64,000 bases of DNA. Source: Candidatus Bathyarchaeota archaeon (GTDB lineage: Archaea; Thermoproteota; Bathyarchaeia; 40CM-2-53-6). A program made the translations under genes and the position numbers. This document shows, piece after piece, positions 1 through 64,000 of this stretch (positions are counted from its first letter, which is position 1; each line of letters opens with the position of its first letter). The notes beneath the pieces are model-generated. The model saw nothing but the letters and a program-made list of their open reading frames with translations, had not been told where the DNA came from and did not search any database. The stretch covers positions 268,901 through 332,900 of the forward strand of contig CAWJRR010000002.1 of assembly GCA_963845275.1 (NCBI GenBank), in the 5' to 3' direction.

Positions 1-1116
1 CCAACACCACTACTTAGGGCCAGACATCTTGAGAAGTATCTCAACACTCCAGCTGAAATCTACTACAAGTGTGAATACGTAAATCCTACTGGGAGTCACA
101 AACCGAATTCCGCAATTGCCCAAGCCTACTACAATATGGCGCAGGGATGTGAGAGGATCGTGACTGAGACAGGAGCTGGTCAATGGGGGTCTGCTTTGGC
201 TATGGCTGCTGCCCTTTTCGGTTTGCAGTGCAGCGTGTACATGGTTCGGGCAAGTTATGACCAGAAACCAGGACGCAGGATTATGATGGAGACTCTGGGC
301 GCGGACGTAGTCGCCTCGCCCAGTAAGAAAACACGATTTGGACAGAGCCTTCTGGAAACTGATCCAAACAATACCGGATCATTAGGAATCGCCATCAGCG
401 AGGCACTGGAGGACTGCGTGACTCATGACAACACTAGATACTGTTTAGGTTCCGTACTCAACCATGTGCTTCTGCACCAGACCATCATTGGACAGGAAGC
501 AAAGAAACAATTCGAAATGATAGGGGTTCAACCCGACGTTATCTGCGGTTGTATCGGAGGAGGATCCAACTTTGCTGGCTTCTCATACCCATTCATGGCT
601 GACAAGTTGAAGGGCAAATCAACCACAAAATTCGTCGCGTGCGAGCCCAAAGCCGTTCCGTCTACTACCAGAGGGGTCTACACATATGATTTCGGCGACA
701 CGGCTGAAATGACTCCATTACTCAAGATGTACACGGTTGGTCACAAATACCCGCCTCCTCCAATTCATGCGGGCGGATTACGATACCATGGAAAAGCGCC
801 ATCACTATCTCTGCTCATCAACAAAGGCTACGCATCTTCTGTCGCTTACTCACAGAATGAAGTCTTCGAGGCTGCACTAATTCTTGCCAAGACGGAAGGT
901 ATGATAACCGCTCCAGAGTCCGCCCATGTTGTGAGATACGTTATAGACGAAGCGCTACGATGTAAAAAGAACGGAGAGAAGAAGATTATCGCATTCAACA
1001 ATTCTGGTCATGGGCTCTTGGACTTGCAAGCGTATGACGCATACTTGAATCATAAGCTGCAAGATTATGAGCCTGCGAAAATTGAAGTACCTAAGATTCA
1101 CTCGCCTAGTTCCTAG
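1..1116 (+). CDS. trpB: Tryptophan synthase beta-like PLP enzyme, TrpB2 type (5' end lies outside the window)
   Basis: Frame 1 is open from base 1 ([45 protein letters not shown]...). It has the PLP-lysine context GSHKPN and the glycine loop [12 protein letters not shown]. The track ORF 136..1116 covers only the part after the first Met. Confidence 0.85.
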
Positions 1117-1232
1117 TCTTCATGTGGAAAGAAGTTGGCACGCCCAGTTCAAGCAGTGAGAATGTTCATATTCCCTATCACGAATTTGACAATCCAAAGA
1201 AGAACCCCAAGCTGAGCGATAAGCCCGCTACT

Positions 1233-1475
1233 TCATGGCTGACTAGGCTTAATTTTCGAAAGGTCCATTTCTTGCAATCGAGCACGGAGCTCGTTAAGCC
1301 ACATATCAAATGGCTGTCTGGCTGGACAAGTGATTTTCAGTCTACCGTCGGCTAGCAGATCCACGGAGCCTGTTTCTTTCGTAGTTAATGGGATCATGAC
1401 AGCTTCACGATGCAGGTTGAAAGAATCGGTTACCTCGAGTATTTTCAGAATCTGGTCGGAACGTAGAGCAATCAA
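1233..1475 (-). CDS. Hypothetical small protein (80 aa)
   Basis: Balanced, non-repetitive translation. It is co-oriented with, and just downstream of, the wHTH gene at 1542..1865. The overlapping plus-strand ORFs look like shadow frames. Confidence 0.4.
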   Translation of the reverse strand: MIALRSDQILKILEVTDSFNLHREAVMIPLTTKETGSVDLLADGRLKITCPARQPFDMWLNELRARLQEMDLSKIKPSQP

Positions 1476-1541
1476 CCCTCAGTTCACGCTGCTATACTCA
1501 TCTTGGCTGTTTTTGGATTTTATGCTACGTTCGGATTGCAC

Positions 1542-1865
1542 TCAGGCGCGTATGTCGTACCAATGAAGCTGAACTGGTACTTGCGCCATTAATCGTGCTT
1601 CGTTGAATAGGTCAATGATTCGCTGTACAGGAGCATTGTCGCTGTTTATGCTGTAGACACAAACAGGCCCATAGTTCTTCACATGGATAAGATTCGCTGC
1701 GAGTAACTGACTCAAATGCTTTCGTATAACCTTCCTGTCTAAACCACTAAATTTCGCAATTTTGTAAATCGTCAAATCCTCGCCTCGATTCCGGGCTAGA
1801 ACTAATAGAATCCTCAACCGTGCCTCGCTGCCTAGCACTTTCAAGAGTAGAGGTCTAAACGGCAT
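1542..1865 (-). CDS. Winged helix-turn-helix transcriptional regulator (ArsR-like fold)
   Basis: Contains LRILLVLARNRGEDLTIYKIAKFSGLDRKVIRKHLSQLLAANLIHVKN, a typical wHTH recognition-helix and wing pattern. Confidence 0.6.
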   Translation of the reverse strand: MPFRPLLLKVLGSEARLRILLVLARNRGEDLTIYKIAKFSGLDRKVIRKHLSQLLAANLIHVKNYGPVCVYSINSDNAPVQRIIDLFNEARLMAQVPVQLHWYDIRA

Positions 1866-2191
1866 TGGTAATCAGATAATAAGAGGCCAAGTGCAGAGAT
1901 AAGTAAGAGAGTTAAGTGAAACTAGTATGTTGGTCTCTACGATAATTCTGCAAAAGGCTCGAAACTACTTATCTCTACGTATTTCTGGCTGCATAAATCA
2001 GTAAAACTTCAATCGAAACATGCAGGTACTATGATCGAATATTGAAAGGAAAGTGAGCAGATAAACTCATATCCACTCCTCTTCGAGTGATATCACTTGA
2101 TCCTCAATAAACAGGCAGGTTTAGATCTAGTCGGATATTCGGTTTGATTGAGCGTTTGGAACTTATCTTTCAGTAATCGTTAACTTCTCAG

Positions 2192-2668
2192 GTGAGAGGG
2201 TTCTTTCTGGAAGAAACGGGTGGCATTGGCTTGGTTGGTTGCGTATTCTGCGAAATAGTGAAGGGATCAACCCCCTCGCATGTTCTCTATCAAGACGAGG
2301 ACTACATTGCAATTCTGGACAAGTATCCGATTGCCTTCGGTCATACACTTGTGATGCCCAAGAAGCATTTCGAGAGAGTTAATGATCTCTCCATACGTGA
2401 ATTCGGCGCGCTCTATGCACGTGTGTACGCTCTAAATCGAATTATCATATCTAGAATGAATGCGTCTGCTTCCCATATTTCGATTAATGATGGTACGGCG
2501 GCGAATCAGCTGATTCCTCACGTCCATGTGCATATTATCCCCCGCAGCCTGAATGACAATGCAGGCTTCACAGCAAGGAAGCTGGTGAAGGCGGAGGAAA
2601 TGGATAAGCTCTGTCTGAAGCTTCGGGTCGATGCGTTAGATTCGATGTCTGAGCTGACTAGACCTTAG
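2192..2668 (+). CDS. HIT (histidine triad) family hydrolase
   Basis: Histidine triad HVHVHIIPR plus the N-terminal CVFCEIVKG motif. The true start may be the in-frame TTG at 2231, just before VGCVFCEIV. The 3' end overlaps the convergent gene 2636..4372. Confidence 0.85.
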   Translation: MRGFFLEETGGIGLVGCVFCEIVKGSTPSHVLYQDEDYIAILDKYPIAFGHTLVMPKKHFERVNDLSIREFGALYARVYALNRIIISRMNASASHISINDGTAANQLIPHVHVHIIPRSLNDNAGFTARKLVKAEEMDKLCLKLRVDALDSMSELTRP

Positions 2669-4372
2669 TCTTGCTAACTCTGGAACGATATTTGCAGGAT
2701 CCGTAATGGGAGCGCCACAAAGTTTCCCTAGACAGACGAACGCTGTCGGTGAATCTGAATTAGGGTAGCCCAATTCAGCGATATGCTTGGCGTCTCTTTC
2801 TCGGTCATATACCTGAATGACTTTTCTAGGTTCGTAGATTCGGTTCGACTCCGTTAAGAGCCCAATCGTCTGCGGTTCCTCTAAGGATCCGATTATTCTG
2901 ATCATGGTCGGTTCACTGATAAGAGCGTCTACTGCTAGAGCGTAGTCCGCCGCCATTAAACCGAATTGAGGAAATACATCAACGAATCGCTTCAGAGTCT
3001 CCTCGGCCAAATTATGATAATACTCCTCACCGGTTAGATGGTATAATTTGACCAGCACCCTACTTGCGACGCTGTTTTCATCCAATGGTTTTACTGGTTT
3101 GTTCAGGTATCCTGATGCATTTGGATCAATAGTAGTATCGAAAAATCCTCCATGTTCCCTATCATATAGCTTGTCAATCGCAGATCGGACTAACCCTTCA
3201 GCTCTTTGCAAGAATTTTCGATCGCCGGTGAGTTCATAGGCATGGCACAGAGTTCTTGCCATTTGTATCTGGTCGATAAGTTGAGTTGGTAGTTGTGGCT
3301 CATCATCGTAGTGACACATCTGTTCACCTTTGTAATTCAAGGACGTTAGCCTGTCTAGGCTCTTCATTGCGAAGTTTCTAATCGAAGCGTCTCCTAGAAT
3401 AACAGATGCTTCGAAGAAGGACGAGATCATGAGAGCATTCCAGTTGGTGTAGATTTGCTTGTCAACAAAGGGAGCCATCACTCTGAGACGTTCGTTCTTG
3501 GTGAGATTATAGTACTCTTCGTCTGCATCTTGGCTCCCGTAGAAGCATCCATTCTCAGGATCGCTTAACCACGTCATGACATATTCGAGTATGCGTTTTG
3601 CTACTGTTGCGTAGAACTGCTCCTCTGTTTCCTGGAATGCGTGAAGGTACAGCGAGAGCCATTTTGCATTATCTTCACTCATTTTTTCAAAATGGGGGAT
3701 ACTCCAGTCTCTAACAGTCGAATATCTGAAGAATCCACCCATCTCATTATCAAACAATCGACTCTTTCCAACGTTCTGAAGAGTTAAAGTGGCAATATTC
3801 AGGATTTCACGATTTCTGGTGTAATGATACTTCAAGAGGACAAGTTCATGCGCGTCAGTGTTTGGGAATTTGGGCTGTGAACCAAATCCCCCGTAAATCG
3901 AATCGAAATTGTTCGCTATGTCTCCTAGTACTTCGTCGACAATCGATATTGAAATGTCGCCAACGGGTGTGTTATCAGATTCGGGAATAAGAAGAGGAGA
4001 TGGTTTATCCTTCGTCTTCTCCCAAATTGAATAGACATCGCGTAGTATTTTTCGCATCTGGTCTGGTGGAAAATACGTGCCCCCGCCCATAACGAGGCCG
4101 CTAGGAGTCAGAAATGCTGTTGTTGGCCATCCGCCCATGTTGTATCGTCTATTTATGTCCGGTCGCTTGTCCGTATCGACGCGTATAGGTATGAAATGTG
4201 ATTCGATATATTCAGCGATCTCCGGGACTGAGTACGTGTCATGATCCAGTCTGTGACACCAGTGGCACCACACTGCGCTAATATCGAGTAGGATTGGTTT
4301 GTTCTCTATTCTTGCTCGCTGAAACGTTTCATCTTTCCAGTCACGCCACTTAATCGCATGTTCGTGTGCCAT
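2636..4372 (-). CDS. Thioredoxin-domain protein of the DUF255/YyaL type (thioredoxin-like N-domain plus alpha/alpha-toroid)
   Basis: N-terminus is KWRDWKDETFQRARIENKPILLDISAVWCHWCHRLD, with a CxxC. The ~580 aa length is typical of this family. Confidence 0.8.
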   Translation of the reverse strand: MAHEHAIKWRDWKDETFQRARIENKPILLDISAVWCHWCHRLDHDTYSVPEIAEYIESHFIPIRVDTDKRPDINRRYNMGGWPTTAFLTPSGLVMGGGTYFPPDQMRKILRDVYSIWEKTKDKPSPLLIPESDNTPVGDISISIVDEVLGDIANNFDSIYGGFGSQPKFPNTDAHELVLLKYHYTRNREILNIATLTLQNVGKSRLFDNEMGGFFRYSTVRDWSIPHFEKMSEDNAKWLSLYLHAFQETEEQFYATVAKRILEYVMTWLSDPENGCFYGSQDADEEYYNLTKNERLRVMAPFVDKQIYTNWNALMISSFFEASVILGDASIRNFAMKSLDRLTSLNYKGEQMCHYDDEPQLPTQLIDQIQMARTLCHAYELTGDRKFLQRAEGLVRSAIDKLYDREHGGFFDTTIDPNASGYLNKPVKPLDENSVASRVLVKLYHLTGEEYYHNLAEETLKRFVDVFPQFGLMAADYALAVDALISEPTMIRIIGSLEEPQTIGLLTESNRIYEPRKVIQVYDRERDAKHIAELGYPNSDSPTAFVCLGKLCGAPITDPANIVPELARLRSSQLRHRI

Positions 4373-4400
4373 TCACGTTGATCTCCAAACTCGGGGCATA

Positions 4401-4757
4401 CTAGACGGCAGGTGTCGGAGCTGATCGATTCGGTAGTCGTTTCTTGTAATCTGCAAGAATCTTGTCGTAGATATTGAGGGTATGATGCAACGACTCTTGT
4501 GACTTAGCGTGGCAGTATTCGTCGGGCTGTGGAGTGCTGATGCACTTCTCCCTTGCCGCCTCAACCATCTGCAAGGAGGTTTCGAAGTTTGGGCCCTTTT
4601 CTAACTTGAGAACTGCTATTAGTGCATTACAAGCGGAGAGGTGTGCACGCTTGCATTCTAAATGGCTCTTGTCCAATCGCTCTTGGTAGCACAGTTTGCA
4701 ACAGTCGAGTGCCGTACGTGCTTGCACCCAAGGTTGGACAAGAAATACTGCTTCCAT
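4401..4757 (-). CDS. Hypothetical cysteine-rich helical protein
   Basis: 118 aa with clustered Cys (DCCKLC, ECKRAHLSAC, EKC, EYCH). It lies directly upstream of, and is co-oriented with, 2636..4372. Family not resolved. Confidence 0.4.
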   Translation of the reverse strand: MEAVFLVQPWVQARTALDCCKLCYQERLDKSHLECKRAHLSACNALIAVLKLEKGPNFETSLQMVEAAREKCISTPQPDEYCHAKSQESLHHTLNIYDKILADYKKRLPNRSAPTPAV

Positions 4758-4892
4758 GCTTCGCGGAGTGGGATCCGGACTTTTATTGGTTACGCACTTG
4801 TCACAGATATCGGGAATGATCCAGAGATCATCTTACATCAAAGTAGCCTCATAGAGTGTAGTGAACGTCTACTTGACCTGATTAACTGCTGG

Positions 4893-6104
4893 TCAAGTTT
4901 GAAGAGGTTTGAGCTCCGTCAACCCCGGACCAGCGATGAGAATTGCTAGTCCTAAGGCTGAAATTAGTATTAGAAGTCCAGCGTAGAATAAACTCGTGAG
5001 TCCATATTTGTCAAGAAGATATCCTCCGAGCAGTGGGCCGATTATTGTACCTAGGCTTATGACTACGCTGTAGACACCCATAGTCGTCCCTCGACCCTGT
5101 TTCGGAGCAATGTCACCTAGTGAAGCAAGCGCGGCTGGCGCGAAAGCAAAACTACCTACCCCGAAAATAGCGAAAAACGGCATCAGATAGAGTGCGTCAA
5201 TATGCCATCTGAACATGGCAATCACCGTCGCAAAAAATCCTATCAACGAGAGCATGCCGAGCATCATTAGTCGACCGCGCCCATACTTGTCAGAGAGATG
5301 TCCGAAAAACGGTTGTGAAAACGCCAACACCAAGACCACTCCAGCGATCACCGAACTTGTAATCATAGGGGACGGACCCAGACGGGGCCCAAAAGTCAAC
5401 GCCATCCCGATGAATGTGGTAACCGACAACCAGATTGGAAACATAGCGGCCGCCCGCTTGTCACCAATCAAGAGACGTATCGTTTCAATCGGAGATAGAA
5501 CCCTTCTACTTCTTTGGCCACTTTTCTCCTTCACTCTGAAATAGGTATATGCTGCTCCAATCGCCGCGAGACCAGACCCTAGATAGAACGGTGCTAGCAA
5601 GGAATGAGTTCGCGCAATGACGCCTGCAGTGAAAATTCCAATCATATAGCCTCCCAAATTTGCGAAATCATAAATTCCCATTTCACGCCCTCGTGTAGAA
5701 ACTGTGCTGATATCAGTCACCATGGTGAGAGTACTTACAACGATCATCGCCGCAGCGACGCCTTGGATGGAATGCACGAACACCAGGTACGCTACGTCAG
5801 TACGCAGAGTAAAAGCAAAGAGAGCTATTGTAGAGAGACACAACCCTACCCAAATCCATCTCTTTCTCCCGAATCTATCTACTAGTATTCCAACTATAGG
5901 CCCGCAGACGGTTTCAGCTGCAGGATATGCCGCCGCGATTATTCCCACTACTAAGTAAGAGAATTCTTTTCTGGGAAGATATAGCGGCAGCGTGAATAGC
6001 ACTAGTCCGAAGCTGAAACGCATCAAGAAGATTGAGAAGTAGAGAGGAGAAGAAACAAGAAGCGCCCCTGTCGCCGATAGCTGTTTTGAGTAGTTTTTCG
6101 ACAA
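4893..6104 (-). CDS. MFS transporter
   Basis: 403 aa of multi-pass hydrophobic protein. It has the MFS loop motif GILVDRFGRKR and a second-half repeat, LSDKYGRGR. Confidence 0.85.
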   Translation of the reverse strand: MSKNYSKQLSATGALLVSSPLYFSIFLMRFSFGLVLFTLPLYLPRKEFSYLVVGIIAAAYPAAETVCGPIVGILVDRFGRKRWIWVGLCLSTIALFAFTLRTDVAYLVFVHSIQGVAAAMIVVSTLTMVTDISTVSTRGREMGIYDFANLGGYMIGIFTAGVIARTHSLLAPFYLGSGLAAIGAAYTYFRVKEKSGQRSRRVLSPIETIRLLIGDKRAAAMFPIWLSVTTFIGMALTFGPRLGPSPMITSSVIAGVVLVLAFSQPFFGHLSDKYGRGRLMMLGMLSLIGFFATVIAMFRWHIDALYLMPFFAIFGVGSFAFAPAALASLGDIAPKQGRGTTMGVYSVVISLGTIIGPLLGGYLLDKYGLTSLFYAGLLILISALGLAILIAGPGLTELKPLQT

Positions 6105-6267
6105 GAATTATCCCTAAGTTGTTGTATTGGACACTGCTCAATCATCCGCTTTTATGAAATTCAGATTGATAGGCGGCACCTGCATAAACCCAAGCGCATC
6201 CACGTTGGGAGATTCTTAGGCTTTGGCCTTACACATCAGAATTGAATTCAAATAGACGCTGATCGAC

Positions 6268-7056
6268 CTAGTCCAGTTTCTCTTTCTGATCTGTTGAACG
6301 AGATGCGTTCCAATTGTCAGGTTCTGATGACTGCGTGTACATGTCAATTCTTCCAATGCGCTGATCCTTTTCTACCAAACCATCCTTAATGGAGATAACT
6401 CTGTGAGTCCTTTCGGAAACTTCTGGGTTATGCGTCACAATAACAAACGTAGTACCCGAAGCCCTATTCACATTAACCACATAATCCAGTACCTCACTCG
6501 TTGACTTCGAATCAAGATTGCCAGTTGGTTCATCGGCGATAACTAGTGCAGGTTTCGTGACAAGGGCCCTCGCAATAGCCACCCGCTGTTGTTCTCCCCC
6601 ACTCAGTTCAGTCGGACGTTTGTTCCGTTTCGATGCTAATCCGACGGCACTCAATAATTTGAGAGAATTTTGCTTCCTGACCTCTTCCGCGGTTCCTCTC
6701 GAAATGAGGGGCAATTCAACGTTTTCGATAGCGGTGAGTCGTTGAATTAGATTAAACGATTGGTAGACGAAACCGATTCGCCTGTTTCGGAGCAAGGCCA
6801 GCTGGTCCTCATTCAGCTTGGTAATATTGACTCCATCTATGAATACTCGCCCAGAAGTTGCTCGGTCAAGGGCTCCGATGATGTTGAGCAGTGTTGATTT
6901 GCCACTGCCCGATGGTCCCATGATTGAGGTTAGTTCGCCGCGTTCTATCTTGAAACTTACTCCACGCAGAGCGGGATACTCTTGATGACCTACGCGATAT
7001 ACCTTAGTAACGTCGACAATTTGAACCGCGGCGGATCTTTTGGTAGGCCGTGACAA
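6268..7056 (-). CDS. ABC transporter ATP-binding protein (MacB/LolD-like)
   Basis: Walker [13 protein letters not shown] signature LSGGEQQR and Walker B LVIADEPT. Confidence 0.9.
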
Positions 7057-7180
7057 AGTTCCTCTAACTACGCAGCATAGTTGATTGATTTACGCCTTGC
7101 GCCTTGATACGCCATCAAATCGCCCAAAGAACTGACTCCGTGACTCTGATTTACACTAAGACATCGAGACAATCCGTCAA

Positions 7181-8428
7181 TCACTCATACTTCAGTGCGT
7201 TTACAATATTCATCTTTGATGCCCGCCATGCAGGATATAATCCCGCGAGTATCGACATGCCGACTGGAAAGAGTAAGCTGAAGATTATGAGCGGTATTGA
7301 GAAAATTGGGGGAGATGGGGCAGTTGACGCACCGGGACCTCCCCCTCCCCCAAAACCTCTTCCTCCACCAAAAGAGAGTGAGCCTCCCATAGCATATGCC
7401 AAAATGAATCCTAACCCGGTTCCCAGGAGTCCGCCAACTACTCCAGTGATTGCCGCCTCTGTGAGGAACATACTCATGATTTGTGCTCCCTTGAATCCTA
7501 ACGCTTTCAGTATTCCAATCTCTCTTGTTCTTTCCATCACCGCTACATACATCGTGTTAGCGATTCCTATTGCCGCCACAAATAGTACTACGCTCCCAAC
7601 ACTGCCCAGAAAGATAGTGAGCTGGCTTGTTACAGCTGATATGCTGCTTGCGATTGACCCAGCGTTGATTATGTTAACTTGAGTGCCGTAGATGCTCTGA
7701 ATCGCGGTTTGAACCGCAGCCACGTTATCGGTTGAGTCAACAGCTATGTAGATTGACGAGAAGTACGGGGTCTTAAGAAGAATTTGTGCTGCCTGCAAAG
7801 AGACGAAAATGTCGTTGTCAACATTAGCGAATAATGCTGATCCGTAAGGAGCAATAATCCCTTTCACCAAGAAACTCAGACTCGTCTTGCTACTTCCAAT
7901 CACCATAGACACAGCTTGATTGACTCCAACCAGTTGAGAGCCTCCTGCAAGCACGGGAAAAGCGACGCCGTTTCCAATGACAGCTGAAGTAGGGTCTCCC
8001 GATACTGGGTAGGATCCTTCAGCAAGCGCTATTCCATGAAAAACACTAGGTAAGAGTGTCAGGTCTACTCCGAACAGTGATCCAGAGAGAGTTTGCCCCC
8101 CAACCGAAATAGAAACCGATTTAGTTTCAACAGGTATTGCGCTCACCACGTCTGGAATTCTACTGAGTATAGGTAGATCCAACGGGCTCAATTGATACGA
8201 TGAAGTTGAACCCGAAATGAAGTTAGTGCTTGCTGCTCTTACAATCAGCGTGTTCGCACCTATTTTAGCAATGTTTGCTTGAACTCCTGCGCTTAATCCA
8301 CTGGTGCTTGCGACCAAGGCAAGGATGATTGCTGAGCCGATCATGATACCCAAGATTGTAAGTGCGCTCCGAACTTTCCTGTCAAGTAGTGCCGTTGCTC
8401 CCAACTTGAGCAAATCGATTGTTCTCAT
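7181..8428 (-). CDS. ABC transporter permease, FtsX/MacB-type with a large extracytoplasmic loop
   Basis: 415 aa with an N-terminal TM, a long loop and a C-terminal 3-TM FtsX-like bundle (REIGILKALGFKGAQI). Adjacent to the ATPase. Confidence 0.85.
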   Translation of the reverse strand: MRTIDLLKLGATALLDRKVRSALTILGIMIGSAIILALVASTSGLSAGVQANIAKIGANTLIVRAASTNFISGSTSSYQLSPLDLPILSRIPDVVSAIPVETKSVSISVGGQTLSGSLFGVDLTLLPSVFHGIALAEGSYPVSGDPTSAVIGNGVAFPVLAGGSQLVGVNQAVSMVIGSSKTSLSFLVKGIIAPYGSALFANVDNDIFVSLQAAQILLKTPYFSSIYIAVDSTDNVAAVQTAIQSIYGTQVNIINAGSIASSISAVTSQLTIFLGSVGSVVLFVAAIGIANTMYVAVMERTREIGILKALGFKGAQIMSMFLTEAAITGVVGGLLGTGLGFILAYAMGGSLSFGGGRGFGGGGGPGASTAPSPPIFSIPLIIFSLLFPVGMSILAGLYPAWRASKMNIVNALKYE

Positions 8429-8439
8429 TCAGTTCACCT

Positions 8440-9324
8440 TTACGGATAACTTGCTCCGAAGAAGACGTTATAGAGACTGCGCAGAATTGTAATAACCTCT
8501 CCGAGCAAGCCAGTGGGGCCACGAGGACCACGTTGGGTGAGTATGGCACTTGCCTTCGAAATCTGAATTTGTGAGCTTGCTTGGCTAGTGAGCGGTATTC
8601 CTGGACGATTATTATCCGTGGCGGAGACTTTCACCGTGAGCGTATAGTTTCCATCTGGAACGTTCTGTTTGAATAGGACGAGCAGGCTAAACGGTCTAGG
8701 AATGTTCGGATCGATTTCTCCAATAAAGTAGCTATTAATGGACCCTGGGAGAAGAGCGTCAGATTCAACCGTAACATTTGCGTCGTAAGCCGCAAGGTTT
8801 CCTGCGTTAAGCAGGCTGCCTGAGATTGTTGCGTTACCTCCCGGTGCAACCACTGTAGGTGTGAGCAGGATACCGTATAGGACTAAGCTGATCCACGCAT
8901 TCACTGAGAATCCAATATTGTGAACTTCCTGCGTGTAAGAAACATCGCCTAATTGCTTGTAAGTTGCCGTAACCGTTCCGACCTGTGCTAAAGTGCCAAT
9001 AGCAGAGGTAGGTGCATACACTTCGAAACTGATTGTAACCGCTTGACCATATGCGATGGAATCATAATGCCAATGATTATCGCCGTAAGCTGTCAACGTG
9101 GTGGGCACTGAAACGGAAATGTCAACATCATAGATCGCTATGTATCCGCTATAATTGTTGAGTACGGAGATTGTGACTGTGTTGTTGAAGCCAGCGGTAA
9201 GACTGTTACCGTTAATTGATACGTTCAGGTGGGCTGATGATTGTCCTTCGACAACAGAGGTTTGAGATAAGAGCGAGATTAAGAGTACTGCAATGACGAG
9301 ATAGCTGTATCTATATTTGTTCAA
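8440..9324 (-). CDS. Secreted beta-rich protein (CARDB/S-layer-domain-like)
   Basis: The in-frame TTG at 9324 gives (M)NKYRYSYLVIAVLLISLLSQTSVVEG, which is signal-peptide-like. It overlaps the upstream gene's TGA by 4 nt. The rest is repetitive beta-strand-rich sequence with N-x-S/T sites. Confidence 0.6.
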   Translation of the reverse strand: MNKYRYSYLVIAVLLISLLSQTSVVEGQSSAHLNVSINGNSLTAGFNNTVTISVLNNYSGYIAIYDVDISVSVPTTLTAYGDNHWHYDSIAYGQAVTISFEVYAPTSAIGTLAQVGTVTATYKQLGDVSYTQEVHNIGFSVNAWISLVLYGILLTPTVVAPGGNATISGSLLNAGNLAAYDANVTVESDALLPGSINSYFIGEIDPNIPRPFSLLVLFKQNVPDGNYTLTVKVSATDNNRPGIPLTSQASSQIQISKASAILTQRGPRGPTGLLGEVITILRSLYNVFFGASYP

Positions 9325-10280
9325 ATTGTGCCTTCCTGGAGAGCTTTGATTCTTGCGTCTAACGTGGGTTGCTTGTCGAATACTCCAAACCATCGATGTC
9401 TGCCAGAGTGGAACAAGCACGCCATCCCAACTGATGTAGGCGGAGTGGCCACCTCATAGTGGGCTTCGCGTATCTTAGAAAGTGCTGACACTAGAGCGTT
9501 CGGTCCACCAACCAGCTTGGAGGCCGTGCTGTCCGCTAAGTGTTCACGAGATCTGTACACCGCAGGCTCTATCAAGTAACTAAGAGGACGTGAGAATAGG
9601 CCAACCTTCGCCATGGTGGCGAAGAATCGAAGAGTGAAATCTTTGTTCTTCAAATGTGATATCTCATGTGCAAGACACGCCTCAACCTCCGCGGGCCTCA
9701 ATGATTCCAGCAGCCCGACTGAGACTACAAGAACGAATCCCTGCTGTGATCGGGTTATGAACGCCCATGGGATCCCCGAATCTAAGAGGCTTACATGAGG
9801 CATCTGCACGCCCGCAGTCGCGGCCAGCTTCTTGACGATTCGTTGAACGTATGGTGGAGGGTCGAGAAACTGATATTGAGGGAAAAGTCGGGTCAACGGC
9901 ATACGAGATTTTCCAAATTCCACGTACGTTGCAACAGCAAACGCTGCTACAACGCCAGTTATTGCTAGACCTAGATTAACATCAAAGAAGATTGAGAAAA
10001 AATGACGGATGCCTTCAGAAACTGGGTCTGGGTGCATTAACTCCATATGCAATCCTATTACGATAAGTTGCAGGCTCTGATAGAACATTAGAGCTAAAAC
10101 GCAGAGAAGAGTTATTGATCTGCCTCGAAAGGATCGTTTGAAGGATACTGATAAAATTAGAGCCAATAGTGTAAGGATGATCAGAAGCGGCGAAAGAAAC
10201 CCAGCGAAGCCATGGGCAGTAACTGGCCCCAGAAACACCCAGGCTAGTAATATGAACAGCCTGGGGGAGTATTCGATCAT
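9321..10280 (-). CDS. Membrane M48-family zinc metalloprotease (BlaR1/HtpX-like sensor-protease)
   Basis: HExxH motif HEISHLKNKD follows four N-terminal TM segments. There is a 4-nt overlap with the upstream BlaI-like gene. Confidence 0.8.
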   Translation of the reverse strand: MIEYSPRLFILLAWVFLGPVTAHGFAGFLSPLLIILTLLALILSVSFKRSFRGRSITLLCVLALMFYQSLQLIVIGLHMELMHPDPVSEGIRHFFSIFFDVNLGLAITGVVAAFAVATYVEFGKSRMPLTRLFPQYQFLDPPPYVQRIVKKLAATAGVQMPHVSLLDSGIPWAFITRSQQGFVLVVSVGLLESLRPAEVEACLAHEISHLKNKDFTLRFFATMAKVGLFSRPLSYLIEPAVYRSREHLADSTASKLVGGPNALVSALSKIREAHYEVATPPTSVGMACLFHSGRHRWFGVFDKQPTLDARIKALQEGTI

Positions 10281-10705
10281 TCTTTCGCCTTATCTTTCAG
10301 TTTTTTGAGGTATTTCGAAATAACCCTTCGATCTTCTGGGCCGTCAGCCATCCTGTCGGTTAGATACGCGACGGTCACGTCATTGAAGCCTCTTAAAAGT
10401 GCTCCCATCACATTATGTACGACCACATGCTTGAACTGGTCCTCTGTGACTCGTGCCGAGTACACGTAGTGCGGGCCGCCCTCCTTAATCAGCTGCCTAG
10501 CAACAATACCCTTCCTGTATAATCTGTCCAAAATCGTAGCGACAGTCGTTACTGCAACAGGTCGGCTTTTTGATATCTTTCTCTGAAACTCTTTGACCGA
10601 GAGAGATTCATCCGTCTCCCAGAGCCGTTGAAGAACAGTTGCTTCAAGGTCACCTAGGGCGAAGCGTAAGTCTCGGTTGGTTGGGTGCAGAACTTGCAGT
10701 CTCAA
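10277..10705 (-). CDS. BlaI/MecI/CopY-family (penicillinase-repressor type) transcriptional regulator
   Basis: LGDLEATVLQRLWE...SVKEFQRKISKSRPVAVTTVATILDRLYRKGIVARQ matches the wHTH of this family. Start codon is TTG at 10705. Confidence 0.75.
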   Translation of the reverse strand: MRLQVLHPTNRDLRFALGDLEATVLQRLWETDESLSVKEFQRKISKSRPVAVTTVATILDRLYRKGIVARQLIKEGGPHYVYSARVTEDQFKHVVVHNVMGALLRGFNDVTVAYLTDRMADGPEDRRVISKYLKKLKDKAKE

Positions 10706-10721
10706 ACAGTGATTACCGCAG

Positions 10722-10752
10722 ACTACTGGCTGTAGTTAGGCTTATATAAATT
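10722..10752. promoter_or_regulatory. Dyad ACTAC-N5-GTAGT next to a TTATATAAA TATA-like box in the divergent promoter region
   Basis: The dyad is at 10722..10736 and the TATA-like box at 10742..10750. They lie 17-45 nt upstream of the BlaI-like start (10705) and ~40 nt upstream of the plus-strand ORF at 10788. Confidence 0.35.
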
Positions 10753-10787
10753 CGTCCGTAACTCCGAGCTGAACAGGAGCTAACACA

Positions 10788-11208
10788 ATGCCTCAGCCAC
10801 CTATCGTACTCCCGATTATAATCACTGGGTTGACATTAGGATCAATCTTAGCATCGCAAGCCAAGACGATTTCTAAGAAAAAGTTCGCCGGCATCTCATT
10901 ATTATCCGGTCTCCTGAACAGCGCCTACGCGTTTCTATTATACACATTAAGTCCACCTCCAACTTTCTCACGTGCAGGCTTCACGGGCTCTACAGGCTAC
11001 ACAGGCGCACAATTCAGAGATTCAAACAGGATCAGAAACTGGCTTCATCATCTCATCATTCATAACGGGCCTCATATTTTTCATAGCGGTTTGCGGAATC
11101 GCACTCGTATACGCGCGATTCCGAGGAAAGAAAGAAGATGAAGAAGACGAAGTTGAGGACGAAAAAGCGGTCGACGACGAAGACCTAGGAAAATTAGAAG
11201 ACACTTAA
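10788..11208 (+). CDS. Small membrane protein with an acidic C-terminal tail, split between two frames (10788..11141 and 10972..11208)
   Basis: The first frame encodes two TM segments. The second frame encodes a third TM (FIISSFITGLIFFIAVCGIALVY) plus a KKEDEEDEVEDE tail. The tail of frame 1 (RNRTRIRAIPRKERR) looks out of frame. Confidence 0.35.
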
Positions 11209-11225
11209 AGCACCTGGCTTTTTTA

Positions 11226-14200
11226 ATGTTGGGGCTAAGCACGCGCACAGTCAAGACACTTTTCGCATTTTTGCTACTGCTAACAATCCTGCTCCCAATT
11301 GGAGCTCAAAATGCGCACGCAAGCCCCGTAACCGTCTCGCCGGGAAAATCGGACCTAAACCTCGGCGCAGACTTTCCCACGTTCGCTTCAGTAAAACTGA
11401 GTTACCCAAACAGCAGCATTCTGACAAATAGTACAGGAGACCTACTCTTCACAGTAACACCAGACGCTAGTTGGTTAGTATTGCCTAATGGTACGCAAGT
11501 GAATTCGAACTAGCTTCCATCAGCATATATATTCCGCCAGATTTTTCAGGCCTGTCGATAAGTAAATTATGGACCAGTTTTTCAAACAACTATAATCATA
11601 ACAGTATCTCCGTATCGCGACAGTCATCATCTGATCAAATTGCGACCCAACTGGTGGAGAGTGCTTATACAAAATCTGACAATCCTCTGCTAAGTCGGCT
11701 CGACGCAATGTCAGCCTATGAGAATCTTCCAGTTGGTCAACCTCAATACATTAGACTCTTTCAAGTCACATCTCCTCTCACTGCTGGTCGATATTTTTTC
11801 AAGGCGTTTCATAATGTGGGGCAAGGTGGACAAATATCGATTGGGTCCGAAAATTTCCCAACGTTAGTTGTCAAAGCAAGTAAGGACCCAGCATACATCT
11901 CGGGCACACTCAGAAACTCGGGCTACCGTAATCCATCTAAGAGCTGGGCAGCCAATAATCTTGCCTCTTGGAACCGGCGCTCAAGTAGTAGCTACCGGTT
12001 TTGATTATCTCGGCAGACCAGTCTCAGCGCAGGCTTTCATCAATTCTACTATTACCCGGTGTTGCAACGCGACCGGATATCCTTTTCTGGTGCCCAGCGG
12101 GGCTTCTTATACACTGTTTGGCGTCGCTCCAGGAACATACAACATCACTGTATATGCGGCGGGTTTTGTTCCAGCAATAAATGGAGCGACCGAAGTGAGC
12201 GTCGCCGCTGCTCAATCTCTTGAAGGAGTGGACATTTACCTGACTGAAAGTGTTAACGTGACGGGAACCGTATTATCCGAAACTGCTGAGGGGGGCCTCA
12301 TTCCATGGGGAAATCTTACTGAGTATCAATCAGCAATGCAAGCAGCCCCCGGGGGATAGCACTTATACCAATTGCGCCCCGAGAGCAATTTCAATAAAAC
12401 TCCTAAATTTAGATGGAAGTGCCGTCGCAGCATCAACTCCAGCCCCATATCAAATACTGAACTTTCACAAATCCCGATTCTACATCGTTCGATTTTTCAA
12501 TTCAACATTACGTCGGATGGGACGGAAGAATACCACAAGACTATCGCAAATTACACCTCAGGACTAAGCTGGGGAGACTACTTACTGCAGGCATATGTCA
12601 CATCCTACGTTCAATTGGACCAAGTATATGTTCATGTTGCAAACGAAACTACAAGGACAGAATCAGTTATACCTCTTATTCGAACCGGGATTCTTCAACG
12701 TAACCGTGCACTTCAGAGATTACAATTCATCACTCGTCGATGATCCAGTTCCAGTTGGATATGGGGGCACTTTAACCGTCTCAGCATATGACCAGCAGGG
12801 GATTCTTAGAGCGCAGAACGTAACCTCCGTCCGTGCAGGGACAAACAAGACCGCTGTGGAATTGGGTGGATTCAGCAATTCAAGGAGCTTCGGGGAGTTT
12901 TCACTTTTTTCACAAAACTATGGACTTCTACCCGGAACTTACCATATCAAGGCCACCTTTACTTCCTCACCAAGTTTCGCTGGCTACGCGAATGTTGGGA
13001 TAAGAAATCTGTATTATCAACTCTGGGATGTCGAAGCTACAATTGGTCTTGGATTAGCGGATGTAGCAGTCGGCTTTCCAATGTTCAAGGGGGGAGGAAT
13101 ATTACTAACGTTACGATCCATCGACGATCAGTTACCGCCTTTGAATTATCCATGGGCGTATCCACGAGCTAATATTCAGATTCTGATACTCGATCCCTAT
13201 GGCAATGTGTATAATTCGAACGCAACACAACTGAACAATGCTACATTAATCACTCCCCCTCCTCTATGCGGCCTGCGGCAATCCCGCTAATTCGGCCTGT
13301 CTCAATGGCACTTTCACACTATTCTATTCAGGACTCTTGTCCAACGACTATAAATAGTGATTCGAACTTAGGGATATACTCAATCACAGATTTTGCATTT
13401 GCACGTCGTTTTGGGTGGAAATTCCGATGCGTCTATTTGGATGATTCTAAATCCAGTTATTGACTTGACAGTTGCTTTCAAGGATGAGGGACTTCTATCC
13501 GTCATCAATTCTACGCAGACCTTACGCTCAACCTATAAATAATTTAGATGCGACGCCTGCCCGCGTTGAAGTTTTTGATGACCTAGGGAATTTCGTAGCA
13601 GCAAATCAAACCTACATTTCCAACAATTCAACTGATCTTCCCCCGCCGCTGGGCAGCGGTGAACCTACTCGAGTTGCCCATTTTGTTTTAGCCGGGTTCA
13701 ATAGGAGACGAATCCGGGTCAGTATTCTGGTGACCCGAGATATATTTGGTCAGGATTTTATGATACGACTGATGGGGTTAGCCAGAATGCAGGAGGCTTA
13801 TTTCTATATCCTTGGGAAAATAACGAAACAAGAACGTTTACTGTCAGGCTGTGGGTGGATGGTTATTATCAATTCGAGCAGTGGCATGTCATTGTTCCGG
13901 CGAGGGACGAGAACTGGGATGGCAGCCAGAAGACTGGGACCAGCAGTTATTTCAATGGTCGAATCCCTTAATCGCGCTTCGAGAATCAGCGGGACAGTGG
14001 TTGGACCTGACTTTTTTGATAGAGCTCGTCCTCTTTCGTGGGCAACCATAACGTCTACAGCCGGCAGATTACACGCTCTCAGGCATCATAGATGTTCAGC
14101 CGGGTAACTATACAACGTCAAGCCTCGACGGGTTCTTCCAAGTGTGGGTTCCGGAAGGTAACTACGGAATGGGCGTGTCGCTCAATGGATATTCCTCATA

Positions 14201-14327
14201 TTCGGCACAGATCCCTGTTCCATCCGGGTCTGATCTGAACATGTACGTATGGTTGGATAACTATCAGGCATCACCTCAAGCGATCTCTGAGCCCATGTTA
14301 ATTGTGATCATTGCTCGCAAAACATAA
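11226..14327 (+). pseudogene. Large secreted surface protein with carboxypeptidase-regulatory-like beta-sandwich repeats, disrupted by many frameshifts and stops
   Basis: Signal peptide MLGLSTRTVKTLFAFLLLLTILLPIGAQNAHA. Protein-like segments continue through frames 0,2,0,0,1,0,2,(1),0 (track ORFs 11226, 11654, 11868, 12372, 12595, 13266, 13472, 14142). Motifs such as GTYNITVYAAGFVP and GTYHIKATF occur. Confidence 0.7.
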
Positions 14328-14473
14328 CCTCATTTCCGTCAACGGAATCAGCAGTTACAATCCGAACCCGGCGAACCCGACAATCCAACAACGATCATGC
14401 GCAGCAAACTAACGACCTAGAGGCGTTTCACGGTTCCATATCAACTCACATTTGTTGAAGGCACACCGGCAAA

Positions 14474-14935
14474 CTAAAGCACTTGGATTTGGAACGGAAT
14501 GATGCTCGACGATCCTTCTCCGTCGAGGTTGTAGGCGTAAAGCATTAATGGCCAGTAACCTGGCGTGTTTGGCGCAGATGCTTCTAATTGTATCCAAGGT
14601 GATACGGGGACTACTGTACTGTCGTAATTCCGAAACAATGTCCAGCTAGCTGTTGAGAGTATCTGGTTTGTTCTTTCATCTAGCAAGTTAACTTTTAGAA
14701 CGATTCGGCCATAGTAGTCGCATCCAACCGTAAATCGTACGAGCACCTGAAAAGTTTCTGTTGCATGCAGTACATTTGGATACTGCGTTCTAATGTTAGT
14801 GAAGTTGCAGACTTGCGCTTCTACATGTGGAATCACGGCTAAGATGCCTGGAAGAATCATAAGCAATAGGATGAACGCAAGAATTTTCTTCAAGTCAATT
14901 CGCTTCGTTATAATGCACCAATTGCAGACCTTCAC
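14474..14935 (-). CDS. Small secreted protein (hypothetical)
   Basis: Hydrophobic leader KKILAFILLLMILPGILAVIPHVEA followed by beta-rich sequence. No family recognised. Confidence 0.5.
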   Translation of the reverse strand: MKVCNWCIITKRIDLKKILAFILLLMILPGILAVIPHVEAQVCNFTNIRTQYPNVLHATETFQVLVRFTVGCDYYGRIVLKVNLLDERTNQILSTASWTLFRNYDSTVVPVSPWIQLEASAPNTPGYWPLMLYAYNLDGEGSSSIIPFQIQVL

Positions 14936-15199
14936 CAGAAGTGAGAATTAATGGGAAATATGACGTCATATCCGGGTGATCTAATGGATAGTACGACGGC
15001 TTTCATCTTCTGCCGCATTGCCCGCTGCGTACAGATTTGGATTCGACAAATTCTGAGCTAAGAATCTTCTGGTACGAACATCATAAGGACGTGAGATACC
15101 GTAGCTTCAGTGTAAGGTAATCTTCTCGTTGGACAGCGGTTAGGTCATGATTGCAGAAGATTTAGAACTGTTAACTGTCTTTGAAACGTTCGACACGTC

Positions 15200-15892
15200 A
15201 TGCTTCTCAGGACGTTACAGATCGCAGTTCTAGGCGGTAACGAGGATGCTGTGCATGTGGGTTTGCGCAATTTTCCGGCGCATAAAGTGATCCTGATCGC
15301 GCCGCATGAATCGACGGTTCAAGCAGAATCGTTTGCGGCGAAGCTCACTAGCACGCTAAAGCTTCCAGTAGACGTTGTAGGATTGAAGGACTCGAGTATT
15401 TCGACGATGCTTGAGGGAATCTCACAAATAATGAGAGAAGAAACTGGGGCATTTGAGGACGTGATCATCAATGTTGGATCAGCAGACAAGCATTTGACAT
15501 GTGCCGGGGTGACGGCAGCCTTCGTACACGGAATAAGGGCATTCGACGTTATGGGAGACCAGCCCATTATTCTCCCGATAATGAATTTCAGTTATGCTCA
15601 GATCGTTACGGAGCCGAAGATGCAGATATTGCGTGCAATCTTAAGATCTGGAGGTGACGTTGAGAGCCTTGAAAAGTTGAGCGTCCTCTCAAACTTTGGG
15701 AAGCCCCTGTTGAGTTATCATATTAGAGGATCTGAGGAGGCGCGCGGGCTAGAAGCTCTTGGGTTGGTCGAGGTGGAACGTGGGAAAAGAGGTAGATTAA
15801 GAGTGAAGGTAACGGCGCTCGGTAGAATTCTTTTGTCTACGGAAATTAAGGAGGCTGCTTCGTCTCCTTCTGTGGGCCGTTCTTCTTCTTAG
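15200..15892 (+). CDS. Rossmann-like (CARF/Csa3-like) domain fused to a C-terminal wHTH; putative ligand-sensing regulator
   Basis: N-terminal alternating beta/alpha pattern (LQIAVLGG..., VILIAP..., VIINVGSADKHLTCAGVTAAF). C-terminal wHTH is ILRAILRSGGDVESLEKLS...GLEALGLVEVERGKRGRLRVKVTALG. Confidence 0.5.
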   Translation: MLLRTLQIAVLGGNEDAVHVGLRNFPAHKVILIAPHESTVQAESFAAKLTSTLKLPVDVVGLKDSSISTMLEGISQIMREETGAFEDVIINVGSADKHLTCAGVTAAFVHGIRAFDVMGDQPIILPIMNFSYAQIVTEPKMQILRAILRSGGDVESLEKLSVLSNFGKPLLSYHIRGSEEARGLEALGLVEVERGKRGRLRVKVTALGRILLSTEIKEAASSPSVGRSSS

Positions 15893-16031
15893 TCATTATC
15901 TTCAGTCGGCAAAAGACAGCGTCGCCGTCTTTGATGTCGAAGATTTTACGAATTTCTTCAGGGATGGTTATTCTTCCGCCTGCAGTAACTTCAGCGAAGA
16001 ACGGGATATCCTCATCTGCTGTTTCTGGCAT
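15846..16031 (-). CDS. AbrB/SpoVT-family DNA-binding protein
   Basis: The swapped-hairpin motif GGRITIPEEIRKIFDIKDGDAVF is present. 61 aa. The 3' end overlaps the convergent gene 15200..15892 by 47 nt. Confidence 0.65.
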   Translation of the reverse strand: MPETADEDIPFFAEVTAGGRITIPEEIRKIFDIKDGDAVFCRLKIMTKKKNGPQKETKQPP

Positions 16032-16109
16032 TAAGTAACGCCTGCTATTCGTGGAAATGGAGATTGACTAAAAAGAGTTGTTAATCGCGGAAATTGTCGA
16101 ATTCGAAGG

Positions 16110-16781
16110 CTACAAGACGCTACTTGGACAGGTGTTGCTTACAGGGCAGATCTCGCATTTCGGTCGTGGAGCCCTGCAAATATTACGGCCGAATTCTATT
16201 ATGGAAAGATGCAATGATATTCTGTTGCGTTCTGGAATGAGTTCTTCGAGACTTGTACGAATTTCTTCGTAGCCTGCTTTTCTCGAAGCAATTCCCAGTC
16301 TCTTAGTTACTCTAGCTATGTGCGTGTCTACTGGAATGATGGGATGCTTTGCATTAAACGCTAAAACTATGTCCGCAGTCTTCGGCCCGACACCCGGCAT
16401 CTCCATCAATTTTTCCTTCGCAGCCGGGTAGGGTAGTTTCAGGATGCTGCTGAGTGAGCCGCTGTACTTTCGTTGGATAATTCTTGATACTTCAATGATT
16501 CGGGGGGCCTTCGAGGTGTAGAGTCCAGCCGACCGGATACACGTAATTAGCGTTCTGACGTTGGCTCTGGAGAGATTGCGTGGAGTAATCCTGTAACGTT
16601 TCCGAAGCTTCTTCATTGCTGCGTCGCTATTGCGATCGTTCGTATTCTGCGATAGAATTGTGTTGATAAGCGTCTCGAAAGGCGACCCCGCTTTCCACGG
16701 TTTGACTGGAAAGCGTTGGCCAATCTTCACAAGCATGTTGATCTTGATCTCGTTTGACAGCGTTTGCGTCTCCTGGGTCAC
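16110..16781 (-). CDS. nth: Endonuclease III (HhH-GPD DNA glycosylase with a 4Fe-4S cluster)
   Basis: HhH element LMEMPGVGPKTADIVL and a C-terminal cluster motif CRAPRPKCEICPVSNTC. Confidence 0.9.
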   Translation of the reverse strand: MTQETQTLSNEIKINMLVKIGQRFPVKPWKAGSPFETLINTILSQNTNDRNSDAAMKKLRKRYRITPRNLSRANVRTLITCIRSAGLYTSKAPRIIEVSRIIQRKYSGSLSSILKLPYPAAKEKLMEMPGVGPKTADIVLAFNAKHPIIPVDTHIARVTKRLGIASRKAGYEEIRTSLEELIPERNRISLHLSIIEFGRNICRAPRPKCEICPVSNTCPSSVL

Positions 16782-16834
16782 GATGTTGATGTGGTACGAA
16801 GTACACTTTAAAGCGAGCTTTACACGGTAACAAA

Positions 16835-18217
16835 TTGAGTGTTTTGCGAGCAGCCTTTCTGTTGGGTATCGTTTCGATCATGCTACTGGTAGCTTTTCAG
16901 CCGGTTTTCGCAGCTAGTCAAGGAGGTGTACTTATCGTCAAGATCAGCGGCGATATCGCTAGCCCAACCGCAGAGTTGGTTTCACGATCCATACAGGAGG
17001 CGGAAGCGGGATCAGCTCGACTAATCGTTTACGAGTTAAACACGCCCGGCGGAGACCTCGGTTCTGTGACTAACATTATGAACGATTTCGGTTCATCTTC
17101 AATTCCCGTACTAGTTTGGGTGACTCCGCAAGGGGCGTCTGCGTGGAGTGGTGGAACCTACATTCTAATGGCATCACACATTGCGGCAATGGCCTCTGGA
17201 ACGACTATAGGCTCTGCCCAACCTGTAGCCGCAACGGGAGAAGTCCTCAACGAATCAAAGTACATCAACGCATTATCCGGCCTGATGAGGGACAACGCGA
17301 GGTTGCATAATCGAAACGAAACTTTAGCGCAGCAGTTCGTTACCGAGAACATCAACCTTGGCCCCGAAGAGGCGTTAAGAAACCACGTGATTGAGTTTGT
17401 AGCTGACACTCTAGATAGTCTCTTGACACAGATTCAACCTTACACTCTAATTCTAACTACAACCGAACTGGGAACGTCAGTTTGGAAGCTCGTTCCAACT
17501 GCCTCCCTGTCTGGTTTCACTTACTCGGAGAGCTACGATATGAATGCGATTGCGCAAGCTTCTCAAGTCACCTACACGCCCGGCCTCAGCATCAGCTTGT
17601 TACAGTTTCTTTCCAGCCCAATCGTCTCCATCGTGTTGTTCCTTGTAGGACTTTACGCGATCATAATTGGTTTCAAGAGTCCGGGCTTCGGTCTCGAGAT
17701 AGCAGGATCTATCATGTTTTTCCTATCGCTAATAGGGTTCGGGATCGTTGGGATAAGCACAGCGTCTCTTCTGTTCTTTATCTTCGGAATCATACTGACG
17801 CTAATTGAAATCAAAACTCACGTTGGCTTATTCGCCTTAGCGGGGATTGGGTTAATAATTCTAGGCAGCTTCTTAGCCTTCCCGCTTCCAGGCTGGGAGA
17901 TGCTCTCACCACGTGCAGTGCAGAGCGATAGAGAAACCATCGTCGTGGTTGCTCTAGTTATGTCGTCAATTTTCGGGTTCGTGGTGTACAAAGTTGCCCA
18001 GGCCCGACGAATGAAAGTGAAAACCGGATCAGAGCAGATGATCGGGATGACTGGAACCGCGTTTTCTTCGCTGGATCCTAACGGCGAGGTAAAAGTCGAG
18101 GGACAAATTTGGAAAGCCGAAAGCGTCGCGGGCCTTGTACGCCCAGGTGAATTCGTTGAAATTGTGGGTCGAAAGGGGTTAATCTTAAGAGTCAAACCAA
18201 AAGAAGCTCAATCCTGA
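16835..18217 (+). CDS. NfeD-family membrane-bound serine protease (ClpP-class N-domain, TM region, C-terminal OB fold)
   Basis: IVKISGDIASPTAELVSRSIQEAEAGSARLIVYELNTPGG, then several TM helices, then a C-terminal GEVKVEGQIWKAES. It is followed by a stomatin gene. Confidence 0.85.
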   Translation: MSVLRAAFLLGIVSIMLLVAFQPVFAASQGGVLIVKISGDIASPTAELVSRSIQEAEAGSARLIVYELNTPGGDLGSVTNIMNDFGSSSIPVLVWVTPQGASAWSGGTYILMASHIAAMASGTTIGSAQPVAATGEVLNESKYINALSGLMRDNARLHNRNETLAQQFVTENINLGPEEALRNHVIEFVADTLDSLLTQIQPYTLILTTTELGTSVWKLVPTASLSGFTYSESYDMNAIAQASQVTYTPGLSISLLQFLSSPIVSIVLFLVGLYAIIIGFKSPGFGLEIAGSIMFFLSLIGFGIVGISTASLLFFIFGIILTLIEIKTHVGLFALAGIGLIILGSFLAFPLPGWEMLSPRAVQSDRETIVVVALVMSSIFGFVVYKVAQARRMKVKTGSEQMIGMTGTAFSSLDPNGEVKVEGQIWKAESVAGLVRPGEFVEIVGRKGLILRVKPKEAQS

Positions 18218-18228
18218 AGGACTGGTTA

Positions 18229-19074
18229 TTGGCATTTGAAGACATACTGTTCGATCCTGCTTTCATAGCCGGAATCATTGTCATTCTTTTCGTTGTTATC
18301 CTTGTTGCGTCTGGAATTAGGGTGATCAAGGAATGGGAACGGGCTCCCTTACTGCGTCTAGGCAGGTTTGTTGGAATGAAAGGGCCGGGACTGTTTTACA
18401 TTATTCCATTTGTTGATCGATTACCTAACATTGTCTCAACGAGAGTTCAGACAGTTCCTTTCAGGACGGAGCAGACTCTAACTAAGGATAATGTTCCCGT
18501 AAACGTGGATGCAATCATGTTCTATCAAGCAATTGATGTTGAGAAAGTCGTTCTGAATGTTGAACGGTACGTAGATGCTACTACTCTAGCAGCTCAGACG
18601 ACGCTCAGAGAGGTCATTGGGAAAGTAAGCTTTGACGAACTGTTGACTGAACGTGAGAAAGTTGGGGTCGAAGCTCGTAACATTATAGATGAAAAAACTG
18701 AGCGTTGGGGAATCAAGGTTACTTCGGTTGAGGTTAAGGACATTGGGATCCCGTCAATGCTACAAGAAGCAATGTCGCGACAGGCTTCCGCGGAACGAGA
18801 ACGCAGGGCTAGAGTAACGTTAGCGTTGGCCGAATTTGAGGCCGCGCAAAAGATGGTCGATGCGGCAAACCTGTACGATAAGAATGTTCGTGCACTTGAA
18901 CTCCGTTGGATGAATATTCTCTACGAGCTGGGGCTTCAAAGCAAAGGAACGTTGATGCTAGTGCCCACGAACACTCCGACCGCAGGAGTTTCAATGGGAT
19001 TCCCACCTCTCGGTGTGGCGAGCATTCAGGATTTAACTAGCCAAAAGAAAGATGAAGAAAAGAAAAGGCAGTAG
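18229..19074 (+). CDS. SPFH/band-7 (stomatin-like) protein
   Basis: An N-terminal TM followed by EWERAPLLRLGRFVGMKGPGLFYIIPFVD, the SPFH core. This is the classic NfeD-stomatin gene pair. Confidence 0.9.
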   Translation: MAFEDILFDPAFIAGIIVILFVVILVASGIRVIKEWERAPLLRLGRFVGMKGPGLFYIIPFVDRLPNIVSTRVQTVPFRTEQTLTKDNVPVNVDAIMFYQAIDVEKVVLNVERYVDATTLAAQTTLREVIGKVSFDELLTEREKVGVEARNIIDEKTERWGIKVTSVEVKDIGIPSMLQEAMSRQASAERERRARVTLALAEFEAAQKMVDAANLYDKNVRALELRWMNILYELGLQSKGTLMLVPTNTPTAGVSMGFPPLGVASIQDLTSQKKDEEKKRQ

Positions 19075-19076
19075 AG

Positions 19077-19916
19077 TCACATCTCGACGTTTGGGGTCGA
19101 TGCTGCCTCTAAGGACGAAGCGTCAACCTTCATCGGTTTAGCCGACCCACTAATGCCCAATCGTCTACGCTGAACTATCTCAGCCATAATGCTGACTGCG
19201 ATCTCTTCAGGTGTTTCTGCGCCTATGTCGAGTCCAACGGGTGCATTCACCCTGCTTAATTGTTGCTGCGTAATGCCTTCCTGAAGTAGGATACGAAATG
19301 CTTGGAAAACTCGGCGTCTGCTGCCAATCAATCCGATATACCCTGCCTTTGTCTTGAGAGCCGTCCTTAGCGCTGGGAGGTCATCTTTGTGCCTCGTGAC
19401 AATTACGATGCACGTGTTTGAGGAGACGTGCATGTTCGGAAGGTTAGTTTCAGGAAAATCAGGAACGATAAGAGTCGATTCGGGGAATCTGTCTTTTGTG
19501 GCAAGCGGATCGATTACTGTAATTTCGAACCCTAAGAGTTGAGCCAGTTTTGCGATCGCAGAAGATAAGTGACCGCTTCCGATTATGATGAGTCTGGGAT
19601 TTGGCTCAGCGATTTCTATCGAGACGTCAATCTTTCCTCCACAATTCATTCCGACCCCTCCGAATTCTTCTTCTACCAAGTCGTAGGACTTTACAATTAC
19701 ACCCTTCACACCTTGTTTGAGCATAAGTATTGCCTCTTCCGCAACTTGCCCCTCGACGCATCCACCCCCGATGGTTCCGTAGGTTTTCTGATCTTTCGTG
19801 ATTATCATCTTAGCAATTTGTCTGGGAACTGATCCTCTGTAATTAACGATCGTCGCGACAGCGAATGTTTCTTGTTCGCGTATTAATTCGGCCATTCTCT
19901 CGTAGATGTTGCTCAT
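19077..19916 (-). CDS. xdhC: XdhC/CoxI-family Mo-cofactor insertion/maturation accessory protein
   Basis: N-terminal XdhC_CoxI-like segment (FAVATIVNYRGSVPRQ...GGGCVEG) and a Rossmann segment (LIIIGSGHLSSAIAKLAQLLGFEITVID). It starts 1 nt after the upstream Mo-subunit stop. Confidence 0.85.
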   Translation of the reverse strand: MSNIYERMAELIREQETFAVATIVNYRGSVPRQIAKMIITKDQKTYGTIGGGCVEGQVAEEAILMLKQGVKGVIVKSYDLVEEEFGGVGMNCGGKIDVSIEIAEPNPRLIIIGSGHLSSAIAKLAQLLGFEITVIDPLATKDRFPESTLIVPDFPETNLPNMHVSSNTCIVIVTRHKDDLPALRTALKTKAGYIGLIGSRRRVFQAFRILLQEGITQQQLSRVNAPVGLDIGAETPEEIAVSIMAEIVQRRRLGISGSAKPMKVDASSLEAASTPNVEM

Positions 19917-19917
19917 C

Positions 19918-22236
19918 TCAATTCCTCTTCCTCAAGTAGCTTAGCAGAACTCGATCAGGCGTTGCCGGGATTTCTGTTAATCTGACGCCGATAGCGTGAT
20001 CTATCGCGTTTACTATTGCGGCTGCGGGCAATACTATGGGTGGTTCTCCGATGACTTTAGCGCCGTATGGTCCTAGTTGGCCGGGGTACTCGACTATGAT
20101 GCTTTTGATTTCTGGAACATCCTTGGATGTTGGAATGTAGTAATCTGCAAGGTTCGGGTTAAGCACGGTTCCATCTTTGTGGATGAGTTCTTCCATGATC
20201 CCGTAACCTAGACCTTGAATTGTTCCCCCCTCTATCTGTCCTTCAACTGATAGAGGATTGATCGCTTTTCCGACGTCGTATGCTGCCACCATTCGGTTAA
20301 CTTGAACTTTACCAGTCTCAGTATCGATTTCAACTTCGGCCGTGACTGCGCCATACGTGTACTGGAGATAGGTGGTTCCTTGACTTGTTTCCGGGTCATA
20401 CTCACATTTTGGCGCATTAAACGTATCGTGCACTTTCAATTCCACTCCATTCTTGTACGCTGATTGTACGACCTCCAAGTATGAGACTGCGCACTCGGGT
20501 CTGTCTCTTACGTAGTATGATGCGTTCGACGTTTCAATCTCATCAACATTAGACGCTAACAGTTCTGCCGCAATTTCTTTGAGGCGTTGATGAAGTCTTC
20601 CTGCAACTAATTGAGCCGCACGTCCACCAACGGCAGTTGTCCTGGAAGCAACGGTAGGTCCTGCGTCGTTGCAGTAATCAGTGTCCGGTGGCTCCAATCT
20701 GAAGTAGGACATGGGAAGATTCATAGTCTCGGCGGCAATTTGCAGTAGTCCAGATGGTGCACCAGTCCCATACTCGGTTAAAGCGGTTCTGAATCTGATA
20801 GTTCCATCTTTGTCGATATTCATATGAGCCGCTACGTAGTCGCTCCCTTCAGGACCAAGACTATTACCATGATACATTATGGCGATGCCTATACCTTTCC
20901 GAATCGTTCCTGTTTGCTTGATGTATTCACTTCTCTTTCTCTGCCAATTTGATGCCTCCACTACTTTTTCAACGCATTCTTCGAGGCCACAACCTTCATC
21001 CACCACTTGACTGGTTGCGGTCAACGACCCTGGTTTCAGCATGTTAACGCGTCTGAACTCTAGAGGATCCATTCCAATTTTCTTCGCGATCTCTTCTACA
21101 TGTGATTCTGCGGCGAAATGTGATTGGGGGCCTCCGAAGCCACGGAATGAGCCTGCCATCGTATTGTTCGTGTAGACGCAGTACGAATCGCTCTTGACGT
21201 TCGGAATCTCATAGGGTCCGGTTGCATGGAATAATGCCCTGGTGACTACAAGTGGACCGAGAGACGCGTAAGCGCCTGTGTCGGCTATTAGTTCCGCGTT
21301 CCATGCAGTTAGTTTTCCGTTCTTCTTGACGCCGGCCTTCAACTTGATGATGAATGGATGGCGTTTCGTATGCCCTATGATGGACTCTTCTCTGGTGTAC
21401 GCAAGCGCCGTTGGTCTGCGCGTCTTGAGAGCAACGATTGCAGCCATCCCTAAGATATCTACAGGCATTTCGTCAGACTTGGGTCCAAATGCGCCTCCGG
21501 TAGCCGCTTGGATTACTCTGACTTGGTCAGCGCGCAGAGAGAGGATTTTGGCAACTCCTGTCTGTACGTGGAACGGGCTCTGCATCGAACCGACGCAAGT
21601 TACTGATCCATCAGGTTCAGGAACCACAAAACCAGTTTCAGGTTCCAACGGAACTGGTTCTTGAAATTGCGTCTTGTACGTTCCCTCGACTATGTAATCG
21701 GCTTGCTTGAATGCTGCTTCAACATCGCCTTTACGAAGCTTCAGGTGTTTCGCAATGTTTCCAGTCTTATGAATCATAGGCGCATCTGGTTTCAAGGCTT
21801 CTATGGGTGAGAACAGGGCAGGAAGATCTTCATACTCTATCTTTACGAGATTAACTGCTTCTTCCGCCACAGTCTGATCATGTGACGCGATGGCTGCTAT
21901 CGGTTCCCCGACGAATCTTACTTTGTCACTTGCGAGCAATGGCTTGTCTGGCAACATGGCCGCTGATTCATTTATTCCTGGGATATCTGCTGCAGTGATA
22001 ACCAAAACAACGCCGGGATATTGTCGTGCTTGTGAGACGTCCACTTTCCGTAACAACGCGTGGGCGTGAGTTGATCTTACGATCTTCAGATAAAGACAGT
22101 TTTCGGGCAGAATATCCATTGAATAGATGGGTTTCCCGAGGACTTTGTCAAGCGAGTCTACACGCTCCACAATCTTTCCAATGAGCACAGTTTGCGGAGG
22201 ATCGGAATGTTTACCCTGTCTATTCACCATTCTCAT
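19918..22236 (-). CDS. Xanthine dehydrogenase/aldehyde oxidase-family molybdopterin-binding large subunit (set 1)
   Basis: Motifs GGAFGPK and AGSFRGFGGPQ. The probable start is the ATG at 22236, forming an ATGA overlap with the upstream 2Fe-2S gene's stop. The track ORF extends to 22299. Confidence 0.9.
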   Translation of the reverse strand: MRMVNRQGKHSDPPQTVLIGKIVERVDSLDKVLGKPIYSMDILPENCLYLKIVRSTHAHALLRKVDVSQARQYPGVVLVITAADIPGINESAAMLPDKPLLASDKVRFVGEPIAAIASHDQTVAEEAVNLVKIEYEDLPALFSPIEALKPDAPMIHKTGNIAKHLKLRKGDVEAAFKQADYIVEGTYKTQFQEPVPLEPETGFVVPEPDGSVTCVGSMQSPFHVQTGVAKILSLRADQVRVIQAATGGAFGPKSDEMPVDILGMAAIVALKTRRPTALAYTREESIIGHTKRHPFIIKLKAGVKKNGKLTAWNAELIADTGAYASLGPLVVTRALFHATGPYEIPNVKSDSYCVYTNNTMAGSFRGFGGPQSHFAAESHVEEIAKKIGMDPLEFRRVNMLKPGSLTATSQVVDEGCGLEECVEKVVEASNWQRKRSEYIKQTGTIRKGIGIAIMYHGNSLGPEGSDYVAAHMNIDKDGTIRFRTALTEYGTGAPSGLLQIAAETMNLPMSYFRLEPPDTDYCNDAGPTVASRTTAVGGRAAQLVAGRLHQRLKEIAAELLASNVDEIETSNASYYVRDRPECAVSYLEVVQSAYKNGVELKVHDTFNAPKCEYDPETSQGTTYLQYTYGAVTAEVEIDTETGKVQVNRMVAAYDVGKAINPLSVEGQIEGGTIQGLGYGIMEELIHKDGTVLNPNLADYYIPTSKDVPEIKSIIVEYPGQLGPYGAKVIGEPPIVLPAAAIVNAIDHAIGVRLTEIPATPDRVLLSYLRKRN

Positions 22237-22709
22237 CGCTTCTTCATTTCTAGTGCGGCTGCCTTCACGGCTTTGACGATGCTTTGGTATCCAGTGCATC
22301 TACATAGGATGCCTCGAATGGCTTCTTTGATTTCTTCATCGGTAGGCGAAGGGTTATGGTCGAGAAGATTCTTCGACGCAAGAATCATTGCTGGGGTGCA
22401 GAAGCCGCACTGGGCTGCATTGAATTTGATGAATTCGCGTTGAAGAGGATGAAGATTCTTGGCTGTCCCAATTGCTTCGATTGTCGTTATTTTCTTGTTT
22501 CTTGCTTGAATCGCGAGGACAAGGCAGGAGTTTACGAGTTTTCCGTCCATGATGACGGCGCAGATTCCGCAATCTCCAGTACTACAGCCTTCTTTCGTTC
22601 CTTTCAATCCAAGTCTGTCTCTTAAAACATCCAGGAGGCGTTCGTGTGATTCCACAATCAACGCGTGGGCTTTTCCGTTGACGGTGAATTTTAGAAGGTG
22701 TTTAGACAA
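22233..22709 (-). CDS. [2Fe-2S]-binding small subunit (CoxS/XdhC-iron-sulfur type, set 1)
   Basis: Both cluster motifs are present: CSTGDCGICAV and QCGFCTPAM...CRCTGY. Confidence 0.9.
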   Translation of the reverse strand: MSKHLLKFTVNGKAHALIVESHERLLDVLRDRLGLKGTKEGCSTGDCGICAVIMDGKLVNSCLVLAIQARNKKITTIEAIGTAKNLHPLQREFIKFNAAQCGFCTPAMILASKNLLDHNPSPTDEEIKEAIRGILCRCTGYQSIVKAVKAAALEMKKR

Positions 22710-23586
22710 GTAACTTCACCCCTAGTCTCTCCGAACATTTGATTAGTGCACGCTTGAACAGCACGGGGCCAACGTTCTGTCTATACTCTCTGCTTGCTCT
22801 GAAGTCTGAAGTTAACTGGAGTTCGCTCTTTAATACCGTAATAGCGTTTTCAACTTTTTCTTTAGTAAGAGGATTTCCTCTGAGCTCGTCCTCAGTCTTC
22901 CTTGCTCTGTCAGGAATCTTGCCTGATACGCGGTTCATGGCGATTTTGATTTCCTCAATGCGTTTGTCTTCTTTACTTAATTTCAAGCAAACAGAACAGT
23001 TCAAGAATGCTATGATCAGGGAATTGCGCATTCCGATCTTTTCGAAAGCGCATGCTGACTGATCATCAAGTTCCTCAAACATCGTCTCGATGAGAATCTC
23101 GTTAGGAAGCATAGCGGTTTGTCTTTTGTCTGTAAGGAAATCGTCAAGACCAATCACTCGTTCTCCCTTCTTGGATCTCAATGTGACTCTTGCACCAAGC
23201 ACAAGCAGGACGGGTATCAGGTCTTCAGAGGATGATGCCGCGCAAATGTTGCCTCCCACTGTGGCCATGTTCACAATCGAGGGTCCACCGAATTTCGACG
23301 CGACGTCACGAAAAACATCGTAATGTTCTCCCAGGACCGGAGATGATACCAAATCTTGAATGGTAGTCAGGGCGCCAATTCGAATTTTCCCGTTGTCATC
23401 TCGTACGTAGTTGAATTCAGATAGGCCTGAAATGTCAACTAATACTCGGGCTTCAACTTGTCTTCGCTGTATGCGGTTAATCAGATCAGTTCCGTTCGCA
23501 ATAAGTTGCACGCCGGATTGATGATCGTCTAAGTAACTCAAGCAGTCGTTGAGGTTTTCTGGGACGTACATGTCGAATCTGTGCAA
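22702..23586 (-). CDS. FAD-binding medium subunit (CoxM/XdhB type, set 1)
   Basis: FAD-binding PCMH-type motifs IANGTDLINR and TVGGNI. 294 aa. Confidence 0.85.
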   Translation of the reverse strand: MHRFDMYVPENLNDCLSYLDDHQSGVQLIANGTDLINRIQRRQVEARVLVDISGLSEFNYVRDDNGKIRIGALTTIQDLVSSPVLGEHYDVFRDVASKFGGPSIVNMATVGGNICAASSSEDLIPVLLVLGARVTLRSKKGERVIGLDDFLTDKRQTAMLPNEILIETMFEELDDQSACAFEKIGMRNSLIIAFLNCSVCLKLSKEDKRIEEIKIAMNRVSGKIPDRARKTEDELRGNPLTKEKVENAITVLKSELQLTSDFRASREYRQNVGPVLFKRALIKCSERLGVKLLV

Positions 23587-23591
23587 GAATC

Positions 23592-23867
23592 TTAACCTCC
23601 TGCAGCTGGTGGGATCAATAGCACCAAGTCACTGTTGCTCAATTTCGTAGCCAAGTTTGGGGGGTTCTGAACTCTATTGTTCAAGTAGAATAGGATATAC
23701 TGACGAAGGCTACCTTTGGAATCGAAGAACAATCCCTTCAAACTACCCTGTCTATTAATGAGCGACTCAAGAACGTCGCTAAGGGTATTTGCTTCTATTT
23801 CCAGTTCGCTTTGCCCGACGGTTTCGCGCAGTTCATGGAAAAGTCGAACTCTTACCTTTGGAGGCAA
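23592..23867 (-). CDS. MoaD/ThiS-family ubiquitin-fold protein with a C-terminal di-glycine (SAMP-like)
   Basis: 91 aa ending ...SDLVLLIPPAAGG-stop. The C-terminal pattern resembles that of MoaD (...PPxxGG). Confidence 0.75.
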   Translation of the reverse strand: MPPKVRVRLFHELRETVGQSELEIEANTLSDVLESLINRQGSLKGLFFDSKGSLRQYILFYLNNRVQNPPNLATKLSNSDLVLLIPPAAGG

Positions 23868-23868
23868 C

Positions 23869-26160
23869 CTATAGTTTCACCTTACCACTCAGAGCGTCAT
23901 ATACTATTTCAGCGGTGGCGGGTAATGTGTAGATTCGTGTGCCTGTTGCATCATGGATTGCATTAGCAATTGCTGATCCGACTGGGATAATGCCGATTTC
24001 TCCCAGACCCTTTGCCCCGAATGGTCCAATTCTTTCGAGGGTTTCAACTGGATCAATCTCAATTTCAGGTATGTCAGCGATTGTGGGAATTATGTAGGTC
24101 GTGAAATTGTTAGTTCTCACAATGCCATTCTCGATCTGAGTGTCTTCGGTCAGGGCGAAGCCGATTCCTTGAACAATTGCGCCTTCACATTGACCCGTGT
24201 AGGATTGTGGATTGATGATTCTGCCGCATTCAGGTGACAGAAAGAACTTTAGAATTCTAGTCGCACCCGTCTGAGTATCGACTTCCACTTGGGCAACGGC
24301 GCTTGAGTACATGTAGGACATGTGCGGGATCTCCAATGTTCCTTGAATCGGCTTTTCGACTCGGGGTACGTTGTATCCTGCAACAACTTTCATTTCAGCA
24401 CCCGATCTTTGAAGATGTTGCGCAATCTCGGAGTAGCTGACCCGCTTCTTCGAATTCCTCGTTGACTTGACATGAGATTGTTTTGCCGATAGGTTTTGAG
24501 GATTCTCGTGGAGGATTTCCCCAGCTGCCTTGAGAAGCAGTTCAATCATTTTGGGAGCTGCAGCTAGTATAGCGTTTCCTCCTCGAACAAGCGCCATTGA
24601 TGCCGATGAAGTGCCCGAGTCTGGGGAGAGTTGTGTGTCGGCGCTGTCGATGTAAACTTCATCGATGTCACAGTTCAACGCTTCTGCTCCAATCTGGGCG
24701 TATGCGGTGGTGGCTCCTTGGCCTATCTCTGGGCAGCTTACCCCAACCACAAATTTCCCTGCTGGTTTGAGTTGAATCGACACGGAGGCGAAGTCTGGCA
24801 ATGCCCCGAAGCCGAAACCTTTCACTGCTGATGCGACTCCCACTCCTAACTTACACCAAGGCGCCGATGATTTTGACTTGTTCTTTCGCCTAGTCTTCCA
24901 AATTCTTGATCTTTCGGCTCTTAGGAGAGTTTCGTAGATGCCAACGCTTCCGTTGACTCTTAGCCCGAAGGCGCCCGTGTCGCCTTCGCGGAGAACGTTA
25001 ATCTTTCGTAAAGCAATCGGATCGATGCCTAGTCTTTCAGCGATGATGTCCATGTTCGTTTCCATGGCGAAGTTCACTTGAGGGGCGCCGAATCCTCTAA
25101 ATGCTCCCGCTACTCCATTATTCGTGTATACTGAATACGCATCAATGTCTACGTTCGGAATCTTGTATGGTCCACAACAGTTCTCTACTGCAACATCGAG
25201 GACGGTTGGACCGAGTGATGCATATGCTCCCGTATCGGCAATTATCTTGACCTTGTTTCCGAGCAGTCTTCCTTTCTTGTCCGCTGCTGTTTTAGTGATG
25301 ACCGTCATTGGGTGACGCTTCATGCCTGTAGTGCCCGATTCCTCTCGCGTCCACACCATCTTGACAGGGCGTTTCGTTTTCACCGCCAACATGGCTAGAT
25401 GGATTTGCACCGTGTTCTCTTCTTTTCCGCCGAAGGCGCCTCCCACTGGAGTCGATATGACCCTAATCTTCTCAGGAGGGATGCCTAAGGCTCTTGAGAT
25501 CTGCATTTGATCTCTGTAAGGTGATTGACCGCCTGCGTAAAGCACAATGTTGCCTTTCTCATCAAGCATTCCAAGGCCCGCTTCCGTCTCAAGATACATG
25601 TGCATCTGGCGCCCTGTGTGGAATGTGTTTTCGATTACGACCGCAGCGTCCCGAAACGCTTTGTCCACATTTCCAGTCTTGAATGATGCATGCCTCATTA
25701 GATTGCCCTGTGAGTGCACCTTGGGAGCGTCGGGCTTCATTGCTTCAATCGGGTCTGTAACTATCGGCAATGGTTCGTATTCAACTTCTACGAGTTGCGC
25801 GGCTTCTTCCGCAGTCTCCTTTGTCTCGGCTGCAATCACCGCGATGGCGTCGCCGAGGTATCTGACCTTGTCGTGGCAGAGGACAGGTTGATCAGGGGTT
25901 AGGATTCCGAATTTGTTCTCTCCTGTAACGTCCTTGTAAGTGAGGACTGCCGCAACTCCAGGTAGTGCTTCTGCTTTCGACGTATCAATCGTCTTGATCA
26001 ATGCATGTGGGTACTTACTTCGAACGACTTTCGCCCACAGCATGTTCGGCAATGCCATGTCTGAGAAGAATTTTGTTTCTCCTGTAACCTTCCCTAGTCC
26101 GTCCTTCCTGTCAATGGGTTTTCCGACCCATTTCAGTTTTCTTCTCTCAGTCTGAGGCAT
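23869..26160 (-). CDS. Xanthine dehydrogenase/aldehyde oxidase-family molybdopterin-binding large subunit (set 2)
   Basis: Motifs GGAFGGKEE and AGAFRGFGAPQ. The ATG at 26160 gives MPQTERRKLKWVGKPIDRKDG. The track ORF extends to a TTG at 26181, overlapping the upstream Ubl gene. Confidence 0.9.
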   Translation of the reverse strand: MPQTERRKLKWVGKPIDRKDGLGKVTGETKFFSDMALPNMLWAKVVRSKYPHALIKTIDTSKAEALPGVAAVLTYKDVTGENKFGILTPDQPVLCHDKVRYLGDAIAVIAAETKETAEEAAQLVEVEYEPLPIVTDPIEAMKPDAPKVHSQGNLMRHASFKTGNVDKAFRDAAVVIENTFHTGRQMHMYLETEAGLGMLDEKGNIVLYAGGQSPYRDQMQISRALGIPPEKIRVISTPVGGAFGGKEENTVQIHLAMLAVKTKRPVKMVWTREESGTTGMKRHPMTVITKTAADKKGRLLGNKVKIIADTGAYASLGPTVLDVAVENCCGPYKIPNVDIDAYSVYTNNGVAGAFRGFGAPQVNFAMETNMDIIAERLGIDPIALRKINVLREGDTGAFGLRVNGSVGIYETLLRAERSRIWKTRRKNKSKSSAPWCKLGVGVASAVKGFGFGALPDFASVSIQLKPAGKFVVGVSCPEIGQGATTAYAQIGAEALNCDIDEVYIDSADTQLSPDSGTSSASMALVRGGNAILAAAPKMIELLLKAAGEILHENPQNLSAKQSHVKSTRNSKKRVSYSEIAQHLQRSGAEMKVVAGYNVPRVEKPIQGTLEIPHMSYMYSSAVAQVEVDTQTGATRILKFFLSPECGRIINPQSYTGQCEGAIVQGIGFALTEDTQIENGIVRTNNFTTYIIPTIADIPEIEIDPVETLERIGPFGAKGLGEIGIIPVGSAIANAIHDATGTRIYTLPATAEIVYDALSGKVKL

Positions 26161-26167
26161 TTGTGTT

Positions 26168-26407
26168 CTATCCACCAGCAATCGGAGGCACTATGAGTAT
26201 TTCATCTCCGTCGTTAAGTTTCGATGTTGTGGTGAGTCTGATTCCTTCTCGCACAATGTAGACGTAGTTCTTGTTATCGAGAGGAATAGAGTTGAGCAAA
26301 TCTTCCACTGTTGCGTTCTTTGCGAGGTTCAGCGTGAGTTCGCGGCTTTCCAAAGCCATGGCTGGTGCGCCAAATACCTTCACTCTAACTCGCAGATTAT
26401 TGCTCAT
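26168..26407 (-). CDS. MoaD/ThiS-family ubiquitin-fold protein with a C-terminal di-glycine (SAMP-like), second copy
   Basis: 79 aa ending ...DGDEILIVPPIAGG-stop. There is an ATGA-type overlap with the upstream FAD-subunit stop. Confidence 0.8.
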   Translation of the reverse strand: MSNNLRVRVKVFGAPAMALESRELTLNLAKNATVEDLLNSIPLDNKNYVYIVREGIRLTTTSKLNDGDEILIVPPIAGG

Positions 26408-27279
26408 TTCGATGCTCCATTCTCAAATACTGCTTTGTGAAGTGCTTGATAGACTAGGGAACTCAGAACTTTCCTCCTATACTCTGCTGAGCCTCTGATA
26501 TCGGTGATAGGTGAGGCGTCTTGAGAGGCAAGTTTTGCGGCATCCTGTAATGATTTCTCAGTGAGGCACCTACCAATGAGAGCTTGCTCGCAGCTGTGGG
26601 CTCTCACGATAGTCGGAGCAACTGCACCCAAGGCGACTTTAACGTCACCGTACGAATCCTTGTGTTTCCCCCTGAGGATCACGGCCACGTCAACGATCGA
26701 GATCGCGTTAGCTTTTCGTAGACCTAGTTTGAGATAAGCACCTGCATCCTTCCTAGTGAGTCCATCAAACTGGATTTCTTCAATTAGTTCATCTGATTTT
26801 AAGGCAGTCTTGCGGTATTCGATGAAGAATCTCTCAATCGGAATTTCACGTCTATCAGACTGATTCCGTGTTACAATCGTTGCTCCAAGTGCGTAGAGGG
26901 GTGGTAAACAGTCTGCTGCTGGTGACGCGTTCCCGAGATTGCCGCCAATTGTGGCGCTGTTTTGCAGTTGAGTGGCCCCAATCTGTTTCGCTGCTTCAAG
27001 AAGAATCCAGGCCTGTCTCTTGATATGTCGTGACCTTATTATCTCGGTATAAGTGCTAAGGGCGCCGATGTGGATTCTACCGTACTTTTCTTTAATGAAT
27101 TTCAAATCTTTGACGGCAAGTATGTTTAGGAGTTTCTCTGTTTTGACTGCGCCGTCCCTTAGCTGGATTATAAGGTCTGATCCGCCTGCGATGATTCTGA
27201 TAGCGTTTTGATGCAGTTGTAGTAGCGTTAACGCTTCTTCTAATGTGTGAGGCGAGAGGACGTCAATTTCAGAACGCAT
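26404..27279 (-). CDS. FAD-binding medium subunit (CoxM/XdhB type, set 2)
   Basis: Motifs IAGGSDLIIQL and TIGGNLGN. ATG at 27279 (the track begins at a TTG at 27282). Confidence 0.85.
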   Translation of the reverse strand: MRSEIDVLSPHTLEEALTLLQLHQNAIRIIAGGSDLIIQLRDGAVKTEKLLNILAVKDLKFIKEKYGRIHIGALSTYTEIIRSRHIKRQAWILLEAAKQIGATQLQNSATIGGNLGNASPAADCLPPLYALGATIVTRNQSDRREIPIERFFIEYRKTALKSDELIEEIQFDGLTRKDAGAYLKLGLRKANAISIVDVAVILRGKHKDSYGDVKVALGAVAPTIVRAHSCEQALIGRCLTEKSLQDAAKLASQDASPITDIRGSAEYRRKVLSSLVYQALHKAVFENGASK

Positions 27280-27285
27280 CAAATA

Positions 27286-27761
27286 CTATGTTCTCCGCTT
27301 CTTGGCAGCGTCTTCGACAGCTGCGATTATCTTGGTGTAGCCTGTGCATCTACAGAGATTACCGGATAGTGCATTCTTGATGTCTGCTTTGGTTGGCTTC
27401 GGATTTTCCATGAGAGCGCGGACGCAGATACAATCATGCCAGGAATACAGTGGCCGCATTGTACTGCTCCATGATCAATGAATGCTTTCTGAACCGCATT
27501 CAGCTTTCCATCCTTTGCTAATCCTTCAGATGTTATGATTTCTGAATTTTCAGCCTGAGAAACGAGCACTAAACAAGAACAAACTGGCTGCCCGTTCATT
27601 ATCACGGTGCATGCCCCGCATTCTCCTTTAGCGCAGTCTTCTTTGGGGCCAGTGACCTGCAATTGATCACGAAGAACTTCGAGAAGTGTGTAAGCGGGCG
27701 GGCATCTTACTGTAATCGCTTCGCCGTTTAGCTTGAAACTTATCTTATGCTCCACGCGCAC
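27286..27761 (-). pseudogene. [2Fe-2S]-binding small subunit (set 2) with a single-base frame break. The C-terminal cluster motif is out of frame.
   Basis: The track ORF 27327..27761 has CAKGECGACTV and QCGHCIPGM, then reads ...SALSWKIRSQ... The adjacent frame encodes LMENPKPTKADIKNALSGNLCRCTGYTKIIAAVEDAAKKRRT-stop (TAG at 27286..27288). The break is at about 27412..27417. Confidence 0.7.
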
Positions 27762-27925
27762 TAGACCGCACTCCTGAATCTGGAATCTAGGATAGGATAG
27801 GCAAATATGTGTCTCTTAACCGTTGATCGAATTTGATCAATTCCTAACACATCATAAATTGCCTTCAGTTTAGAAGTTCCTCTCTTGAGAAAGGCTCTTT
27901 TCCATGATCACATTCTGGTTATGTT

Positions 27926-28003
27926 ATGTCGCGTGTGGCCCTTTACTTACAGGATAAGCCAACGGTTTTATCCTTTAGCTACACGGCGAGGCAGAACGAG
28001 TGA
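27926..28003 (+). other. Displaced 5' fragment of the LLM oxidoreductase gene (start codon plus 11 codons), fused to 14 element-derived codons
   Basis: ATG TCG CGT GTG GCC CTT TAC TTA CAG GAT AAG encodes [11 protein letters not shown], identical from RVALYLQDK to residues 9-17 of ORF 36057..37103. The fragment ORF ends at TGA 28001..28003, overlapping the integrase GTG (28000). Confidence 0.7.
27935..27959 (+). repeat. attL: left copy of the 25-bp perfect direct repeat GTGGCCCTTTACTTACAGGATAAGC
   Basis: Exact match to 36084..36108. The flanking bases differ on both sides. Confidence 0.9.
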
Positions 28004-29001
28004 ACGAGAAGCCTCGCATTAAGAAAACCTTTGACTGGGTTCAAAGGGAACCACTCATCAAGCCTTGGCATCGTAAGCTATCCTCAGGCTCTGAGAGAAC
28101 TGCAATTCATTACGCCTACAATCTGCAAAGACTGTTAGAGGAAAGAAAGCAGACACCAGAGCAGTTCCTTGAATACTGCAAATCAAAATACACTTCACCG
28201 AAAGCTACCGGCGAACTATGGGTTGAACTCAGGGACCAGGCTTACGAGTTCAAGCCTTCACAGGTGAAGATGATTGTCAAAGCGTTCCGCAGTTTCCTGA
28301 CGCATCACGGCGTATTCCTCCCAGCCGAAAGACTACCAACACCTAAACCAAACAACAAGAAAGAACTGCCTTATGATGAACTCAAAAAGATAGTAGCCCT
28401 GTGCCCTGAACCGTACAGAACAATCTTCACAATATTCACTTATGCACCGATGGGTGAGGTTTCATTCATTCAATGGAACAACAGCGATGACATGGCTCAG
28501 GACGTGCAGAGGCAGCTATCCAATAGGAAGGATTACGTGAAGGTTGTTCACCCACCAAGGAAGAATGCTCGTTTCCGCTTCTACTCGTTGATTCCCAAGA
28601 CAGTGATTCAGGATTACCTGGACCGTGGAGGAATCTTGCCTTTCAGGAATAGCAGAGGCTACCTAGTCAAAGACTACAATCTGCAGAAGGAGTGGAGAAG
28701 CATCAGGGAGAACCGAGCAGGATACAAGAAACACAAGGGCGTAGGTGTCCACGAAATTCGTGATGCATGGTTCACCTGGGCTGGTACACCTAGCGGTGGA
28801 AGACTGGATTGGGATTACAGGAAGTTTGCAATAGGCCACTCGCAATTCTCAGAACAGGAATACAACAAATTGTGGGAGCGTGAAGGAGAGATGGCGGACC
28901 AGCTAAGAGGAGCTTGGGCTGCAAGGGATTCAGACCCTGAGCTGGCGAAGAAGATTACTGAAATTGAGGAGTCCACGAAAGCATACTTGTATCTGGTCTG
29001 A
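28000..29001 (+). CDS. Tyrosine recombinase-like integrase
   Basis: The C-terminal half shows an HxxR box (GVHEIRDAWFTW), a GH (FAIGHS) and a candidate catalytic Tyr (SEQEYNKLW). There is an N-terminal SAM-like helical region. The first catalytic Arg was not confidently located. Confidence 0.6.
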   Translation: MNEKPRIKKTFDWVQREPLIKPWHRKLSSGSERTAIHYAYNLQRLLEERKQTPEQFLEYCKSKYTSPKATGELWVELRDQAYEFKPSQVKMIVKAFRSFLTHHGVFLPAERLPTPKPNNKKELPYDELKKIVALCPEPYRTIFTIFTYAPMGEVSFIQWNNSDDMAQDVQRQLSNRKDYVKVVHPPRKNARFRFYSLIPKTVIQDYLDRGGILPFRNSRGYLVKDYNLQKEWRSIRENRAGYKKHKGVGVHEIRDAWFTWAGTPSGGRLDWDYRKFAIGHSQFSEQEYNKLWEREGEMADQLRGAWAARDSDPELAKKITEIEESTKAYLYLV

Positions 29002-29294
29002 AACGGGTCAAAATAAGGCAATTAGCCTCTAATGGTAGTGAATTGAGGCGTTTACCCCCAGTCACCGCACCGTAAAGGGCATAGACGTATGGTGAGCTTG
29101 AAAAGCGTACTCACGAGACTAACCCCTATTGTGGCTAGCACTCGCCGGTAGGTCAACGTTGACACTGGCCTTATTGGAAACAGGGCTGATTGCATGACGT
29201 TTTAGGTCAATGCGCCAAGAATCAGGGCGTTTAAGGCCGAATATGCTCTTACTTGGGACGAGAGGTTGTGGACGTGCATAACGCTGCTGTGGTA

Positions 29295-29770
29295 CGCTAG
29301 GCTAGTTGGCCTCCTAGCGTGGTAGAGGCTGGGAGGAGGCCACTATACACTACAGAGGACAAGAGAGCACCTAGGTATGACACCTATCCTCTGCGTTACT
29401 TATGTACCTCCCACTCGGCGAAATGGCTTGGAGGCGTCTCCAGTCCCTACTTCCGAGTGGCCCCCGTCAGACCGTCATAGAGGAGGGGGCCAACTAGATG
29501 ATTCCAATACGTCCTATCAATGCTGTGAAGAGAGGGACCAACTGCAATTCATGTAACGGCCACACGAAGGTGGACCATTCACAGGGATTCATGGTAGGAC
29601 AACACAGCTTACGTTTAGTGGTCGGCGGCATACCCAGACAGAGGGCCGACCAACTAGCTCGATTTCATAATTCGCATACAAGGTATTTGATTTACTCGCA
29701 CCCAGCATTAAAGTCCGCTAAATCCACCTCTCCCACTTCTGCGGAGTTGAGAGGTCGGCCAACGATGACT
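29295..29770. repeat. Noncoding, hairpin-rich region with an iterated GGCCAAC/GACCAAC motif (iteron-like)
   Basis: GGCCAACTAG occurs at 29488..29497 (+) and 29302..29311 (-). GACCAACTG is at 29536..29544, GACCAACTAG at 29648..29657 and GGCCAACGAT at 29757..29766, with another GGCCAACGAT at 35537..35546. Hairpins: CGCTAGG/CCTAGCG (29295..29319) and TGGCCCCC/GGGGGCCA (29458..29493). Confidence 0.55.
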
Positions 29771-29837
29771 GAGCGTTCATTGCAATAGAATAGAAAAAAG
29801 GAGGGAGATTGGGAGTTGATGCCGTGTTTCGCTGATT

Positions 29838-30167
29838 TTACTTATTGCAAAAGTCGCCTTGGAAGTCAGAGACCTCGAAACTGTGCGGCGTAATGCCATC
29901 GCCACAGCCGCAAGCTGCGTCAGTACCTATCTTGCCTGAAAAACAGCCGTGGTGTGGTGGGTCGTGGCTTCCGCCATTTCCTCCGTCATGCACAAAGGGG
30001 CAGTTATTCGCAGTATAGTTCGGGTTGCTTGGTGACATTTGAGCGCAAGTGTTCGTGTTCCCGCCCGTACTTTGCGTAGGCTGCACTATGGGATTAGCGT
30101 AAGCGATACCGACAAGCGTTGAGGTTGCCAACATCAATCCCAAGAGGATTGAGAGAAGTGCTTTCAC
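29838..30167 (-). CDS. Small secreted Cys/Gly/His-rich protein (cassette 1)
   Basis: GTG start with GGAG 7 nt upstream. The leader MKALLSILLGLMLATSTLVGIAYANPIVQPTQS is paralogous to that of 30400..30624. The mature part has 7 Cys and a PPHHG motif. Confidence 0.65.
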   Translation of the reverse strand: MKALLSILLGLMLATSTLVGIAYANPIVQPTQSTGGNTNTCAQMSPSNPNYTANNCPFVHDGGNGGSHDPPHHGCFSGKIGTDAACGCGDGITPHSFEVSDFQGDFCNK

Positions 30168-30195
30168 CGAATATCTCCGCCGCCGAGTAATACAT

Positions 30196-30212
30196 ACGAC
30201 ATATATTTAGTT
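30196..30212 (-). promoter_or_regulatory. TATA-like promoter element of cassette 1 (minus-strand CTAAATATATG)
   Basis: It lies ~35 nt upstream of the GTG at 30167. The whole upstream block (TAAATATATGTCGTATGTATTACTC...GGAG) is conserved upstream of cassette 2. Confidence 0.4.
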
Positions 30213-30399
30213 TTCACCCACCATAATTCATTGTGAGTCGTCGAAAACACATATGCGTACTACCGCTATCGAGAGGCCCAGATTCTGAGATTCTAGCCTC
30301 TAATTGCGTCCTCGTTGGAGTCCACTTGTATTTTACTCACGAGTAGAACGAAGAGGAAGGGGGGTTGATGTCGTCTATTGTCAACTTTGATAGGCTTGC

Positions 30400-30624
30400 T
30401 CAGTCGTGGTGAGGGCCGTTTCTTGGAGGTTCACCAGGGCCACATGCGGTATAATAGTACGGCGGATAATAGTACGGCGGATATGGCGGATAAGGCGGAC
30501 AATAGTAGGGCGGATATGGCAGAGATTGCGCAGGTTGCATTGTGGGAGTAGCGTAAGCGATACCAACTAGCGTTGAGGTTACAAAAATCAATCCCAGTAG
30601 GATTGAGAAAAGTGCTGTCTTCAC
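30400..30624 (-). CDS. Small secreted Pro/Tyr-rich peptide (cassette 2)
   Basis: The homologous GTG start at 30624 gives (M)KTALFSILLGLIFVTSTLVGIAYATPTMQPAQS. The core is LPYPPYYCPPYPPYPPYYYPPYYYTACGPGEPPRNGPHHD. The track ORF extends to 30660. Confidence 0.6.
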   Translation of the reverse strand: MKTALFSILLGLIFVTSTLVGIAYATPTMQPAQSLPYPPYYCPPYPPYPPYYYPPYYYTACGPGEPPRNGPHHD

Positions 30625-30653
30625 TAAATATGCCTCCTCCATGACTAGTACAT

Positions 30654-30670
30654 ACGGCATATATTAGGCA
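30654..30670 (-). promoter_or_regulatory. TATA-like promoter element of cassette 2 (minus-strand CCTAATATATG)
   Basis: Same spacing (~35 nt) to the GTG at 30624 as in cassette 1. CTAATATATGCCGTATGTACTAGTC aligns with the cassette-1 upstream block. Confidence 0.4.
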
Positions 30671-30910
30671 TGTCGCATGTTACATCAATGTCACACGCAT
30701 GATACATATCTATACCTACAGGCGTGAATAGGTTCTGCCAATCATCCAGTCAACCCTACTTTCTCTTTCTGAAAAGTCTGACCCGTCCCTATTGCGGAGC
30801 AAAGGTTAGCGCTGAGAAATCAACCTCGTACTCGGAGAGTCGCATTCCCAAAAGAGGAACCTCACGTTTCTAATCGATTTGCTTGACCATTTCGTGTTGC
30901 CGTTACGTGA

Positions 30911-31099
30911 TTGTCGACTGCCGAGCTTTTGCATTCCATGAACTGTCCAAAATGTCATGAACCACAGCTTTCACTCCTAGGCCGTAGCTTACGATTCATG
31001 AATGAAGGAACGGAAGTGGTCTTGGATTACCTATGTCCAAGATGCCAGACACGCTGGCAACGCTGGGGAGAAACTGGACTCAAGATTGAAGAAGTCTAG
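30911..31099 (+). CDS. Small zinc-ribbon protein
   Basis: Two CxxC pairs: CPKCHEPQ ... CPRCQTRW. 62 aa. An alternative ATG start lies at 30938. Confidence 0.5.
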   Translation: MSTAELLHSMNCPKCHEPQLSLLGRSLRFMNEGTEVVLDYLCPRCQTRWQRWGETGLKIEEV

Positions 31100-31194
31100 C
31101 CACTTTCTTTCTTGAAAACATCTCCGCTAATCGTCTTGGCCCGAAGCGTAGCGCAGGGTCATAAAACTAGAACATAATCAGAACGTTACAACAA

Positions 31195-31404
31195 TCAATT
31201 CAATGATTGCCATGAGTCCAATTTAGATTGTCCAGTAGAACCCTTTCCTTTGCGCAAACTCAATAGTACTATTACGGAAACAGCGATGACGGTAACGAGG
31301 GCTATAGCCACTTCATGATATGTGCTACCCGTGGAGATGGGAGCTATTTGCTGAGTTATGTAGCCTGTCTGCGTTAAGGAAGATGTCGTCGTATAGGTGG
31401 GCAT
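31195..31404 (-). CDS. Small single-pass membrane protein (hypothetical)
   Basis: Central TM VAIALVTVIAVSVIVLLSL followed by a basic stretch RKGKG. Confidence 0.4.
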   Translation of the reverse strand: MPTYTTTSSLTQTGYITQQIAPISTGSTYHEVAIALVTVIAVSVIVLLSLRKGKGSTGQSKLDSWQSLN

Positions 31405-31479
31405 GGATTGTTCGTATTCTCTTGGGCGCTTCAGTTATCGTTGACATGTAGGGAACAGAGCAGCCTGAAGTGAGATAGT

Positions 31480-32199
31480 TTGAAAGAGCCTCCGCCAGCT
31501 TGTAGGACGTGCGGTCGACCCATGCAATTACTAGACGAGGGGGACCAGAAGTGGTACTGCTACAGGGACGATGAGATATTCTATTCTAGGGAGGCCAAGT
31601 GGGGAACGCCATTAGGGGAAGCTGAAGCTCCCGACTCTTGGACTTGTCTATGCGGACGCAAGAGGAGCGCCAGTTATTCCTTTGCAAAGCGTATTGAATG
31701 CATAGACTGCGAAGAACCGCATTACATCGGAGTACGAATCGACTCTACAGTTGTGCAGGAAGTCAAGAGGCGATTTCGAGCCAATATGAGAGGCGCTTAC
31801 GGCTACCCAGATAAAAAAATCGATAAGATTATTGCATCAGCTGAGGCTGCGTCAAGTCCGACGAGGGTAGTCGCATATCTTGAAAAAACGGACGCTGCTA
31901 TCTTTGCCTCCAAGGCGCCTGGATGGTTTGGGATTGGACTAGGGTCATTCGCTGCGATGGCATTGAATGCCATAGAGGTAGCCCGACTTAAGCCTCCAGT
32001 TCCCCTCTTTGGCACACTTACCCAAGAACTAGAGCACCTGACGTCGAAGCGTTTGGGAGAAACGACTGCAAGACTAGGTACAGGAGTAATAGTACAGGAG
32101 GTTGAACCAAAAGCTTCTACGAAGTTCTGCCGTGAATGTGGAGAGAGAATTCCAAGAGATAGTGTCTTCTGCGAAGAGTGTGGGGCCAAAATAGCCTAA
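31480..32199 (+). CDS. Double zinc-ribbon protein, paralog A (N-terminal CxxC...YCY module plus C-terminal zinc ribbon)
   Basis: N-terminus is ACRTCGRPMQLLDEGDQKWYCYRDDEIFYSREAKW and C-terminus is KFCRECGERIPRDSVFCEECGAKIA. Both ends are paralogous to 33110..33691. Confidence 0.65.
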   Translation: MKEPPPACRTCGRPMQLLDEGDQKWYCYRDDEIFYSREAKWGTPLGEAEAPDSWTCLCGRKRSASYSFAKRIECIDCEEPHYIGVRIDSTVVQEVKRRFRANMRGAYGYPDKKIDKIIASAEAASSPTRVVAYLEKTDAAIFASKAPGWFGIGLGSFAAMALNAIEVARLKPPVPLFGTLTQELEHLTSKRLGETTARLGTGVIVQEVEPKASTKFCRECGERIPRDSVFCEECGAKIA

Positions 32200-32375
32200 C
32201 TGGACGGAGTCCAATACACAATATCAAAAATGCTAAACCGTTCTTGATTAGACAAAACCGAGGACTTTGCTAGCTTTCTGAGTGTCGTAGTGCGTTGTAA
32301 TATAATTTGTATATTGACAAGTGTTAAACAGAGCTCCTACAAAGCTCAAGGCATGTAATGCCTTCGTGATTTGAA

Positions 32376-32648
32376 TTGACCCAACGGTCGAAGGTCCAAT
32401 ATCGGACGCTCCATCGAACGGCAGTTATTTCTGGGCTGCTTTTCGTTCTCATATTATTCGGTATGGGCATTATCTCAGGTGCTATCCAAGGGTCCACTAC
32501 ACTGCTTCTGCCATATGACCAAATTGATGCGTACAATGCTCTTGCTCAAAAAACTGACCAGCTGTTAGCACCTTACGAAAGTCTGAAGAACACCGTAGTT
32601 ATACTAGATATTGCGGCACTCGCAGTAGTAATTGCCTCAGACTCTTAA
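32376..32648 (+). CDS. Small membrane protein (hypothetical); possibly the N-terminal part of 32632..33123
   Basis: Two hydrophobic segments. It overlaps the next ORF by 17 nt in a different frame. TTG start. Confidence 0.35.
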   Translation: MTQRSKVQYRTLHRTAVISGLLFVLILFGMGIISGAIQGSTTLLLPYDQIDAYNALAQKTDQLLAPYESLKNTVVILDIAALAVVIASDS

Positions 32649-33123
32649 TTCTTATGCGAAACGAACTTTCCACAAAGTGACAGTATTTGTGGCACCGTTT
32701 GTTGTGACAGCCGACATACTCTCTGAAGGTTGGTACCGTTCCCTTACCCAACAGGCTTTGACTCAGCTTTCGTCAGTGATGGATACAGGCACATTGAATA
32801 CAGCATTACAAGTTCAGCAGAAGTTCAATGCAGCTTATGGATTCTGGGGTTCTCCTGAATACGACACATTAGGAGTTATTTTGTCATGGATTGGAGTGGG
32901 ATTTCTAATTGCTGCAGTTCTTACGATGAAGATTGTAACCGTGAGCGAAACCACGGTAAAGCAAGAAGACGCCATTCCAATTATCGGTCCTGTGAAGATT
33001 ACGAACGACCAAGCTCCAGTCGCCCCACCCTTGAAATATTGTCGTTATTGTGGAGCCAAGATACCTAGACAGAGTAAGTTTTGTGAGGAATGCGGAGCCA
33101 CTCTAAGCCTTGAAACTAAGTGA
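32632..33123 (+). CDS. Membrane protein with a C-terminal zinc ribbon, paralog C
   Basis: TM segment LGVILSWIGVGFLIAAVLTM. The C-terminus KYCRYCGAKIPRQSKFCEECGATL matches the ribbons of 31480 and 33110. Confidence 0.6.
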   Translation: MPQTLNSYAKRTFHKVTVFVAPFVVTADILSEGWYRSLTQQALTQLSSVMDTGTLNTALQVQQKFNAAYGFWGSPEYDTLGVILSWIGVGFLIAAVLTMKIVTVSETTVKQEDAIPIIGPVKITNDQAPVAPPLKYCRYCGAKIPRQSKFCEECGATLSLETK

Positions 33124-33691
33124 TGTGAAACGGAAACCAGTCTGCAAGTTATGCGGCAAACAAATGACGCTGCTGGACGAAGAGAGAGGGTACTGCTACA
33201 AGGATGACCTAATTTATTACGTGAAGGAACTCCGATGGAGTGACGATGGTCCTGCTACCTCTGCTACCAAAACTGAAGCAGGTCCTCCAGCCCCACCTGT
33301 CGGAACAATCGACGTATGGGTTCCTATCGTATTGCTGCTGGCGATGTTGCTGCTTTCATACCGGATTCCTTTTGCGGGAGTCGGTCTATTCATTGTAGCG
33401 ACACTGTACGTTCATTACAGCTCCAAGAAATTCAAGATTGGCGGTGGCCGTGCGTTCGTCACGCTTCTTTTTGCCATAGTAGGCTTGCCACTCTTTGCCT
33501 ACGACCTGCATAAGCTCAAGCAGCATCAGAGGTCGCCCGTTTCACAACCACTCGCTAGTGCGGGACCCATGCCTACGGTCGCAAAACCAGCACAGGTCAC
33601 GGTTCCTGAAGCAAAGTTCTGCCGAGAATGCGGTGCTAAAATACCAAGAGACAGCATGTTCTGCGAGGAATGCGGAACCAAACTAAGCTAA
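33110..33691 (+). CDS. Double zinc-ribbon membrane protein, paralog B
   Basis: N-terminus VCKLCGKQMTLLDEERGYCYKDDLIYYVKELRW, three TM segments, and C-terminus KFCRECGAKIPRDSMFCEECGTKLS. Confidence 0.65.
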   Translation: MKLSDVKRKPVCKLCGKQMTLLDEERGYCYKDDLIYYVKELRWSDDGPATSATKTEAGPPAPPVGTIDVWVPIVLLLAMLLLSYRIPFAGVGLFIVATLYVHYSSKKFKIGGGRAFVTLLFAIVGLPLFAYDLHKLKQHQRSPVSQPLASAGPMPTVAKPAQVTVPEAKFCRECGAKIPRDSMFCEECGTKLS

Positions 33692-34784
33692 TTGGGGCGA
33701 CGTGAGTTCATGCGGCTCTTGAGGTCGGCTTGTTACGTTGTTCTTCTCACTCTTCTTGCTATTTCAGTGACCGAGAACGTTCGAGCACAGTCCGCATCGA
33801 CATCAATCTCGAACCTAAATGCTCCTTCACGTGCCCTGTTGGGTAGAGAGATTCCCGTCACACTGACCGTCACTTACTCTGAAGGGTCCAATAGATATTT
33901 TTTTGACATAGCCATTATTGACAGGGAGACAAACGACTATGCTCAGGGCACTGCGCACGCTTCACCTACAGACTGCGTATCCACGGCAGGAGTCGATTTG
34001 AGCAGCTTTAATCCTGCACTTTGCCCTTTTCCCTCATCGTTTCAAGCTTCAGGCTCAGTAGATGTAACCTTCAACCTGAAATTCCAGACTGTGAAAACTT
34101 ACCATCTTGCGGCAACGGCAGCCTATTTTGACTCCAGCGGCAAGCTTGTACAATCATCACGGACTTACCAACTCTTTTCAATCGATGTTACCGATAAAGT
34201 GAATCTGCAAGTTCTCGTGCCAAATGCAGTATCCATAATGGTTAATGGAGTTCCCCAAGGTCTTGGCCCCGTTTCCATCGATGTTGATCCAGGAACGTAC
34301 ACAATCGTAACTCCACAAACGGTTGATGTCAAAACAGGTGAACGACTAAGATTCGAGCACTGGTCAGACGGTTCTACTAGTACAAGTAAAATCGTAAATC
34401 TACAAGACGACACATCCTACTCAGTGGCATATGTAACGCAGTACAAGCTAACTTTGCTTAGCTCGCAAGGTAACTCTACTGGGCGCTTGGTATGATGAGG
34501 GTACTACGGCAGTGTTCAGCGTTCCCCCAGGTGTTCCAATGACCGGAATCCTCGGAATCCTTGGAGGCAAGTATGATTTCCAAGGATGGTATGAGAACAT
34601 GACGCTCGTATCTTCTTCAAATAACAGTTCACTCAAAATGAACGACCGGCATTCGCTGACTGCTAGTTGGACGCCGAACTACATTGTTCCAATAATCATT
34701 CTTGGCGTAGTGGTTATTGCCGTAGTTGGCCTAACTTTCTATTCACGTAGACGGAAAGGGCAGACCGGTACCAAACAGCCCTGA
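33692..34784 (+). pseudogene. Secreted, C-terminally membrane-anchored repeat protein, interrupted by a 1-nt frame break (33692..34495 plus 34512..34784)
   Basis: Signal peptide MRLLRSACYVVLLTLLAISVTENVRA. Frame 2 ends ...SSQGNSTGRLV-stop, while frame 0 continues GAWYDEGTTAVFSVPPG...GWYENMT... to a TM anchor (IIILGVVVIAVVGLTFY-RRRK). The break is at or next to the GGG run 34481..34483. Confidence 0.6.
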
Positions 34785-34805
34785 CGATGCAAGGTAGAAA
34801 TCAGT

Positions 34806-35027
34806 TTGGCTCAAGGTAGTAATCTCGTCGAGTTCCTTCAGGAGCTTTTGCCGCCAATAGTTGGGTCTTTCTTTGGCTTCTTGGTCGAGAATCGAATAGA
34901 AAAACGAAGACGTGAGAGATTGAGGGCAGAGTATACTAGAGGACTGAAATCGGAAATCACACAATGCATCGGCCTCCTCAAGAATCGTCTATTCCAACTT
35001 TTGCCAGATGACCTCTGGAAGATTTAG
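34806..35027 (+). CDS. Hypothetical protein (73 aa)
   Basis: An N-terminal hydrophobic segment followed by a charged helix. No family recognised. Confidence 0.35.
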   Translation: MAQGSNLVEFLQELLPPIVGSFFGFLVENRIEKRRRERLRAEYTRGLKSEITQCIGLLKNRLFQLLPDDLWKI

Positions 35028-35041
35028 TAGGTTCTGGAGAC

Positions 35042-35293
35042 TTGTCCATATTTCCCTTTGTTGAGAGGGAGGACCTGCGTCAAGCATACTTCGCAATCAG
35101 CAAATGCAATTATGAGTTTACCAGAGCTAGGGACCTCGGAGAGAAATTCCGTGCAGAAGCGGACACTGAGCGAAAGAAAATGCAAATCCAATCGGCGTGG
35201 GAAGCAACAACAGAAAATGCAAATCAGATGACAGACAGCACACTTTCGTTCTTGGAGGAACTTGCTAGTCGCCCTTGGTGGAGAGAGGGTTGA
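35042..35293 (+). CDS. Hypothetical helical protein (83 aa)
   Basis: Charged, helix-like composition. No family recognised. Confidence 0.35.
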   Translation: MSIFPFVEREDLRQAYFAISKCNYEFTRARDLGEKFRAEADTERKKMQIQSAWEATTENANQMTDSTLSFLEELASRPWWREG

Positions 35294-35708
35294 TTAATTC
35301 GACCTTGTCCAACAAGTGTGGTATCAATCCTAATTCATCTTGAATGAACGTCGGCTCGTTCGACTACTATGCCTTGTATGAGGGTTAGTGGGAGTCTGTA
35401 GTTGCAGACATTAAGAGAGGCGTGTAGGGTTTATGCTATCTCATATTCTGATTCTTTTTTTGTTTGGATTTCTGTCTAGTTGGGGGTGTTGTTGCTGTTG
35501 TTGCCGTTGTGGCCTCATAGCTGGGTGAAATGTGGAGGCCAACGATTGTGAATTGCGTGTATAGGGTTGTTGTGTGTATATCGGGGTTGTAGGGTAGGGA
35601 TTCTCCCGTCTATTTTCTATTGGCCGCATCTGCCGAGAGAGCCACAATGGATGGTTGCTCCGGTTGTGGTGGGGTGGATGTTGACGTCCACGTTGGGAGT
35701 GACGTCCA

Positions 35709-36008
35709 ATGATGTCAGCCCAGCAAATCATACACCTGGACAATCAGCCAGTGGCCCAGCCAACAACACAGCCGATAGCTGGGCGAAGTAGAATACTAGA
35801 AGTGGTACCACCCAGAAGACAACACGGATTAAACAAAACCTTCCGCCATATTGGCAAAAGCAAACTCTGGGTTATCACAGCCGCAAGAGAATCACCATGC
35901 TCCGTGTGCGAGTCTGGAATCAAACAAGGTCAAACAATCACATTGTACACGCTAGGTTGGGGTCACGTATCCCACCTACCCCAAAACGCTGAGCCGAAAC
36001 TCACATAG
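35709..36008 (+). CDS. Hypothetical protein (99 aa) at the right end of the element
   Basis: The ATG is immediately preceded by two TGACGTCCA direct repeats (35682..35690 and 35700..35708). It contains CSVCESG. The overlapping minus ORF 35441..35743 is Q-rich and low-complexity. Confidence 0.3.
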   Translation: MMSAQQIIHLDNQPVAQPTTQPIAGRSRILEVVPPRRQHGLNKTFRHIGKSKLWVITAARESPCSVCESGIKQGQTITLYTLGWGHVSHLPQNAEPKLT

Positions 36009-36056
36009 GCTTGCGTAGCCTCTTAGGCATACATCTCAGCGTGAATCAAGAGAGGG

Positions 36057-37103
36057 TTGTGTAAAGTGGTAAACAGGCAAAGAGTGGCCCTTTACTTACA
36101 GGATAAGCATCAGGTTCGCGAAGAGCTGGAGTTTGTTCAATACGCTGAAAAGAAAGGGTTTGAGGCAATCTGGCACGCTGAATCACGATTGGCTAGAGAT
36201 GCTATCACACCCCTCGCCGCAATGGCCGTGGTCACTGAAAGGATCAAACTAGGAACTGGAGTTATCAACAACTGGACGAGAAATGTTGGACTCTGCGCTG
36301 CTACCTTTCTTACATTAGATGAACTCTCCGGCGGCCGGACTCTACTTGGCGTGGGAGCGTGGTGGGATCCACTTGCATGGAAGGTTGGAATTGAGCGAAA
36401 GAAACCGATCAAAGCCATGCGCGAGTATTGCACTGTCCTTCAGCGTCTCTTCAGGATGGAGAACGTAACTTTCGATGGTGAGTTCGTAAAAGTGCATGAC
36501 ATTCGACTCGATGTCGTGTATGGTGATCCAAATTCTCCACGGAAGATTCCAATTTACATTGGTGCGACTGGATGGGATATGATCGAGCTTACCGGCGAGA
36601 TCGCAGACGGGCTGCTACTGAACTACCTCGTATCGCCAGAATATAACAAGACAGCTCTAGATCACCTTAAAGACGGAGCTAAGAAAAGAAATCGCAATTG
36701 GGAAAAGATAGACCGTCCACAACTCATCGTGTGTTCGCTCGACGAAGATGCTGACAGGGCGTTAGACGACGCACGGCCGCTAGTGGCGCAATATCTTGGT
36801 CAGCAACCTCACATCGCGAAAGCTAGCGGAGTTAAAGAGAATCTGATTGAAGAGGTTAAGTTGGCGCTTGGCGGTTGGCCGGCGAAGCCGGGTGGGTTAG
36901 AGAAGGCCCAACTGCTCATAGATGACAAGTTAGTTAGACTCATAACTGCTAGTGGCACGGCGGATGATTGTCTGAAGAAAGTTGAGGAGTACGAGAATAC
37001 TGGATGCACGTGTCCTATTCTATATCCACTTGGAGACGATGTCCGTGCGATGATTGATGCATTTCAAGTTGAACCTACACGCCCCGGTCCATTGGTTGCT
37101 TAA
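36057..37103 (+). CDS. LLM-class (luciferase-like) flavin/F420-dependent oxidoreductase, with its 5' end replaced by element-derived sequence
   Basis: [40 protein letters not shown] is the typical LLM N-terminal beta1-alpha1 pattern. The only alternative starts available now are TTG 36057, GTG 36066 and GTG 36084. Confidence 0.8.
36084..36108 (+). repeat. attR: right copy of the 25-bp perfect direct repeat GTGGCCCTTTACTTACAGGATAAGC
   Basis: Exact match to 27935..27959. It lies inside codons 10-18 of ORF 36057..37103. Confidence 0.9.
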
Positions 37104-37134
37104 TCTAACTGAATCAACGAGGGTTAGACAGGTC

Positions 37135-37923
37135 TTAGTTGTTTTCCCAAAGTGATCTGAAATACTCTCTTGACCTAACCGCATCCTTATACGACGTGAA
37201 TACTTCAAAAGTAATCGTCCTGTTGTAACCAATTGCCTTGAGCCATCTAACTACTTTCTTGAAGTCTATGAAGCCGGAGCCCAGCGGCAGGTGTTCGTCG
37301 AGGTCTCCATGGTTATCATGGATGTGAATATGATTTAGTCTTGGGGAAAATCGTTTCAGGTATGCCTCGATTCTGTTCATACCGCCCTCAATGAATGCGT
37401 GCGCAATATCCAGATGACAATTTAGTTGTGGTACACTCTCCATGACGTGCGAATAATTCCCTATGCCTCCTGTTCCGTAGTCTCCGACAGGAACGTTTTC
37501 TAACATCAACACAATTCGCTTCGACCTTCCAAACGTGCAAAGTTGACTCATTGCACTCGAAAAATTGTCGAGGAAATCGTCTCGTGACTCCTTGGTATCC
37601 CCGACTCGGCCGAGTTTTCCGTAGAAGTGAAAATTAAGCAGCTCAAGCCTGAGCTGTGATGCAGTCTGGATCATGGCTTTTGCTTCTTCAATCCAACCTC
37701 TCCGCGCTTTTACGTGGGCTGAACCAAACTGCACCCAATATGCTGTATGGCCGATGGCAAACATGTCATTTGCCGACAATAATTCCAAGATTCGTTTTCG
37801 TTGGCGCAACAAGATCGACGGTGTAGCTGATGGTTCTTCAATTCCTATTTCCGCATAATCAAAACCTAACTTCTTGAATCGGATGATCTCCTCGGGAACT
37901 GATTGAATTGGATCCGTTAACAT
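37135..37923 (-). CDS. Sugar phosphate isomerase/epimerase (xylose isomerase-like TIM barrel)
   Basis: HIHIHDNHGDLDEHLPLGSGFIDF and LENV motifs. The likely start is the ATG at 37923 (MLTDPIQSVPEEIIRFKKLGFDYAEI). The track ORF extends to 38055. Confidence 0.8.
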   Translation of the reverse strand: MLTDPIQSVPEEIIRFKKLGFDYAEIGIEEPSATPSILLRQRKRILELLSANDMFAIGHTAYWVQFGSAHVKARRGWIEEAKAMIQTASQLRLELLNFHFYGKLGRVGDTKESRDDFLDNFSSAMSQLCTFGRSKRIVLMLENVPVGDYGTGGIGNYSHVMESVPQLNCHLDIAHAFIEGGMNRIEAYLKRFSPRLNHIHIHDNHGDLDEHLPLGSGFIDFKKVVRWLKAIGYNRTITFEVFTSYKDAVRSREYFRSLWENN

Positions 37924-38133
37924 TCCGAATTTTGGTACCTGTTTCTCTTTCAATCTCGGTTGGCTAACGTGGAATTTCACAAGGCAACACGGCAGATCTG
38001 AACATATCCGCCTAGGACTTATCAACACTAGAGGGAAGGAGCGGTTTATCCCCACAAAAACAAGCTGCGAAGCTTCATAGGTACAACATTGAGTAGGCAG
38101 AAAGTCAATTAACTTAGAAATGCGTAGAATTCC

Positions 38134-38202
38134 GCACCCAAGTTGGCACGATATTTCGTCAGGTCAAATTTGGCTAAGTTTAACTACGTATGGGGCACCC
38201 AA
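38134..38202. promoter_or_regulatory. Two GCACCCAA boxes upstream of the PadR gene (reverse complement of the TTGGGTG core repeated downstream)
   Basis: GCACCCAA occurs at 38134..38141 and 38195..38202. The second extends to GGCACCCAATA, which is the reverse complement of TATTGGGTGCC. Confidence 0.35.
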
Positions 38203-38250
38203 TAGATTACGAGAACGTTGCGCGATGAAAGTGAGCATCTATGCTGCGAC

Positions 38251-38541
38251 ATGCGGGGGATGCTCTCATTTATGTTACTCTGGTTACTGTGCAAGCGACC
38301 GATGTATGGCCAGGAATTGGCTGAAGAAATAGCGAAGCGAAGAGGCGAAAAGCCCAATCCAGGAACCATTTATCCAGCGCTAAAGGATCTGCACAAACGT
38401 GGTCTAGTCCAGATGCGAAGTGAAGGGCGCAAGACCGTCTATGAGTTAACGAGCCAAGGGCAGACTGGAGTTGTAGAAGCTTCAGTATACTTCTGCCGGG
38501 TGTTTGGTGAAGTCTTCCGCTCACCCATGCAACAAGATTAA
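38251..38541 (+). CDS. PadR-family transcriptional regulator
   Basis: MRGMLSFMLLWLLCKRPMYGQELAEEIAKRRGEKPNPGTIYPALKDLHKRGLV is the canonical PadR wHTH. The track ORF starts further upstream at 38218. Confidence 0.85.
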   Translation: MRGMLSFMLLWLLCKRPMYGQELAEEIAKRRGEKPNPGTIYPALKDLHKRGLVQMRSEGRKTVYELTSQGQTGVVEASVYFCRVFGEVFRSPMQQD

Positions 38542-38543
38542 TT

Positions 38544-38594
38544 ATTATTGGGTGTCCGATATATTTATTAGCTGTTCATGATTATTGGGTGTCC
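38544..38594 (+). promoter_or_regulatory. Perfect 14-bp direct repeat ATTATTGGGTGTCC (x2) flanking an AT-rich TATA-like stretch
   Basis: Copies are at 38544..38557 and 38581..38594, with GATATATTTATTA between them. They lie between the PadR stop (38541) and the next regulator gene. Confidence 0.5.
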
Positions 38595-39203
38595 AAGTTT
38601 AAGATCGGTGAAAACATGAGTGAAGATGACGAGCTGGATCTAAGGCGTGGTGATTGGCAGGTACTTGACGCGTTCCACGATGCGGAGTCGAATCTTGCGT
38701 TTCAAGGTCTCAAGCGCCGATTGGGTATGCATCAAGAGACCCTCTCCCGTGCTCTCCAGCGTTTAGAGGATGACAATTTGGTTGAACGTACCGAGGATGG
38801 TTACCGGCTTACCCAACATGGCTCAGAAGTCATCCATTTGCCGGCACGAGGACGGTCTACGAAGTCGACTAGTCTCCTTGAGACATATCTTCCATCAGAT
38901 GTACCCGTAACTGATGTGATCTCGAGACTGAAGTATTCTTGGTTTAGCACACTTCGCTGGCTCGGCTACTCAGACAGTCAGAACGAAGCATTGCTTACTT
39001 GGGTTACCGACGACGGGAACACCCAAGTGCGAGCGCGGTTCAGAAACGATCATCTATCGATTGAAATTGACTCTGAAAATGGCGAAAACTCCAATGTAGC
39101 AATCAAATCGGCGCATGAATTAGCTGCTCGGATAATTCGCGAGTATCAACACGTGCAGAATACTCGAACAGCACAAGCGATACGCGGAGTGCAAATCTCT
39201 TAA
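38589..39203 (+). CDS. wHTH transcriptional regulator with a C-terminal uncharacterised domain
   Basis: FQGLKRRLGMHQETLSRALQRLEDDNLVERTEDGYRLTQHG. The start is probably the ATG at 38616 (MSEDDELD). Confidence 0.6.
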   Translation: MSKFKIGENMSEDDELDLRRGDWQVLDAFHDAESNLAFQGLKRRLGMHQETLSRALQRLEDDNLVERTEDGYRLTQHGSEVIHLPARGRSTKSTSLLETYLPSDVPVTDVISRLKYSWFSTLRWLGYSDSQNEALLTWVTDDGNTQVRARFRNDHLSIEIDSENGENSNVAIKSAHELAARIIREYQHVQNTRTAQAIRGVQIS

Positions 39204-39354
39204 TCTATGAGCATTAATGGTTCCGCACTGACGTGCTGATTCAAAATTCTAGCAAACATTGAGTAAACTCGACCGGATTTCAATAGAGCTCGCAAACCGC
39301 ACCGTGCCATATCCATAAGTAGCAAGAGAACGGCATTCGACCTCGGTTGTCCGG

Positions 39355-41151
39355 TTACTCGATGATCGGACTAACGAACTTGAAATTGACCGTGTCCAGT
39401 AGACCTTTGTCTGTAATTCGCAATTTTGGAATAACCGAGAGTGTTGTTAGGGCCAGATTCATGTATGGGGAAGGGAGCGTGCAGCCTAGCGTTACCCAAG
39501 CTTCCTTTAGTCGTTCCACTGCCTGAGCCACTACCTCGACAGGTCGGTCGGACATGAGCCCTGCTATTGGTAACGGAACATGAGCGAGTATTCTTCCTTT
39601 GCGTACGGCTACCATCCCGCCTCCGCTATCAACAAGTTTGTTGACAGCGGTTATCATATCTTCATCAGATGCGCCCGCGACGACGAGATTATGACCATCA
39701 TGAGCCACAGTTGAAGCAACTGCGCCTTCTCTTAATCCAAAACCTTTCACAAATCCAACCGACTTATTGCCTGTACCCTTGTGCCTTTCGAAGACCGCAA
39801 TCTTCAGTACGTCTTCATCTACGTTCGAGTATACTCGACCGTCTTTCGATCGGGCTTCTGCTTCCGCAGAATCTGTGTAAGCGCTGGCTGGGATTATACC
39901 TATAGCCCTGACTCTCACGGTTCGTTGGGCTGTCTTGGATTTTACGGTTAAGTCGTCTAGGGTAGGAGATGCCTTGAGCATTATTGATTTGCGAGTGAAG
40001 TCAGGAAGCTTCGGAGGAGCGATGTTTGCTGTCAGTTTTCCATCCTGTGAAACCACTTGTCCATTAGCAATCACTGTTCTAATATTCACGGTGGACAGCC
40101 TGTCCAGAATTAGCATGTCAGCAAGTCTGCTGGGTGCTATGCTTCCTAGGTTTCTCGAGCACTCATAGTGTTCTGCTACGTTTATCGTAGCCATCTGGAT
40201 CGCTTTAATCGGGTCCACACCCTCTTCGATTGCTCGCCGCACAACGTGATCAACATGTCCTTCTGTGAGTATCGAATGTGGCTCTCGGTCATCCGTGACT
40301 AGGCAGATGTGTCTCGAGTTTAGTTTTTCTTCTGTAATCACGCGGACTGTGTCAGCTATGTCACGCCAGGCCGAGCTTTCCCTAAGCATGACATACATTC
40401 CTAATCGGAGTTTTTGTACAGCTTCGATTTTCCTAGTAGATTCGTGGCATGAAGTTATGCCACTCGCAACATATGCGACTAGGTCTCGGTCCAGAAGATT
40501 GACTGCGTGTCCTTCTACAACGCGCCCAGCTTTCAGAGTTGCGGCGAGTTCACCGTGAACTTGAGGGTCACTTGAAATTACTCCAGGATAGTTCATCATC
40601 TCGCCAAGAGCGACTACCCCATTCCATTTCAACGCTTCTTCAACTTCTGCCGTACCGATGTTTCCACCTGTTGTTTCGAAACCGGGAGCAGCAGGAACGC
40701 AAGATGGGAAAGTGACCAGGACTTTCAACGGCAAGTTTTTCGCCTCATCTAGGAAAAATCGCACGCCTCTCAAGCCTAACACGTTGGCAATCTCATGAGG
40801 GTCAACGAAAACGGTGGTAGATCCATGAGGGAGAACGGCTCTCGCGAATTCCGTGGCAGTAACCATCGCGCTTTCAATGTGCATATGCCCATCAATGAAT
40901 CCTGGAACGAGATACCTACCACCCGCGTTGATCACTCGTGTTGTCGGACCGATAGTGTGCTCAGCTTGACCGACGAATGCGATTCGATCTTTCTTTATCG
41001 CTACATCTTGACCTTCAATAATTTCCTCTGAATTTACGTTAACCAATGATACGTTCCGGACAACAAGGTCTGCCTTCAATTTGCCCATTGCCGTATCCAC
41101 GAGTGTACGAGTCATTTCGTGAAGGCGCGTTCTACCTTCGAGCTCGAACAA
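39355..41151 (-). CDS. ade: Adenine deaminase (amidohydrolase superfamily)
   Basis: ~600 aa. LVPGFIDGHMHIESAMV metal-binding motif and the two-domain architecture typical of Ade. Confidence 0.8.
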   Translation of the reverse strand: MFELEGRTRLHEMTRTLVDTAMGKLKADLVVRNVSLVNVNSEEIIEGQDVAIKKDRIAFVGQAEHTIGPTTRVINAGGRYLVPGFIDGHMHIESAMVTATEFARAVLPHGSTTVFVDPHEIANVLGLRGVRFFLDEAKNLPLKVLVTFPSCVPAAPGFETTGGNIGTAEVEEALKWNGVVALGEMMNYPGVISSDPQVHGELAATLKAGRVVEGHAVNLLDRDLVAYVASGITSCHESTRKIEAVQKLRLGMYVMLRESSAWRDIADTVRVITEEKLNSRHICLVTDDREPHSILTEGHVDHVVRRAIEEGVDPIKAIQMATINVAEHYECSRNLGSIAPSRLADMLILDRLSTVNIRTVIANGQVVSQDGKLTANIAPPKLPDFTRKSIMLKASPTLDDLTVKSKTAQRTVRVRAIGIIPASAYTDSAEAEARSKDGRVYSNVDEDVLKIAVFERHKGTGNKSVGFVKGFGLREGAVASTVAHDGHNLVVAGASDEDMITAVNKLVDSGGGMVAVRKGRILAHVPLPIAGLMSDRPVEVVAQAVERLKEAWVTLGCTLPSPYMNLALTTLSVIPKLRITDKGLLDTVNFKFVSPIIE

Positions 41152-41537
41152 AGCAAATCCAGTAACAACTAGTGAAGGCTGGAAGATTTAAGAAGACCTT
41201 TGTTGTGGACCCGTTGTTGCGCCGCGAAACCAATGAGGCTCTGCGTCAGCCACTTTCTCTAGTATATGGTACTCCTAATGCGGACGGTGGGCGTGCTCCC
41301 CTTGCAATTGCTACTGGCACAAGTGTGAGGATGTATGACACCATCAGGAGGAAATAGTAGGGTATGGAAGAGTCCACAACTTGAAAGAACGCTTCCAAGA
41401 GAAAGCCTCCAAACAGGAATTTTCCGAAGAAGGCGTGGGCAGGTTTCCACTTAACGGAGTCAACTACACGTAACCTATTGAAAGGTACAGGATGTATTAT
41501 AAAACACGCAAGGTGCAGCTTCATGCGTGATTAGACC

Positions 41538-42929
41538 GTGAGTTCGATACTGTTGACCGGCGGGACTCTTGTTACGATGGATGCACGCAGGCGCGTAATT
41601 ACTGATGGGGGTATCCTAATTGAAGGTTCCAAAATCTCGAAGGTGGGAAAGTCATCTGAGGTGAGACGCGAGTCGAAGGCAGAATTTGAGATCGACGCGA
41701 AAGGAATGGTGATTCTGCCCGGTCTCATTGATATTCATGTGCACCTAGCGCAAGCGATGCTACGCGGATGCGCAGATGATACCTCACTGATCGATTGGCT
41801 TCAGAAATTCGTTTGGCCACTACAGGGAAATTATGATGCGCAAGATGGTAAGGCAAGCGCCGAACTCTGCATGCTCGAGATGATCAAATCCGGGACTACC
41901 GCCTTTCTGGAGAGCCTTCTTCATACTCGTTATGGGTTCGATGGGATAGCTGCCAGCCTGGAAGCCTCAGGCATGCGTGGGGTACTTTCAAAGACTGTAA
42001 TGGGCGTTCCCGGGTACGGAGCAGCAAGTGGCATTATGCATCCGGGGATGGTCGAAGATGGTGAGACCTGCTTGCGTGAAGTCGAAAGATACTTCAATCG
42101 TTGGGACGGGAAGGCAAATGGTCGAATTAGAGTCTGGTACGGAGCAAGATCTTTGGGGGGATGTACACCCCAACTCTACCGACAGATAGCTACGGGAGCT
42201 AAAACCTTGAAGACGGGAGTGACAATGCACCTGAATGAAGTTCGCGAGGACGCCGATTATACTAAAAGAGAATTCGGCAAGTTGCCAGCCGAATTCATGG
42301 ACGACGTTGGCCTCGTAGGGCCAAACGTAGTTTATGCTCATGGAGTTTGGCTCACTGAACCAGAGTGGAAGATCCTTGCGAAGAAAGGAGCAACCGTCGC
42401 TCACTGTCCGTCCTCAAACATGAAATTGGCTTCTGGAATAGCGAAAATCCCCGAGATGATCAGAAGTGGTGTTAACGTAGGGTTGGGGTGTGATGGAGGC
42501 CCCAGCAATAATTCGTACGACATGATTCGAGAGATGAAATTCGCGTCACTATTACAGAAAGCAAGATTACTCAACCCGCTTGTTATGGACGCCGAGACAG
42601 TTCTCGAACTAGTAACAATCAACGGAGCAAGAGCACTGGGACTGGATAGAGAAATTGGTTCCTTAGAAGTCAGCAAAAGAGCTGATCTAGTGCTCGTATC
42701 GTTTCGAAATCCGCATCTGGTCCCAGCATACAATCCAATCTCCCATTTGGTTTACGCAGCGACAGGATCAGACGTTGACACTGTAATTATTGATGGACGC
42801 ATTATCATGAAGAATCGTAGAGTTCTGACTCTCGACGAAGAGAAAGTTATTCGAGAGGCTGATGAGCGAGGAGCAAGGCTCTTGGAGCGAGCTGGAATCA
42901 GAATTGAACCAAAATGGGGATACATTTGA
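41538..42929 (+). CDS. Amidohydrolase of the MtaD/SsnA/guanine-deaminase-like (chlorohydrolase) group; nucleobase or nucleoside deaminase
   Basis: LPGLIDIHVHLAQAMLRGCADD...LIDWL...WP, a later HLNE, and GLGCDGGPSNNSYDM. The substrate cannot be assigned from the sequence alone. Confidence 0.75.
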   Translation: MSSILLTGGTLVTMDARRRVITDGGILIEGSKISKVGKSSEVRRESKAEFEIDAKGMVILPGLIDIHVHLAQAMLRGCADDTSLIDWLQKFVWPLQGNYDAQDGKASAELCMLEMIKSGTTAFLESLLHTRYGFDGIAASLEASGMRGVLSKTVMGVPGYGAASGIMHPGMVEDGETCLREVERYFNRWDGKANGRIRVWYGARSLGGCTPQLYRQIATGAKTLKTGVTMHLNEVREDADYTKREFGKLPAEFMDDVGLVGPNVVYAHGVWLTEPEWKILAKKGATVAHCPSSNMKLASGIAKIPEMIRSGVNVGLGCDGGPSNNSYDMIREMKFASLLQKARLLNPLVMDAETVLELVTINGARALGLDREIGSLEVSKRADLVLVSFRNPHLVPAYNPISHLVYAATGSDVDTVIIDGRIIMKNRRVLTLDEEKVIREADERGARLLERAGIRIEPKWGYI

Positions 42930-43020
42930 TCTTTAGATCAAGAGATTCCGTGAAAATGTCTTTCTTCACTCACCACGACTGCTGCTATTGCTATGTTGTA
43001 TTGGATCTTGACGATTGAAG

Positions 43021-44049
43021 TCAAGAACGCTTCTTTCTCCCCATAGTCAGTGAGAGTACAGCCATTTTCGTATACATTCCATTCTCCGCTTGAGGGTAGA
43101 TAACGGAGTGTGGTCCATCCAGTACTTCATCTGTCGCCTCTTCACCTCGTAGAACTGGCAGCACGTGAGTTATTATCGCTCGTCTATTCATCTTATCAAG
43201 CAAATCTTGCGTGAGAGTCCAGTTCCGGTATTCTTCATGGATCGCCAACTCTCGGTCCTTGCCGAATCTGCTTGCTCCTATTGAAAGAAGCTCATTGGTT
43301 GCCCAGTTTCTTGGAAACACTGCATTGGCTCCCTCTAGCGCGGATCCAAGATCGTTCGTCACGGTGAATTCTGCTCCCTGGGCTCTAGCGTTCGATCTTG
43401 ATGCATCAATTATCTTAGGATCTATTTCGAATCCAGGGGGATGAGCCAAAACCACGTCCATTCCGAAGCGTGACATTATCAATGCCTCTTCATGAATACT
43501 GCAACGACCGCGGAAACTCTTCGCGTACCCCCACATAATCACGTATTTCTTACTTTTCACCTTGCCAAGTGCTTCTTCGGTCGTCATCAAATCAGCAAGT
43601 CCTTGTGTGGGATGATACGTGCAACATGCCATGTTGATTACTGGAATCGCAGCATATTTTGCATACTCTCGAACGGTGGATACTCCAACTCCTGAAACGT
43701 AGTCGATTGCGGAGTCAAGAATTCGCACACCCAAACCATGCCCATACTTCTCGTACATCTTAGCCACATCTTTGGCAGCTTCCCCGGAGCCAAGACGCGT
43801 GGTAGATACATCGATATATTGACCGTGTCCACCAAGATACGTCATTCCTGCTTCGAATGCTGCGCGCGTTCTCGTAGATGGTGCATAGAATAACATGAAG
43901 AATGTCTTACGGTTAAGTACTGGTGAGACCTTGCCACGATGATACTGCCGCTTCATCTCCTTAGCAGTCTTTAAAGTTGTTACGAGCTCATCAATCGACC
44001 AATCTTGGGTCGTTATTAGATCGCGTCCCGCCAAATCTACTTTAACCAA
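43021..44049 (-). CDS. Carbamoyltransferase of the AOTCase/SOTCase/YgeW-like group (not a canonical OTC)
   Basis: STRTR, HPTQ and [15 protein letters not shown] motifs are present. The OTC ornithine loop DxWxSMG is replaced by FPRNWATNE. Confidence 0.75.
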
Positions 44050-44174
44050 CTCACCTGATCTCCGTCGTTCACAACCATGACCGACGAGAAATTCTGCTAA
44101 ATAACCTTACTGAATTTGAGAGAACGAGTAAGCTCTTAAGAACAGAGAGAATAGCGAGTATATTCCTCCTCAGA

Positions 44175-45137
44175 GTGATGATATTGCCTGAAACACTCAT
44201 CGTTATTGCACTTGGTGGCAACGCACTTCTGCAACGCGGACAGAAGGGAACCGTTGAGGAACAATATGAAAACGTGAAGAAGACCGTTCCGAAAATTGCT
44301 GACCTGATTCAGAGAGGTTACAAGGTAGTTCTAACGCATGGAAATGGACCACAGGTAGGTGCCACCCTCCTCAGGCACGAAGCTGCTAAAGCAATCGTTC
44401 CGCCATTTCCTCTAGATGCATGTGGAGCAGAGACGCAAGGCTTCATTGGCTATATCATACAGCAGGCACTAAGGAATGAGCTTAAGACGCGAGGAATCGA
44501 CAAGTTCGTCGTAACCGTAGTCACTCGTGTGATTGTAGATAAACACGATTTGGCTTTTCAGAATCCGACAAAGCCGATCGGCCCATTTTATTCAAAGGAT
44601 GAAGCGGCGAAATTGAAGGAGCAGAAACCAGATCTAGTTGTTAAGGAAGATGCCGGTAGAGGCTACAGACGCGTCGTACCGTCTCCGGATCCAAAGATAA
44701 TCGCCGAGCGGACAGCAATACGGGCCCTCGTTGATGCCGGATTCGTTGTTGTCGCTTGCGGAGGCGGAGGAATACCGATCATCGAAGAAGGAACCCAGAC
44801 AGTTGGCGTTGAAGCAGTAATTGACAAGGACCTCGCAGCTCAACGCCTGGGCACTTTAATCGGAGCACACGTCTTGATCATACTTACCGACGTGGACGCG
44901 GCGTTCCTAAATTACGGAAGCACAAAACAGGAAAGAATCAGAGAAATCACTTCTGGAAAATTAAGAAACTATCTGAAAGAAGGACAGTTCAAGGAGGGCA
45001 GTATGGCACCCAAGGTTGAGGCTGCCATTCGATTCGTGGAGAGCGGTGGAGAACGTGCAGTAATCGCAGATCTAGTAAGTTTAGTTGAAGCTCTCGAAGG
45101 AAGATCAGGAACACAGGTCACAGTGCCAAAAGCTTAA
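44175..45137 (+). CDS. arcC: Carbamate kinase
   Basis: [18 protein letters not shown] and ACGGGGIP motifs. ~318 aa. Confidence 0.9.
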
Positions 45138-45177
45138 TTCCAATCGAAACCATCTCACGCAAGGTTGGTAATCGTAA

Positions 45178-46248
45178 ATGCCATCATTTGTTGGTGTTTG
45201 GAAAGGTAAAGATTTCCTTGACACGAACGATTTCTCTCAGGAAGAGATGAAGAAGGTTCTAGATGCAGCTGACTGGCTGAGGAAAGCTTTCAGATCACGC
45301 AAGAAACATCATTATCTTTCCGGTCAAACACTGTTCATGCTGTTTTACAATCGCTCTCTTAGAACTAGAAACTCTTTCGAGGGAGGAATGTACCAGTTAG
45401 GTGGACACGCACATTTTCTTAGTCCCCAAGATGTCTATACTCCCGCTCTTCCAGAAGACATGGTGGCCTATCAGACTGAAGCGATTTCAGACGTGGCTAG
45501 AGTTCTGAGCCGATACGGTGACGGAATAGCTATCAGAATCTATGGCGATGCCGCGAAATGGATTATTGGGCGAGGTCACAAGGTGGTTCAGGAGTTCGCA
45601 AAACACGCATCTATTCCCGTGCTGAATATGGAAGACGACATGTATCATCCATTCCAAGCATTGGCCGATGCTCAGGCTATGAGGAGTGCTATTCCTAAGC
45701 TCGCCGGGAAGAAACTTGTTGTCTCGTACGCTTACTCTGGCGGGCTGAAACCGTTAGCCGTACCACAGAGCGAAGTACTCATTGGAACTCAGATGGGAAT
45801 GGAAGTTGTGCTAGCTCACCCACCGGGATTCGAATTAGAGGACGTAGTATTGAAGGCTGCCAAAGCGAACGCGGACAGGTATGGTGGAGGTTTCAAAGTC
45901 GTAAACGACATGAAAGAAGCTTTCGAGGGAGCGGACGTAGTATATCCTAAAGCATGGTCGCCAAAGGATTTCCTTCCGCCTCATAGAGCAGAATTAGACA
46001 AACAGGGCGCGTTCTCATACCAGGACAAGTACAAAGACTGGATATGCACTCAAGAAATGATGGATCTTACACACAAAGGAAAATACATGCACTGCGGACC
46101 CGCAGACAGGGGTCAAGAAGTTACGGACGACGTAATTGATAACATGAACTACTCACTGTACTTCGAGGAAGCCGAAGATCGTCTGCACGTACAGAAGGCT
46201 GTCATGGCGATGGTGATGGGAGGCCGTCCCTCTCGTCGCCGGAAATGA
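45178..46248 (+). CDS. Carbamoyltransferase, YgeW-like (second, divergent paralog)
   Basis: SLRTRNSF replaces STRTR. YHPFQALAD, VVYPKAWSP and MHCGPADRGQEVTDDV are present. There is no SMG ornithine loop. Confidence 0.75.
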   Translation: MPSFVGVWKGKDFLDTNDFSQEEMKKVLDAADWLRKAFRSRKKHHYLSGQTLFMLFYNRSLRTRNSFEGGMYQLGGHAHFLSPQDVYTPALPEDMVAYQTEAISDVARVLSRYGDGIAIRIYGDAAKWIIGRGHKVVQEFAKHASIPVLNMEDDMYHPFQALADAQAMRSAIPKLAGKKLVVSYAYSGGLKPLAVPQSEVLIGTQMGMEVVLAHPPGFELEDVVLKAAKANADRYGGGFKVVNDMKEAFEGADVVYPKAWSPKDFLPPHRAELDKQGAFSYQDKYKDWICTQEMMDLTHKGKYMHCGPADRGQEVTDDVIDNMNYSLYFEEAEDRLHVQKAVMAMVMGGRPSRRRK

Positions 46249-46763
46249 AAACGAGTCAAACCGCGAAAAAAGACAACCCTCAGATTGTTCTAGCGAACTG
46301 GGGGAGGCGTACTATCGCCTGGTTTGTAGACTACATCATAATCATTCTAATGTTAGGCTACTTCCAGCTTGAAACAGTAGAGACCAGAATATTTCCCGCA
46401 GCTTTGATACCAAATGCTCCAGGGACCGATATTTCCATCTGGTCGCCGTTATCGATTCTAATCTTCCTTCTCTACTTCACATTTTCAGAATGGTATTTTG
46501 GAAGATCGATCGGGCAATTACTGTTGAACGTTCGAATCGTGGACATTCAAGGAACAGCTGTCAGCCTACGTGCATCGGCAATTCAAAGCATCGGTAAATC
46601 GAACCCGCTGTTGCTGCTGTTCGACTGCCTAATTGGTCAAGTTTACCGGCCAAGTCGCGAACGACGACAAAGATTGTTCAACAGAATCTCTAATACAATT
46701 GTCATATTCATCGGAGAATCAACCAGAACGATTCAACAGCATGACTACGCGAAGGAACCATAA
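46245..46763 (+). CDS. RDD-family membrane protein
   Basis: WGRRTIAWFVDYIIIILMLGYF plus two further TM segments. There is an ATGA overlap with the upstream carbamoyltransferase. Confidence 0.65.
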   Translation: MKTSQTAKKDNPQIVLANWGRRTIAWFVDYIIIILMLGYFQLETVETRIFPAALIPNAPGTDISIWSPLSILIFLLYFTFSEWYFGRSIGQLLLNVRIVDIQGTAVSLRASAIQSIGKSNPLLLLFDCLIGQVYRPSRERRQRLFNRISNTIVIFIGESTRTIQQHDYAKEP

Positions 46764-46842
46764 GTCGACGCGAGAGTTTCAATTCAAAATCACAAGGGTT
46801 TTCCTTATACCAATAATCAACGAGTAGCTATGAAGAAACAGC

Positions 46843-47787
46843 ATGGCTGACTATGATATCGTCATCATCGGATCAGGTCCAGCAGGTTTGACAGCAGCGA
46901 TATACGCTGCTCGTGCACTCGTAAGAACTCTTGTAATCGCCGGTAGAGTTTCTGGTGGACAACTCATGCTAACGAGTGGCGTTGAGAACTTTCCCGGATT
47001 TTCCAACGGGATCCAAGGTCCGGACCTCATGGCGGAAATGCGTAAGCAAGCTGAACGTTTCGGAGCGGAAATCGTTGATGAGGATGTTGAATCAGTAGAC
47101 TTCAAGCAGAAACTGAAACGAGTCGCTTTCGGAAACCGATCAGTGACTTCAAGCGTAGTCATCATAGCATCGGGCTCGTCCGCGAAATGGCTAGGAATAC
47201 CTTCAGAAGCAAAGTTGCGCGGACGCGGCGTTTCGAGTTGTGCAACATGCGATGGATATTTCTTCAGAAACAAACGTGTCGCGGTGGTTGGTGGAGGCGA
47301 TACCGCTCTTGAGGAGGCTCTTTTCTTGACGAAGTATGCGACAGAGGTTGTAATCATCCACAGACGCGACAAACTTCGAGCAACAAAGATTATGCAACGA
47401 AGGGCGACATCAGATTCTAAGATTCGATTCCTCTGGGATTCAGTTGTTGACGACGTCCTTGGACAGAACAAGGTGGAGAGCCTCAAAATCAGGAACTTGA
47501 AAACACATGAAGTTTCAATGTTACCCTGCGACGGTATATTTGTCGCGATAGGATTCCAGCCGAACACCAAAGTATTCGAGGGACAGATCGAACTCGACGA
47601 AAAAGGGTACATCACAGTTAGAAACAATACGCAGACGAGCGTAGACGGCGTGTTTGTTGCAGGGGACGTACATGACTACAAATACAGGCAGGCCATAACC
47701 GCCGCTGGAGAAGGTTGCAAAGCTGCTATTGACGCATTATCCTACTTGGACAAGCAAAAGGAAATTGCTGTCGCTGCTCATGAGTGA
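46843..47787 (+). CDS. trxB: Thioredoxin-disulfide reductase
   Basis: FAD motif GSGPAGLTAAIYAAR, redox-active CATCDG and NADPH motif VVGGGDTALEEA. Confidence 0.9.
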   Translation: MADYDIVIIGSGPAGLTAAIYAARALVRTLVIAGRVSGGQLMLTSGVENFPGFSNGIQGPDLMAEMRKQAERFGAEIVDEDVESVDFKQKLKRVAFGNRSVTSSVVIIASGSSAKWLGIPSEAKLRGRGVSSCATCDGYFFRNKRVAVVGGGDTALEEALFLTKYATEVVIIHRRDKLRATKIMQRRATSDSKIRFLWDSVVDDVLGQNKVESLKIRNLKTHEVSMLPCDGIFVAIGFQPNTKVFEGQIELDEKGYITVRNNTQTSVDGVFVAGDVHDYKYRQAITAAGEGCKAAIDALSYLDKQKEIAVAAHE

Positions 47788-48144
47788 TTAGCGGAACTAT
47801 AGCCCTAACCCTTTGAAAAGAAATTTCTTTTGGCAGATCGGACAGCACGCTGTTTCTCGCGGGATCGTCTGGCCACAATATCCACATCTGATATAGGCAG
47901 AAGCTACTTGCATCAAACATCATCCAGAAGGAAGATTGCCTTCTGATTTTGATATTTCTTCTGCATATCAAGCAACATTCGTTGCGGTCAAGTTATAATT
48001 ATACAATCTTCAATCAAGGTTAGTGAGCTTTCATTCTTCAATCGTCAGATATGATCATACATACTAACGTACGATGGTTCAGTCCCTGACGAGAGCAAGA
48101 AGTGCGACCATGGAATTTTTGATTCGCAATCGCGTCGTTTTCTT

Positions 48145-49185
48145 CTAGAATGTTTTGAGCATCACTGACCTATCTTCTCCAATCGAATTCAATCGAGCTG
48201 ACGGAGGCGGCAGATCAATCACGGTGCGAAGTCCTGGCTCGAGTGATTCTAGTCTTGGAATCGAGTTCACTACGACAGCTGGAGTTGCCCTGTCCCCTTG
48301 GACCCCACCTTTTATGGTCAAGTCAATAGGAGGGACACCTTCAATCAAGATCGAATCATGCGGATTTTGAGCTCCTATGTACATCCTAAGGTCTAGAACA
48401 ACCAATTCTTGACCCGCCAGGATGCCTTTCGCTACTTGGCGGATGCCGGCAACGAGACCTGCTTGAACTTTCAAGAATTCGCTCTCCAAATTCTTCTCAG
48501 CAACAATTGGCGCTATTCTCTCCTGTATCTCGCCAACTTTCCAACCCATTGCTAGTGCTATCAGACCAACGGATTCGGGAAGCCCGACATGCCTTACAGA
48601 TGTATCTGCAACTCTGCGTTCAAATTCCAGGGCTGTCAGGCCTGCACCAATCCTTCTTTGAAACGGAAGACTCATTCTGGCTGCATCCACGACGCGTTCA
48701 GCACGGATCGAAGTAACCTGTTGACATACGCCACTCAATACTACGGGAAGAGTGTCAAGCAGAAAACCAGGGTTAACTCCGGTTCCAAGCACAATTTTCT
48801 TCTTGGATTTTGCTAAATCGTCGAGTTTCTGAGAGGCTTCCGGATATTTGACGAAAGGATATGTCAATTCTTCAGCGGTCGAAATAACATTCACTTCGTG
48901 TTCCAGAATTTTCACGAGTTGCGGGTATATAGTCTGCATCTCTGACGAAGTCGCGTGAGTTACGACTTGAGGAGTGGTTCGACTCAATACATCGTCTAGA
49001 TGTTTACTTACAATAATTCCAGTTTGTCGCGCAGTTTTCAAAAATTGGCCGACATCTTTGTCAGCCTTGTCAGCATCCATGTCGATTGCTCCCACAAGTT
49101 CGGCCCAAGGTCGCGTGAGAAGTGTTTCCACAATCTCCAATCCGACAGGACCCAACCCGTACTGTACCACCCTTATTTTTCCCAA
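48145..49185 (-). CDS. DapB-N-like NAD(P)-dependent oxidoreductase (amine dehydrogenase/2,4-diaminopentanoate dehydrogenase-like family)
   Basis: N-terminal Rossmann segment IRVVQYGLGPVGLEIV, a central GTGVNPGFLLDTLP, and HVGLPESVGLIA. Confidence 0.55.
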   Translation of the reverse strand: MGKIRVVQYGLGPVGLEIVETLLTRPWAELVGAIDMDADKADKDVGQFLKTARQTGIIVSKHLDDVLSRTTPQVVTHATSSEMQTIYPQLVKILEHEVNVISTAEELTYPFVKYPEASQKLDDLAKSKKKIVLGTGVNPGFLLDTLPVVLSGVCQQVTSIRAERVVDAARMSLPFQRRIGAGLTALEFERRVADTSVRHVGLPESVGLIALAMGWKVGEIQERIAPIVAEKNLESEFLKVQAGLVAGIRQVAKGILAGQELVVLDLRMYIGAQNPHDSILIEGVPPIDLTIKGGVQGDRATPAVVVNSIPRLESLEPGLRTVIDLPPPSARLNSIGEDRSVMLKTF

Positions 49186-49344
49186 ACCAGTCAGCCCTTC
49201 CTGAACTCGGGATATTAGCTGTTAATATATGTAAAAGAAATGACGCAATCAAGATGGACTCGAAAGTGTCTTTTACTTAACCTGACTGATTATAATACTC
49301 GGTCCGTGAGGTTTACGCTTCCACATCGAATAACCTACGATCTT

Positions 49345-51327
49345 ATGCCCGCGCTGACCCCTTTGATAATGTACGCTGTATTGTCAGGCTTCGCTGCCAT
49401 TTTCGTTTATGGAGTGTACCGACGTTTCAGAATGTATTTTCGAGGAGTCACTGGATTTCAATTAGATAGATTGGGCTCTCGAATCGAGAGAGTATTCGTG
49501 AACGTATTTGCTCAGCGTAAAGTTATGAGAAAACAGTACCCAGGTTTAATGCATTTACTCATTTACCTGGGGTTCATTGTTCTCTTCATAGGAACTTTGC
49601 TCGTGTTCCTAGATTATGATATTTGGAAAACTTTCTTTAACCAGCAAATCCTCGTAGGCAACTTCTACCTCGTTTATGAAGCATCTCTCGACGCCTTCGG
49701 TCTGGTGGCTATCGCAGGCCTTGTGTTCGGGATATTTCGCCGCTCCGTAACAAGACCATCAAACTTGCCAAGTTCAAGAGATGACGTGTTCGTTTTCTCA
49801 ATTCTTCTCGTAATTCTCATCACAGGCTATATCATGGAGGGTATTCGCCTAGCCGTAGACAATCCACCTTGGGCTTCATGGTCATTCGTTGGCTATCGTG
49901 TGGCACTTCTTCTTCTGGCCTCGTTCGGTAAGCAAGTTATCAATGTCTACCCAGCGCTATGGTGGTTCCATGCACTCCTAGCTTTCACGGCTTTTGCAAC
50001 TATTCCATACACAAAACTGTTCCATTTGATCACATCACCATTCAACGCGCTGTTCGCAGATCAAAGGCCAATTGGACAATTGAGCACGCCTTTCGACTTA
50101 CGACAGTTAGTAGCATCAGGCAACTTCGACGTTAAGGTTGGGGCGACTGCTATTAGTGATTTCTCTTGGCGAGAGAGGCTTTCTTTCGACTCCTGCACTT
50201 CGTGTGGTAGGTGTAGCAATGCCTGTCCTGCAACCGCTGCAGAAACTCCGCTGTCTCCCATGCACTTGATACTCAAACTCCGGAATGCCATGCTAACAGA
50301 ACAAAAATCTGGCTTACCGGTGATAGGTTCAGTTATCGATCCAGAAGAACTGTGGTCCTGTACAACATGCAGGGCGTGCGTCCATGAATGTCCAGTGTTG
50401 ATCGATCACATCGACGCGATCGTGGACATGAGACGTCATCTTGTTGGAGAAGGAAAGTTAGAACGTGCCAAAAGAGACTTGCTCAACAATCTAAGCAACT
50501 CCGCAAATCCTTACGGGCTCCCAGCCAGCGATCGACTGAACTGGGCAAAGGGCCTTGATGTCAAGACTGTAAAAGAGCAACCGGAATTTGATGTCCTCTA
50601 CTGGGTAGGTTGCTCCGGTTCATACGACCCGAGAAATCAAGCCGTATCCCGCGCTATGGTTAAGATTCTGCGCGCCGCCAAGGTACGCTTCTCCGTTCTA
50701 GGAAATGAAGAGAGATGCAACTGTGAAGTTGCGAGACGTTTAGGCGAGGAAGGTCGCTTTCAACAATCAGCACTCGAGCTGATCCAACTGTTCGAAAGAT
50801 ACAATGTTAAGACAATCCTCACCCAATGCCCTCACTGCTTCAACACCTTCAAGAATGAATATCCTGAATTCGGTGCGTCTTTTCAAGCAATTCATCACAC
50901 ACAATTCATCGCCGAACTCATCGAGTCCGGCCGGTTGACCTTAAGAAAAGGAACTGAACAAATCCTGACTTTTCATGATCCATGCTATCTCGGAAGATAC
51001 AACTCAGTGTATGATAAGCCCAGATCAATACTCACATCACTAGGACCAGTTACAATCCGAGAGATGCATCGTCATGGTGAGAATAGCTTCTGCTGCGGAG
51101 CTGGCGGGGCGAATTTCTGGTACAAAGTCGACCAAAAGAAAAGGATTAATCAGATACGATTCGACGAAGCCAGACAAACAAAATCGAGTATCCTTGCAAC
51201 CGCGTGCCCGTTTTGCACTTCAATGTTTGAGGACGCAGCTGTGTCTCTTGGATCGACAACCTCACCTACAGTGAAGGATGTTGCTGAGCTCGTAGCAGAC
51301 TTGATTGACCCTTCTCAATTTTATTAG
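49345..51327 (+). CDS. Membrane-bound Fe-S oxidoreductase (N-terminal multi-TM domain, 2x[4Fe-4S] ferredoxin motifs, two CCG domains; HdrD/GlpC/EMO-like)
   Basis: CTSCGRCSNACP and CTTCRACVHECP are followed by the CCG-type motifs WVGCSGSYD, CPHCFNTFK, DPCYLGRYN, CCGAGG and CPFCTSMFED. It sits directly upstream of etfBA. The track ORF begins at 49240. Confidence 0.8.
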   Translation: MPALTPLIMYAVLSGFAAIFVYGVYRRFRMYFRGVTGFQLDRLGSRIERVFVNVFAQRKVMRKQYPGLMHLLIYLGFIVLFIGTLLVFLDYDIWKTFFNQQILVGNFYLVYEASLDAFGLVAIAGLVFGIFRRSVTRPSNLPSSRDDVFVFSILLVILITGYIMEGIRLAVDNPPWASWSFVGYRVALLLLASFGKQVINVYPALWWFHALLAFTAFATIPYTKLFHLITSPFNALFADQRPIGQLSTPFDLRQLVASGNFDVKVGATAISDFSWRERLSFDSCTSCGRCSNACPATAAETPLSPMHLILKLRNAMLTEQKSGLPVIGSVIDPEELWSCTTCRACVHECPVLIDHIDAIVDMRRHLVGEGKLERAKRDLLNNLSNSANPYGLPASDRLNWAKGLDVKTVKEQPEFDVLYWVGCSGSYDPRNQAVSRAMVKILRAAKVRFSVLGNEERCNCEVARRLGEEGRFQQSALELIQLFERYNVKTILTQCPHCFNTFKNEYPEFGASFQAIHHTQFIAELIESGRLTLRKGTEQILTFHDPCYLGRYNSVYDKPRSILTSLGPVTIREMHRHGENSFCCGAGGANFWYKVDQKKRINQIRFDEARQTKSSILATACPFCTSMFEDAAVSLGSTTSPTVKDVAELVADLIDPSQFY

Positions 51328-51368
51328 TTTGAGCAAGTCTCTCCAAGGGTCACGCTTAGTGAAGGAAC

Positions 51369-52160
51369 ATGGTAAACATCATCGTGCTCGTAAAGCAGGT
51401 CTTACAGACTGCGGAACTCAAAATAGACAAAACAAGCAAAGGTATAGTGACTCAGGGAGTCCCCCGAGTTATCAGTGAGACAGACAAGAATGCCATGGAA
51501 GAAGCGGTTCGAATCAAAGAGAAACACGGAGGAAACATCACAGCTCTAAGCATGGGTCCTCCTGAAGCAAAGGAAGCTCTCAGAGAGGCGTTAGCGATGG
51601 GTGCAGACGAAGCAGTTCTCCTGACGGATCCGCGATTCGAAGGATCAGATTCACATGCAGTAGCAAGCGTACTAGCAGCCGCAGTTACAAAAATACTCGA
51701 TTACGATTTGATAATTTGTGGCGCATATTCAGAGGATATGTTCGCATTTCAAGTTGGACCCAGACTAGCAGAGGAGTGCAATCTTCCCCAGTTCACTTAT
51801 GCAACCAAGATAACTTTGGAGGGAACCAAGATCATCGTCGAGAGAGATTTGGAGAACGAACGTCAGATTGTGGAAGGAAAACTACCCTGCTTGGTAACTG
51901 TCGTGAGAGAAATCAACGAACCCAGACTCCCGACACTGATGGCAATAATGGCTTCATCAAAGAAACCAACCTCGATATGGTCGGCCGATGACCTACACCT
52001 TACGGAGAGTGAATTGGGATACAACGGATCTTTAGACGAGCTTCTAAGAAGCATGGTTAGCTCAGGGGAAAGAAAGCGCATAATCCTACAGGGAGAAGCC
52101 AAGGACGCTGTCCTCAAACTCACTCGGGCGCTCCAACAGGAAGGAATTCTGAAGGGCTGA
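51369..52160 (+). CDS. etfB: Electron transfer flavoprotein beta subunit
   Basis: MVNIIVLVKQV...ISETDKNAMEEAVRIKE...ALSMGP matches the EtfB pattern. It is followed by etfA. Confidence 0.85.
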   Translation: MVNIIVLVKQVLQTAELKIDKTSKGIVTQGVPRVISETDKNAMEEAVRIKEKHGGNITALSMGPPEAKEALREALAMGADEAVLLTDPRFEGSDSHAVASVLAAAVTKILDYDLIICGAYSEDMFAFQVGPRLAEECNLPQFTYATKITLEGTKIIVERDLENERQIVEGKLPCLVTVVREINEPRLPTLMAIMASSKKPTSIWSADDLHLTESELGYNGSLDELLRSMVSSGERKRIILQGEAKDAVLKLTRALQQEGILKG

Positions 52161-52163
52161 AAA

Positions 52164-53138
52164 ATGGGACAAGAGAAACGTGACGTTTGGGTTTACTCAG
52201 AGCAACCTCAACACGCATTCGAACTTCTTGGAAAGGGAAATGTGCTTTCCGAGGAATTAGGCTCAGACCTTGTTGCATTTGCAACGACACCGGGAAGTGC
52301 TGACGAATACATCAGGCACGGTGCCGACAAAGTCATCCTAGTGAACCACCCGCTGCTAGGCGAATTTCAGGTTGACACGTATACTGATGCATTGTCAGAG
52401 CTGGCGAATGAGCACAAACCAGAGATAATCCTGATCGGCGCAACAAGAAACGGGTTGGAGCTTGCACCCCGCCTCGCAGAACGATTGAAAACAGGCTGTG
52501 TAACTGAAGTAACAAGAATTGAGTTAGACGCAGACAAGAAATTCCTTCTTATGGATAGAGTAACTATGGGAGGAAACCTTGTCGAAACTCATATCTCACG
52601 CTCAAAACCACAGATTGCAACCGTGCCCAAAGGCCTGTTTGCCCAGAGTACACTAGATCCATCACACAAAGGCCAAGTAATCATCGCGGAGCCAACAATC
52701 AAATCTCCAACAACGAAACTCCTCGAAAAGAAGCCCAAGGAGGTAAAGGGAGTGAAACTGTCAGACGCTACCATAATCGTCTCCTTCGGTCGAGGAGTTC
52801 GAAAGAAAGAAGACATTATTGTGGTGGAAGATTTTGCGAAAGCCGTGGGTGGCGTAGTCGGATGTTCGCGCCCAATTGCTGAAGATCTCGGATGGTTGCC
52901 TGAGGAACAATACATTGGGCTGTCAGGCCAGAAGGTTAACCCGAAATTGTACTTCGCTTGTGGAATCTCAGGTCAAATTCAGCATCTCACGGGAATAAGG
53001 AACAGCAAAGTGATAGTATCGATCAATAATGATCCTAAAGCCCCAATATTCGAATTCAGCGACTACGGAATCGTAGGCGATCTCTATACGATATTGCCCA
53101 TCCTCACAGACGCTATCCGGCAACTGGTGAAGAATTAA
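52164..53138 (+). CDS. etfA: Electron transfer flavoprotein alpha subunit
   Basis: C-terminal FAD motif PKLYFACGISGQIQHLTG. Confidence 0.85.
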   Translation: MGQEKRDVWVYSEQPQHAFELLGKGNVLSEELGSDLVAFATTPGSADEYIRHGADKVILVNHPLLGEFQVDTYTDALSELANEHKPEIILIGATRNGLELAPRLAERLKTGCVTEVTRIELDADKKFLLMDRVTMGGNLVETHISRSKPQIATVPKGLFAQSTLDPSHKGQVIIAEPTIKSPTTKLLEKKPKEVKGVKLSDATIIVSFGRGVRKKEDIIVVEDFAKAVGGVVGCSRPIAEDLGWLPEEQYIGLSGQKVNPKLYFACGISGQIQHLTGIRNSKVIVSINNDPKAPIFEFSDYGIVGDLYTILPILTDAIRQLVKN

Positions 53139-54361
53139 TCTCTCCCAAGAACGTACGAAGGCATAGAGAGAACAGAGGCCGAAAGAAGCGTAATGAAGAG
53201 TCTTGGGTCTAGCGCGAGGGAGGATAGGATTTTCCCCTGAAAATCAATGTCTGATGCTTTCTCCAAAACTTCGTCAGTTCTGAACTGTTTTGATATGGCG
53301 AAAATCCTGTTAAGATGTTTATCTGGCATTCCATACATTAGACGTCTTAGCAAACTCATGACTTTCAAATCGAAGCCAATCAGTCGCCGCCAAGAATCTT
53401 CATAGCTTTTCAAGAATGAGGATGACGTATTGCCGTCCAGAATTGCCCTGGCCGCGGTTTGTCCAGCAAGTTTTCCGCAAGCTAGTCCGAATACGATCCC
53501 TCCCCCTGTTGTAGGCTTAACTTGAGAAGCAGCGTCACCGACGGCTAGAAATGCATCTGAGTAGGTTTGGCCACTTGCACCATTGACTGGAATGGGATGA
53601 AAGTTAGGCGCCGTGACATACTTCGCGTTTCTAAGTTTCAAAGATGCCACGGGATGTTTCTTCAGAAACCTTTCAAGGCACAGCCGAATGTTTGACCGAA
53701 CGGCAGCAGCTAAACCAACTTTCGCAGAGCCGTCCTTTCGCGGAATTATCCAACCAAAGAATCCTGGGGCAAACTGCTGGCCGAAATACAGTTCCACGAA
53801 GTCAGGGTCAACGTCGGCAACGTGTTCGACATGAACCTGGGCTGAGTTAACGAATTTCCGCACGTCTTGTCTAAAGACCTTCAGGTGCCGTGAAATGGGG
53901 GCTCCGCAACCGCCCGCATCGATCACCATCTTGCATGAAATTTCACCATGAGGCGTCCTCAGTTTGATCAAGTGATCAGATTGTTTAATTCCATTTATTC
54001 TGCAATCTAGATTGAGAGTCGCCCCTTTCTCCACTGCAAGAGAAGCGAGGTATTGGTCGAATTTTGCTCTGTTGATAACCCATGTTACTGGAGTTGGTCG
54101 ACGTAGGACTAAGCGTTCTCCATTAGGTGCATTGAGGATTCCTCCTTTGATCTCATTCTCTATAAGGTTGGGGGAAAACTGCGGGCCATATCGTTTGAAC
54201 GATTCTATTCCGACATGGCCTGAACAGTGGGAAGGATAGCCGATCTCTGAGTGTTCTTCGAAGATCGCGACAGATACTCCATCTGCGGCGGCTGCAAGGG
54301 CTGATGTTGCGCCGCTGACACCACATCCCACGATGGCTAGATCGACTGATTGTGTTAACAA
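53135..54361 (-). CDS. FAD-dependent oxidoreductase of the geranylgeranyl reductase/FixC-like family
   Basis: DLAIVGCGVSGATSALAAAADG dinucleotide motif and a later VGDAASQVKPTTGGGI. Convergent with etfA, with a 4-nt overlap. Confidence 0.75.
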   Translation of the reverse strand: MLTQSVDLAIVGCGVSGATSALAAAADGVSVAIFEEHSEIGYPSHCSGHVGIESFKRYGPQFSPNLIENEIKGGILNAPNGERLVLRRPTPVTWVINRAKFDQYLASLAVEKGATLNLDCRINGIKQSDHLIKLRTPHGEISCKMVIDAGGCGAPISRHLKVFRQDVRKFVNSAQVHVEHVADVDPDFVELYFGQQFAPGFFGWIIPRKDGSAKVGLAAAVRSNIRLCLERFLKKHPVASLKLRNAKYVTAPNFHPIPVNGASGQTYSDAFLAVGDAASQVKPTTGGGIVFGLACGKLAGQTAARAILDGNTSSSFLKSYEDSWRRLIGFDLKVMSLLRRLMYGMPDKHLNRIFAISKQFRTDEVLEKASDIDFQGKILSSLALDPRLFITLLSASVLSMPSYVLGRD

Positions 54362-54364
54362 GAA

Positions 54365-54616
54365 TCAATCTTGCTTTCGACGTTCTGATTGTTCTACGAG
54401 TTCCACGCGCCGTTTCCCTTTCATTTGTCTTGAAACTCGAATTGTTCCGTTCACTTCCAATTTCATGAGTATTTCGTTTAATTCGCGGAAGCTCATATCC
54501 TCTTTCCCGTTTTTCACTTCTTTTAGTAATTCGTCATCGGTCAACGGACCTTTTCGTCCGATGAGATCAAGGACTGTGAGTTGTAGTGGGCGGGGTCCCC
54601 AAACTTTCGTGGCCAA
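54365..54616 (-). CDS. Small wHTH-like protein (hypothetical)
   Basis: 83 aa. LTVLDLIGRKGPLTDDELLKEV...LNEILMKLEVNGTIRV resembles a winged helix. Confidence 0.45.
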   Translation of the reverse strand: MATKVWGPRPLQLTVLDLIGRKGPLTDDELLKEVKNGKEDMSFRELNEILMKLEVNGTIRVSRQMKGKRRVELVEQSERRKQD

Positions 54617-54630
54617 AGTGTAACCGCTTC

Positions 54631-56820
54631 TTATGCTACTGGAGTAGGCGCTGCGGCTCTTTCTCGTCTAAGCCTCTTGGAGAACTTCTGGTACCATGCA
54701 TCATCTTCCGGAGTAATGCTGGGTCCCACTCGTTCCATGGCTTCGTCGAAATCGCGACGTGAAACTTCCGTGGCATTCACATCCTCTCGTAATGCATTCA
54801 TGGCGGCTTCTCTGCAAATCGCCTCAATATCTGCACCGGAGTATCCCTGCGCCTTCCGTGCTAGTTCATCGAGTGTTACATCTTGAGAGAGAGGCATCGA
54901 ACCTGCGTGAATCTTGAAGATCTCTTTGAGAGAGTCTAGATCGGGTGAGGGTACGAAGATTAGTCTATCGAATCTTCCTGGGCGCATGACTGCCGGATCC
55001 AGAATATCTGGGCGGTTTGTTGCGGCTATTACTAGAACGTTCTGCAGGGTTTCTATACCGTCAATCTCAGTCAGGAGTTGGCTGATCACCCGTTCACTAG
55101 CCCCGGAATCGGCATACCCTAAGCCTCGTTTTGGTACGATCGCATCAAGTTCATCGAAGAATATGATGGAAGGCGCTGCGGTTCTTCCTTTTCGGAATAC
55201 TTCACGAATAGCCTTCTCTGATTCTCCTACCCACTTAGAGAATATTTCAGGACCTTTTATTGATATGAAGTTGGCTTCGCTCTCCGTTGCTACGGCCCGC
55301 GCTAGAAGTGTCTTACCGCATCCTGGCGGTCCATAGAGCAGGATTCCGCGTGGGGGTTTTATTCCCATTCTATTGAATACTTCGGGTTTCTTCAGCGGCC
55401 ATTCTACCGATTCCATAAGTTCCTGTTTTACTCGCTTCAGGCCACCCACTTGTGTCCACTGCACTTGTGGCACCTCGACGTAAACTTCGCGCATTGCTGT
55501 TGGAGTAATCTCTCGGTATGCTGACATGAAATCGTCCATGATTACGACCATTTTTTCTAGGATTTCGGGTGGAATTCGTTCTTCTTCGAGGTTTATTTCA
55601 GGTATGTAGCGTCTGAGTGCTTTCATTGCAGCTTCTCGGCACAATGACGCAATGTCGGCTCCAGTGTATCCATGTGTCACGTCCGACAGGCGTTTTAAGT
55701 CGACGTCTTCGCCCAGTGGCATATTTCGAGTGTGAATTTGCAGTACTTCGTACCTTCCGGCCTTATCTGGGACGCCAATCTCGATTTCTCGATCGAATCT
55801 TCCTGGTCGTCGTAAAGCTGGGTCAATTGCGTTAGGACGGTTAGTTGCGCCGATAACTATGATGTTGCCGCGTGATCCCATCCCGTCCATTAGAGATAGA
55901 AGTTGTGCAACAACTCGTCTCTCTACTTCTCCGGTTACCTCTTCGCGTTTCGGAGCGATTGCATCCATCTCGTCGATGAAGATTATGCTGGGTGATGTTT
56001 CCTGCGCCTTTTGGAATATCTCACGCAACCTCGCTTCAGACTCTCCGTAGAATTTCGACATAATCTCAGGTCCGGAGATTACGTAGAAATTGGCGTCGGA
56101 TTCATTCGCCACCGCTTTAGCCAGTAGTGTCTTTCCGCATCCCGGTGGGCCGTATAGAAACACTCCTCTGGGTGGTTCGATGCCTAATCGCTGGAAGAGC
56201 TCAGGGTGTCGGAGAGGGAGTTCTACCATCTCACGGATTCGTTGAATTTCCTCATGTAAACCACCTATGTCTTCGTAAGTTACTATCGGGATTCCTTTCT
56301 TCTCCGGCGTCGGTTCGCTCAGCACTTGGACGTGTGCTGCTTCCGTAATCTTAACTGCCCCGTGAGGTCGAGTTCTAGTAACAATAAGAGGTACGGCGCT
56401 TCCGAAGATCGAAAGGAGTGTCATGTCTCCTTCGATGAAGGGCATATCCATGAAGCGTCGTTTTACGAAACTCACGAACTCTTCATCAACGCTTAACCGC
56501 ACGTCCGTAGGCGCGAAAACAATAGCTTGGGCGTCTTTCACATCTGCCTTCCTTACGCTAACATATTCATTTAGAGCCACACCCGCATTTCTGCGTATCA
56601 GGCCATCCATTCTAACGATTTCCTGTCCTTGATCCTCTGCGTAAGCTGGCCAAGCCACCGCGACTGTCATCTTCTTCCCGTGAATTTCAACAAAATCTCC
56701 GGCGGTGCTTCCAAGCTTTTGCATAGTGTCGTTGTCTATGCGGACCTTACCGTGACCGACATCCCTTTGTCTCGCGTCAGCAACTCGTAAAGATATTTCT
56801 TTGCTGCTCATTTTTCTCAT
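54631..56820 (-). CDS. cdc48: Cdc48/VCP-type AAA+ ATPase (N-domain plus D1 and D2)
   Basis: Two Walker A motifs GPPGCGKT, two Walker B motifs (IIFIDEMD and IIFFDELD), and an N-terminal double-psi-barrel-like segment. Confidence 0.95.
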
Positions 56821-57021
56821 TCTCAGAGCGTATCGTAGTATTCGCGTCGAAGAGACTTGACTGGTGAGACTAAAATTGCTTTTGCACTAGTTCTCAACCG
56901 GCAGAATAGCAGGTTGTCCAACTTATGCGTGCGATTTTGAATGCGTCTTAATTCACGAATGGAAAGCTACTGTTTAGCGGAGCGCATTTTGGATTTAAGT
57001 GTTACTGAAGGTAACAGGAAA

Positions 57022-57291
57022 CTAAACTCTTCCCATTCTCAGAACTTGAATTTCGCTTACCGCGTCGATGGAGCGAATGGCTTCTTCAACTTGTTCCATA
57101 TGTCCAGCCGCGTCTTCAGGTAGGACCACGTGTGCAATAAGCGCAACGAGGCCGAAGGCAACAGGTTCTTCGTCGAACCTTTGCACGCTAGATCCTGTGG
57201 GTAGAGAAGCCTGCACTCTTGTTTTGAGTGGGCTAAGATCAATATTTGCTTCTTTGGGGAAGATCTTGATCGAAGCGAGAACTTTGGCCAA
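57022..57291 (-). CDS. Translation elongation factor aEF-1 beta
   Basis: 89 aa. MAKVLASIKIFPKE...EEPVAFGLVALIAHVVLPED...EIQVLRMGRV is the typical aEF-1beta. Confidence 0.9.
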   Translation of the reverse strand: MAKVLASIKIFPKEANIDLSPLKTRVQASLPTGSSVQRFDEEPVAFGLVALIAHVVLPEDAAGHMEQVEEAIRSIDAVSEIQVLRMGRV

Positions 57292-57309
57292 GTGTTTACA
57301 ACCGCTTTT

Positions 57310-57513
57310 TCAGGGCCCTGTATATCCGCACTTTACGCAGCGATACGGTCGACCGAACATTCTGCACTTTTCGCATCGCCAGATGGTGACTTCGCCGCAG
57401 CTGGGGCATGGAAACTTCACTGCACCTTCGCCTGGCAAGATAGTGCGAGAACACCAAGAGCAGGTAGGCATGCGTATGACTTTCTCACTTGCTGTGGTTG
57501 TTGCACTCATCAC
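57310..57513 (-). CDS. Zn-ribbon protein commonly encoded next to aEF-1beta (COG2888-like)
   Basis: Four CxxC pairs: CSWC, CPSC, CEKC and CVKC. Confidence 0.75.
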   Translation of the reverse strand: MMSATTTASEKVIRMPTCSWCSRTILPGEGAVKFPCPSCGEVTIWRCEKCRMFGRPYRCVKCGYTGP

Positions 57514-57557
57514 TTACACTTCGAAGGCAGACGCAGTGCGTGAAGGTTATAAACTGA

Positions 57558-58112
57558 TTGCTGAAAACCGACTTGAAATCTTACAATAACCGACAGATTC
57601 AAACAGCGGATCACACAGGGCTGTGGCTTGTCCCGTGTGAGTTGAGTGTAGTGGTCAGCATAGACTCTGTGTGTGATCTGGGCGACTTTAGACGTTTCAT
57701 GATTTTCAGCACATGCCAATCATACATACCCGCTGAACTGGACGAGGACGAGACTGTTTACCCAGAGCGATCGTCCGACAAGGGTACGATGTACGTTGAA
57801 GCAGAAGACAAGGTAACCGTCCATCAAATTCGCGAAATCCGATTTGCTAGAGTCTCAAATGTACTCGGCATAATTTACAACTCAAAGAGCGGCAGAACTC
57901 AACTCAAATGGCGTCATTTGAAAGGCAGAATGGGGCGACTTAGCGGCGAAGCAAGTCCAAATACACTTGTCAACCTATTTGCCTCGAGAGCCCTTCCTGA
58001 ATCTTACGCAATTAACGATCGTCAAAAAGAACAGGAGGAGCGAGCTGCAGTGATTCCAGCAGAAGTACGAGAAGAAGACAATCAGATAGACGAGGCATTT
58101 GCAGACACCTGA
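57558..58112 (+). CDS. Hypothetical protein; the true start is probably internal (for example ATG at 57699)
   Basis: The C-terminal two-thirds reads as a normal soluble protein. The N-terminal part overlaps the upstream promoter region. Confidence 0.4.
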   Translation: MLKTDLKSYNNRQIQTADHTGLWLVPCELSVVVSIDSVCDLGDFRRFMIFSTCQSYIPAELDEDETVYPERSSDKGTMYVEAEDKVTVHQIREIRFARVSNVLGIIYNSKSGRTQLKWRHLKGRMGRLSGEASPNTLVNLFASRALPESYAINDRQKEQEERAAVIPAEVREEDNQIDEAFADT

Positions 58113-58404
58113 TAACCAGTCATAAGAGAGCAGTCTCAAACCACACAATTGGCCACGAATTGATACGTTATAGCTCAGAGAACTAAATTCAGTTCCCAGC
58201 ATGAATCTGAATAGAAACAGCATTGCGCCTGGAACACGAAGTTCGCAAGAATATGCTACTAGAACAACACTACGTACACGGAGATTGGAACATCATCAAG
58301 ATCTATGAACGAGGTAAGCTTCTGGAATTGGTAATACGTCGAAGGGCACCCTAGCCTCTACGCACTTATACACTATACACACAGATTTCTGTCGAGGGCT
58401 CAAT

Positions 58405-59437
58405 GTGGGTGTCGATTTAGCGGACGTCATGGCTCAACGGCCAATTACCCTTGAAAGTCTTGCTAACAAAACGCTGGCAGTTGACGCATACAATGCTCTC
58501 TACCAATTCTTGGCCATAATCCGACAACCCGACGGAACGCCGTTAAAAGACAGACAAGGAAGGGTGACGAGCCACTTGAGCGGATTATTGTACAGGACTG
58601 CAAACCTATGCGAAAAAGGAATCAGATTATCGTTCGTTTTTGATGGCAGGCCACCTGAATTGAAGGATTCTGAAATTCAAAGGAGACGTCAAATCAAACA
58701 GGCGGCGACAATCCAATATCAGCGAGCACTCAAGGAAGGCAGACTCAAGGAGGCCAGAACTTATGCACAGGCGACGTCGACTTTGAAGGATCTGATGGTT
58801 GACGACGAAAAGGCTTCTGAGCGCTATGGGTCAATCGTGGATTCAAGCACCTTCTGAAGGTGAAGCCCAAGCTTCGTACATGGCGTCCAGAGGCGACGTG
58901 TGGGCAGTTGCTTCTCAAGATCATGATTCACTGCTTTTTGGTGCCCCGCGGATGGTGAAGAACCTAGCCATCACAGGACGCAGAAAGCTTCCACGTAGAG
59001 ATGCATATGTCGAAGTCGAACCAGAACTAGTTGAATTGTCGAAAGCACTCCATGAGTTGTCAGTTACGCGTGAGCAGCTAATTGACATAGGCATCCTAAT
59101 TGGCACAGACTTCAATGACGGTGTGAGGGGAATAGGACCCAAGACCGCTTTGAAACTCATCCGAGAGAATGGTCGACTCGAGAAGATCATGGAAACTGAT
59201 CCCTCCATTGAAATTGACCCGAACTATGATCGCATCCGCGAAATCTTTATTCACCCGAACGTGACCTCGAATTATTCGTTGCACTGGTCGAAACCTGACG
59301 AGGATACAATCGTCTCATTCCTTTGCGGCGAACGGGATTTTTCGGAAGACAGGGTAAGGAAAGCAGTGACGAGAATGTCTAAAGCATCAGATGCTAAAGC
59401 TAAAGCCGACGGCACGCTCGAATCTTACTTTGACTAG
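58405..59437 (+). CDS. fen: Flap endonuclease 1 (FEN-1); the reading frame is interrupted by a 1-nt frameshift near 58808..58811
   Basis: The N-part (58405..58857) has AVDAYNALYQFL...FVFDG. The C-part (frame +1, 58799..59437) has QAPSEGEAQASYMA, SQDHDSLLFG and GTDFNDGVRGIGPKTALKL. The frames join at GACGACGAAAAGGCTTCTG. Confidence 0.9.
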
Positions 59438-59447
59438 AACCAGACTC

Positions 59448-60185
59448 CTAGAGACTCCATCCGCGTTTGCCTCTCATCGGCACAAAAGCGACTCCGCCGA
59501 GATTTTCATGACTTAGAGTTCCATGTTCGCTTTTTCTCACGCGAATGAGTTCTTGGTAGTATTGGGCGTGTCCAACAGGAATAAGTAGGATTCCACCTGG
59601 ATTCAGGTGACTGATTAGGCGATCCGGGATTTCCGGAGCCGCACTCGTCGCGAGGATTACGTCGAATGAGTCTTCGTTATCAAGTCCTTCGGATGCATCA
59701 CCTTCGATGAAGGTCACTCTTTGAGAGTATCCCATTCGGTCAACATTCTCCCGTCCAACAACAGCCAGTTCATGGACTATTTCCGCAGTCCAAACATGCC
59801 CCCAGTCCTTAGATGGATGATCATTCGGAGCCACAACTTCAGCATACACACAACTCATGTAACCACATCCACCACCCACTTCAAGCACACGTTGACCCAA
59901 CCTCATCTCGCTGTACTCACACAACAGTGCTGTCATATGTAGTGCACTTGTCGTCTGACCGAATCGTATTGGTAGCGGCGAATCAACATAAGCGTCATTT
60001 TGAACTTCTGCCGGCAGGAATTCTTCCCGAGGAACTTTCATCATCGCTGCAATCACGCTAGGAGATCGAAGTATGTTTTGATCTACAAGATCGTTAATTG
60101 CTTCGCGTCGCCAGGACGAAAAATCCTTCATCCCTTGACTTTTAATCATTCTCACACCAATAAACGTTGCATGATTCCGGTGCAA
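59448..60185 (-). CDS. pcm: Protein-L-isoaspartate O-methyltransferase
   Basis: VPREEFLP, the SAM motif VLEVGGGCGY, and a C-terminal LIPVG. Confidence 0.85.
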   Translation of the reverse strand: MHRNHATFIGVRMIKSQGMKDFSSWRREAINDLVDQNILRSPSVIAAMMKVPREEFLPAEVQNDAYVDSPLPIRFGQTTSALHMTALLCEYSEMRLGQRVLEVGGGCGYMSCVYAEVVAPNDHPSKDWGHVWTAEIVHELAVVGRENVDRMGYSQRVTFIEGDASEGLDNEDSFDVILATSAAPEIPDRLISHLNPGGILLIPVGHAQYYQELIRVRKSEHGTLSHENLGGVAFVPMRGKRGWSL

Positions 60186-60189
60186 GATC

Positions 60190-60615
60190 TTGAGAATCGT
60201 TGAAGAGTTCGCGGCACGCGGTCACCCGAACATAACCGCTACTCATTCTACTACTCTAGAGGTCACAAAAGGATTCTCATTAAGCAAAATGGGTGATTGC
60301 ATCGTCGCAGTCAACGCAACAAGAGGGCTATTTGACCTATCACAAGCCTTCAGGGAGGCGTGTATGAATGACAGATCAATGATTTTAGTCGAGTTGAGCG
60401 TGTCGGGTATGGTGGAGCGAATCGTAGGAAGAGGCAGTCATCTTCTAACCCTAGCGGACGAGAAGGATCTTGTGATCCGAAAGTCAACTTACGTTTCGAA
60501 TAGGACATTGATGATTAATGCTGATAAGGCTGCCTCGGATCTTCCCAGGCATTTCATAAAACGCTTGACATCAGCCTCAACTAATATTCACGTCCGCTTG
60601 ACTGTCTGCGTTTAG
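60190..60615 (+). CDS. DUF371-family protein
   Basis: ARGHPNITATHSTTLEVTK...GDCIVAVNA is the pattern I associate with the archaeal DUF371 family. Confidence 0.55.
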   Translation: MRIVEEFAARGHPNITATHSTTLEVTKGFSLSKMGDCIVAVNATRGLFDLSQAFREACMNDRSMILVELSVSGMVERIVGRGSHLLTLADEKDLVIRKSTYVSNRTLMINADKAASDLPRHFIKRLTSASTNIHVRLTVCV

Positions 60616-60619
60616 ATCT

Positions 60620-61690
60620 TCAAACTATTCTTGCATCAATAGCAACTTGGACGCGATTCGGCCCAACCTCCTTTATTATTCGCAGAAACGATAATGAGAC
60701 CACTCTTCTCTCGAAACTCTCTATTCCAGATCGGAAGGTGTCCGAGAGATACTGTAGCTCTTCACCTCGTGAGGCGAAACAATAGAAGTGCACTATGCCC
60801 CCATTCTTCTTCAACAGTTTAGAGGCTGTCTCAAGAAACGCTTGTGAATCAGCGGGCAAGTTCATTATTACTCGATCAGCAATTCCAGGCGACTTCGAAG
60901 CAAATTCTCGAACGTCTCCCAGATAGGGCGTAACCCTATCTGCGACATTGTTCTCGAACACATTTTCCTTAAGATATTTGTAAGCATTAGGATTCAAATC
61001 AATGGAGAATACACGTGCGCCGAGTTGTTTCTTCGCAATGAGAATTGAATATGTGCCGACTCCCGCAAACATATCAACGACAACTTCCCCCTCCTTGACT
61101 TGGCTCGCGATGCGCATACGTTCGTGTGCCAGTCTCGGATTGAAGTAGACTGATTTAACGTCGAGATGAAACTTCGAAGAAAATTCTACGTGTACGGTTT
61201 CCGTAGTTCCAATACCCGTTATTACTTCAGTACCTCGTATCCGGTACTGGCCAGACGTTTTCTCAGTCTTCTGTACGACCATTCGTAAATGCGGATTTAA
61301 TTTCATGAGACCCTCCGCTATGACTTTCGAGAAAGGTTGCAGTTCGTCGTCAAGCTCAAGAATTCCAATGTCGCCTACAATGTCATATGAACGTGGAAGC
61401 TGATTGGCTACATATGACGGCAGGGCTCCGGCTACAGCTTGGCGGAGATCTCTTGGAGCCCTTGATGAAGCTGCAAATGTCGCTTGGATGATTTTCGCTT
61501 CGGAAGCCCTCTTCGATATGTCGGCGAGTTCGGCTCTTGATAGGTCTCGTTTGACCGGAATTACAAGACAGCCGTCTCTTCTAACAAACTCGCGAGTTTC
61601 ATCAAGCAGTTGCAGTTTATTCAAGAAACGGATAATGACCTGTGCATTGCGGCCATCAACTTCAATTCCATATCCTCTCATATTACCCAA
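60620..61690 (-). CDS. trm5: tRNA (guanine37-N1)-methyltransferase, Trm5/Taw22 family
   Basis: SAM motif VVDMFAGVGTYS, catalytic-region motif VIMNLPADS, and IDLNPNAYKYLKENV. Confidence 0.8.
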   Translation of the reverse strand: MGNMRGYGIEVDGRNAQVIIRFLNKLQLLDETREFVRRDGCLVIPVKRDLSRAELADISKRASEAKIIQATFAASSRAPRDLRQAVAGALPSYVANQLPRSYDIVGDIGILELDDELQPFSKVIAEGLMKLNPHLRMVVQKTEKTSGQYRIRGTEVITGIGTTETVHVEFSSKFHLDVKSVYFNPRLAHERMRIASQVKEGEVVVDMFAGVGTYSILIAKKQLGARVFSIDLNPNAYKYLKENVFENNVADRVTPYLGDVREFASKSPGIADRVIMNLPADSQAFLETASKLLKKNGGIVHFYCFASRGEELQYLSDTFRSGIESFERRVVSLSFLRIIKEVGPNRVQVAIDARIV

Positions 61691-61760
61691 CCCTTCGCGC
61701 TGCTCGCCGTACGCAACACTAAATACTCGAACAATGGACCATCATTCTTGAGATGAGGTT

Positions 61761-62096
61761 TTGGCTTTGGTGCAATGGAGAAGGCGCGAAGAGCTAATAG
61801 GCAAAGACGTCATCGATAGCGATGCGAACAAGATCGGGAGTGCTAAAGATCTTGCTTGGTCTGACGATGGGGTATTTGCGGTCATTGTAGAAGGCGCAGA
61901 CGAAGAGGAATCTTTCCTGCCGTTTGATAATGTCGAGAAGGTTGGTGACGTGATCTTTGTTAAAGCGAAGGCATCACTGATGTCCATTCCGACGAGGACC
62001 TGCCCGATGTGTAAACACAAGAATCCTATTGAAGCCATGTTCTGTGCAAAGTGCGGTCGTACGCTCGAAGAGAATGAAAAGATAGAGAAGAAATGA
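61761..62096 (+). CDS. PRC-barrel domain protein with a C-terminal zinc ribbon
   Basis: LIGKDVIDSDANKIGSAKDLAW...VGDVIFV forms the PRC barrel, followed by CPMCKHKNPIEAMFCAKCGRTL. Confidence 0.65.
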   Translation: MALVQWRRREELIGKDVIDSDANKIGSAKDLAWSDDGVFAVIVEGADEEESFLPFDNVEKVGDVIFVKAKASLMSIPTRTCPMCKHKNPIEAMFCAKCGRTLEENEKIEKK

Positions 62097-62236
62097 TGCA
62101 ACCCAATTAGCCGGTCACATTGTTGCAAAATAGTATGCTTCCCATTGGGCAATGACGCAAAGTTGCGTCTAATATGCAAGTGCAACTTTCGTATATCCTG
62201 AAGCGCCTATAATAATGAGAAGATCAACGGGAGTGT

Positions 62237-64000
62237 ATGCTCAAAATGGGCTCAGTGGGCAGAAATAGGCGCCTATCAACATTCTTCCTACTCATCCTCA
62301 TCATACTCATCTCATCGAATCCGATCGGACCTTCGAACCAATTTCAGATGGTTTCGAACGCTTCGGCCATGACCGTCTCAGCCGCTCCACCATCCAGTTT
62401 CAGTGTGAACGAATGGAATGTCCCCACTCCGGGTTCGGGTCCATGGGGTATCACAACCGATCAACTTGGCAATATTTGGTTCACGGAAAATGTGACAAAT
62501 AAACTCGCAACATACAACCCTACAAACAACACTTTCACGGAATGGAGTATACCGGGCGGAGGAAGCCCGCGATACGTTTTCACAAAAGAAGCACCGGCGG
62601 ACGTTAGCGGCGGCAGGAATGTAACCCGAGTTTATTTCACGGAATATTCTTCGAACATGATTGGTTACTTCAATAGTTGGAATGGAACCTTCTATCAATG
62701 GCAGTTGCCAGCAAGCAGTAACCCTGTCGGCGTCTTCGTTGACGATAATAATACCATCTGGTTCACTGAATCAGGCCGAGATGTCATTGGGCGGCTCACA
62801 CCTGCCACGAATCAGTTGACGGAATGGACCTTACCAAGAGGAACAAGCACGGCAGGTTCGCCTTCGCTGAAGCCATGGGGAATCTTCGTCCAATCCGCAT
62901 TAACTGGACAATACCACAACGTAACTGACCGATACGTTTGGTTTACGGAATTGTCCAATAATGCAATCGGAAGACTCCAAGTCACGAACAATCTTCTTAT
63001 CCTTTGGGACTTGAGCAGTCTCACGATTATTCCTGGACTTAACTATGGACCTATGGGCATCACAGTAGATTCAAGCAACCCAGGAAACGTCATTTTCTCC
63101 GCTAGCACAGGTGATCGAATCTCAGTACTTCAGAACTGTGGCACAACATGTACCGGTTACACCGAATATGCGCTCCCCTCTCGTACATCAATCGCGAAAT
63201 CTACCAGCGTTAGTGTTGATTCAACCCGTGGAGGAGTCTGGTTCCCGGAGTATAACACCGGAATAGTTGCGTTCGTGGACAGATCAACACAAGGTGAGTC
63301 GGGTGCTGTCCCAACGTCAACGGCATGTGTAATGCCACCCACCTCTGGCCCTGCATGTGCCGGGCCCTCAGGATACTCCACAACGACTGTAACCCCAACA
63401 ATTACTAACGGTGTGCAAGACTTTTCCAGCATTGGGAATCCGCTAACCCCTGCTACAGTCTCCGTCTTTCAAGGTCCAATTAACGGCATCACAGAGTACA
63501 AACTACCTGCCAACAATTCGCGACCTAACTTTGTCACAGTCGATTATCATGGAAACGTTTGGTTCACGGAGAGTAATGTTACAGTAAACAGAATAGGTCG
63601 ATTGAGCATTCCATTTGCCTTCACGCTTTCAGCGTCTCCGCTGAGCCGTACGGTAGATCGCGGTCAAACAGCCGCGTACAACGTTAGCGTTGGGGTAACG
63701 AGCGGATACTCGCGTCCAGTCTGGCTCTCGATAAGTAATGCTCAAAATGTGAGCACAAGCTTCAGTCCTCCTGTTGGACTCCCACCCTACTCATCAACTC
63801 TTACTGCCGGTACATCAAACTCGACTCTTCCGGGTACGTATACGATGACTATAACTGCAGCAGCTGGCAATCAAACACAAACGTCGCAGATCAGCCTAAC
63901 TGTGAATCCACCACCTCCGCCTGTCGCGTTTGATTACCAGATTTATTCCAATAATACCACCGTGGCTGTTCAACAAGGTCAGCAAGCCACATTCCAATTT
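62237..64000 (+). CDS. Secreted beta-propeller repeat protein (Vgb/streptogramin-lyase-like repeats) with Ig-like C-terminal domains; the 3' end lies outside the window
   Basis: ATG at 62237 with leader MLKMGSVGRNRRLSTFFLLILIILISS. Repeats are of the form GPWGITTDQLGNIWFTENVTNKLATY and NFVTVDYHGNVWFTESNVTVNRIGRL. I checked that the frame is open from 63602 to 64000. The gene is absent from the track because no stop falls within the window. Confidence 0.7.
   Translation, partial: MLKMGSVGRNRRLSTFFLLILIILISSNPIGPSNQFQMVSNASAMTVSAAPPSSFSVNEWNVPTPGSGPWGITTDQLGNIWFTENVTNKLATYNPTNNTFTEWSIPGGGSPRYVFTKEAPADVSGGRNVTRVYFTEYSSNMIGYFNSWNGTFYQWQLPASSNPVGVFVDDNNTIWFTESGRDVIGRLTPATNQLTEWTLPRGTSTAGSPSLKPWGIFVQSALTGQYHNVTDRYVWFTELSNNAIGRLQVTNNLLILWDLSSLTIIPGLNYGPMGITVDSSNPGNVIFSASTGDRISVLQNCGTTCTGYTEYALPSRTSIAKSTSVSVDSTRGGVWFPEYNTGIVAFVDRSTQGESGAVPTSTACVMPPTSGPACAGPSGYSTTTVTPTITNGVQDFSSIGNPLTPATVSVFQGPINGITEYKLPANNSRPNFVTVDYHGNVWFTESNVTVNRIGRLSIPFAFTLSASPLSRTVDRGQTAAYNVSVGVTSGYSRPVWLSISNAQNVSTSFSPPVGLPPYSSTLTAGTSNSTLPGTYTMTITAAAGNQTQTSQISLTVNPPPPPVAFDYQIYSNNTTVAVQQGQQATFQF

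Follow-up and report, generated by a model that had tools for sequence, protein, structure and literature searches.

The closest precedent for the locus described here is the linkage of MoaD-family ubiquitin-like proteins (Ubls) to the tungsten enzyme AOR. This linkage is the only one listed in surveys of Ubl gene neighbourhoods (Iyer, Burroughs & Aravind 2006; Makarova & Koonin 2010). In T. kodakarensis, the gene for UblC (TK1065) adjoins AOR, and its deletion lowered AOR activity to ~54%, abolished that of FOR and left GOR unaffected (Hidese et al. 2024, PMC11323500), which provides a precedent for enzyme-specific Ubls. The established donors of the sulfido ligand are cysteine-desulfurase persulfides, which act with XdhC, FdhD or ABA3, and the literature holds no known case of a Ubl thiocarboxylate as its source (PMC13653126, PMC12140954); a 2026 review devoted to this ligand makes no mention of MoaD, a thiocarboxylate or a ubiquitin-like protein. 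The first-pass annotation of the present DNA knew of no described role for Ubl genes inside xdh/cox-type operons, and we likewise found no description of a Ubl-XDH operon linkage in the literature.

The window, by which we mean the whole 64,000-nt stretch of DNA analysed, comes from a soil Bathyarchaeia archaeon. Positions 19077-27761 hold nine tightly packed minus-strand ORFs with the Pfam domains given below, which encode two XDH-family heterotrimers (Mo, FAD and 2Fe-2S subunits), one XdhC and two MoaD/SAMP1-type β-grasp Gly-Gly proteins. ORF coordinates and Pfam matches thus confirm the earlier view of two XDH-family gene sets in one nine-gene unit, each with its own Gly-Gly Ubl. The features are:

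27762..27999, no strand: intergenic region of 238 nt, common to the operon and the divergent ORF 28000-29001 (sequence)
27286..27761, minus: 2Fe-2S(2), CoxS/XdhC-type small subunit; as-assembled ORF 27327-27761 (Pfam Fer2_2 and Fer2)
26404..27282, minus: FAD(2), CoxM/XdhB-type, 292 aa (PF00941, E=3.5e-43; PF03450, E=2.7e-26)
26168..26407, minus: Ubl2, MoaD/ThiS-family β-grasp protein, 79 aa, ending ...LIVPPIAGG (PF02597, E=2.2e-7)
23869..26181, minus: Mo(2), molybdopterin-binding subunit, 770 aa (PF01315, PF02738, PF20256)
23592..23867, minus: Ubl1, archaeal MoaD/SAMP1-type β-grasp protein, 91 aa, ending ...LLIPPAAGG (PF02597, E=1.4e-10)
22702..23586, minus: FAD(1), 294 aa (PF00941, PF03450)
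22233..22709, minus: 2Fe-2S(1), 158 aa, intact (PF01799, E=1.8e-30; PF00111)
19918..22236, minus: Mo(1), molybdopterin-binding subunit, 772 aa with the likely start at 22236; full ORF 19918-22299 (Pfam)
19077..19916, minus: XdhC-family chaperone for Moco insertion and sulfuration, 279 aa (PF02625, PF13478)

Neighbouring genes overlap by 4-14 nt or are 1-6 nt apart. The Ubl2 ORF overlaps the FAD(2) stop by 4 nt and the Mo(2) start by 14 nt, Ubl1 starts 1 nt past the Mo(2) stop and ends 5 nt ahead of the FAD(1) start, and XdhC starts 1 nt past the Mo(1) stop. The first-pass annotation had every junction as an overlap or a gap of at most 7 nt; this is correct elsewhere in the operon, and at the 2Fe-2S(2)/FAD(2) junction it holds only after correction of a frameshift. 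As assembled, the 2Fe-2S(2) ORF stops at 27327 without the CRCTGY cluster motif, while the real C terminus (...LMENPKPTKADIKNALSGNLCRCTGYTKIIAAVEDAAKKRRT*) lies in another frame that runs up to the TAG at 27286-27288. Nucleotide alignment with two related loci (L004 and L005) places one missing base between 27415 and 27414, and the orthologues in relatives are intact, with 156-158 aa. FEN1, an essential gene of this window, is likewise split, which makes an assembly indel the likelier cause of the frameshift. The start of Mo(1) is most likely Met22 (22236), which creates an ATGA overlap with 2Fe-2S(1) and yields a protein of 772 aa, the length of its orthologue in L004. An AGGAG lies 9 nt ahead of the GTG start, and the intergenic region 27762..27999 is the presumed promoter region; no Rfam family, Moco riboswitch included, was found in the window.

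The two Mo subunits are 36% identical, and both retain, in 35 of 35 loci, the Glu and Arg that serve catalysis in sulfido-dependent hydroxylases. In Mo(2) the counterparts of bovine XDH E802, R880 and E1261 are all present. Mo(1) keeps those of R880 and E1261 and contains GGAFGPKSDE in 35/35 loci, while E802 is replaced by an invariant Ser (motif census of 35 loci). The best NCBIfam match of Mo(2) is PucD, with 646 bits, below the cut-off of 784, and its best PDB match is nicotinate dehydrogenase (3hrd_A); Mo(1) matches 4-hydroxybenzoyl-CoA reductase and bovine XDH in the PDB. The PDB matches listed for the Mo subunits name only the usual XDH-family subunits. XdhC scores 107.8 bits against TIGR02964 (cut-off 161.6, not reached), and many relatives have a different XdhC type (32-39% identity) at the same position. 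We infer that the two Mo enzymes are paralogous XDH-family N-heterocycle hydroxylases, probably with purine substrates. The following genes, assigned by Pfam, lie in the same window:

36057-37103, plus: luciferase-like oxidoreductase
37135-38055, minus: TIM-barrel protein
38589-39203, plus: MarR regulator
39355-41151, minus: adenine deaminase
41538-42929, plus: amidohydrolase
43021-44049, minus: OTCase-like protein
44175-45137, plus: carbamate kinase
45178-46248, plus: OTCase-like protein

These genes (36057..46248) are syntenic neighbours with functions in purine and nitrogen catabolism (synteny in L001-L020), and in most relatives the luciferase-like gene and adenine deaminase sit immediately upstream of the operon. 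A Cdc48 ATPase is also encoded in the window. A scan of its ~57 ORFs revealed no MoaE, MoeB/UbaA, JAMM or cysteine desulfurase, which bears out the earlier report that MoaE, MoeB/UbaA and cysteine desulfurase are missing there. MoaE, ThiF and MoeB are also absent from the flanking-gene families listed for ~38 loci, a listing that covers 25 of the 34 Pfam families of the flanking genes.

The two small proteins are true MoaD/SAMP-type β-grasp Ubls, as the first-pass annotation had proposed from their Gly-Gly ends. Ubl1 scores 56.1 bits against the archaeal MoaD model TIGR01687, above its cut-off of 49.5, and 48.9 bits against the SAMP1 equivalog, below the cut-off of 60. It matches SAMP1 in the PDB (2l52, E=1e-7), and its AF2 model (pLDDT 90) aligns with SAMP1 in Foldseek with a TM score of 0.84, with CysO among the further structural matches. 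Ubl2 stays below every NCBIfam cut-off (MoaD, SAMP and ThiS); its AF2 model (pLDDT 79.8) has a β-grasp fold with mycobacterial MoaD (6jbz_B), SAMP3 and SAMP1 as the best Foldseek matches. The structural neighbours of the Ubls include MoaD within MPT-synthase complexes. The two Ubls are only 28% identical, and cysteine is absent from both and from 34 of 35 copies of either, leaving the C terminus as the only reactive group. Ubl2 has 255 database relatives, the top 120 of which all end in GG (120/120), as do 48 of the 49 relatives of Ubl1. The GG is present in the Ubls of all ~100 loci, the exceptions having 1-2 variable residues after it, rarely 15, and resembling processed Ubl precursors. These counts show strong selection on the C-terminal Gly-Gly.

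The Ubl-XDH pairing is conserved in >100 related loci, far beyond chance, and reaches across at least four archaeal lineages. The nine-gene order is identical in 20 of 20 complete related loci, with FAD(2) orthologues of 57-89% identity at the same position, and the Ubl is flanked by XDH-family genes in 79 of 80 metagenome loci, down to ~40% identity; the linkage is therefore present in related genomes, the absence of which the first-pass annotation had named as an argument against its reading. The closest Ubl1 relatives with a readable context are all XDH-linked and represent four lineages and three gene orders. The nearest outside the clade belong to single-set archaeal operons, ordered Ubl-FAD-FeS-Mo or FAD-Ubl-FeS-Mo. 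Single-set operons in other archaeal lineages are orthologous to set 1 (Mo1 ~52% identical) and carry a Ubl1-like gene, so the linkage predates the duplication of the sets. In all four gene orders the FAD-subunit gene adjoins the Ubl gene. The Ubl is more tightly tied to the structural genes than XdhC, which is not found within 8 kb of the single-set loci although the Ubl is present. The first relatives of Ubl1 outside the XDH context, Nitrososphaerota 'MoaD family' proteins and the one at locus L036, adjoin PLP (PALP) enzymes. Because the nearest relatives are XDH-linked and the next ones PLP-linked, the Ubls are, on sequence and context, an XDH-dedicated subfamily and not generic MoaD, with which no clustering was seen. 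The operon subunits co-diverge (raw distance correlations 0.86-0.98), but the co-evolution signal between cognate Ubl and Mo subunits (partial r 0.36 and 0.26) is weak, at about background level. No Ubl fused to an XDH subunit occurs among 150 representatives.

A private sulfur carrier for Moco sulfuration, as first suggested for these proteins, is plausible, and our best, though tentative, explanation is that the Ubls are enzyme-dedicated thiocarboxylate carriers that mature Moco. A UbaA/MoeB-type E1 encoded elsewhere would adenylate the C-terminal Gly-Gly of each Ubl, and the adenylate would be converted to a thiocarboxylate. Its sulfur would then serve Moco maturation in the cognate enzyme, the target most likely being the terminal Mo=S, and would be delivered either onto XdhC-bound Moco or directly, with the Ubl tail docked on its cognate Mo subunit, in place of the cysteine-desulfurase persulfide used by bacteria. 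Enzyme-specific docking fits better than a generic MoaD role, since two such divergent Ubls are kept beside divergent Mo subunits with a single XdhC, and since the single-set lineages have a Ubl without a nearby XdhC; the PALP-linked relatives, reminiscent of CysO with CysM, point to a thiocarboxylate-carrier ancestry. The sulfido model leaves the constant adjacency of Ubl and FAD genes unexplained, and the weak cognate Ubl-Mo signal also speaks against it, as does the reading, so far, of MoaD-family proteins beside pterin enzymes as carriers for MPT synthesis. If the carrier role is true, it may represent a new route to molybdenum cofactor maturation.

The Ubls could instead be private MPT-synthase small subunits, ordinary MoaD proteins thiocarboxylated by MoeB/UbaA that with a housekeeping MoaE give both dithiolene sulfurs, co-expression with the hydroxylases raising or channelling cofactor supply. 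H. volcanii SAMP1 functions as MoaD, Ubl1 passes the archaeal MoaD model, MoaD from MPT-synthase complexes is among the structural neighbours, MoaD-AOR neighbourhoods have been read as a supply for MPT synthesis, and the enzyme-specific effects of the T. kodakarensis Ubls have been attributed to synthesis of the tungsten cofactor. We consider this reading unlikely, however: MoaE or MoeB was seen in none of the annotated loci, in contrast to many AOR-MoaD clusters, the subfamily was found alongside XDH-type genes alone, never beside those of other pterin enzymes, Ubl2 passes none of the MoaD, SAMP or ThiS cut-offs, and with a common MoaE there would be no need for two 28%-identical paralogues, each fixed to one set through deep divergence. 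On the improbable side, too, is a Ubl with no sulfur role, acting as a stoichiometric accessory subunit or assembly factor, or as a SAMP-type isopeptide modifier of the enzyme or other targets that controls assembly, activity or turnover. Translational coupling of the Ubl genes within the structural genes implies near 1:1 expression, and one specific Ubl per enzyme set, the constant FAD-gene neighbour and a linkage tighter than that of XdhC agree with such a role, as do the SAMP1 modifiers as best structural matches of Ubl1, the conjugates that all three T. kodakarensis Ubls also form and the Cdc48 gene in the window. Against it, neither the window nor the listed flanking-gene families include a linked E1, E2-like or JAMM gene, fusions to XDH subunits are lacking among the representatives, the closest non-XDH relatives occur in sulfur-carrier (PALP) contexts, and we know of no solved XDH-family structure with a β-grasp accessory subunit.

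A third reading takes the Ubl as a co-substrate whose thiocarboxylate repeatedly loads the Mo centre, the enzymes thiolating an N-heterocycle (C-H to C-SH) with no hydroxylation; in that case ThiS-ThiG or CysO-CysM would be a parallel to this gene pairing. To our knowledge, wherever a characterised Ubl sulfur carrier has its gene next to that of an enzyme, it is the sulfur-donating co-substrate of that enzyme, and the stoichiometric embedding of the Ubl in the operon and the invariant Ser of Mo(1) where the substrate-binding Glu802 is expected are in line with this. Metallopterin-dependent formation of a C-S bond on an imidazole ring is found in an ergothioneine synthase (PMC9516567), which has its own fused cysteine desulfurase. 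We nevertheless hold thiolation to be very improbable, as both Mo subunits keep the hydroxylase Glu and Arg, the operon includes an XdhC chaperone, the neighbouring adenine deaminase, amidohydrolases, carbamate kinase and OTCase-like genes fit catabolic purine oxidation, and neither a thiolated purine product nor such a pathway is known here.

Compared with described systems, the operon has the three-subunit Mo/FAD/2Fe-2S architecture of B. subtilis PucABCDE, E. coli XdhABC and E. barkeri nicotinate dehydrogenase. PucD, bovine XDH and nicotinate dehydrogenase are among the best family or PDB matches of its Mo subunits, and its neighbourhood is purine-catabolic. Unlike those systems, all equivalog scores here fall below cut-off and two sets stand in tandem; we know of no Ubl genes embedded in bacterial Puc/Xdh-type operons. 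As in the MoaD-AOR linkage, the gene for a Gly-Gly MoaD-family Ubl is the immediate neighbour of one for a pterin-cofactor oxidoreductase and stands away from the main Moco operon. The partner there is the bis-pterin tungsten AOR, whereas here it is the unrelated mono-pterin Mo XDH/CoxL family, which has FAD and 2Fe-2S subunits. MoeB, MoaE or MoaA is frequently part of AOR clusters, and none of them is seen here; in this operon the Ubl lies between structural subunit genes, two per operon, with XdhC present. The β-grasp fold and PPxxGG tail are common to the Ubls and the MoaD partners of MoaE in MPT synthase (E. coli MoaD, human MOCS2A and H. volcanii SAMP1), which differ in that no MoaE gene is near this operon, Ubl2 lies below the MoaD cut-offs and the subfamily is restricted to XDH-type operons. 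CysO-CysM and the PALP-linked MoaD-like carriers are related through the nearest non-XDH relatives of Ubl1, but their partner is a PLP sulfhydrylase and not a molybdenum hydroxylase. Finally, systems of XdhC with a cysteine desulfurase (R. capsulatus XdhC/NifS4, E. coli PaoD/IscS and eukaryotic ABA3/MOCOS) use a persulfide on a PLP cysteine desulfurase as donor, whereas no desulfurase gene is linked here; they serve the same target enzyme family, an XdhC gene closes this operon, and the conversion of Mo=O to Mo=S proposed here would be the same.

The nine ORFs that the first-pass annotation had assigned to one minus-strand unit are all present and carry the expected domains, as judged by an ORF check and Pfam searches. 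The unit reads FeS2-FAD2-Ubl2-Mo2-Ubl1-FAD1-FeS1-Mo1-XdhC and includes the following features.

19077-27761, minus strand: nine-gene operon with two xanthine dehydrogenase (XDH)-family heterotrimers, sets 1 and 2
19077-19916, minus strand: XdhC
23592-23867, minus strand: Ubl1, 91 aa
26168-26407, minus strand: Ubl2, 79 aa

Each set harbors a Fer2/Fer2_2 protein, a FAD_binding_5 and CO_deh_flav_C protein and a Mo subunit with Ald_Xan_dh_C, MoCoBD_1 and MoCoBD_2; these XDH/CoxL-family domains are present in both sets, with Pfam E values from 1e-14 to 1e-82. The remaining genes encode one XdhC_CoxI and XdhC_C protein and two PF02597 (ThiS/MoaD) proteins. Neighboring genes overlap by 4-14 nt or are separated by gaps of 1-6 nt, and Mo(1) probably starts at Met22 (22236), creating an ATGA overlap with 2Fe-2S(1). 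No Rfam family, the Moco riboswitch included, and no tRNA gene was found in the window.

In this assembly, a frameshift interrupts the first gene, 2Fe-2S(2). Its ORF ends at 27327 without the CRCTGY cluster motif, while the proper C-terminus runs on in another frame to a TAG at 27286-27288. Compared to the closest relatives, one base is absent between 27415 and 27414; the deletion is unique to the window and the gene is intact in all relatives, where it encodes 156-158 aa. As the essential FEN1 gene of the window (58405-59437) is also split, into XPG_N (58405-58857) and XPG_I (58799-59437) parts, we regard the frameshift as an assembly indel, and a true pseudogenisation of set 2 as less likely than an assembly error.

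Both small proteins are MoaD-like, as had been proposed, and match PF02597 at 41.9 bits (Ubl1) and 31.8 bits (Ubl2) with a cut-off of 22.5. Ubl1, which ends in LLIPPAAGG, scores 56.1 bits against the archaeal MoaD model TIGR01687, above the cut-off of 49.5; Ubl2, which ends in LIVPPIAGG, scores 31.3 bits and is above the cut-off of no NCBIfam model. The SAMP1 equivalog NF041918 (cut-off 60 bits) is missed by both (48.9 and 27.9 bits). Among PDB sequences, SAMP1 and MoaD-related proteins match Ubl1 at 1e-7, and the matches of Ubl2 are weak. The AF2 models of Ubl1 and Ubl2 are predicted β-grasp structures with pLDDT values of 90.0 and 79.8, for which Foldseek returned as best matches SAMP1 (TM 0.84), SAMP3, mycobacterial and human MoaD and CysO, with TM scores ranging from 0.70 to 0.84. 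The two Ubls are homologous, if distant (hhalign 97.7%, 28% identity), and the divergence of this pair is comparable to that between the enzyme sets (36% identity for Mo1/Mo2, 30% for FAD1/FAD2 and 43% for FeS1/FeS2). The >300 database relatives, >100 syntenic loci and confident β-grasp models rule out chance or mis-called ORFs.

The Gly-Gly end is terminal in 48/49 Ubl1 and 120/120 Ubl2 database relatives, and cysteine is absent from either Ubl in 34 of 35 copies. All related loci keep the GG, the exceptions being copies that append one or two variable residues (R, CI, HR or KR). In clade B, a second, deeply diverged clade of double operons (L020 and L082-L104), the GG of Ubl2 is usually followed by two variable residues (ED, EN, DH, RR, DS or RA), and in a few copies of Ubl1 an extra tail of 15 residues reaches into the start of FAD1. 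One Ubl copy shows an apparent 1-nt deletion. Residues following GG are a pattern typical of Ubl precursors that need trimming, and the clade B tails would imply either that an unlinked protease processes the C-terminus or that the extension is tolerated.

The linkage of the Ubls to XDH-family genes is strongly conserved. Scanning one genome per GTDB species with the Ubl2 alignment yielded 17 loci, to which exact look-up added three, and the order FeS2-FAD2-Ubl2-Mo2-Ubl1-FAD1-FeS1-Mo1 is found in 20/20 of these genome loci, usually followed by XdhC and then by Band7/NfeD on the opposite strand. The nearest, L004 from the peat MAG SPRUCE 253, has 94% nucleotide identity across the operon. A metagenome scan with a narrow Ubl1 alignment (A5) returned 80 loci, in 79 of which the Ubl is flanked by XDH-family genes; these include clade B, where Ubl identity falls to ~42-47% and Mo identity to 58-60% with the nine-gene layout unchanged. 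Thus, the linkage is retained in related genomes, on which the earlier reading had been made to depend. The database relatives are labelled Candidatus Bathyarchaeia. Separately, three genome loci (L005, L012 and L019) present the typical Bathyarchaeia operon, with the same synteny and Ubl2 identities of 63-81%, in MAGs labelled Methylomirabilota, Acidoferrum and Acidiferrales; most probably, archaeal contigs were mis-binned here.

For every subunit and for both Ubls, the pairwise distances rise and fall together (r 0.86-0.98), showing that the operon is inherited as a block and that the Ubls are constrained about as much as the FAD subunits. A mirror-tree analysis aimed at the partner subunit of the Ubls gave a weak hint of co-variation in the cognate Ubl-Mo pairs, with partial r values (0.36 and 0.26, compared to 0.09-0.15 for the Ubls and FAD subunits) that are within background. 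A Ubl gene adjoins a FAD-subunit gene in all four orders, namely FAD2-Ubl2 and Ubl1-FAD1 in the window and FAD-Ubl-FeS and Ubl-FAD-FeS in the single-set operons (L021, L022, L105 and L107), which hold one enzyme set and one Ubl. None of the mechanisms proposed here explains this adjacency.

Searched exhaustively, the HMM of Ubl1 gave 1482 matches, only 36 of them below 1e-10, and a profile made from distant Ubl1-like sequences (A3) drifted to general archaeal MoaD/SAMP1. The near outgroups of Ubl1 lie in single-set operons, of the FAD-Ubl-FeS-Mo type for P0327 and P0182 and of the Ubl-FAD-FeS-Mo type for P0361 and P0345. The enzymes of both types are orthologous to set 1 (Mo1 ~52% identity), and their contigs have 50-62% GC and archaeal neighbors. 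Hence, the linkage predates the duplication that made the double operon. The next group out, a Nitrososphaerota "MoaD family", adjoins a PALP enzyme and MoaB, resembling CysO-CysM. The sole metagenome exception (L036, 1-1471) carries a Ubl1-like gene (70% identity, ending in PPAGGG) after a PALP, threonine/cysteine-synthase-like gene, with a weak FAD-subunit-like ORF 1.2 kb downstream, and may stand between CysO-like and XDH-linked Ubls in evolution. These contexts were read for some clades, leaving aside those of P0171, P0175 and P0177 and with P0176 on an uninformative 907-bp contig; within them, the succession of XDH and then PALP neighbors indicates that the Ubl1 type is a distinct subfamily dedicated to XDH-type operons, and a generic housekeeping MoaD is unsupported by the context of the nearest relatives. 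The ancestry of Ubl1 looks like that of a thiocarboxylate carrier.

The best model for both Mo1 and Mo2 is PucD-type XDH, yet their PucD, XdhA, 4-HBCR and CODH scores are all below the equivalog cut-offs. Mo1 is nearer to 4-hydroxybenzoyl-CoA reductase and bovine XDH and Mo2 to nicotinate dehydrogenase. Alignment to bovine XO (3sr6_C) and a census of 35 copies per Mo subunit placed the catalytic residues. In Mo1, the GE motif with the catalytic Glu (bovine E1261) and the FRGFG motif with the substrate-orienting Arg (R880) are found in 35/35 copies; in Mo2, FRGFG is found in 35/35 and GE in 34/35, one copy having no pattern match. The position of bovine E802 is occupied by Ser in 35/35 Mo1 copies and by Glu or Asp in Mo2. 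XdhC matches PF02625 (70.8 bits) and PF13478 (132.8 bits) and scores 107.8 against the TIGR02964 equivalog, below the cut-off of 161.6. Two non-orthologous XdhC types share the slot after Mo1 in double operons: the window type recurs in L004, L007, L020 and L077 (56-97% identity), and a second type, only 32-39% identical to it (e.g. L002 13975-14802), is present in most other loci. XdhC is separate and on the opposite strand in clade B (L020), and none was found within 8 kb in the single-set lineages. The Ubls are linked to the enzyme genes more tightly than XdhC is.

The surroundings of the operon bear on its substrates. Conserved neighbors are a divergent luciferase-like oxidoreductase, an adenine deaminase and an amidohydrolase, to which the window and L007 add two OTCase-like carbamoyltransferases and a carbamate kinase.

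36057-46248: putative purine/nitrogen catabolism island (luciferase-like, TIM-barrel, MarR, adenine deaminase, amidohydrolase, two OTCase-family, carbamate kinase)

Relatives keep the island genes in synteny with the operon, and L007 has the full set. Because the neighboring genes fit anaerobic purine catabolism, the two enzymes most likely hydroxylate purines or N-heterocycles one after the other, their substrates being deduced from these neighbors. The gene content of the island suggests that soil and peat Bathyarchaeia gain ATP by fermenting purines, for which the locus would be a marker.

Several other features of the region were observed. The luciferase-like oxidoreductase (36057-37103), divergent and 76-97% identical, is the most conserved double-operon neighbor and is possibly F420-dependent. 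In the vicinity of the single-set FAD-Ubl-FeS-Mo operons there is an F420 ligase gene (L021 2649-3311; L107 372-1088), and a link between XDH-type hydroxylases and F420 may exist on the basis of this gene proximity. Between the operon and the luciferase-like gene is a variable island (28210-35995) of 7.8 kb in the window and 5.1 kb in L004, collinear on both sides; the window's version contains an unannotated 333-aa ORF (28000-29001), three zinc-ribbon proteins (31480-33691) and several small ORFs, with no tRNA nearby. Further on, 48145-53138 encodes 2,4-diaminopentanoate dehydrogenase beside an HdrD-like CCG/4Fe-4S membrane protein and EtfB/EtfA and could be an ornithine-fermentation and electron-transfer module adjoining the purine island.

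The operon contains two enzyme-specific, cysteine-free, Gly-Gly Ubls of the MoaD/SAMP1 family that are translationally coupled to the structural genes and kept across deep divergence. In the mechanism that we propose, a trans-encoded E1 of the UbaA/MoeB type would adenylate the Ubl C-terminus, which would then become a thiocarboxylate, and the thiocarboxylate sulfur would mature the cofactor of the cognate enzyme. We tentatively take the target of this sulfur to be the terminal sulfido ligand. XO-family enzymes need this ligand and we found no description of its archaeal donor, both of which favor such a target. MoaE, ThiF/MoeB, JAMM, rhodanese and cysteine desulfurase genes were found neither in the window, where an ORF scan confirmed the earlier statement that MoaE, MoeB/UbaA and cysteine desulfurase are missing, nor in Pfam-annotated related loci, nor among the flanking families that recur or are listed for ~38 loci (9 of 34 families being outside those listed). 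Neither the window nor the flanks hold an E1 gene. The Ubls, of which Ubl1 passes the archaeal MoaD model, could alternatively be private MPT-synthase small subunits. We consider this rather unlikely: no MoaE partner is present in the window or the scanned and annotated flanks of relatives, and a shared MoaE would have no need of two divergent Ubls, each of which tracks its own divergent Mo subunit. Both points favor the sulfido ligand.

A role as a non-sulfur accessory subunit or SAMP-type modifier is similarly unlikely; the structural match to SAMP1 speaks for it, and the PALP neighbors of the nearest non-XDH relatives speak against it. A bolder version of the sulfido proposal, which we hold to be improbable, makes each Ubl the enzyme's own sulfur-delivering partner instead of a factor used once in maturation, with its Gly-Gly tail in the substrate funnel of the cognate Mo subunit. 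Here, an E1-dependent, desulfurase-independent cycle of a kind unknown in prokaryotes would install and continually repair Mo=S in situ or, in a radical version, the Mo center would catalyze sulfur transfer and thiolate purine-like heterocycles, which would make the enzyme the XDH-family equivalent of the metallopterin ergothioneine synthase. That the Ubl is a sulfur co-substrate for heterocycle thiolation seems to us very improbable. The observation made from the sequence is confirmed and its interpretation partly supported: in the private sulfur-carrier reading, the separation of these Ubls from generic MoaD is upheld by the context of their nearest relatives, and the sulfur role is one that we infer.

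A Gly-Gly Ubl subfamily hard-wired in XDH-type operons provides a testable candidate for a thiocarboxylate-based sulfido route or, should the sulfur role fail, a new kind of enzyme-specific Ubl partner. The conserved linkage makes archaeal Moco sulfuration experimentally approachable, with a mechanism proposed entirely from context, and active archaeal XDH-family enzymes made heterologously may require co-expression of the cognate Ubl and E1.

Insertion of the sulfido ligand is described as the work of cysteine desulfurases together with an XdhC or FdhD chaperone, or of ABA3, in accounts that mention no Ubls (PMC13653126, PMC12140954). Knowledge of the route is limited to a few bacteria (XdhC and cysteine desulfurase) and to eukaryotes (ABA3/MOCOS). 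We found no description in the literature of Ubl genes in xdh/cox-type operons, and databases call them "MoaD/ThiS family protein". The closest known arrangement is MoaD-AOR of tungsten enzymes, which shares the logic of an enzyme-linked MoaD-type Ubl. In T. kodakarensis, AOR and FOR depend on the AOR-adjacent Ubl (UblC), and GOR does not (PMC11323500). Unlike in MoaD-AOR, the partner here is an XDH-family enzyme, unrelated to AOR, so that the adjacency to AOR is absent; moreover, there is no co-clustered MoaE/MoeB, the Ubl lies between subunit genes and each operon has two Ubls. P. furiosus AOR and FOR were reportedly found by Roy et al. in 1999 to be sulfide-activated, which would parallel the UblC phenotype. 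With the operon described here, the MoaD-AOR theme takes in another family of pterin enzymes, unrelated to the first, and, by analogy, this suggests that private Ubls for individual Mo/W enzymes may be a general archaeal strategy.

Follow-up and report, generated by a model that had tools for sequence, protein, structure and literature searches.

A site-specific integrative element in the 5' codons of an LLM-class oxidoreductase gene of Bathyarchaeia that probably supplies the host gene with a new start

The window analysed here is a 64-kb (64,000-nucleotide) stretch of a Candidatus Bathyarchaeota archaeon genome, in which a perfect 25-bp direct repeat (GTGGCCCTTTACTTACAGGATAAGC) occurs in two copies only, at 27935-27959 and 36084-36108, both on the forward strand. 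No third copy was found in the window with up to three mismatches allowed, chance matches numbered zero in 100 dinucleotide shuffles, and the flanking bases differ on either side of each copy, as the original prediction had it. The start-to-start distance between the repeats is 8149 bp, the size of the element with one repeat copy counted. tRNA genes are absent across the whole window. On the left side the locus retains, on the forward strand, a native upstream box (GAAAGGCTCTTTTCC, 27889..27903) situated 23-37 nt before the native ATG and orphaned at the left junction, the likewise orphaned start codon with codons 2-3 (ATG TCG CGT, 27926..27934), the attL core formed by the left repeat (27935..27959), and the left arm of the element (27960..27999), with the motif TTTTATCCTTTAGC at 27966-27979 and an in-frame TAG at 27976-27978. 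On the right side, the right arm (36009..36083, forward strand) is followed by the attR core (36084..36108, forward strand), which makes up codons 4-12 of a chimeric gene with an element-derived N-terminus (36066..37103, forward strand). It encodes an LLM-class F420-type (mer-like) oxidoreductase (Bac_luciferase E=1.9e-65); among NCBIfam models, F420-dependent LLM families score best, each below its equivalog cut-off.

The search for empty sites in related genomes was successful. After removal of 27960-36108, the window gives a single continuous match over the junction to L002 (81%), L003 (80%), and L004 and L053 (71%), and these four genomes carry the ATG-TCG-CGT-GTG start that had been predicted, which corroborates the view of an integrated element. 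The joined outer flanks (ATG TCG CGT GTG GCC CTT TAC TTA CAG GAT AAG CAT CAG) had been proposed to restore the N-terminus, and the same frame and N-terminus are found in related genomes; in L002, an identical ATGTCGCGT runs straight into the LLM gene body. Ten relatives present an LLM start of the form ATG-xxx-CGN-GTN-GCN with a 2Fe-2S gene ~150-260 bp upstream; in most relatives the 2Fe-2S subunit gene precedes the LLM gene by ~165 bp, and nothing lies between them. The upstream box (consensus RAAAGRCTMTTSTTY) is found at equal distance from the ATG in the empty sites of L002, L003, L004, L009 and L053, and also at the left junctions of further occupied loci; it is a candidate for the native LLM promoter.

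The first gene of the element (28000..29001, forward strand, GTG start) encodes a 333-aa protein with no matches among Pfam, PHROG and NCBIfam models. The original prediction had called it tyrosine-recombinase-like; direct HMM search did not bear this out, since no curated model recognises the ORF, whereas fold search and transitive profile search did. The top 15 PDB matches of its AF2 model (pLDDT 78) are all tyrosine recombinases (probability 0.90-1.00, best E 4.8e-4), and integrases fill approximately the top 35 matches of the viral fold search. A family profile gathers 228 relatives at E<=1e-3; among the 83 sampled, 32 carry PF00589 and five carry PF16795. A 65-sequence profile (A7) matches XerA (4a8e, E=1.9e-11 and 1.9e-9), lambda Int (1.6e-5), Tn1549 Int, XerD and IntI4. 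In the alignment to XerA, H251-x-x-R254, H280 and Y288 fall on HxxR, H and Y, the candidate active-site residues being R187, K188, H251, R254, H280 and Y288. The canonical Arg I position is occupied by G152, and by G in 56/65 relatives and R in none; the family has a nearly invariant Arg-Lys pair in the beta-hairpin, and many members possess a C-terminal coiled-coil tail. The protein of the window is full length and retains all invariant columns of an eight-sequence family alignment (A4), as well as six positions nearly invariant across the 65 wider relatives. This remote evidence, from sequence profiles and a predicted fold, supports the assignment of the ORF to a divergent clade of tyrosine recombinases, which we assume to be catalytically competent without the first arginine. 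In SSV-type elements, integration splits the int gene, within whose ORF attP lies. Here, on the other hand, the TAG at 27976-27978 parts the att site from the integrase ORF, which therefore stops short of it and remains whole.

The remainder of the element encodes small proteins, as anticipated, three with a C-terminal Zn_Ribbon_1/DZR domain and several with one or two hydrophobic segments. The integrase gene is followed by an ORF-poor stretch of ~830 bp (29002..29837; only ORFs <100 aa in mixed frames) with a GC content (~0.51) slightly higher than that of its neighbours and no Rfam match. On the reverse strand, two paralogous small secreted proteins with an N-terminal hydrophobic segment (29838-30167, 109 aa; 30400-30660, 86 aa, Pro/Tyr-rich) share a repeat coding for the signal peptide (D2, 94 nt, 85% identity); a tandem repeat (D4) is located at 30443-30523. 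All further genes are on the forward strand: a 62-aa zinc-ribbon protein (30911..31099) with weak Zn_ribbon_TFIIS and DUF7569 matches, and a cluster of paralogs with a C-terminal zinc ribbon (31480-32199, 32632-33123 and 33110-33691), related through repeats D1 and D3, with each member passing the Pfam cut-off for Zn_Ribbon_1 and the last two having transmembrane segments by hydropathy. A two-TM ORF (32376-32648) lies within this cluster. Next comes a surface-protein gene (33692..34784; signal peptide, ectodomain, C-terminal TM anchor), which a frameshift at ~34478-34490, located by three-frame reading, divides into ORFs 33692-34495 and 34512-34784; both halves match one 483-aa protein of the L059 element, and the frameshift may reflect genuine decay or an indel from assembly. 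Small ORFs without family match (34806-35027, 35042-35293 and 35709-36008) complete the set. Homologs of the small secreted protein (29838..30660) and of the 62-aa zinc-ribbon protein occur in the L001 element, which also has a 48%-identical homolog of 35709-36008 at the same position; a 54%-identical homolog of 35042-35293 is found in L019, and the domain layout of 31480..33691 is repeated in L059. Cargo differs from element to element. Viral, plasmid or conjugative hallmarks were not recognised in the cargo, and since no replication, capsid/packaging or conjugation/transfer gene is recognisable in the element, "cryptic integrated element" is its best name.

The same site has been occupied repeatedly. 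Integrase homologs are found 40-70 bp inside an LLM junction (native box, ATG and first codons) in L001, L007/L058/L059, L055, L060/L061, L066 and L068, amounting to at least six elements distinct by junction sequence; both ends were recovered for the window, L001, L059 and L066. The elements of the window and L001 are 85-89% identical at their ends and unrelated in their interiors, and for a sister group the target is instead an NfeD gene, at its 3' end. The left-arm motif (TTTTATNCNTTTARC) is present at the same offset in L001, L059, L055, L061, L066 and L068, and also in the NfeD-type elements L064, L065 and L067, and may be an integrase-binding site. The 25 bp are the stretch of attP/attB identity, distinct from the exchange region proper: comparison with elements having imperfect repeats (L059, sharing CTTCAAGA; L066, sharing TACCTTCAAGA) narrowed strand exchange to ~8 bp (TTACAGGA, 27947-27954 and 36096-36103).

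The right arm contains the conserved AAAGTGGTAAAC (36063-36074), with a substitute GTG at 36066 and the element-encoded codons VNRQR. At all four recovered right ends AAAGTGGTARAC is invariant, the integrases of those elements being just 56% identical; after it come codons 3-10 as encoded by the element itself, and the four elements keep the frame into R-[VI]-[AG]-L-Y-L-Q-D with differing codons. The alternative start TTG 36057 lacks such conservation. A TATA-like GGCATACATC lies ~35-40 nt upstream of GTG 36066, and TATA-like boxes precede the GTG in only three of the four elements, the spacing being different in L066; they would be consistent with the right arm acting as a promoter. The LLM dN/dS is 0.057 between the window and L001, both occupied, an argument weakened by the fact that the two may share one inherited insertion or hold separate ones, and 0.039-0.049 in pairs including empty-site genomes; this points to strong purifying selection on the gene between the two occupied genomes. 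In L013 and L019, the LLM ORF is intact with an element-like 5' end, and the integrase is absent. The gene had been proposed to be cut off from its promoter and start codon: the separation of native box and ATG stands, but not its consequence, as a GTG substitute is conserved in frame.

We consider it very probable that the 8149-bp element was put into the 5' codons of the LLM gene by a divergent tyrosine recombinase, with the host gene kept as an intact ORF. The integrase (28000-29001) would recombine attP of a circular form with attB (LLM codons 4-12), strand exchange taking place inside the ~8 bp. The attP region would mimic the 5' end of the LLM gene: upstream of the crossover, the element has a GTG of its own as start, then three to four additional codons, and codons 3-10 copied synonymously. 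Upon integration, attL would retain the native box and ATG, cut off from the gene, and at attR the gene body would join the element start in frame; the LLM gene would thus keep its ORF intact, with transcription probably driven from the right end of the element.

Several features recall known systems. Thaumarchaeal cryptic integrated elements have att repeats with a median of 17 bp, all 14 of their protein-gene targets are hit at the 3'-distal end, and NitEve-E2, inserted in a protein gene, provides it with another stop codon (Krupovic et al. 2019, PMC6563490). As in thaumarchaeal and pNOB8-type elements (PMC6563490; Badel et al. 2021, PMC8371274), the integrase gene adjoins one att and stays intact, and the att repeats are short; cargo likewise consists of unknown genes without viral or plasmid hallmarks, and the protein-gene ORF is reconstituted with element-derived sequence. 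Unlike in those elements, the target here is a 5' end, and hence a start codon and transcription signals, not a stop, must be brought. The integrase also lacks the first Arg of R...HxxR...Y, which SSV1 and pNOB8 types keep, and its clade is undetected by Pfam models. It shares with SSV-type "suicidal" integrases that these are archaeal tyrosine recombinases of small elements (PF16795 in 5/83 distant relatives), and with XerA, lambda Int and Tn1549 Int a two-domain fold in which HxxR, H and Y align by profile, but identity to the latter is only 12-16%, with Gly for Arg I and the Arg-Lys pair in the beta-hairpin. Streptococcal ICEs (Ambroset et al. 2016, PMC4701971) insert in ftsK, rbgA or ebfC; there too a tyrosine integrase aims at a conserved gene 5' end, preserving the N-terminus, and in some of them the upstream region, promoter included, is swapped for element sequence. 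Those elements, however, are bacterial and conjugative, measure 18-50 kb or more and carry integrases of the canonical PF00589 type; conjugation genes are absent here, and the N-terminus, reported as unchanged in those ICEs, is replaced and three residues longer.

A tentative alternative is that the insertion is old and fixed, having lost excision and spread, with its right end domesticated as LLM promoter and start. Consistent with such a remnant are the cargo frameshift, the lack of recognisable replication, packaging and transfer genes, a base composition indistinguishable from the flanks, L001 with the same junctions and an integrase cut to 70 aa, and L013 and L019, which retain only the element-like 5' end. 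Furthermore, neither an excised circle nor an attP junction or a free copy turned up, IMG/VR contained no relatives, and the short contigs recovered all carry integrated junctions; the circular junction suggested as a check did not appear. On the other hand, the window integrase is full length with its invariant and nearly invariant positions kept, the 25-bp repeat is perfect although its left copy is free of coding constraint, and occupation of one site in different lineages with different cargo requires recent mobility of the family. A second frameshift in a flanking host gene means that the cargo indel may be an assembly error. This copy could nevertheless be immobile, given the frameshifted gene and the lack of a recognisable replication function; as for its present ability to excise and its mode of spread, both are matters that we infer.

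A regulatory switch (active lysogeny), in which integration silences the LLM gene and reversible excision restores it, as with SpyCI in mutL, skin or SPbeta, seems improbable. The native box and ATG are physically apart from the gene, and for SpyCI, as cited in PMC4701971, there is documented silencing by insertion at a gene's 5' end; in SpyCI and other phage switches such an insertion parts a host gene from its promoter and keeps it off until excision. Against this, the conserved in-frame GTG at 4/4 right ends and the synonymous codons 3-10 would be purposeless with the gene off and argue that it is on; purifying selection is equally strong in occupied genomes, and excision is impossible in L013, which has an intact LLM ORF and element-type 5' end without integrase. 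That chance or a duplication artefact explains the repeat, that the 8 kb are ordinary strain-specific chromosome and that ORF 28000-29001 is no recombinase is hardly credible: curated HMMs miss the ORF and the fold-search E-values are modest (best 4.8e-4 vs PDB), but the chance expectation of the repeat is zero, at least six distinct elements abut the same codons with one ORF family, and the XerA profile match (1.9e-11, HxxR...H...Y aligned) and the colinear empty-site alignment contradict it.

The element belongs to a small family of site-specific integrative elements found in Bathyarchaeia. Targeting of LLM codons 4-12, where the att core had been placed, is no one-off but is conserved in this lineage of integrases. 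From the conserved in-frame GTG, the own N-terminal codons at the right end and the dN/dS of the occupied pair, the LLM gene has most likely been re-headed by the element rather than silenced, its start codon, and probably also its promoter, having been replaced.

As the original prediction stated, there are exactly two copies of the 25-mer GTGGCCCTTTACTTACAGGATAAGC in the window (27935-27959 and 36084-36108), with differing bases outside the two copies, and no further near-copy was found at ≤3 mismatches in the window or in 100 shuffles. Once 27960-36108 is removed, the window gives a single continuous match across the junction with four related loci, L002, L003, L004 and L053 (81% over 1304 nt for L002, 80% over 2030 nt for L003, and 71% for both L004 and L053), and the predicted empty site therefore has natural counterparts. 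The junction reconstructed from the window reads TTATGTTATGTCGCGTGTGGCCCTTTACTTACAGGATAAGCATCAGGTTCGCG for the empty site (attB), and GTAAACAGGCAAAGAGTGGCCCTTTACTTACAGGATAAGCCAACGGTTTTATCC for the circular form (attP). The proposal that rejoining the flanks restores the start of a host gene is likewise borne out: the genes for the F420-type LLM-class oxidoreductase of L002 and L003 begin ATG TCG/ACA CGT GTR GCN CTN TAT, and the upstream DNA of both loci (92 and 89% LLM protein identity, respectively) matches the left flank of the window. With the LLM protein carrying the reconstructed N-terminus as query, 54 loci were collected among species-representative genomes, the closest 23 of which (70-96% identity) represent a Bathyarchaeia-type locus, a few of them under other names; in ten relatives, a 2Fe-2S subunit gene directly precedes the LLM gene, at a distance of ~150-260 bp from its start. 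Direct repeats stand at both ends of the element, and the integrase gene starts 41 bp past attL. Base composition sets nothing apart (GC 0.44-0.52 in the element vs 0.45-0.51 in the flanks), and a tRNA target is ruled out, as the window holds no tRNA gene. The contigs of L003, L004 and L014 are filed as Methylomirabilota, Acidoferrum and Acidiferrales MAGs and carry the xanthine-dehydrogenase-type/LLM locus; their LLM proteins share 80-89% identity with that of the window, and the 2Fe-2S subunit of L003 shares 84%. These contigs are probably mis-binned archaeal DNA, which leaves the argument unaffected.

The recombinase assignment of the first ORF of the element (28000-29001, plus strand, 333 aa) failed in direct HMM searches, with no match in Pfam (E≤0.1), PHROGs or NCBIfam, and stood when an intermediate-sequence profile and the predicted fold were used. 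Only 13 close relatives are present in a large protein collection, and the profile built from them retrieved nothing from the PDB but coiled-coil proteins, ATP synthase b among them; these matches were set aside as spurious, because many members bear a variable C-terminal coiled-coil tail. An eight-member profile run against 1.84 billion representatives (cut-off E≤1e-3) yielded 228 proteins matched over nearly their full length, and among 83 sampled relatives PF00589 was detected in 32 (best 1.8e-7) and PF16795 in 5. A 65-sequence profile recovered from the PDB XerA (1.9e-11 and 1.9e-9), lambda Int (1.6e-5), XerD (2.5e-4), IntI4 (6e-4) and Tn1549 Int (below 1e-3). The AF2 model computed from the alignment (pLDDT 78.4) comprises an N-terminal helical core-binding domain and a C-terminal catalytic domain; its first 15 Foldseek matches in the PDB are without exception tyrosine recombinases (XerA, lambda Int, IntI4, Brujita Int, XerH; probability 0.90-1.00), it superposes on the catalytic core of lambda Int with a TM-score of 0.55, and ranks 1-35 of a BFVD fold search are almost all integrases. 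Intermediate-sequence, PDB-profile and fold evidence agree, and on these predictions 28000-29001 is a very divergent tyrosine recombinase. An SSV-type integrase, in which attP lies inside the ORF and integration splits the gene, is rejected by an in-frame TAG (27976-27978) between attL and the ORF start: unlike that arrangement, the window att site lies outside the ORF, which is whole and aligns end to end with its homologs, and no C-terminal integrase remnant was found downstream of 29001. Standard HMM annotation misses the entire clade, and such elements are therefore invisible to routine island and provirus finders.

Alignment to XerA places H251-E-I-R254 on the HxxR motif, G279-H280 on GH and Y288 on the catalytic tyrosine, and H251, R254, H280 and Y288 are kept in 63-65 of the 65 relatives. 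Box I departs from this pattern: GLRVSE of XerA aligns to PMGEVS, and the first catalytic arginine therefore corresponds to G152, in a column that holds G in 56 relatives, D in 8, S in 1 and never R. The Arg-Lys pair of the beta-hairpin is near invariant (R187 in 64/65, K188 in 63/65), and R187 might stand in for the missing box-I arginine. The archaeal variants R...KxxR...Y and R...YxxR...Y, listed in a review of archaeal tyrosine recombinases (PMC8371274), both have the first arginine.

Integrase relatives with their flanks were taken from genomes, metagenomes and assemblies, and LLM-target junctions were found at L001, at L007/L058/L059 (a single element), and at L055, L060/L061, L066 and L068. 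The junction consists at each locus of the upstream box, ATG and first codons of the native LLM gene, with the integrase gene 40-70 bp further in, and the motif TTTTATNCNTTTARC appears in the element DNA following the left LLM junction at all of them. Judged from these junctions, taken as independent insertions, the LLM target is a property of the integrase lineage. Both ends are available for the window element (8.1 kb), L001 (5.5 kb, with a 23-bp repeat and an integrase truncated to 70 aa), L059 (9.7 kb) and L066 (7.9 kb). The two repeat copies have only CTTCAAGA in common in L059, and TACCTTCAAGA in L066, so strand exchange falls within the window equivalent, TTACAGGA. Sister integrases use another site: in L056, L064 (9600-10010), L065 and L067 (1-150) they occupy the 3′ end of NfeD, with a Band_7 gene located downstream; in L065 a 17-nt repeat, CTACTCTTAAGAGTRAA, stands at 9332-9348 and 15613-15629, 6281 bp apart. 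In the NfeD-target elements, att and int are separated by an additional Cys-rich ORF (106-120 aa).

Some features of the arms and of neighbouring gene orders were also recorded. In the reconstructed attP of L059, the conserved right-arm sequence GTGGTAAAC recurs nearly perfectly inverted in the left arm, as CTTTACCAC, and both are situated ~21 nt away from the exchange region. The window (arm sites 36066-36074 and 27972-27982), L001 and L066 each have a degenerate form of the inverted partner, and in the window AGGATAA and TTATCCT make up a 7-bp inverted repeat that spans the right core edge. These arm repeats are possible integrase-binding sites. In two further loci, L011 (2180-10000) and L016 (3050-10000), 7-8 kb separate the 2Fe-2S gene from an LLM gene whose start looks native (ATG in L011, GTG in L016); no integrase homolog is present there, and L011 has two 457-aa paralogs that are 71% identical. 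The interval may represent a general hotspot or just a different gene order.

The host gene (36066-37103, plus strand) remains open after insertion, with a predicted new start. Its native ATG is left at attL together with the conserved upstream box RAAAGRCTMTTSTTY, which empty sites have 25-38 nt ahead of the ATG. At attR, the four elements with a right end all present the invariant AAAGTGGTARAC, followed in frame by two variable codons, AGA and element-encoded codons for [VI]-[AG]-L-Y-L-Q-D. Element and host differ in codon choice, as in L059 (AGA ATT GCG TTA TAT vs CGG GTA GCT CTT TAC). Of the possible starts, only the GTG at 36066 recurs in every one of the four right ends, the TTG at 36057 not being conserved; the LLM gene has therefore most likely been re-headed, and its predicted protein is three residues longer than with the native N-terminus. 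The coding sequence has a dN/dS of 0.057 between the window and L001, both occupied (dS 0.32), and of 0.039-0.049 in pairs including empty-site genomes. In three of the four elements, the GTG is preceded at 35-40 nt by a TATA-like box, which would be placed to drive transcription of the LLM gene. In L013 (8540-10000) and L019 (420-10030), the LLM ORF is intact and its 5′ end element-like (GTG...AGAGT[GC]GC), and both the integrase and the left junction are absent; L019 retains a homolog of window ORF 35042-35293. Both loci are possibly fixed remnants, the gene head derived from the element having outlived the rest of it. At only 92% identity, L008 and L019 were rejected as a pair of alleles, one empty and one occupied, from a single population.

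Beyond the 333-aa ORF that comes first, the window element contains small ORFs, several with a signal-like or transmembrane segment and three with a C-terminal zinc-ribbon domain above the Pfam cut-off. Its cargo consists of secreted Pro/Tyr-rich paralogs, zinc-ribbon membrane proteins and a frameshifted surface protein, and that of L059 is similar (secreted, transmembrane and zinc-ribbon proteins). L055 (9451-13937) carries a NurA-HerA pair and a truncated thymidylate-synthase-like gene, a cargo closer to the defence or nucleotide-metabolism type than to the membrane-protein cargo of the window; L066 carries a MazE-like gene, and L068 a SnoaL-like protein and an M6 peptidase with CARDB. Gene content other than the integrase is largely not common to the elements, the window being linked to L059 by weak zinc-ribbon and surface-protein similarity and to L001 by a few small ORFs. 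No capsid, packaging or other virion hallmark matched Pfam or PHROGs in the window element or was recorded in its relatives, and no relaxase, VirB4/coupling ATPase or Rep was recognised in the window element by the same collections. L065 encodes a 426-aa protein with a Walker-A-like GSGKS motif and no family match, and the single-sequence AF2 model of window ORF 31480-32199 (pLDDT 53) was too poor for a fold search. The best label is a cryptic integrated element, a category that covers most thaumarchaeal integrated elements (PMC6563490).

The ~830 bp that follow the integrase gene (29002-29837) contain no ORF of at least 100 aa, show slightly raised GC and include a 14-nt inverted repeat (29302-29315 / 29484-29497); Rfam matched no non-coding RNA, either within 27000-37500 at E≤1 or, at gathering thresholds, across the full window. 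A minus-strand pair of secreted-protein genes shares a 94-nt repeat of 85% identity that encodes the signal peptide (30072-30165, 30526-30619), and one secreted-protein gene has 15- and 33-nt tandem repeats (30443-30523) that encode a PPYY-rich stretch. Scans for sigma-70 promoters (16 vs 10.9 in shuffled sequence, sd 3.0) and for terminator-like structures (8 vs 7.3) gave counts near the shuffled level, and this kind of scan is not applicable to archaea.

The window copy may still be active, as its integrase is full length and keeps every family-invariant residue, its 25-bp repeat is perfect, and the family has clearly been mobile in the past. Against this, no replication gene is visible in the element, and no excised form was found: IMG/VR has no relative matched by the integrase profile, and the metagenome contigs recovered show neither attP nor terminal overlap. 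One cargo gene is also frameshifted, the surface-protein gene being split at 34478-34490 into 33692-34495 and 34512-34784 (the homolog in L059, 12345-13796, is intact). The 2Fe-2S gene of the left flank (XdhC/CoxS-like; 27286-27761, minus strand) has a one-base deletion at ~27414 relative to L001, which yields the overlapping ORFs 27327-27761 and 27286-27459 and reflects either a pseudogene or an assembly indel; with this second single-base frameshift, assembly indels are thus a live alternative to decay. As for its history, the element ends of the window and L001 are 85-89% identical and the interiors unrelated, a pattern compatible with separate insertions of mosaic relatives or with one insertion whose interior was replaced later.

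Protein-gene targets account for 14 of 68 elements in a thaumarchaeal survey, all at the 3′-distal end and none at the 5′ end (PMC6563490), and a review of archaeal tyrosine recombinases names protein-gene targets without giving the end (PMC8371274). Among tyrosine integrases of streptococcal ICEs, 7 of 73 target the 5′ ends of ftsK, rbgA or ebfC, some replacing the promoter (PMC4701971), and 5′ insertion of SpyCI silences mutL, as cited in that paper. Target-gene restoration by an element is thus a known principle. Bathyarchaeia mobile elements are almost unknown apart from a few viruses, those described being head-tailed, filamentous and spindle-shaped, with nothing like the window element among them (PMC10848311). 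Judged against open-access full text, what is new is an archaeal 5′-end target with substituted start codon and N-terminus, an integrase clade undetected by curated models and with an altered catalytic signature, and the element family itself.

A broader reading, which we offer tentatively and regard as rather doubtful, is that an undescribed Bathyarchaeia recombinase clade, working without Arg I and perhaps by means of the beta-hairpin Arg-Lys, would move small cryptic elements whose attP acts as a portable "gene head" (promoter, GTG and synonymous N-terminal codons), taking over both transcription and translation initiation of a conserved F420-type oxidoreductase, and that the head can outlast the element (L013, L019). 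The locus establishes a family of elements for which attB is well supported, two classes of target are recognised and several empty sites occur naturally. It is also a ready-made test of how far an integrase tolerates the loss of a residue considered essential, and a clear case of a host gene start rewritten by an element without destroying the gene.

Follow-up and report, generated by a model that had tools for sequence, protein, structure and literature searches.

Tandem genes for small, predicted exported proteins on an integrated element of Bathyarchaeia, probable paralogs within a lineage-restricted family

The tandem genes and the element that carries them

The window, that is the whole stretch of 64,000 nucleotides analysed here, contains an 8.1-kb integrated element in which two small genes, referred to below as A and B, lie in tandem on the minus strand. 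The features of the locus, in window coordinates, are as follows.

27935 to 27959, plus strand: left 25-bp direct repeat, perfect, an element boundary
28000 to 29001, plus strand: tyrosine-recombinase-like gene of the element, with HxxR, GH and Y motifs visible
29793 to 29825, minus strand: 3′ block of A, ACGGCATCAACTCCC, followed by C-rich DNA and a T6 run
29838 to 30167, minus strand: gene A, long form, 109 aa, GTG start
30096 to 30167, minus strand: predicted signal peptide of A, 24 aa (M/V-K, uncharged hydrophobic core, A-Y-A then N-P)
30175 to 30178, minus strand: GGAG of A, 7 nt ahead of the GTG start
30191 to 30209, minus strand: promoter block of A, TATA-like TAAATATA then TGTCGTATGTA
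30360 to 30374, minus strand: 3′ block of B, ACGACATCAACCCCC
30400 to 30624, minus strand: gene B, probable short form, 74 aa, GTG start
30446 to 30499, minus strand: in-frame tandem repeats with periods of 15 and 9 nt, coding for the Pro/Tyr tract of B
30550 to 30624, minus strand: predicted signal peptide of B, 25 aa
about 30633 to 30640, minus strand: GGAGG of B
30649 to 30667, minus strand: promoter block of B, CTAATATATGCCGTATGTA
30911 to 31099, plus strand: gene for a 62-aa zinc-ribbon protein, divergent from B
36084 to 36108, plus strand: right 25-bp direct repeat, in the 5′ end of a luciferase-like monooxygenase gene (36057 to 37103)

The promoter, leader and 3′ blocks that a preliminary description had reported as common to A and B are all three in place, and both genes encode small proteins with a signal-peptide-like leader, as had also been proposed. 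In a repeat search the leaders appear as a 94-nt direct repeat (30072 to 30165 versus 30526 to 30619) of 85% identity. The promoter block TATATGYCRTATGTA is encountered at exactly three sites in the 2.26-Mb genome, namely at gene A, at gene B and at a third family gene on contig C12, and the 3′ block ACGRCATCAACYCCC also has exactly three sites, at the same three genes. Since each motif is found only at the three family genes, neither can be put down to chance. The third copy, in the region 157400 to 157703 of C12 in the same genome (G000), appears frameshifted by 2 nt and occupies a conserved chromosomal locus. Each family gene would form its own transcription unit, with a TATA-like promoter block, a short 5′ UTR bearing GGAG, a start codon that is usually GTG, and a conserved 3′ block that closes in a T run in the long forms. 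The 3′ block of A is kept downstream of six full-length long-form genes (all six that were aligned) and probably marks the end of the transcript.

In databases the recombinase-like gene matches XerA alone, and that weakly (E 0.018). The zinc-ribbon gene next to B also adjoins element-borne family genes in genome G002 (L031, L035). All-against-all clustering of the ORFs around some 35 family loci yielded no universal neighbour; the neighbours that could be annotated are VKOR, MsrA, zinc-ribbon proteins and metabolic genes.

A lineage-restricted family and its short forms

Neither A nor B has a match in Pfam, NCBIfam or PHROGs, and the family profile retrieves nothing from the PDB at E ≤ 5. Rfam gives no match anywhere in the element, the viral contigs of IMG/VR hold no relatives, and no description of such a family was found in the literature on archaea. 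Relatives come from other sources: about 36 family representatives at E ≤ 0.001 among 1.84 billion proteins, 14 homologues from a word search, and 22 family loci in metagenomes, including one with three tandem long forms (L070). Within the genus, strong matches are present in 4 of 23 genomes, together with one weak, leader-only match in genome G022, and a class-wide sample of 378 other genomes contains no family match. It is therefore likely that A and B are tandem paralogs and belong to a single, uncharacterised family of small exported proteins restricted to this lineage, a genus of Bathyarchaeia. AlphaFold2 gives no confident fold for gene A, either at full length (14 sequences, pLDDT 51.1) or for the mature part (24 sequences, pLDDT 48.4).

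The long form would consist of two modules. The N-module runs from Cys1 through NPNY to Cys2 and then into a His-containing segment, H-x-G-G-N...D-P-P-x-H, and the C-module spans Cys3 to Cys6 with G-I-T-P-H-S-x-E-V-S-D-I-Q-x-D. In gene A the mature part has 85 residues, with the motifs NPNY, HDGGNGG, DPPHH-G-C, IGTD and GITPHSFEVSD, and 6 Cys where seven had been counted. Across the family the mature parts are acidic, and the number of Cys is even in 39 of 40 mature regions. All five genomes checked encode one copy of VKOR; in G000 and G002 this gene sits some 2 kb away from the chromosomal locus of the family. Taken with the single-copy VKOR in five genomes, a Cys number that is nearly always even suggests that the family proteins form extracellular disulfide bonds.

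As part of the same explanation, B is likely a short form of the family that keeps only the N-module. Its mature part comprises 49 residues with 2 Cys and terminates in ...GPHHD-TGA; the leader, the QPxQS linker, Cys1, Cys2 and the His motif are all retained. The cores of A and B had been called completely different, yet Cys1 and Cys2 stand in register between them. The PHH(G/D) element noted in both corresponds to the DPPxH motif that the family conserves directly ahead of Cys3, and the Pro/Tyr tract, once taken for an unrelated core, turns out to be the in-frame tandem repeat listed above. The TGA stop of B falls at the position of the Cys3 codon of A: in L030, a 95%-identical homologue of B, the coding sequence ends ...CACCACGGCTGA, where A reads CACCACGGCTGT. 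Apart from this codon-level match at the stop, homology of the B core with the N-module of A would rest on motifs and their placement. When the mature parts of short and long forms are compared profile to profile, the outcome is only weakly positive, with no more than the first 23 columns aligned, at 66% probability.

Short forms are known from G000, G002, G004 and G008 and from one ENA contig, and they share the leader, the QPxQ linker, two Cys and a C-terminal tail that contains Pro and His. The six long forms inspected stop at TAA or TAG. Truncation arose independently at the same module boundary, in P0035/L080 and in L079. B may have derived from a long form whose Cys3 codon changed from TGY to TGA, after which most of the C-module DNA would have been lost, with the 3′ block alone remaining; the N-module would later have been remodelled by in-frame expansion of repeats coding for PPY/YYYPP.

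The same events could also describe the death of a gene. Here, B would be the remnant of a long-form gene after a nonsense mutation and a deletion, and its Pro/Tyr tract the product of neutral repeat slippage in a decaying ORF. The TGA at the Cys3 codon and the surviving 3′ remnant fit such a history, a core dN/dS near 1, obtained when the short forms of G000 and G002 are compared, is compatible also with relaxed constraint, and the family does contain clear pseudogenes, namely the frameshifted C12 copy and the fragment L034. In G002 the latter is a long-form gene from which the promoter, the leader and the N-terminal coding part have been deleted (window 30008 to 30217). Against decay, however, four genomes and also metagenomes still contain short forms whose ORF, leader, promoter block and both Cys are intact, with synonymous divergence already saturated, and the mature dN/dS between two of them (L042 versus L043) is 0.21; for the family it is mostly below 1. 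In addition, repeat changes between L035 and L036 stay in frame, and B is the gene kept both in a variant element (L030) and in an otherwise decayed copy of the element at the same site in G002, where it alone is retained. Decay of B is thus considered unlikely, and a maintained short form is preferred.

The family is subject to quick turnover and movement. Besides the copies at a conserved chromosomal locus, others ride on integrated elements or form tandem arrays, and several copies are pseudogenes. Between G000 and G002 the family genes are 81 to 89% identical and their flanks 90 to 94%, so that the family diverges at roughly double the rate of the DNA around it.

The conserved leader and the short-form stop codon

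The contrast between a conserved leader and a divergent mature part, drawn in the preliminary description from A and B, extends to the family. Mean pairwise identity is 0.68 for the leader versus 0.34 for the mature part, and the leader is the more similar region in 778 of 780 pairs. In all 12 independent pairs dN is lower in the signal peptide than in the mature part, whereas dS is lower in only 8 of the 12. Leader dS is not consistently below mature dS, and conservation of the leader is attributed to purifying selection on the protein sequence. Within the element, the A/B pair has a leader dS of 0.28, far below its core dS; over the pairs as a whole, gene conversion or another cause acting at the nucleotide level is unsupported.

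A leader of this kind had been read as a reusable cassette in which a constant promoter and leader are recombined onto unrelated cores, following RiPP- or bacteriocin-like logic, with dedicated enzymes or exporters maturing the products. The disparity in conservation between leader and core is what such a system would leave behind, and the L034 deletion shows that recombination occurs around the shared block. One G022 protein, moreover, joins a leader of similar sequence to an unrelated core of 133 aa, but the match, at 24.9 bits, is a weak one and the promoter block is missing. All leader matches of at least 31 bits are on one homologous core family or its truncations, and searches with leader-containing profiles and words gave a single Cys-rich family plus truncated short forms rather than swapped cores. 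A word search with the leader alone (region 1 to 40), the reach of which is limited by the word index, returned five members, all already known. Near the roughly 35 loci, conservation extends neither to a maturation enzyme nor to an ABC exporter nor to an immunity-like gene, which leaves the RiPP/bacteriocin-cluster reading without positive evidence, and the leader has Sec/signal peptidase I (SPase I) features rather than those of a double-glycine or RiPP recognition leader. Exchange of the leader among unrelated cores is accordingly regarded as quite improbable, and a single family with a conserved leader is the reading retained here.

In that family the first 23 to 25 residues would act as a Sec-type signal peptide. 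Among 59 distinct members, position 2 is Lys in 56 and Lys or Arg in 58; the hydrophobic core is free of charge in 57, with a mean Kyte-Doolittle score of 2.31, and the AlphaFold2 model of A has a helix at residues 2 to 22. SPase I would cut after a near-invariant S/A-Y-A to free a mature protein that starts T/N-P-x-x-Q-P-x-Q. At this putative site, which was placed by sequence rules, −3 is S, A, T or V, −1 is Ala in 59/59, +1 is T, N, A or S, and +2 is Pro in 55/59, counts that are partly circular in that the extraction pattern had restricted −1 to A/T, −2 to Y/H/D and −3 to A/V/S/T/P/G beforehand. A charged n-region, an uncharged h-region and an AxA site with no Pro at +1 are all present, as is typical of Sec/SPase I signals, and a twin-arginine signal is not indicated, the n-region being Met/Val-Lys only and free of an RR motif. 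The leader thus looks like a Sec/SPase I signal peptide, and export with cleavage is predicted.

Type IV pilins have a hydrophobic N-terminus that is conserved and a C-terminal part that varies and contains disulfides, and the family resembles them in this respect. The hydrophobic N-terminus might then not be cut off as a Sec signal but be either a pilin-like (class III) signal or a permanent membrane anchor, with helix packing conserving its sequence. Unprocessed Sec signals can indeed work as membrane anchors (PMC3387779), and Lys-Ala at positions 2 and 3, present in 33 of 59 members, approximates the [KR][GA] prepilin site. The other 26 members, however, have T, I, V, K, Y, N or S at position 3, so the prepilin site is not conserved, while S/A-Y-A then T-P is near-invariant where the hydrophobic core ends and no pilus-assembly genes are conserved nearby. 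Archaeal type IV pilin-like proteins (class III signal; PMC3387779), although alike in their conserved hydrophobic N-terminus and variable Cys-containing C-terminal part, thus differ from the family in the SPase I site, the prepilin motif and the neighbouring genes, and a pilin or anchor role for the N-terminus is very improbable next to a cleaved signal peptide.

That short forms insert selenocysteine at the TGA instead of Cys3, or are translated past this codon, so that B-type proteins would be longer than annotated, is largely refuted and is rejected here as having next to no likelihood: seven of the seven complete short forms inspected do end in TGA exactly at the long-form Cys, the first 36 nt past it are conserved among the four closest short forms and similarity searches read through it, but PSTK is not above cut-off in G000, G002, G004 or G008, SepSecS gives weak partial matches like those in control genomes without selenocysteine, SelD is above cut-off in G008 only, neither SECIS nor any other Rfam family is matched in the element, the frames past the TGA are unrelated among distant short forms (L024 has a stop three codons on), and the sole aragorn tRNA-SeC call requires a 195-nt intron and is not credible.

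Known small secreted proteins and a possible role

Bathyarchaeia are abundant; to our knowledge none is in pure culture, and we know of almost nothing on their secretion or on how they interact with neighbours. Small secreted antimicrobials are represented in bacteria by the Sec-dependent class II bacteriocins. In archaea, the sulfolobicins SulA and SulB are Sec-dependent small secreted antimicrobial proteins (PMC3387779). Like both of these, the family proteins are small, bear an SPase I-type Sec signal, lack a post-translational modification cluster, vary among strains and are at times found on mobile elements. They differ in having no sequence similarity to them (no Pfam, NCBIfam or PDB match), no partner or immunity gene, and acidic rather than cationic mature parts, and the family is so far known from sequence alone.

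Halocin C8 is an archaeal peptide rich in Cys. It is an extracellular peptide of 76 aa, and halocins are cut from larger prepro-proteins with Tat signals, the N-terminal part of the halocin C8 precursor conferring immunity (PMC3387779). The family proteins are comparable to halocin C8 and the microhalocins as small archaeal extracellular peptides of similar size, but they have a plain Sec-like signal without a twin-arginine motif, no pro-region and no homology to halocins.

The conotoxin gene superfamilies have a highly conserved signal sequence and a fast-diverging, disulfide-rich mature peptide, and they expand by duplication and in tandem arrays (PMC6178336, PMC12686989). The family shows the same evolutionary pattern, as an analogy only, since conotoxins are eukaryotic and have a propeptide, whereas here the leader shows no special conservation at synonymous sites and dN/dS of the mature part stays mostly under 1.

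Our best guess is that the proteins serve as fast-evolving extracellular binding or antagonism factors; alternatively, their conserved His and Cys residues might bind metal. More speculatively, the family might be an archaeal counterpart of venom and antimicrobial-peptide families, comprising exported, disulfide-stabilised mini-proteins that are spread by integrative elements and that uncultured archaea of soil and peat would use outside the cell as weapons or for recognition, in effect new archaeocins, with a strongly conserved signal peptide and a modular core that is shortened, lengthened by slippage or duplicated. Taken jointly these propositions are rather unlikely.

The finding is a modest one. 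Still, the family is a defined and easily recognised set of exported mini-proteins in one lineage, carried in part on an integrating element, and it offers a handle on the secretion signals of the class, on VKOR-based extracellular disulfide chemistry and on possible competition factors. Gene B, for its part, illustrates a route by which a gene for a short secreted peptide could arise, through one stop at a Cys codon followed by repeat expansion.

Genes A and B and the family to which they belong

The preliminary description of this DNA held that a constant promoter, leader and 3′ flank surround completely different cores in tandem cassettes; the shared blocks are confirmed, and the interpretation is partly supported. 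The two genes concerned are:

29838-30167, minus strand: gene A, open reading frame of 109 amino acids (long form), GTG start
30400-30624, minus strand: gene B, open reading frame of 74 amino acids (short form), GTG start

In a pairwise DNA alignment, A and B share a well-conserved block that opens with a TATA-like sequence, takes in GGAG and the start codon, and closes where the leader does; beyond it the alignment collapses, with a brief recovery in a 3′ block. An independent repeat finder returns the leader as a 94-nt direct repeat of 85% identity. In the 2.26-Mb assembly, counting both strands, there are exactly three sites for the promoter motif TATATGYCRTATGTA and exactly three for the 3′ motif ACGRCATCAACYCCC, in each case at genes A and B and at a further family gene, on contig C12. 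The three blocks described at the outset, borne out by alignment, repeat and motif counts, are thus real and specific, and each gene probably forms its own transcription unit running from TATA block to 3′ block. Of 27 distinct family coding sequences, 24 have a GTG start, with GGAG lying some 7-8 nt before it; such regular use of a start codon other than ATG is unusual.

A and B belong to a family that is new and lineage-restricted, though its general kind is familiar. A word-indexed protein search yielded 14 homologues of A, and when a profile built from A, B and these 14 was run as a full HMM search against 1.84 billion representatives, 36 clusters emerged at E ≤ 0.001; a further source, JGI metagenome contigs, holds 22 confirmed family loci. 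The host belongs to the Bathyarchaeia, the name carried by one homologue's source record. Strong profile matches are present in 4 of 23 genomes of the window's own genus, another of which (G022) has one weak, leader-only match, and there is no match in 378 other sampled genomes of the class (130 other genera). No relatives were found in IMG/VR, neither A nor B matches Pfam, PHROGs or NCBIfam, and the family profile found nothing among PDB sequences.

A conserved leader on a divergent mature part

The leader common to all members reads M/V-K-x-L-L-S-I-L-L-G-L-M-L-L-T-S-(T)-L-V-G-I-S/A-Y-A. Among 59 distinct members, position 2 is lysine in 56 and the hydrophobic core is uncharged in 57 (mean Kyte-Doolittle 2.31), and the mature part starts with T/N/A/S followed by proline (55/59). 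The residues before the predicted cut are S/A/T/V, then Y, then A, counts that are partly circular since the extraction pattern limited positions -3 to -1 to small residue sets. These features match the general rules for a Sec signal processed by signal peptidase I. Judged by its sequence, the leader is probably a Sec signal directing export, with cleavage predicted after S/A-Y-A (on Sec and signal peptidase I features see also PMC3387779). No twin-arginine motif or lipobox cysteine is found in the leaders of family members, and a prepilin-type (class III) site is not conserved, as position 3 is alanine in only 33/59.

Mean pairwise identity is 0.68 in the leader versus 0.34 in the exported part, with the leader ahead in 778 of 780 pairs. 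Across 12 pairs that are phylogenetically disjoint, dN was lower in the signal peptide than in the mature part every time, whereas dS was lower in only 8 (signal-peptide dS reaching 0.9-1.7 in distant pairs), which places leader conservation at the protein level and argues against nucleotide-level constraint or general gene conversion as its cause. Within the element that carries them, A and B differ less at synonymous sites in the leader (dS 0.28) than in the core, as would be expected of either a shared leader subtype or local conversion.

The proposal of one leader on different cores stands insofar as the leader is far better conserved; in a run over all 23 genomes of the genus, a leader-only profile reaches 31-58 bits for family members alone. 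The match that ranks after them (24.9 bits) is a 133-aa protein of G022 with a GTG start (L046 1501-1902; G022:C126), in which a leader ending V-F-G-V-S-Y-A, then A-P, precedes an unrelated core that is not Cys-rich, with no promoter block; it represents no more than a distant or convergent case.

The leader is followed in all members by a linker, T/N-P-x-x-Q-P-x-Q, and by mature parts whose homology is recognisable though divergent. These run from Cys1 through NPNY to Cys2, then H-x-G-G-N and D-P-P-x-H, followed by Cys3, an (R/K)-I-G-P-D segment and a Cys-x-Cys or Cys-Cys pair; they close with the best-conserved stretch, G-I-T-P-H-S-x-E-V-S-D-I-Q-x-D, and the last cysteine. Mature parts are acidic, rich in Gly, Asn, Pro and His, and possess conserved His and Cys residues. 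Their cysteine count is even in 39 of 40 members (2, 4, 6, 8 or 10, most commonly 6), and mature A has 6 rather than the 7 first counted. The mature protein is probably disulfide-bonded; two AlphaFold2 runs gave no confident fold.

Gene B as a short form

Gene B is, to judge from its sequence, a short form of the same family, related to the N-terminal half of the long forms; beyond the first cysteine this homology is based on position, motifs and a codon-level match at the stop, and a profile-profile comparison of mature parts alone aligned just the first 23 columns (66% probability). Short forms laid out like B occur in G002, G004 and G008 (two each) and on one ENA contig, the last 95% identical to B, and consist of leader, Q-P-x-Q-S, an aromatic/Pro-rich stretch with two cysteines, a Pro/His-containing tail and a stop. 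In A as in B, Cys1 stands eight residues past Q-S and Cys2 comes at a comparable distance beyond, and the tail of the G004 short forms, G-D-H-G-G-P-P-N-G-H-P, resembles H-D-G-G-N-G-G-S-H-D-P-P-H-H of A. The stop is TGA in all seven complete short forms inspected, at the position of the long-form Cys3 codon, and TAA or TAG in all six long forms inspected; the ENA homologue ends its coding sequence in CACCACGGCTGA, where A has CACCACGGCTGT. A remnant of the long-form 3′ block persists downstream of B. With Cys1 in register, Cys2 similarly spaced, TGA at the Cys3 codon and this remnant, the cores are not completely different as had been supposed, and the short form would have a neat origin in a stop at the long-form Cys3 codon.

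Independent truncations exist at the same module boundary, among them P0035/L080 and L079, which stop with TAA just before Cys3. B owes its Pro/Tyr composition to tandem repeats that stay in frame, their periods being 15 and 9 nt, and a single in-frame repeat unit separates the two short forms of G002.

Selenocysteine at the short-form TGA is rejected. Among four family-carrying genomes, PSTK was not found above cut-off, SelD was above it in G008 only, and SepSecS gave weak partial matches of the kind seen in control genomes without selenocysteine; there is no SECIS or other Rfam match within the element, and the frames past the TGA are unrelated among distant short forms. The SelD (selenophosphate synthetase) of G008, at C5:2361-3278, is full-length (353 bits) with one in-frame TGA, and PSTK and SepSecS were not found in this genome, the sole one of the four with SelD; it could reflect non-selenocysteine selenium use or a contaminant contig.

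Genomic settings and possible role

A and B lie on an integrated element, and the third copy in the same genome is chromosomal:

27935-27959 and 36084-36108: perfect 25-bp direct repeat bounding the 8.1-kb stretch that holds A and B
C12:157400-157703 (L006 1501-1813; L037 about 9900-10213): third copy, long form, 2-nt frameshift after Cys2, rest intact

The element begins with a tyrosine-recombinase-like gene, encodes three zinc-ribbon membrane proteins and is inserted at the 5′ end of a luciferase-like monooxygenase gene. The sister genome, G002, is syntenic on both sides (90-92% identity) and has at the same site a decayed relative (about 7365-13005 of L035, G002:C1:91500-111499), which keeps only the first 70 recombinase codons, a B-type gene (81% identity) and the small zinc-ribbon gene; an A-type gene is absent. 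On the ENA contig (L030, 6216 bp), positions 1083-4151 hold a variant with B (95% amino acid identity), in which two Peptidase_S74-domain proteins (tail-fibre/chaperone-like) replace the zinc-ribbon membrane proteins. A long-form fragment of G002 (L034, contig C2, about 9916-10210) has lost the stretch that corresponds to window 30008-30217, with promoter, leader and the N-terminal part of the coding sequence, which suggests recombination around the shared block. Locus L070 carries three long forms in tandem (1726-3217), about 600 bp apart, with conserved leaders, diverged cores and a zinc-ribbon membrane protein directly upstream of the array.

The C12 copy is either a recent pseudogene or an assembly error. 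Its locus, in the order VKOR, MsrA, membrane protein, small zinc-ribbon protein and family gene, is syntenic in G002, G008 and one JGI contig. Just downstream lies a 227-aa membrane protein (L037 10444-11127, minus strand) with an HxxxxDH motif, a His-rich loop and a weak match to a nickel/cobalt efflux family (E 1.5e-4). Each of five genomes checked has a single copy of VKOR, and one of them, G014, yielded no family member; the presence of VKOR shows only organism-level machinery for extracytoplasmic disulfide formation. A look for nearby maturation enzymes had been suggested; no gene is conserved beside family members at roughly 35 loci, and zinc-ribbon membrane proteins recur near several copies, not all. 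Between the window's genome and G002, long forms are 87-89% identical with flanks at 92-94%, and B is 81% identical with flanks at 90-92%; divergence is thus faster in the family genes than around them.

The analysis establishes gene structure, family membership, element carriage and the selection pattern, and, on sequence evidence, the long/short relation. A conserved signal, a fast modular core, tandem duplication, frequent pseudogenes and mobile-element carriage lead us to guess at a secreted antagonism or recognition factor more than a housekeeping protein, metal binding being the alternative guess; neither role is backed by a partner gene or homology. Membership in the known families compared was rejected on tests of their defining features (homology, Tat signal, partner genes, prepilin site, selenocysteine machinery). 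The family may be likened to Sec-dependent small secreted proteins, and its nearest functional analogues are the sulfolobicins and sec-dependent bacteriocins. In evolutionary terms the closest parallel is the conotoxins, in which a conserved signal is borne on a variable disulfide-rich peptide (PMC6178336, PMC12686989).
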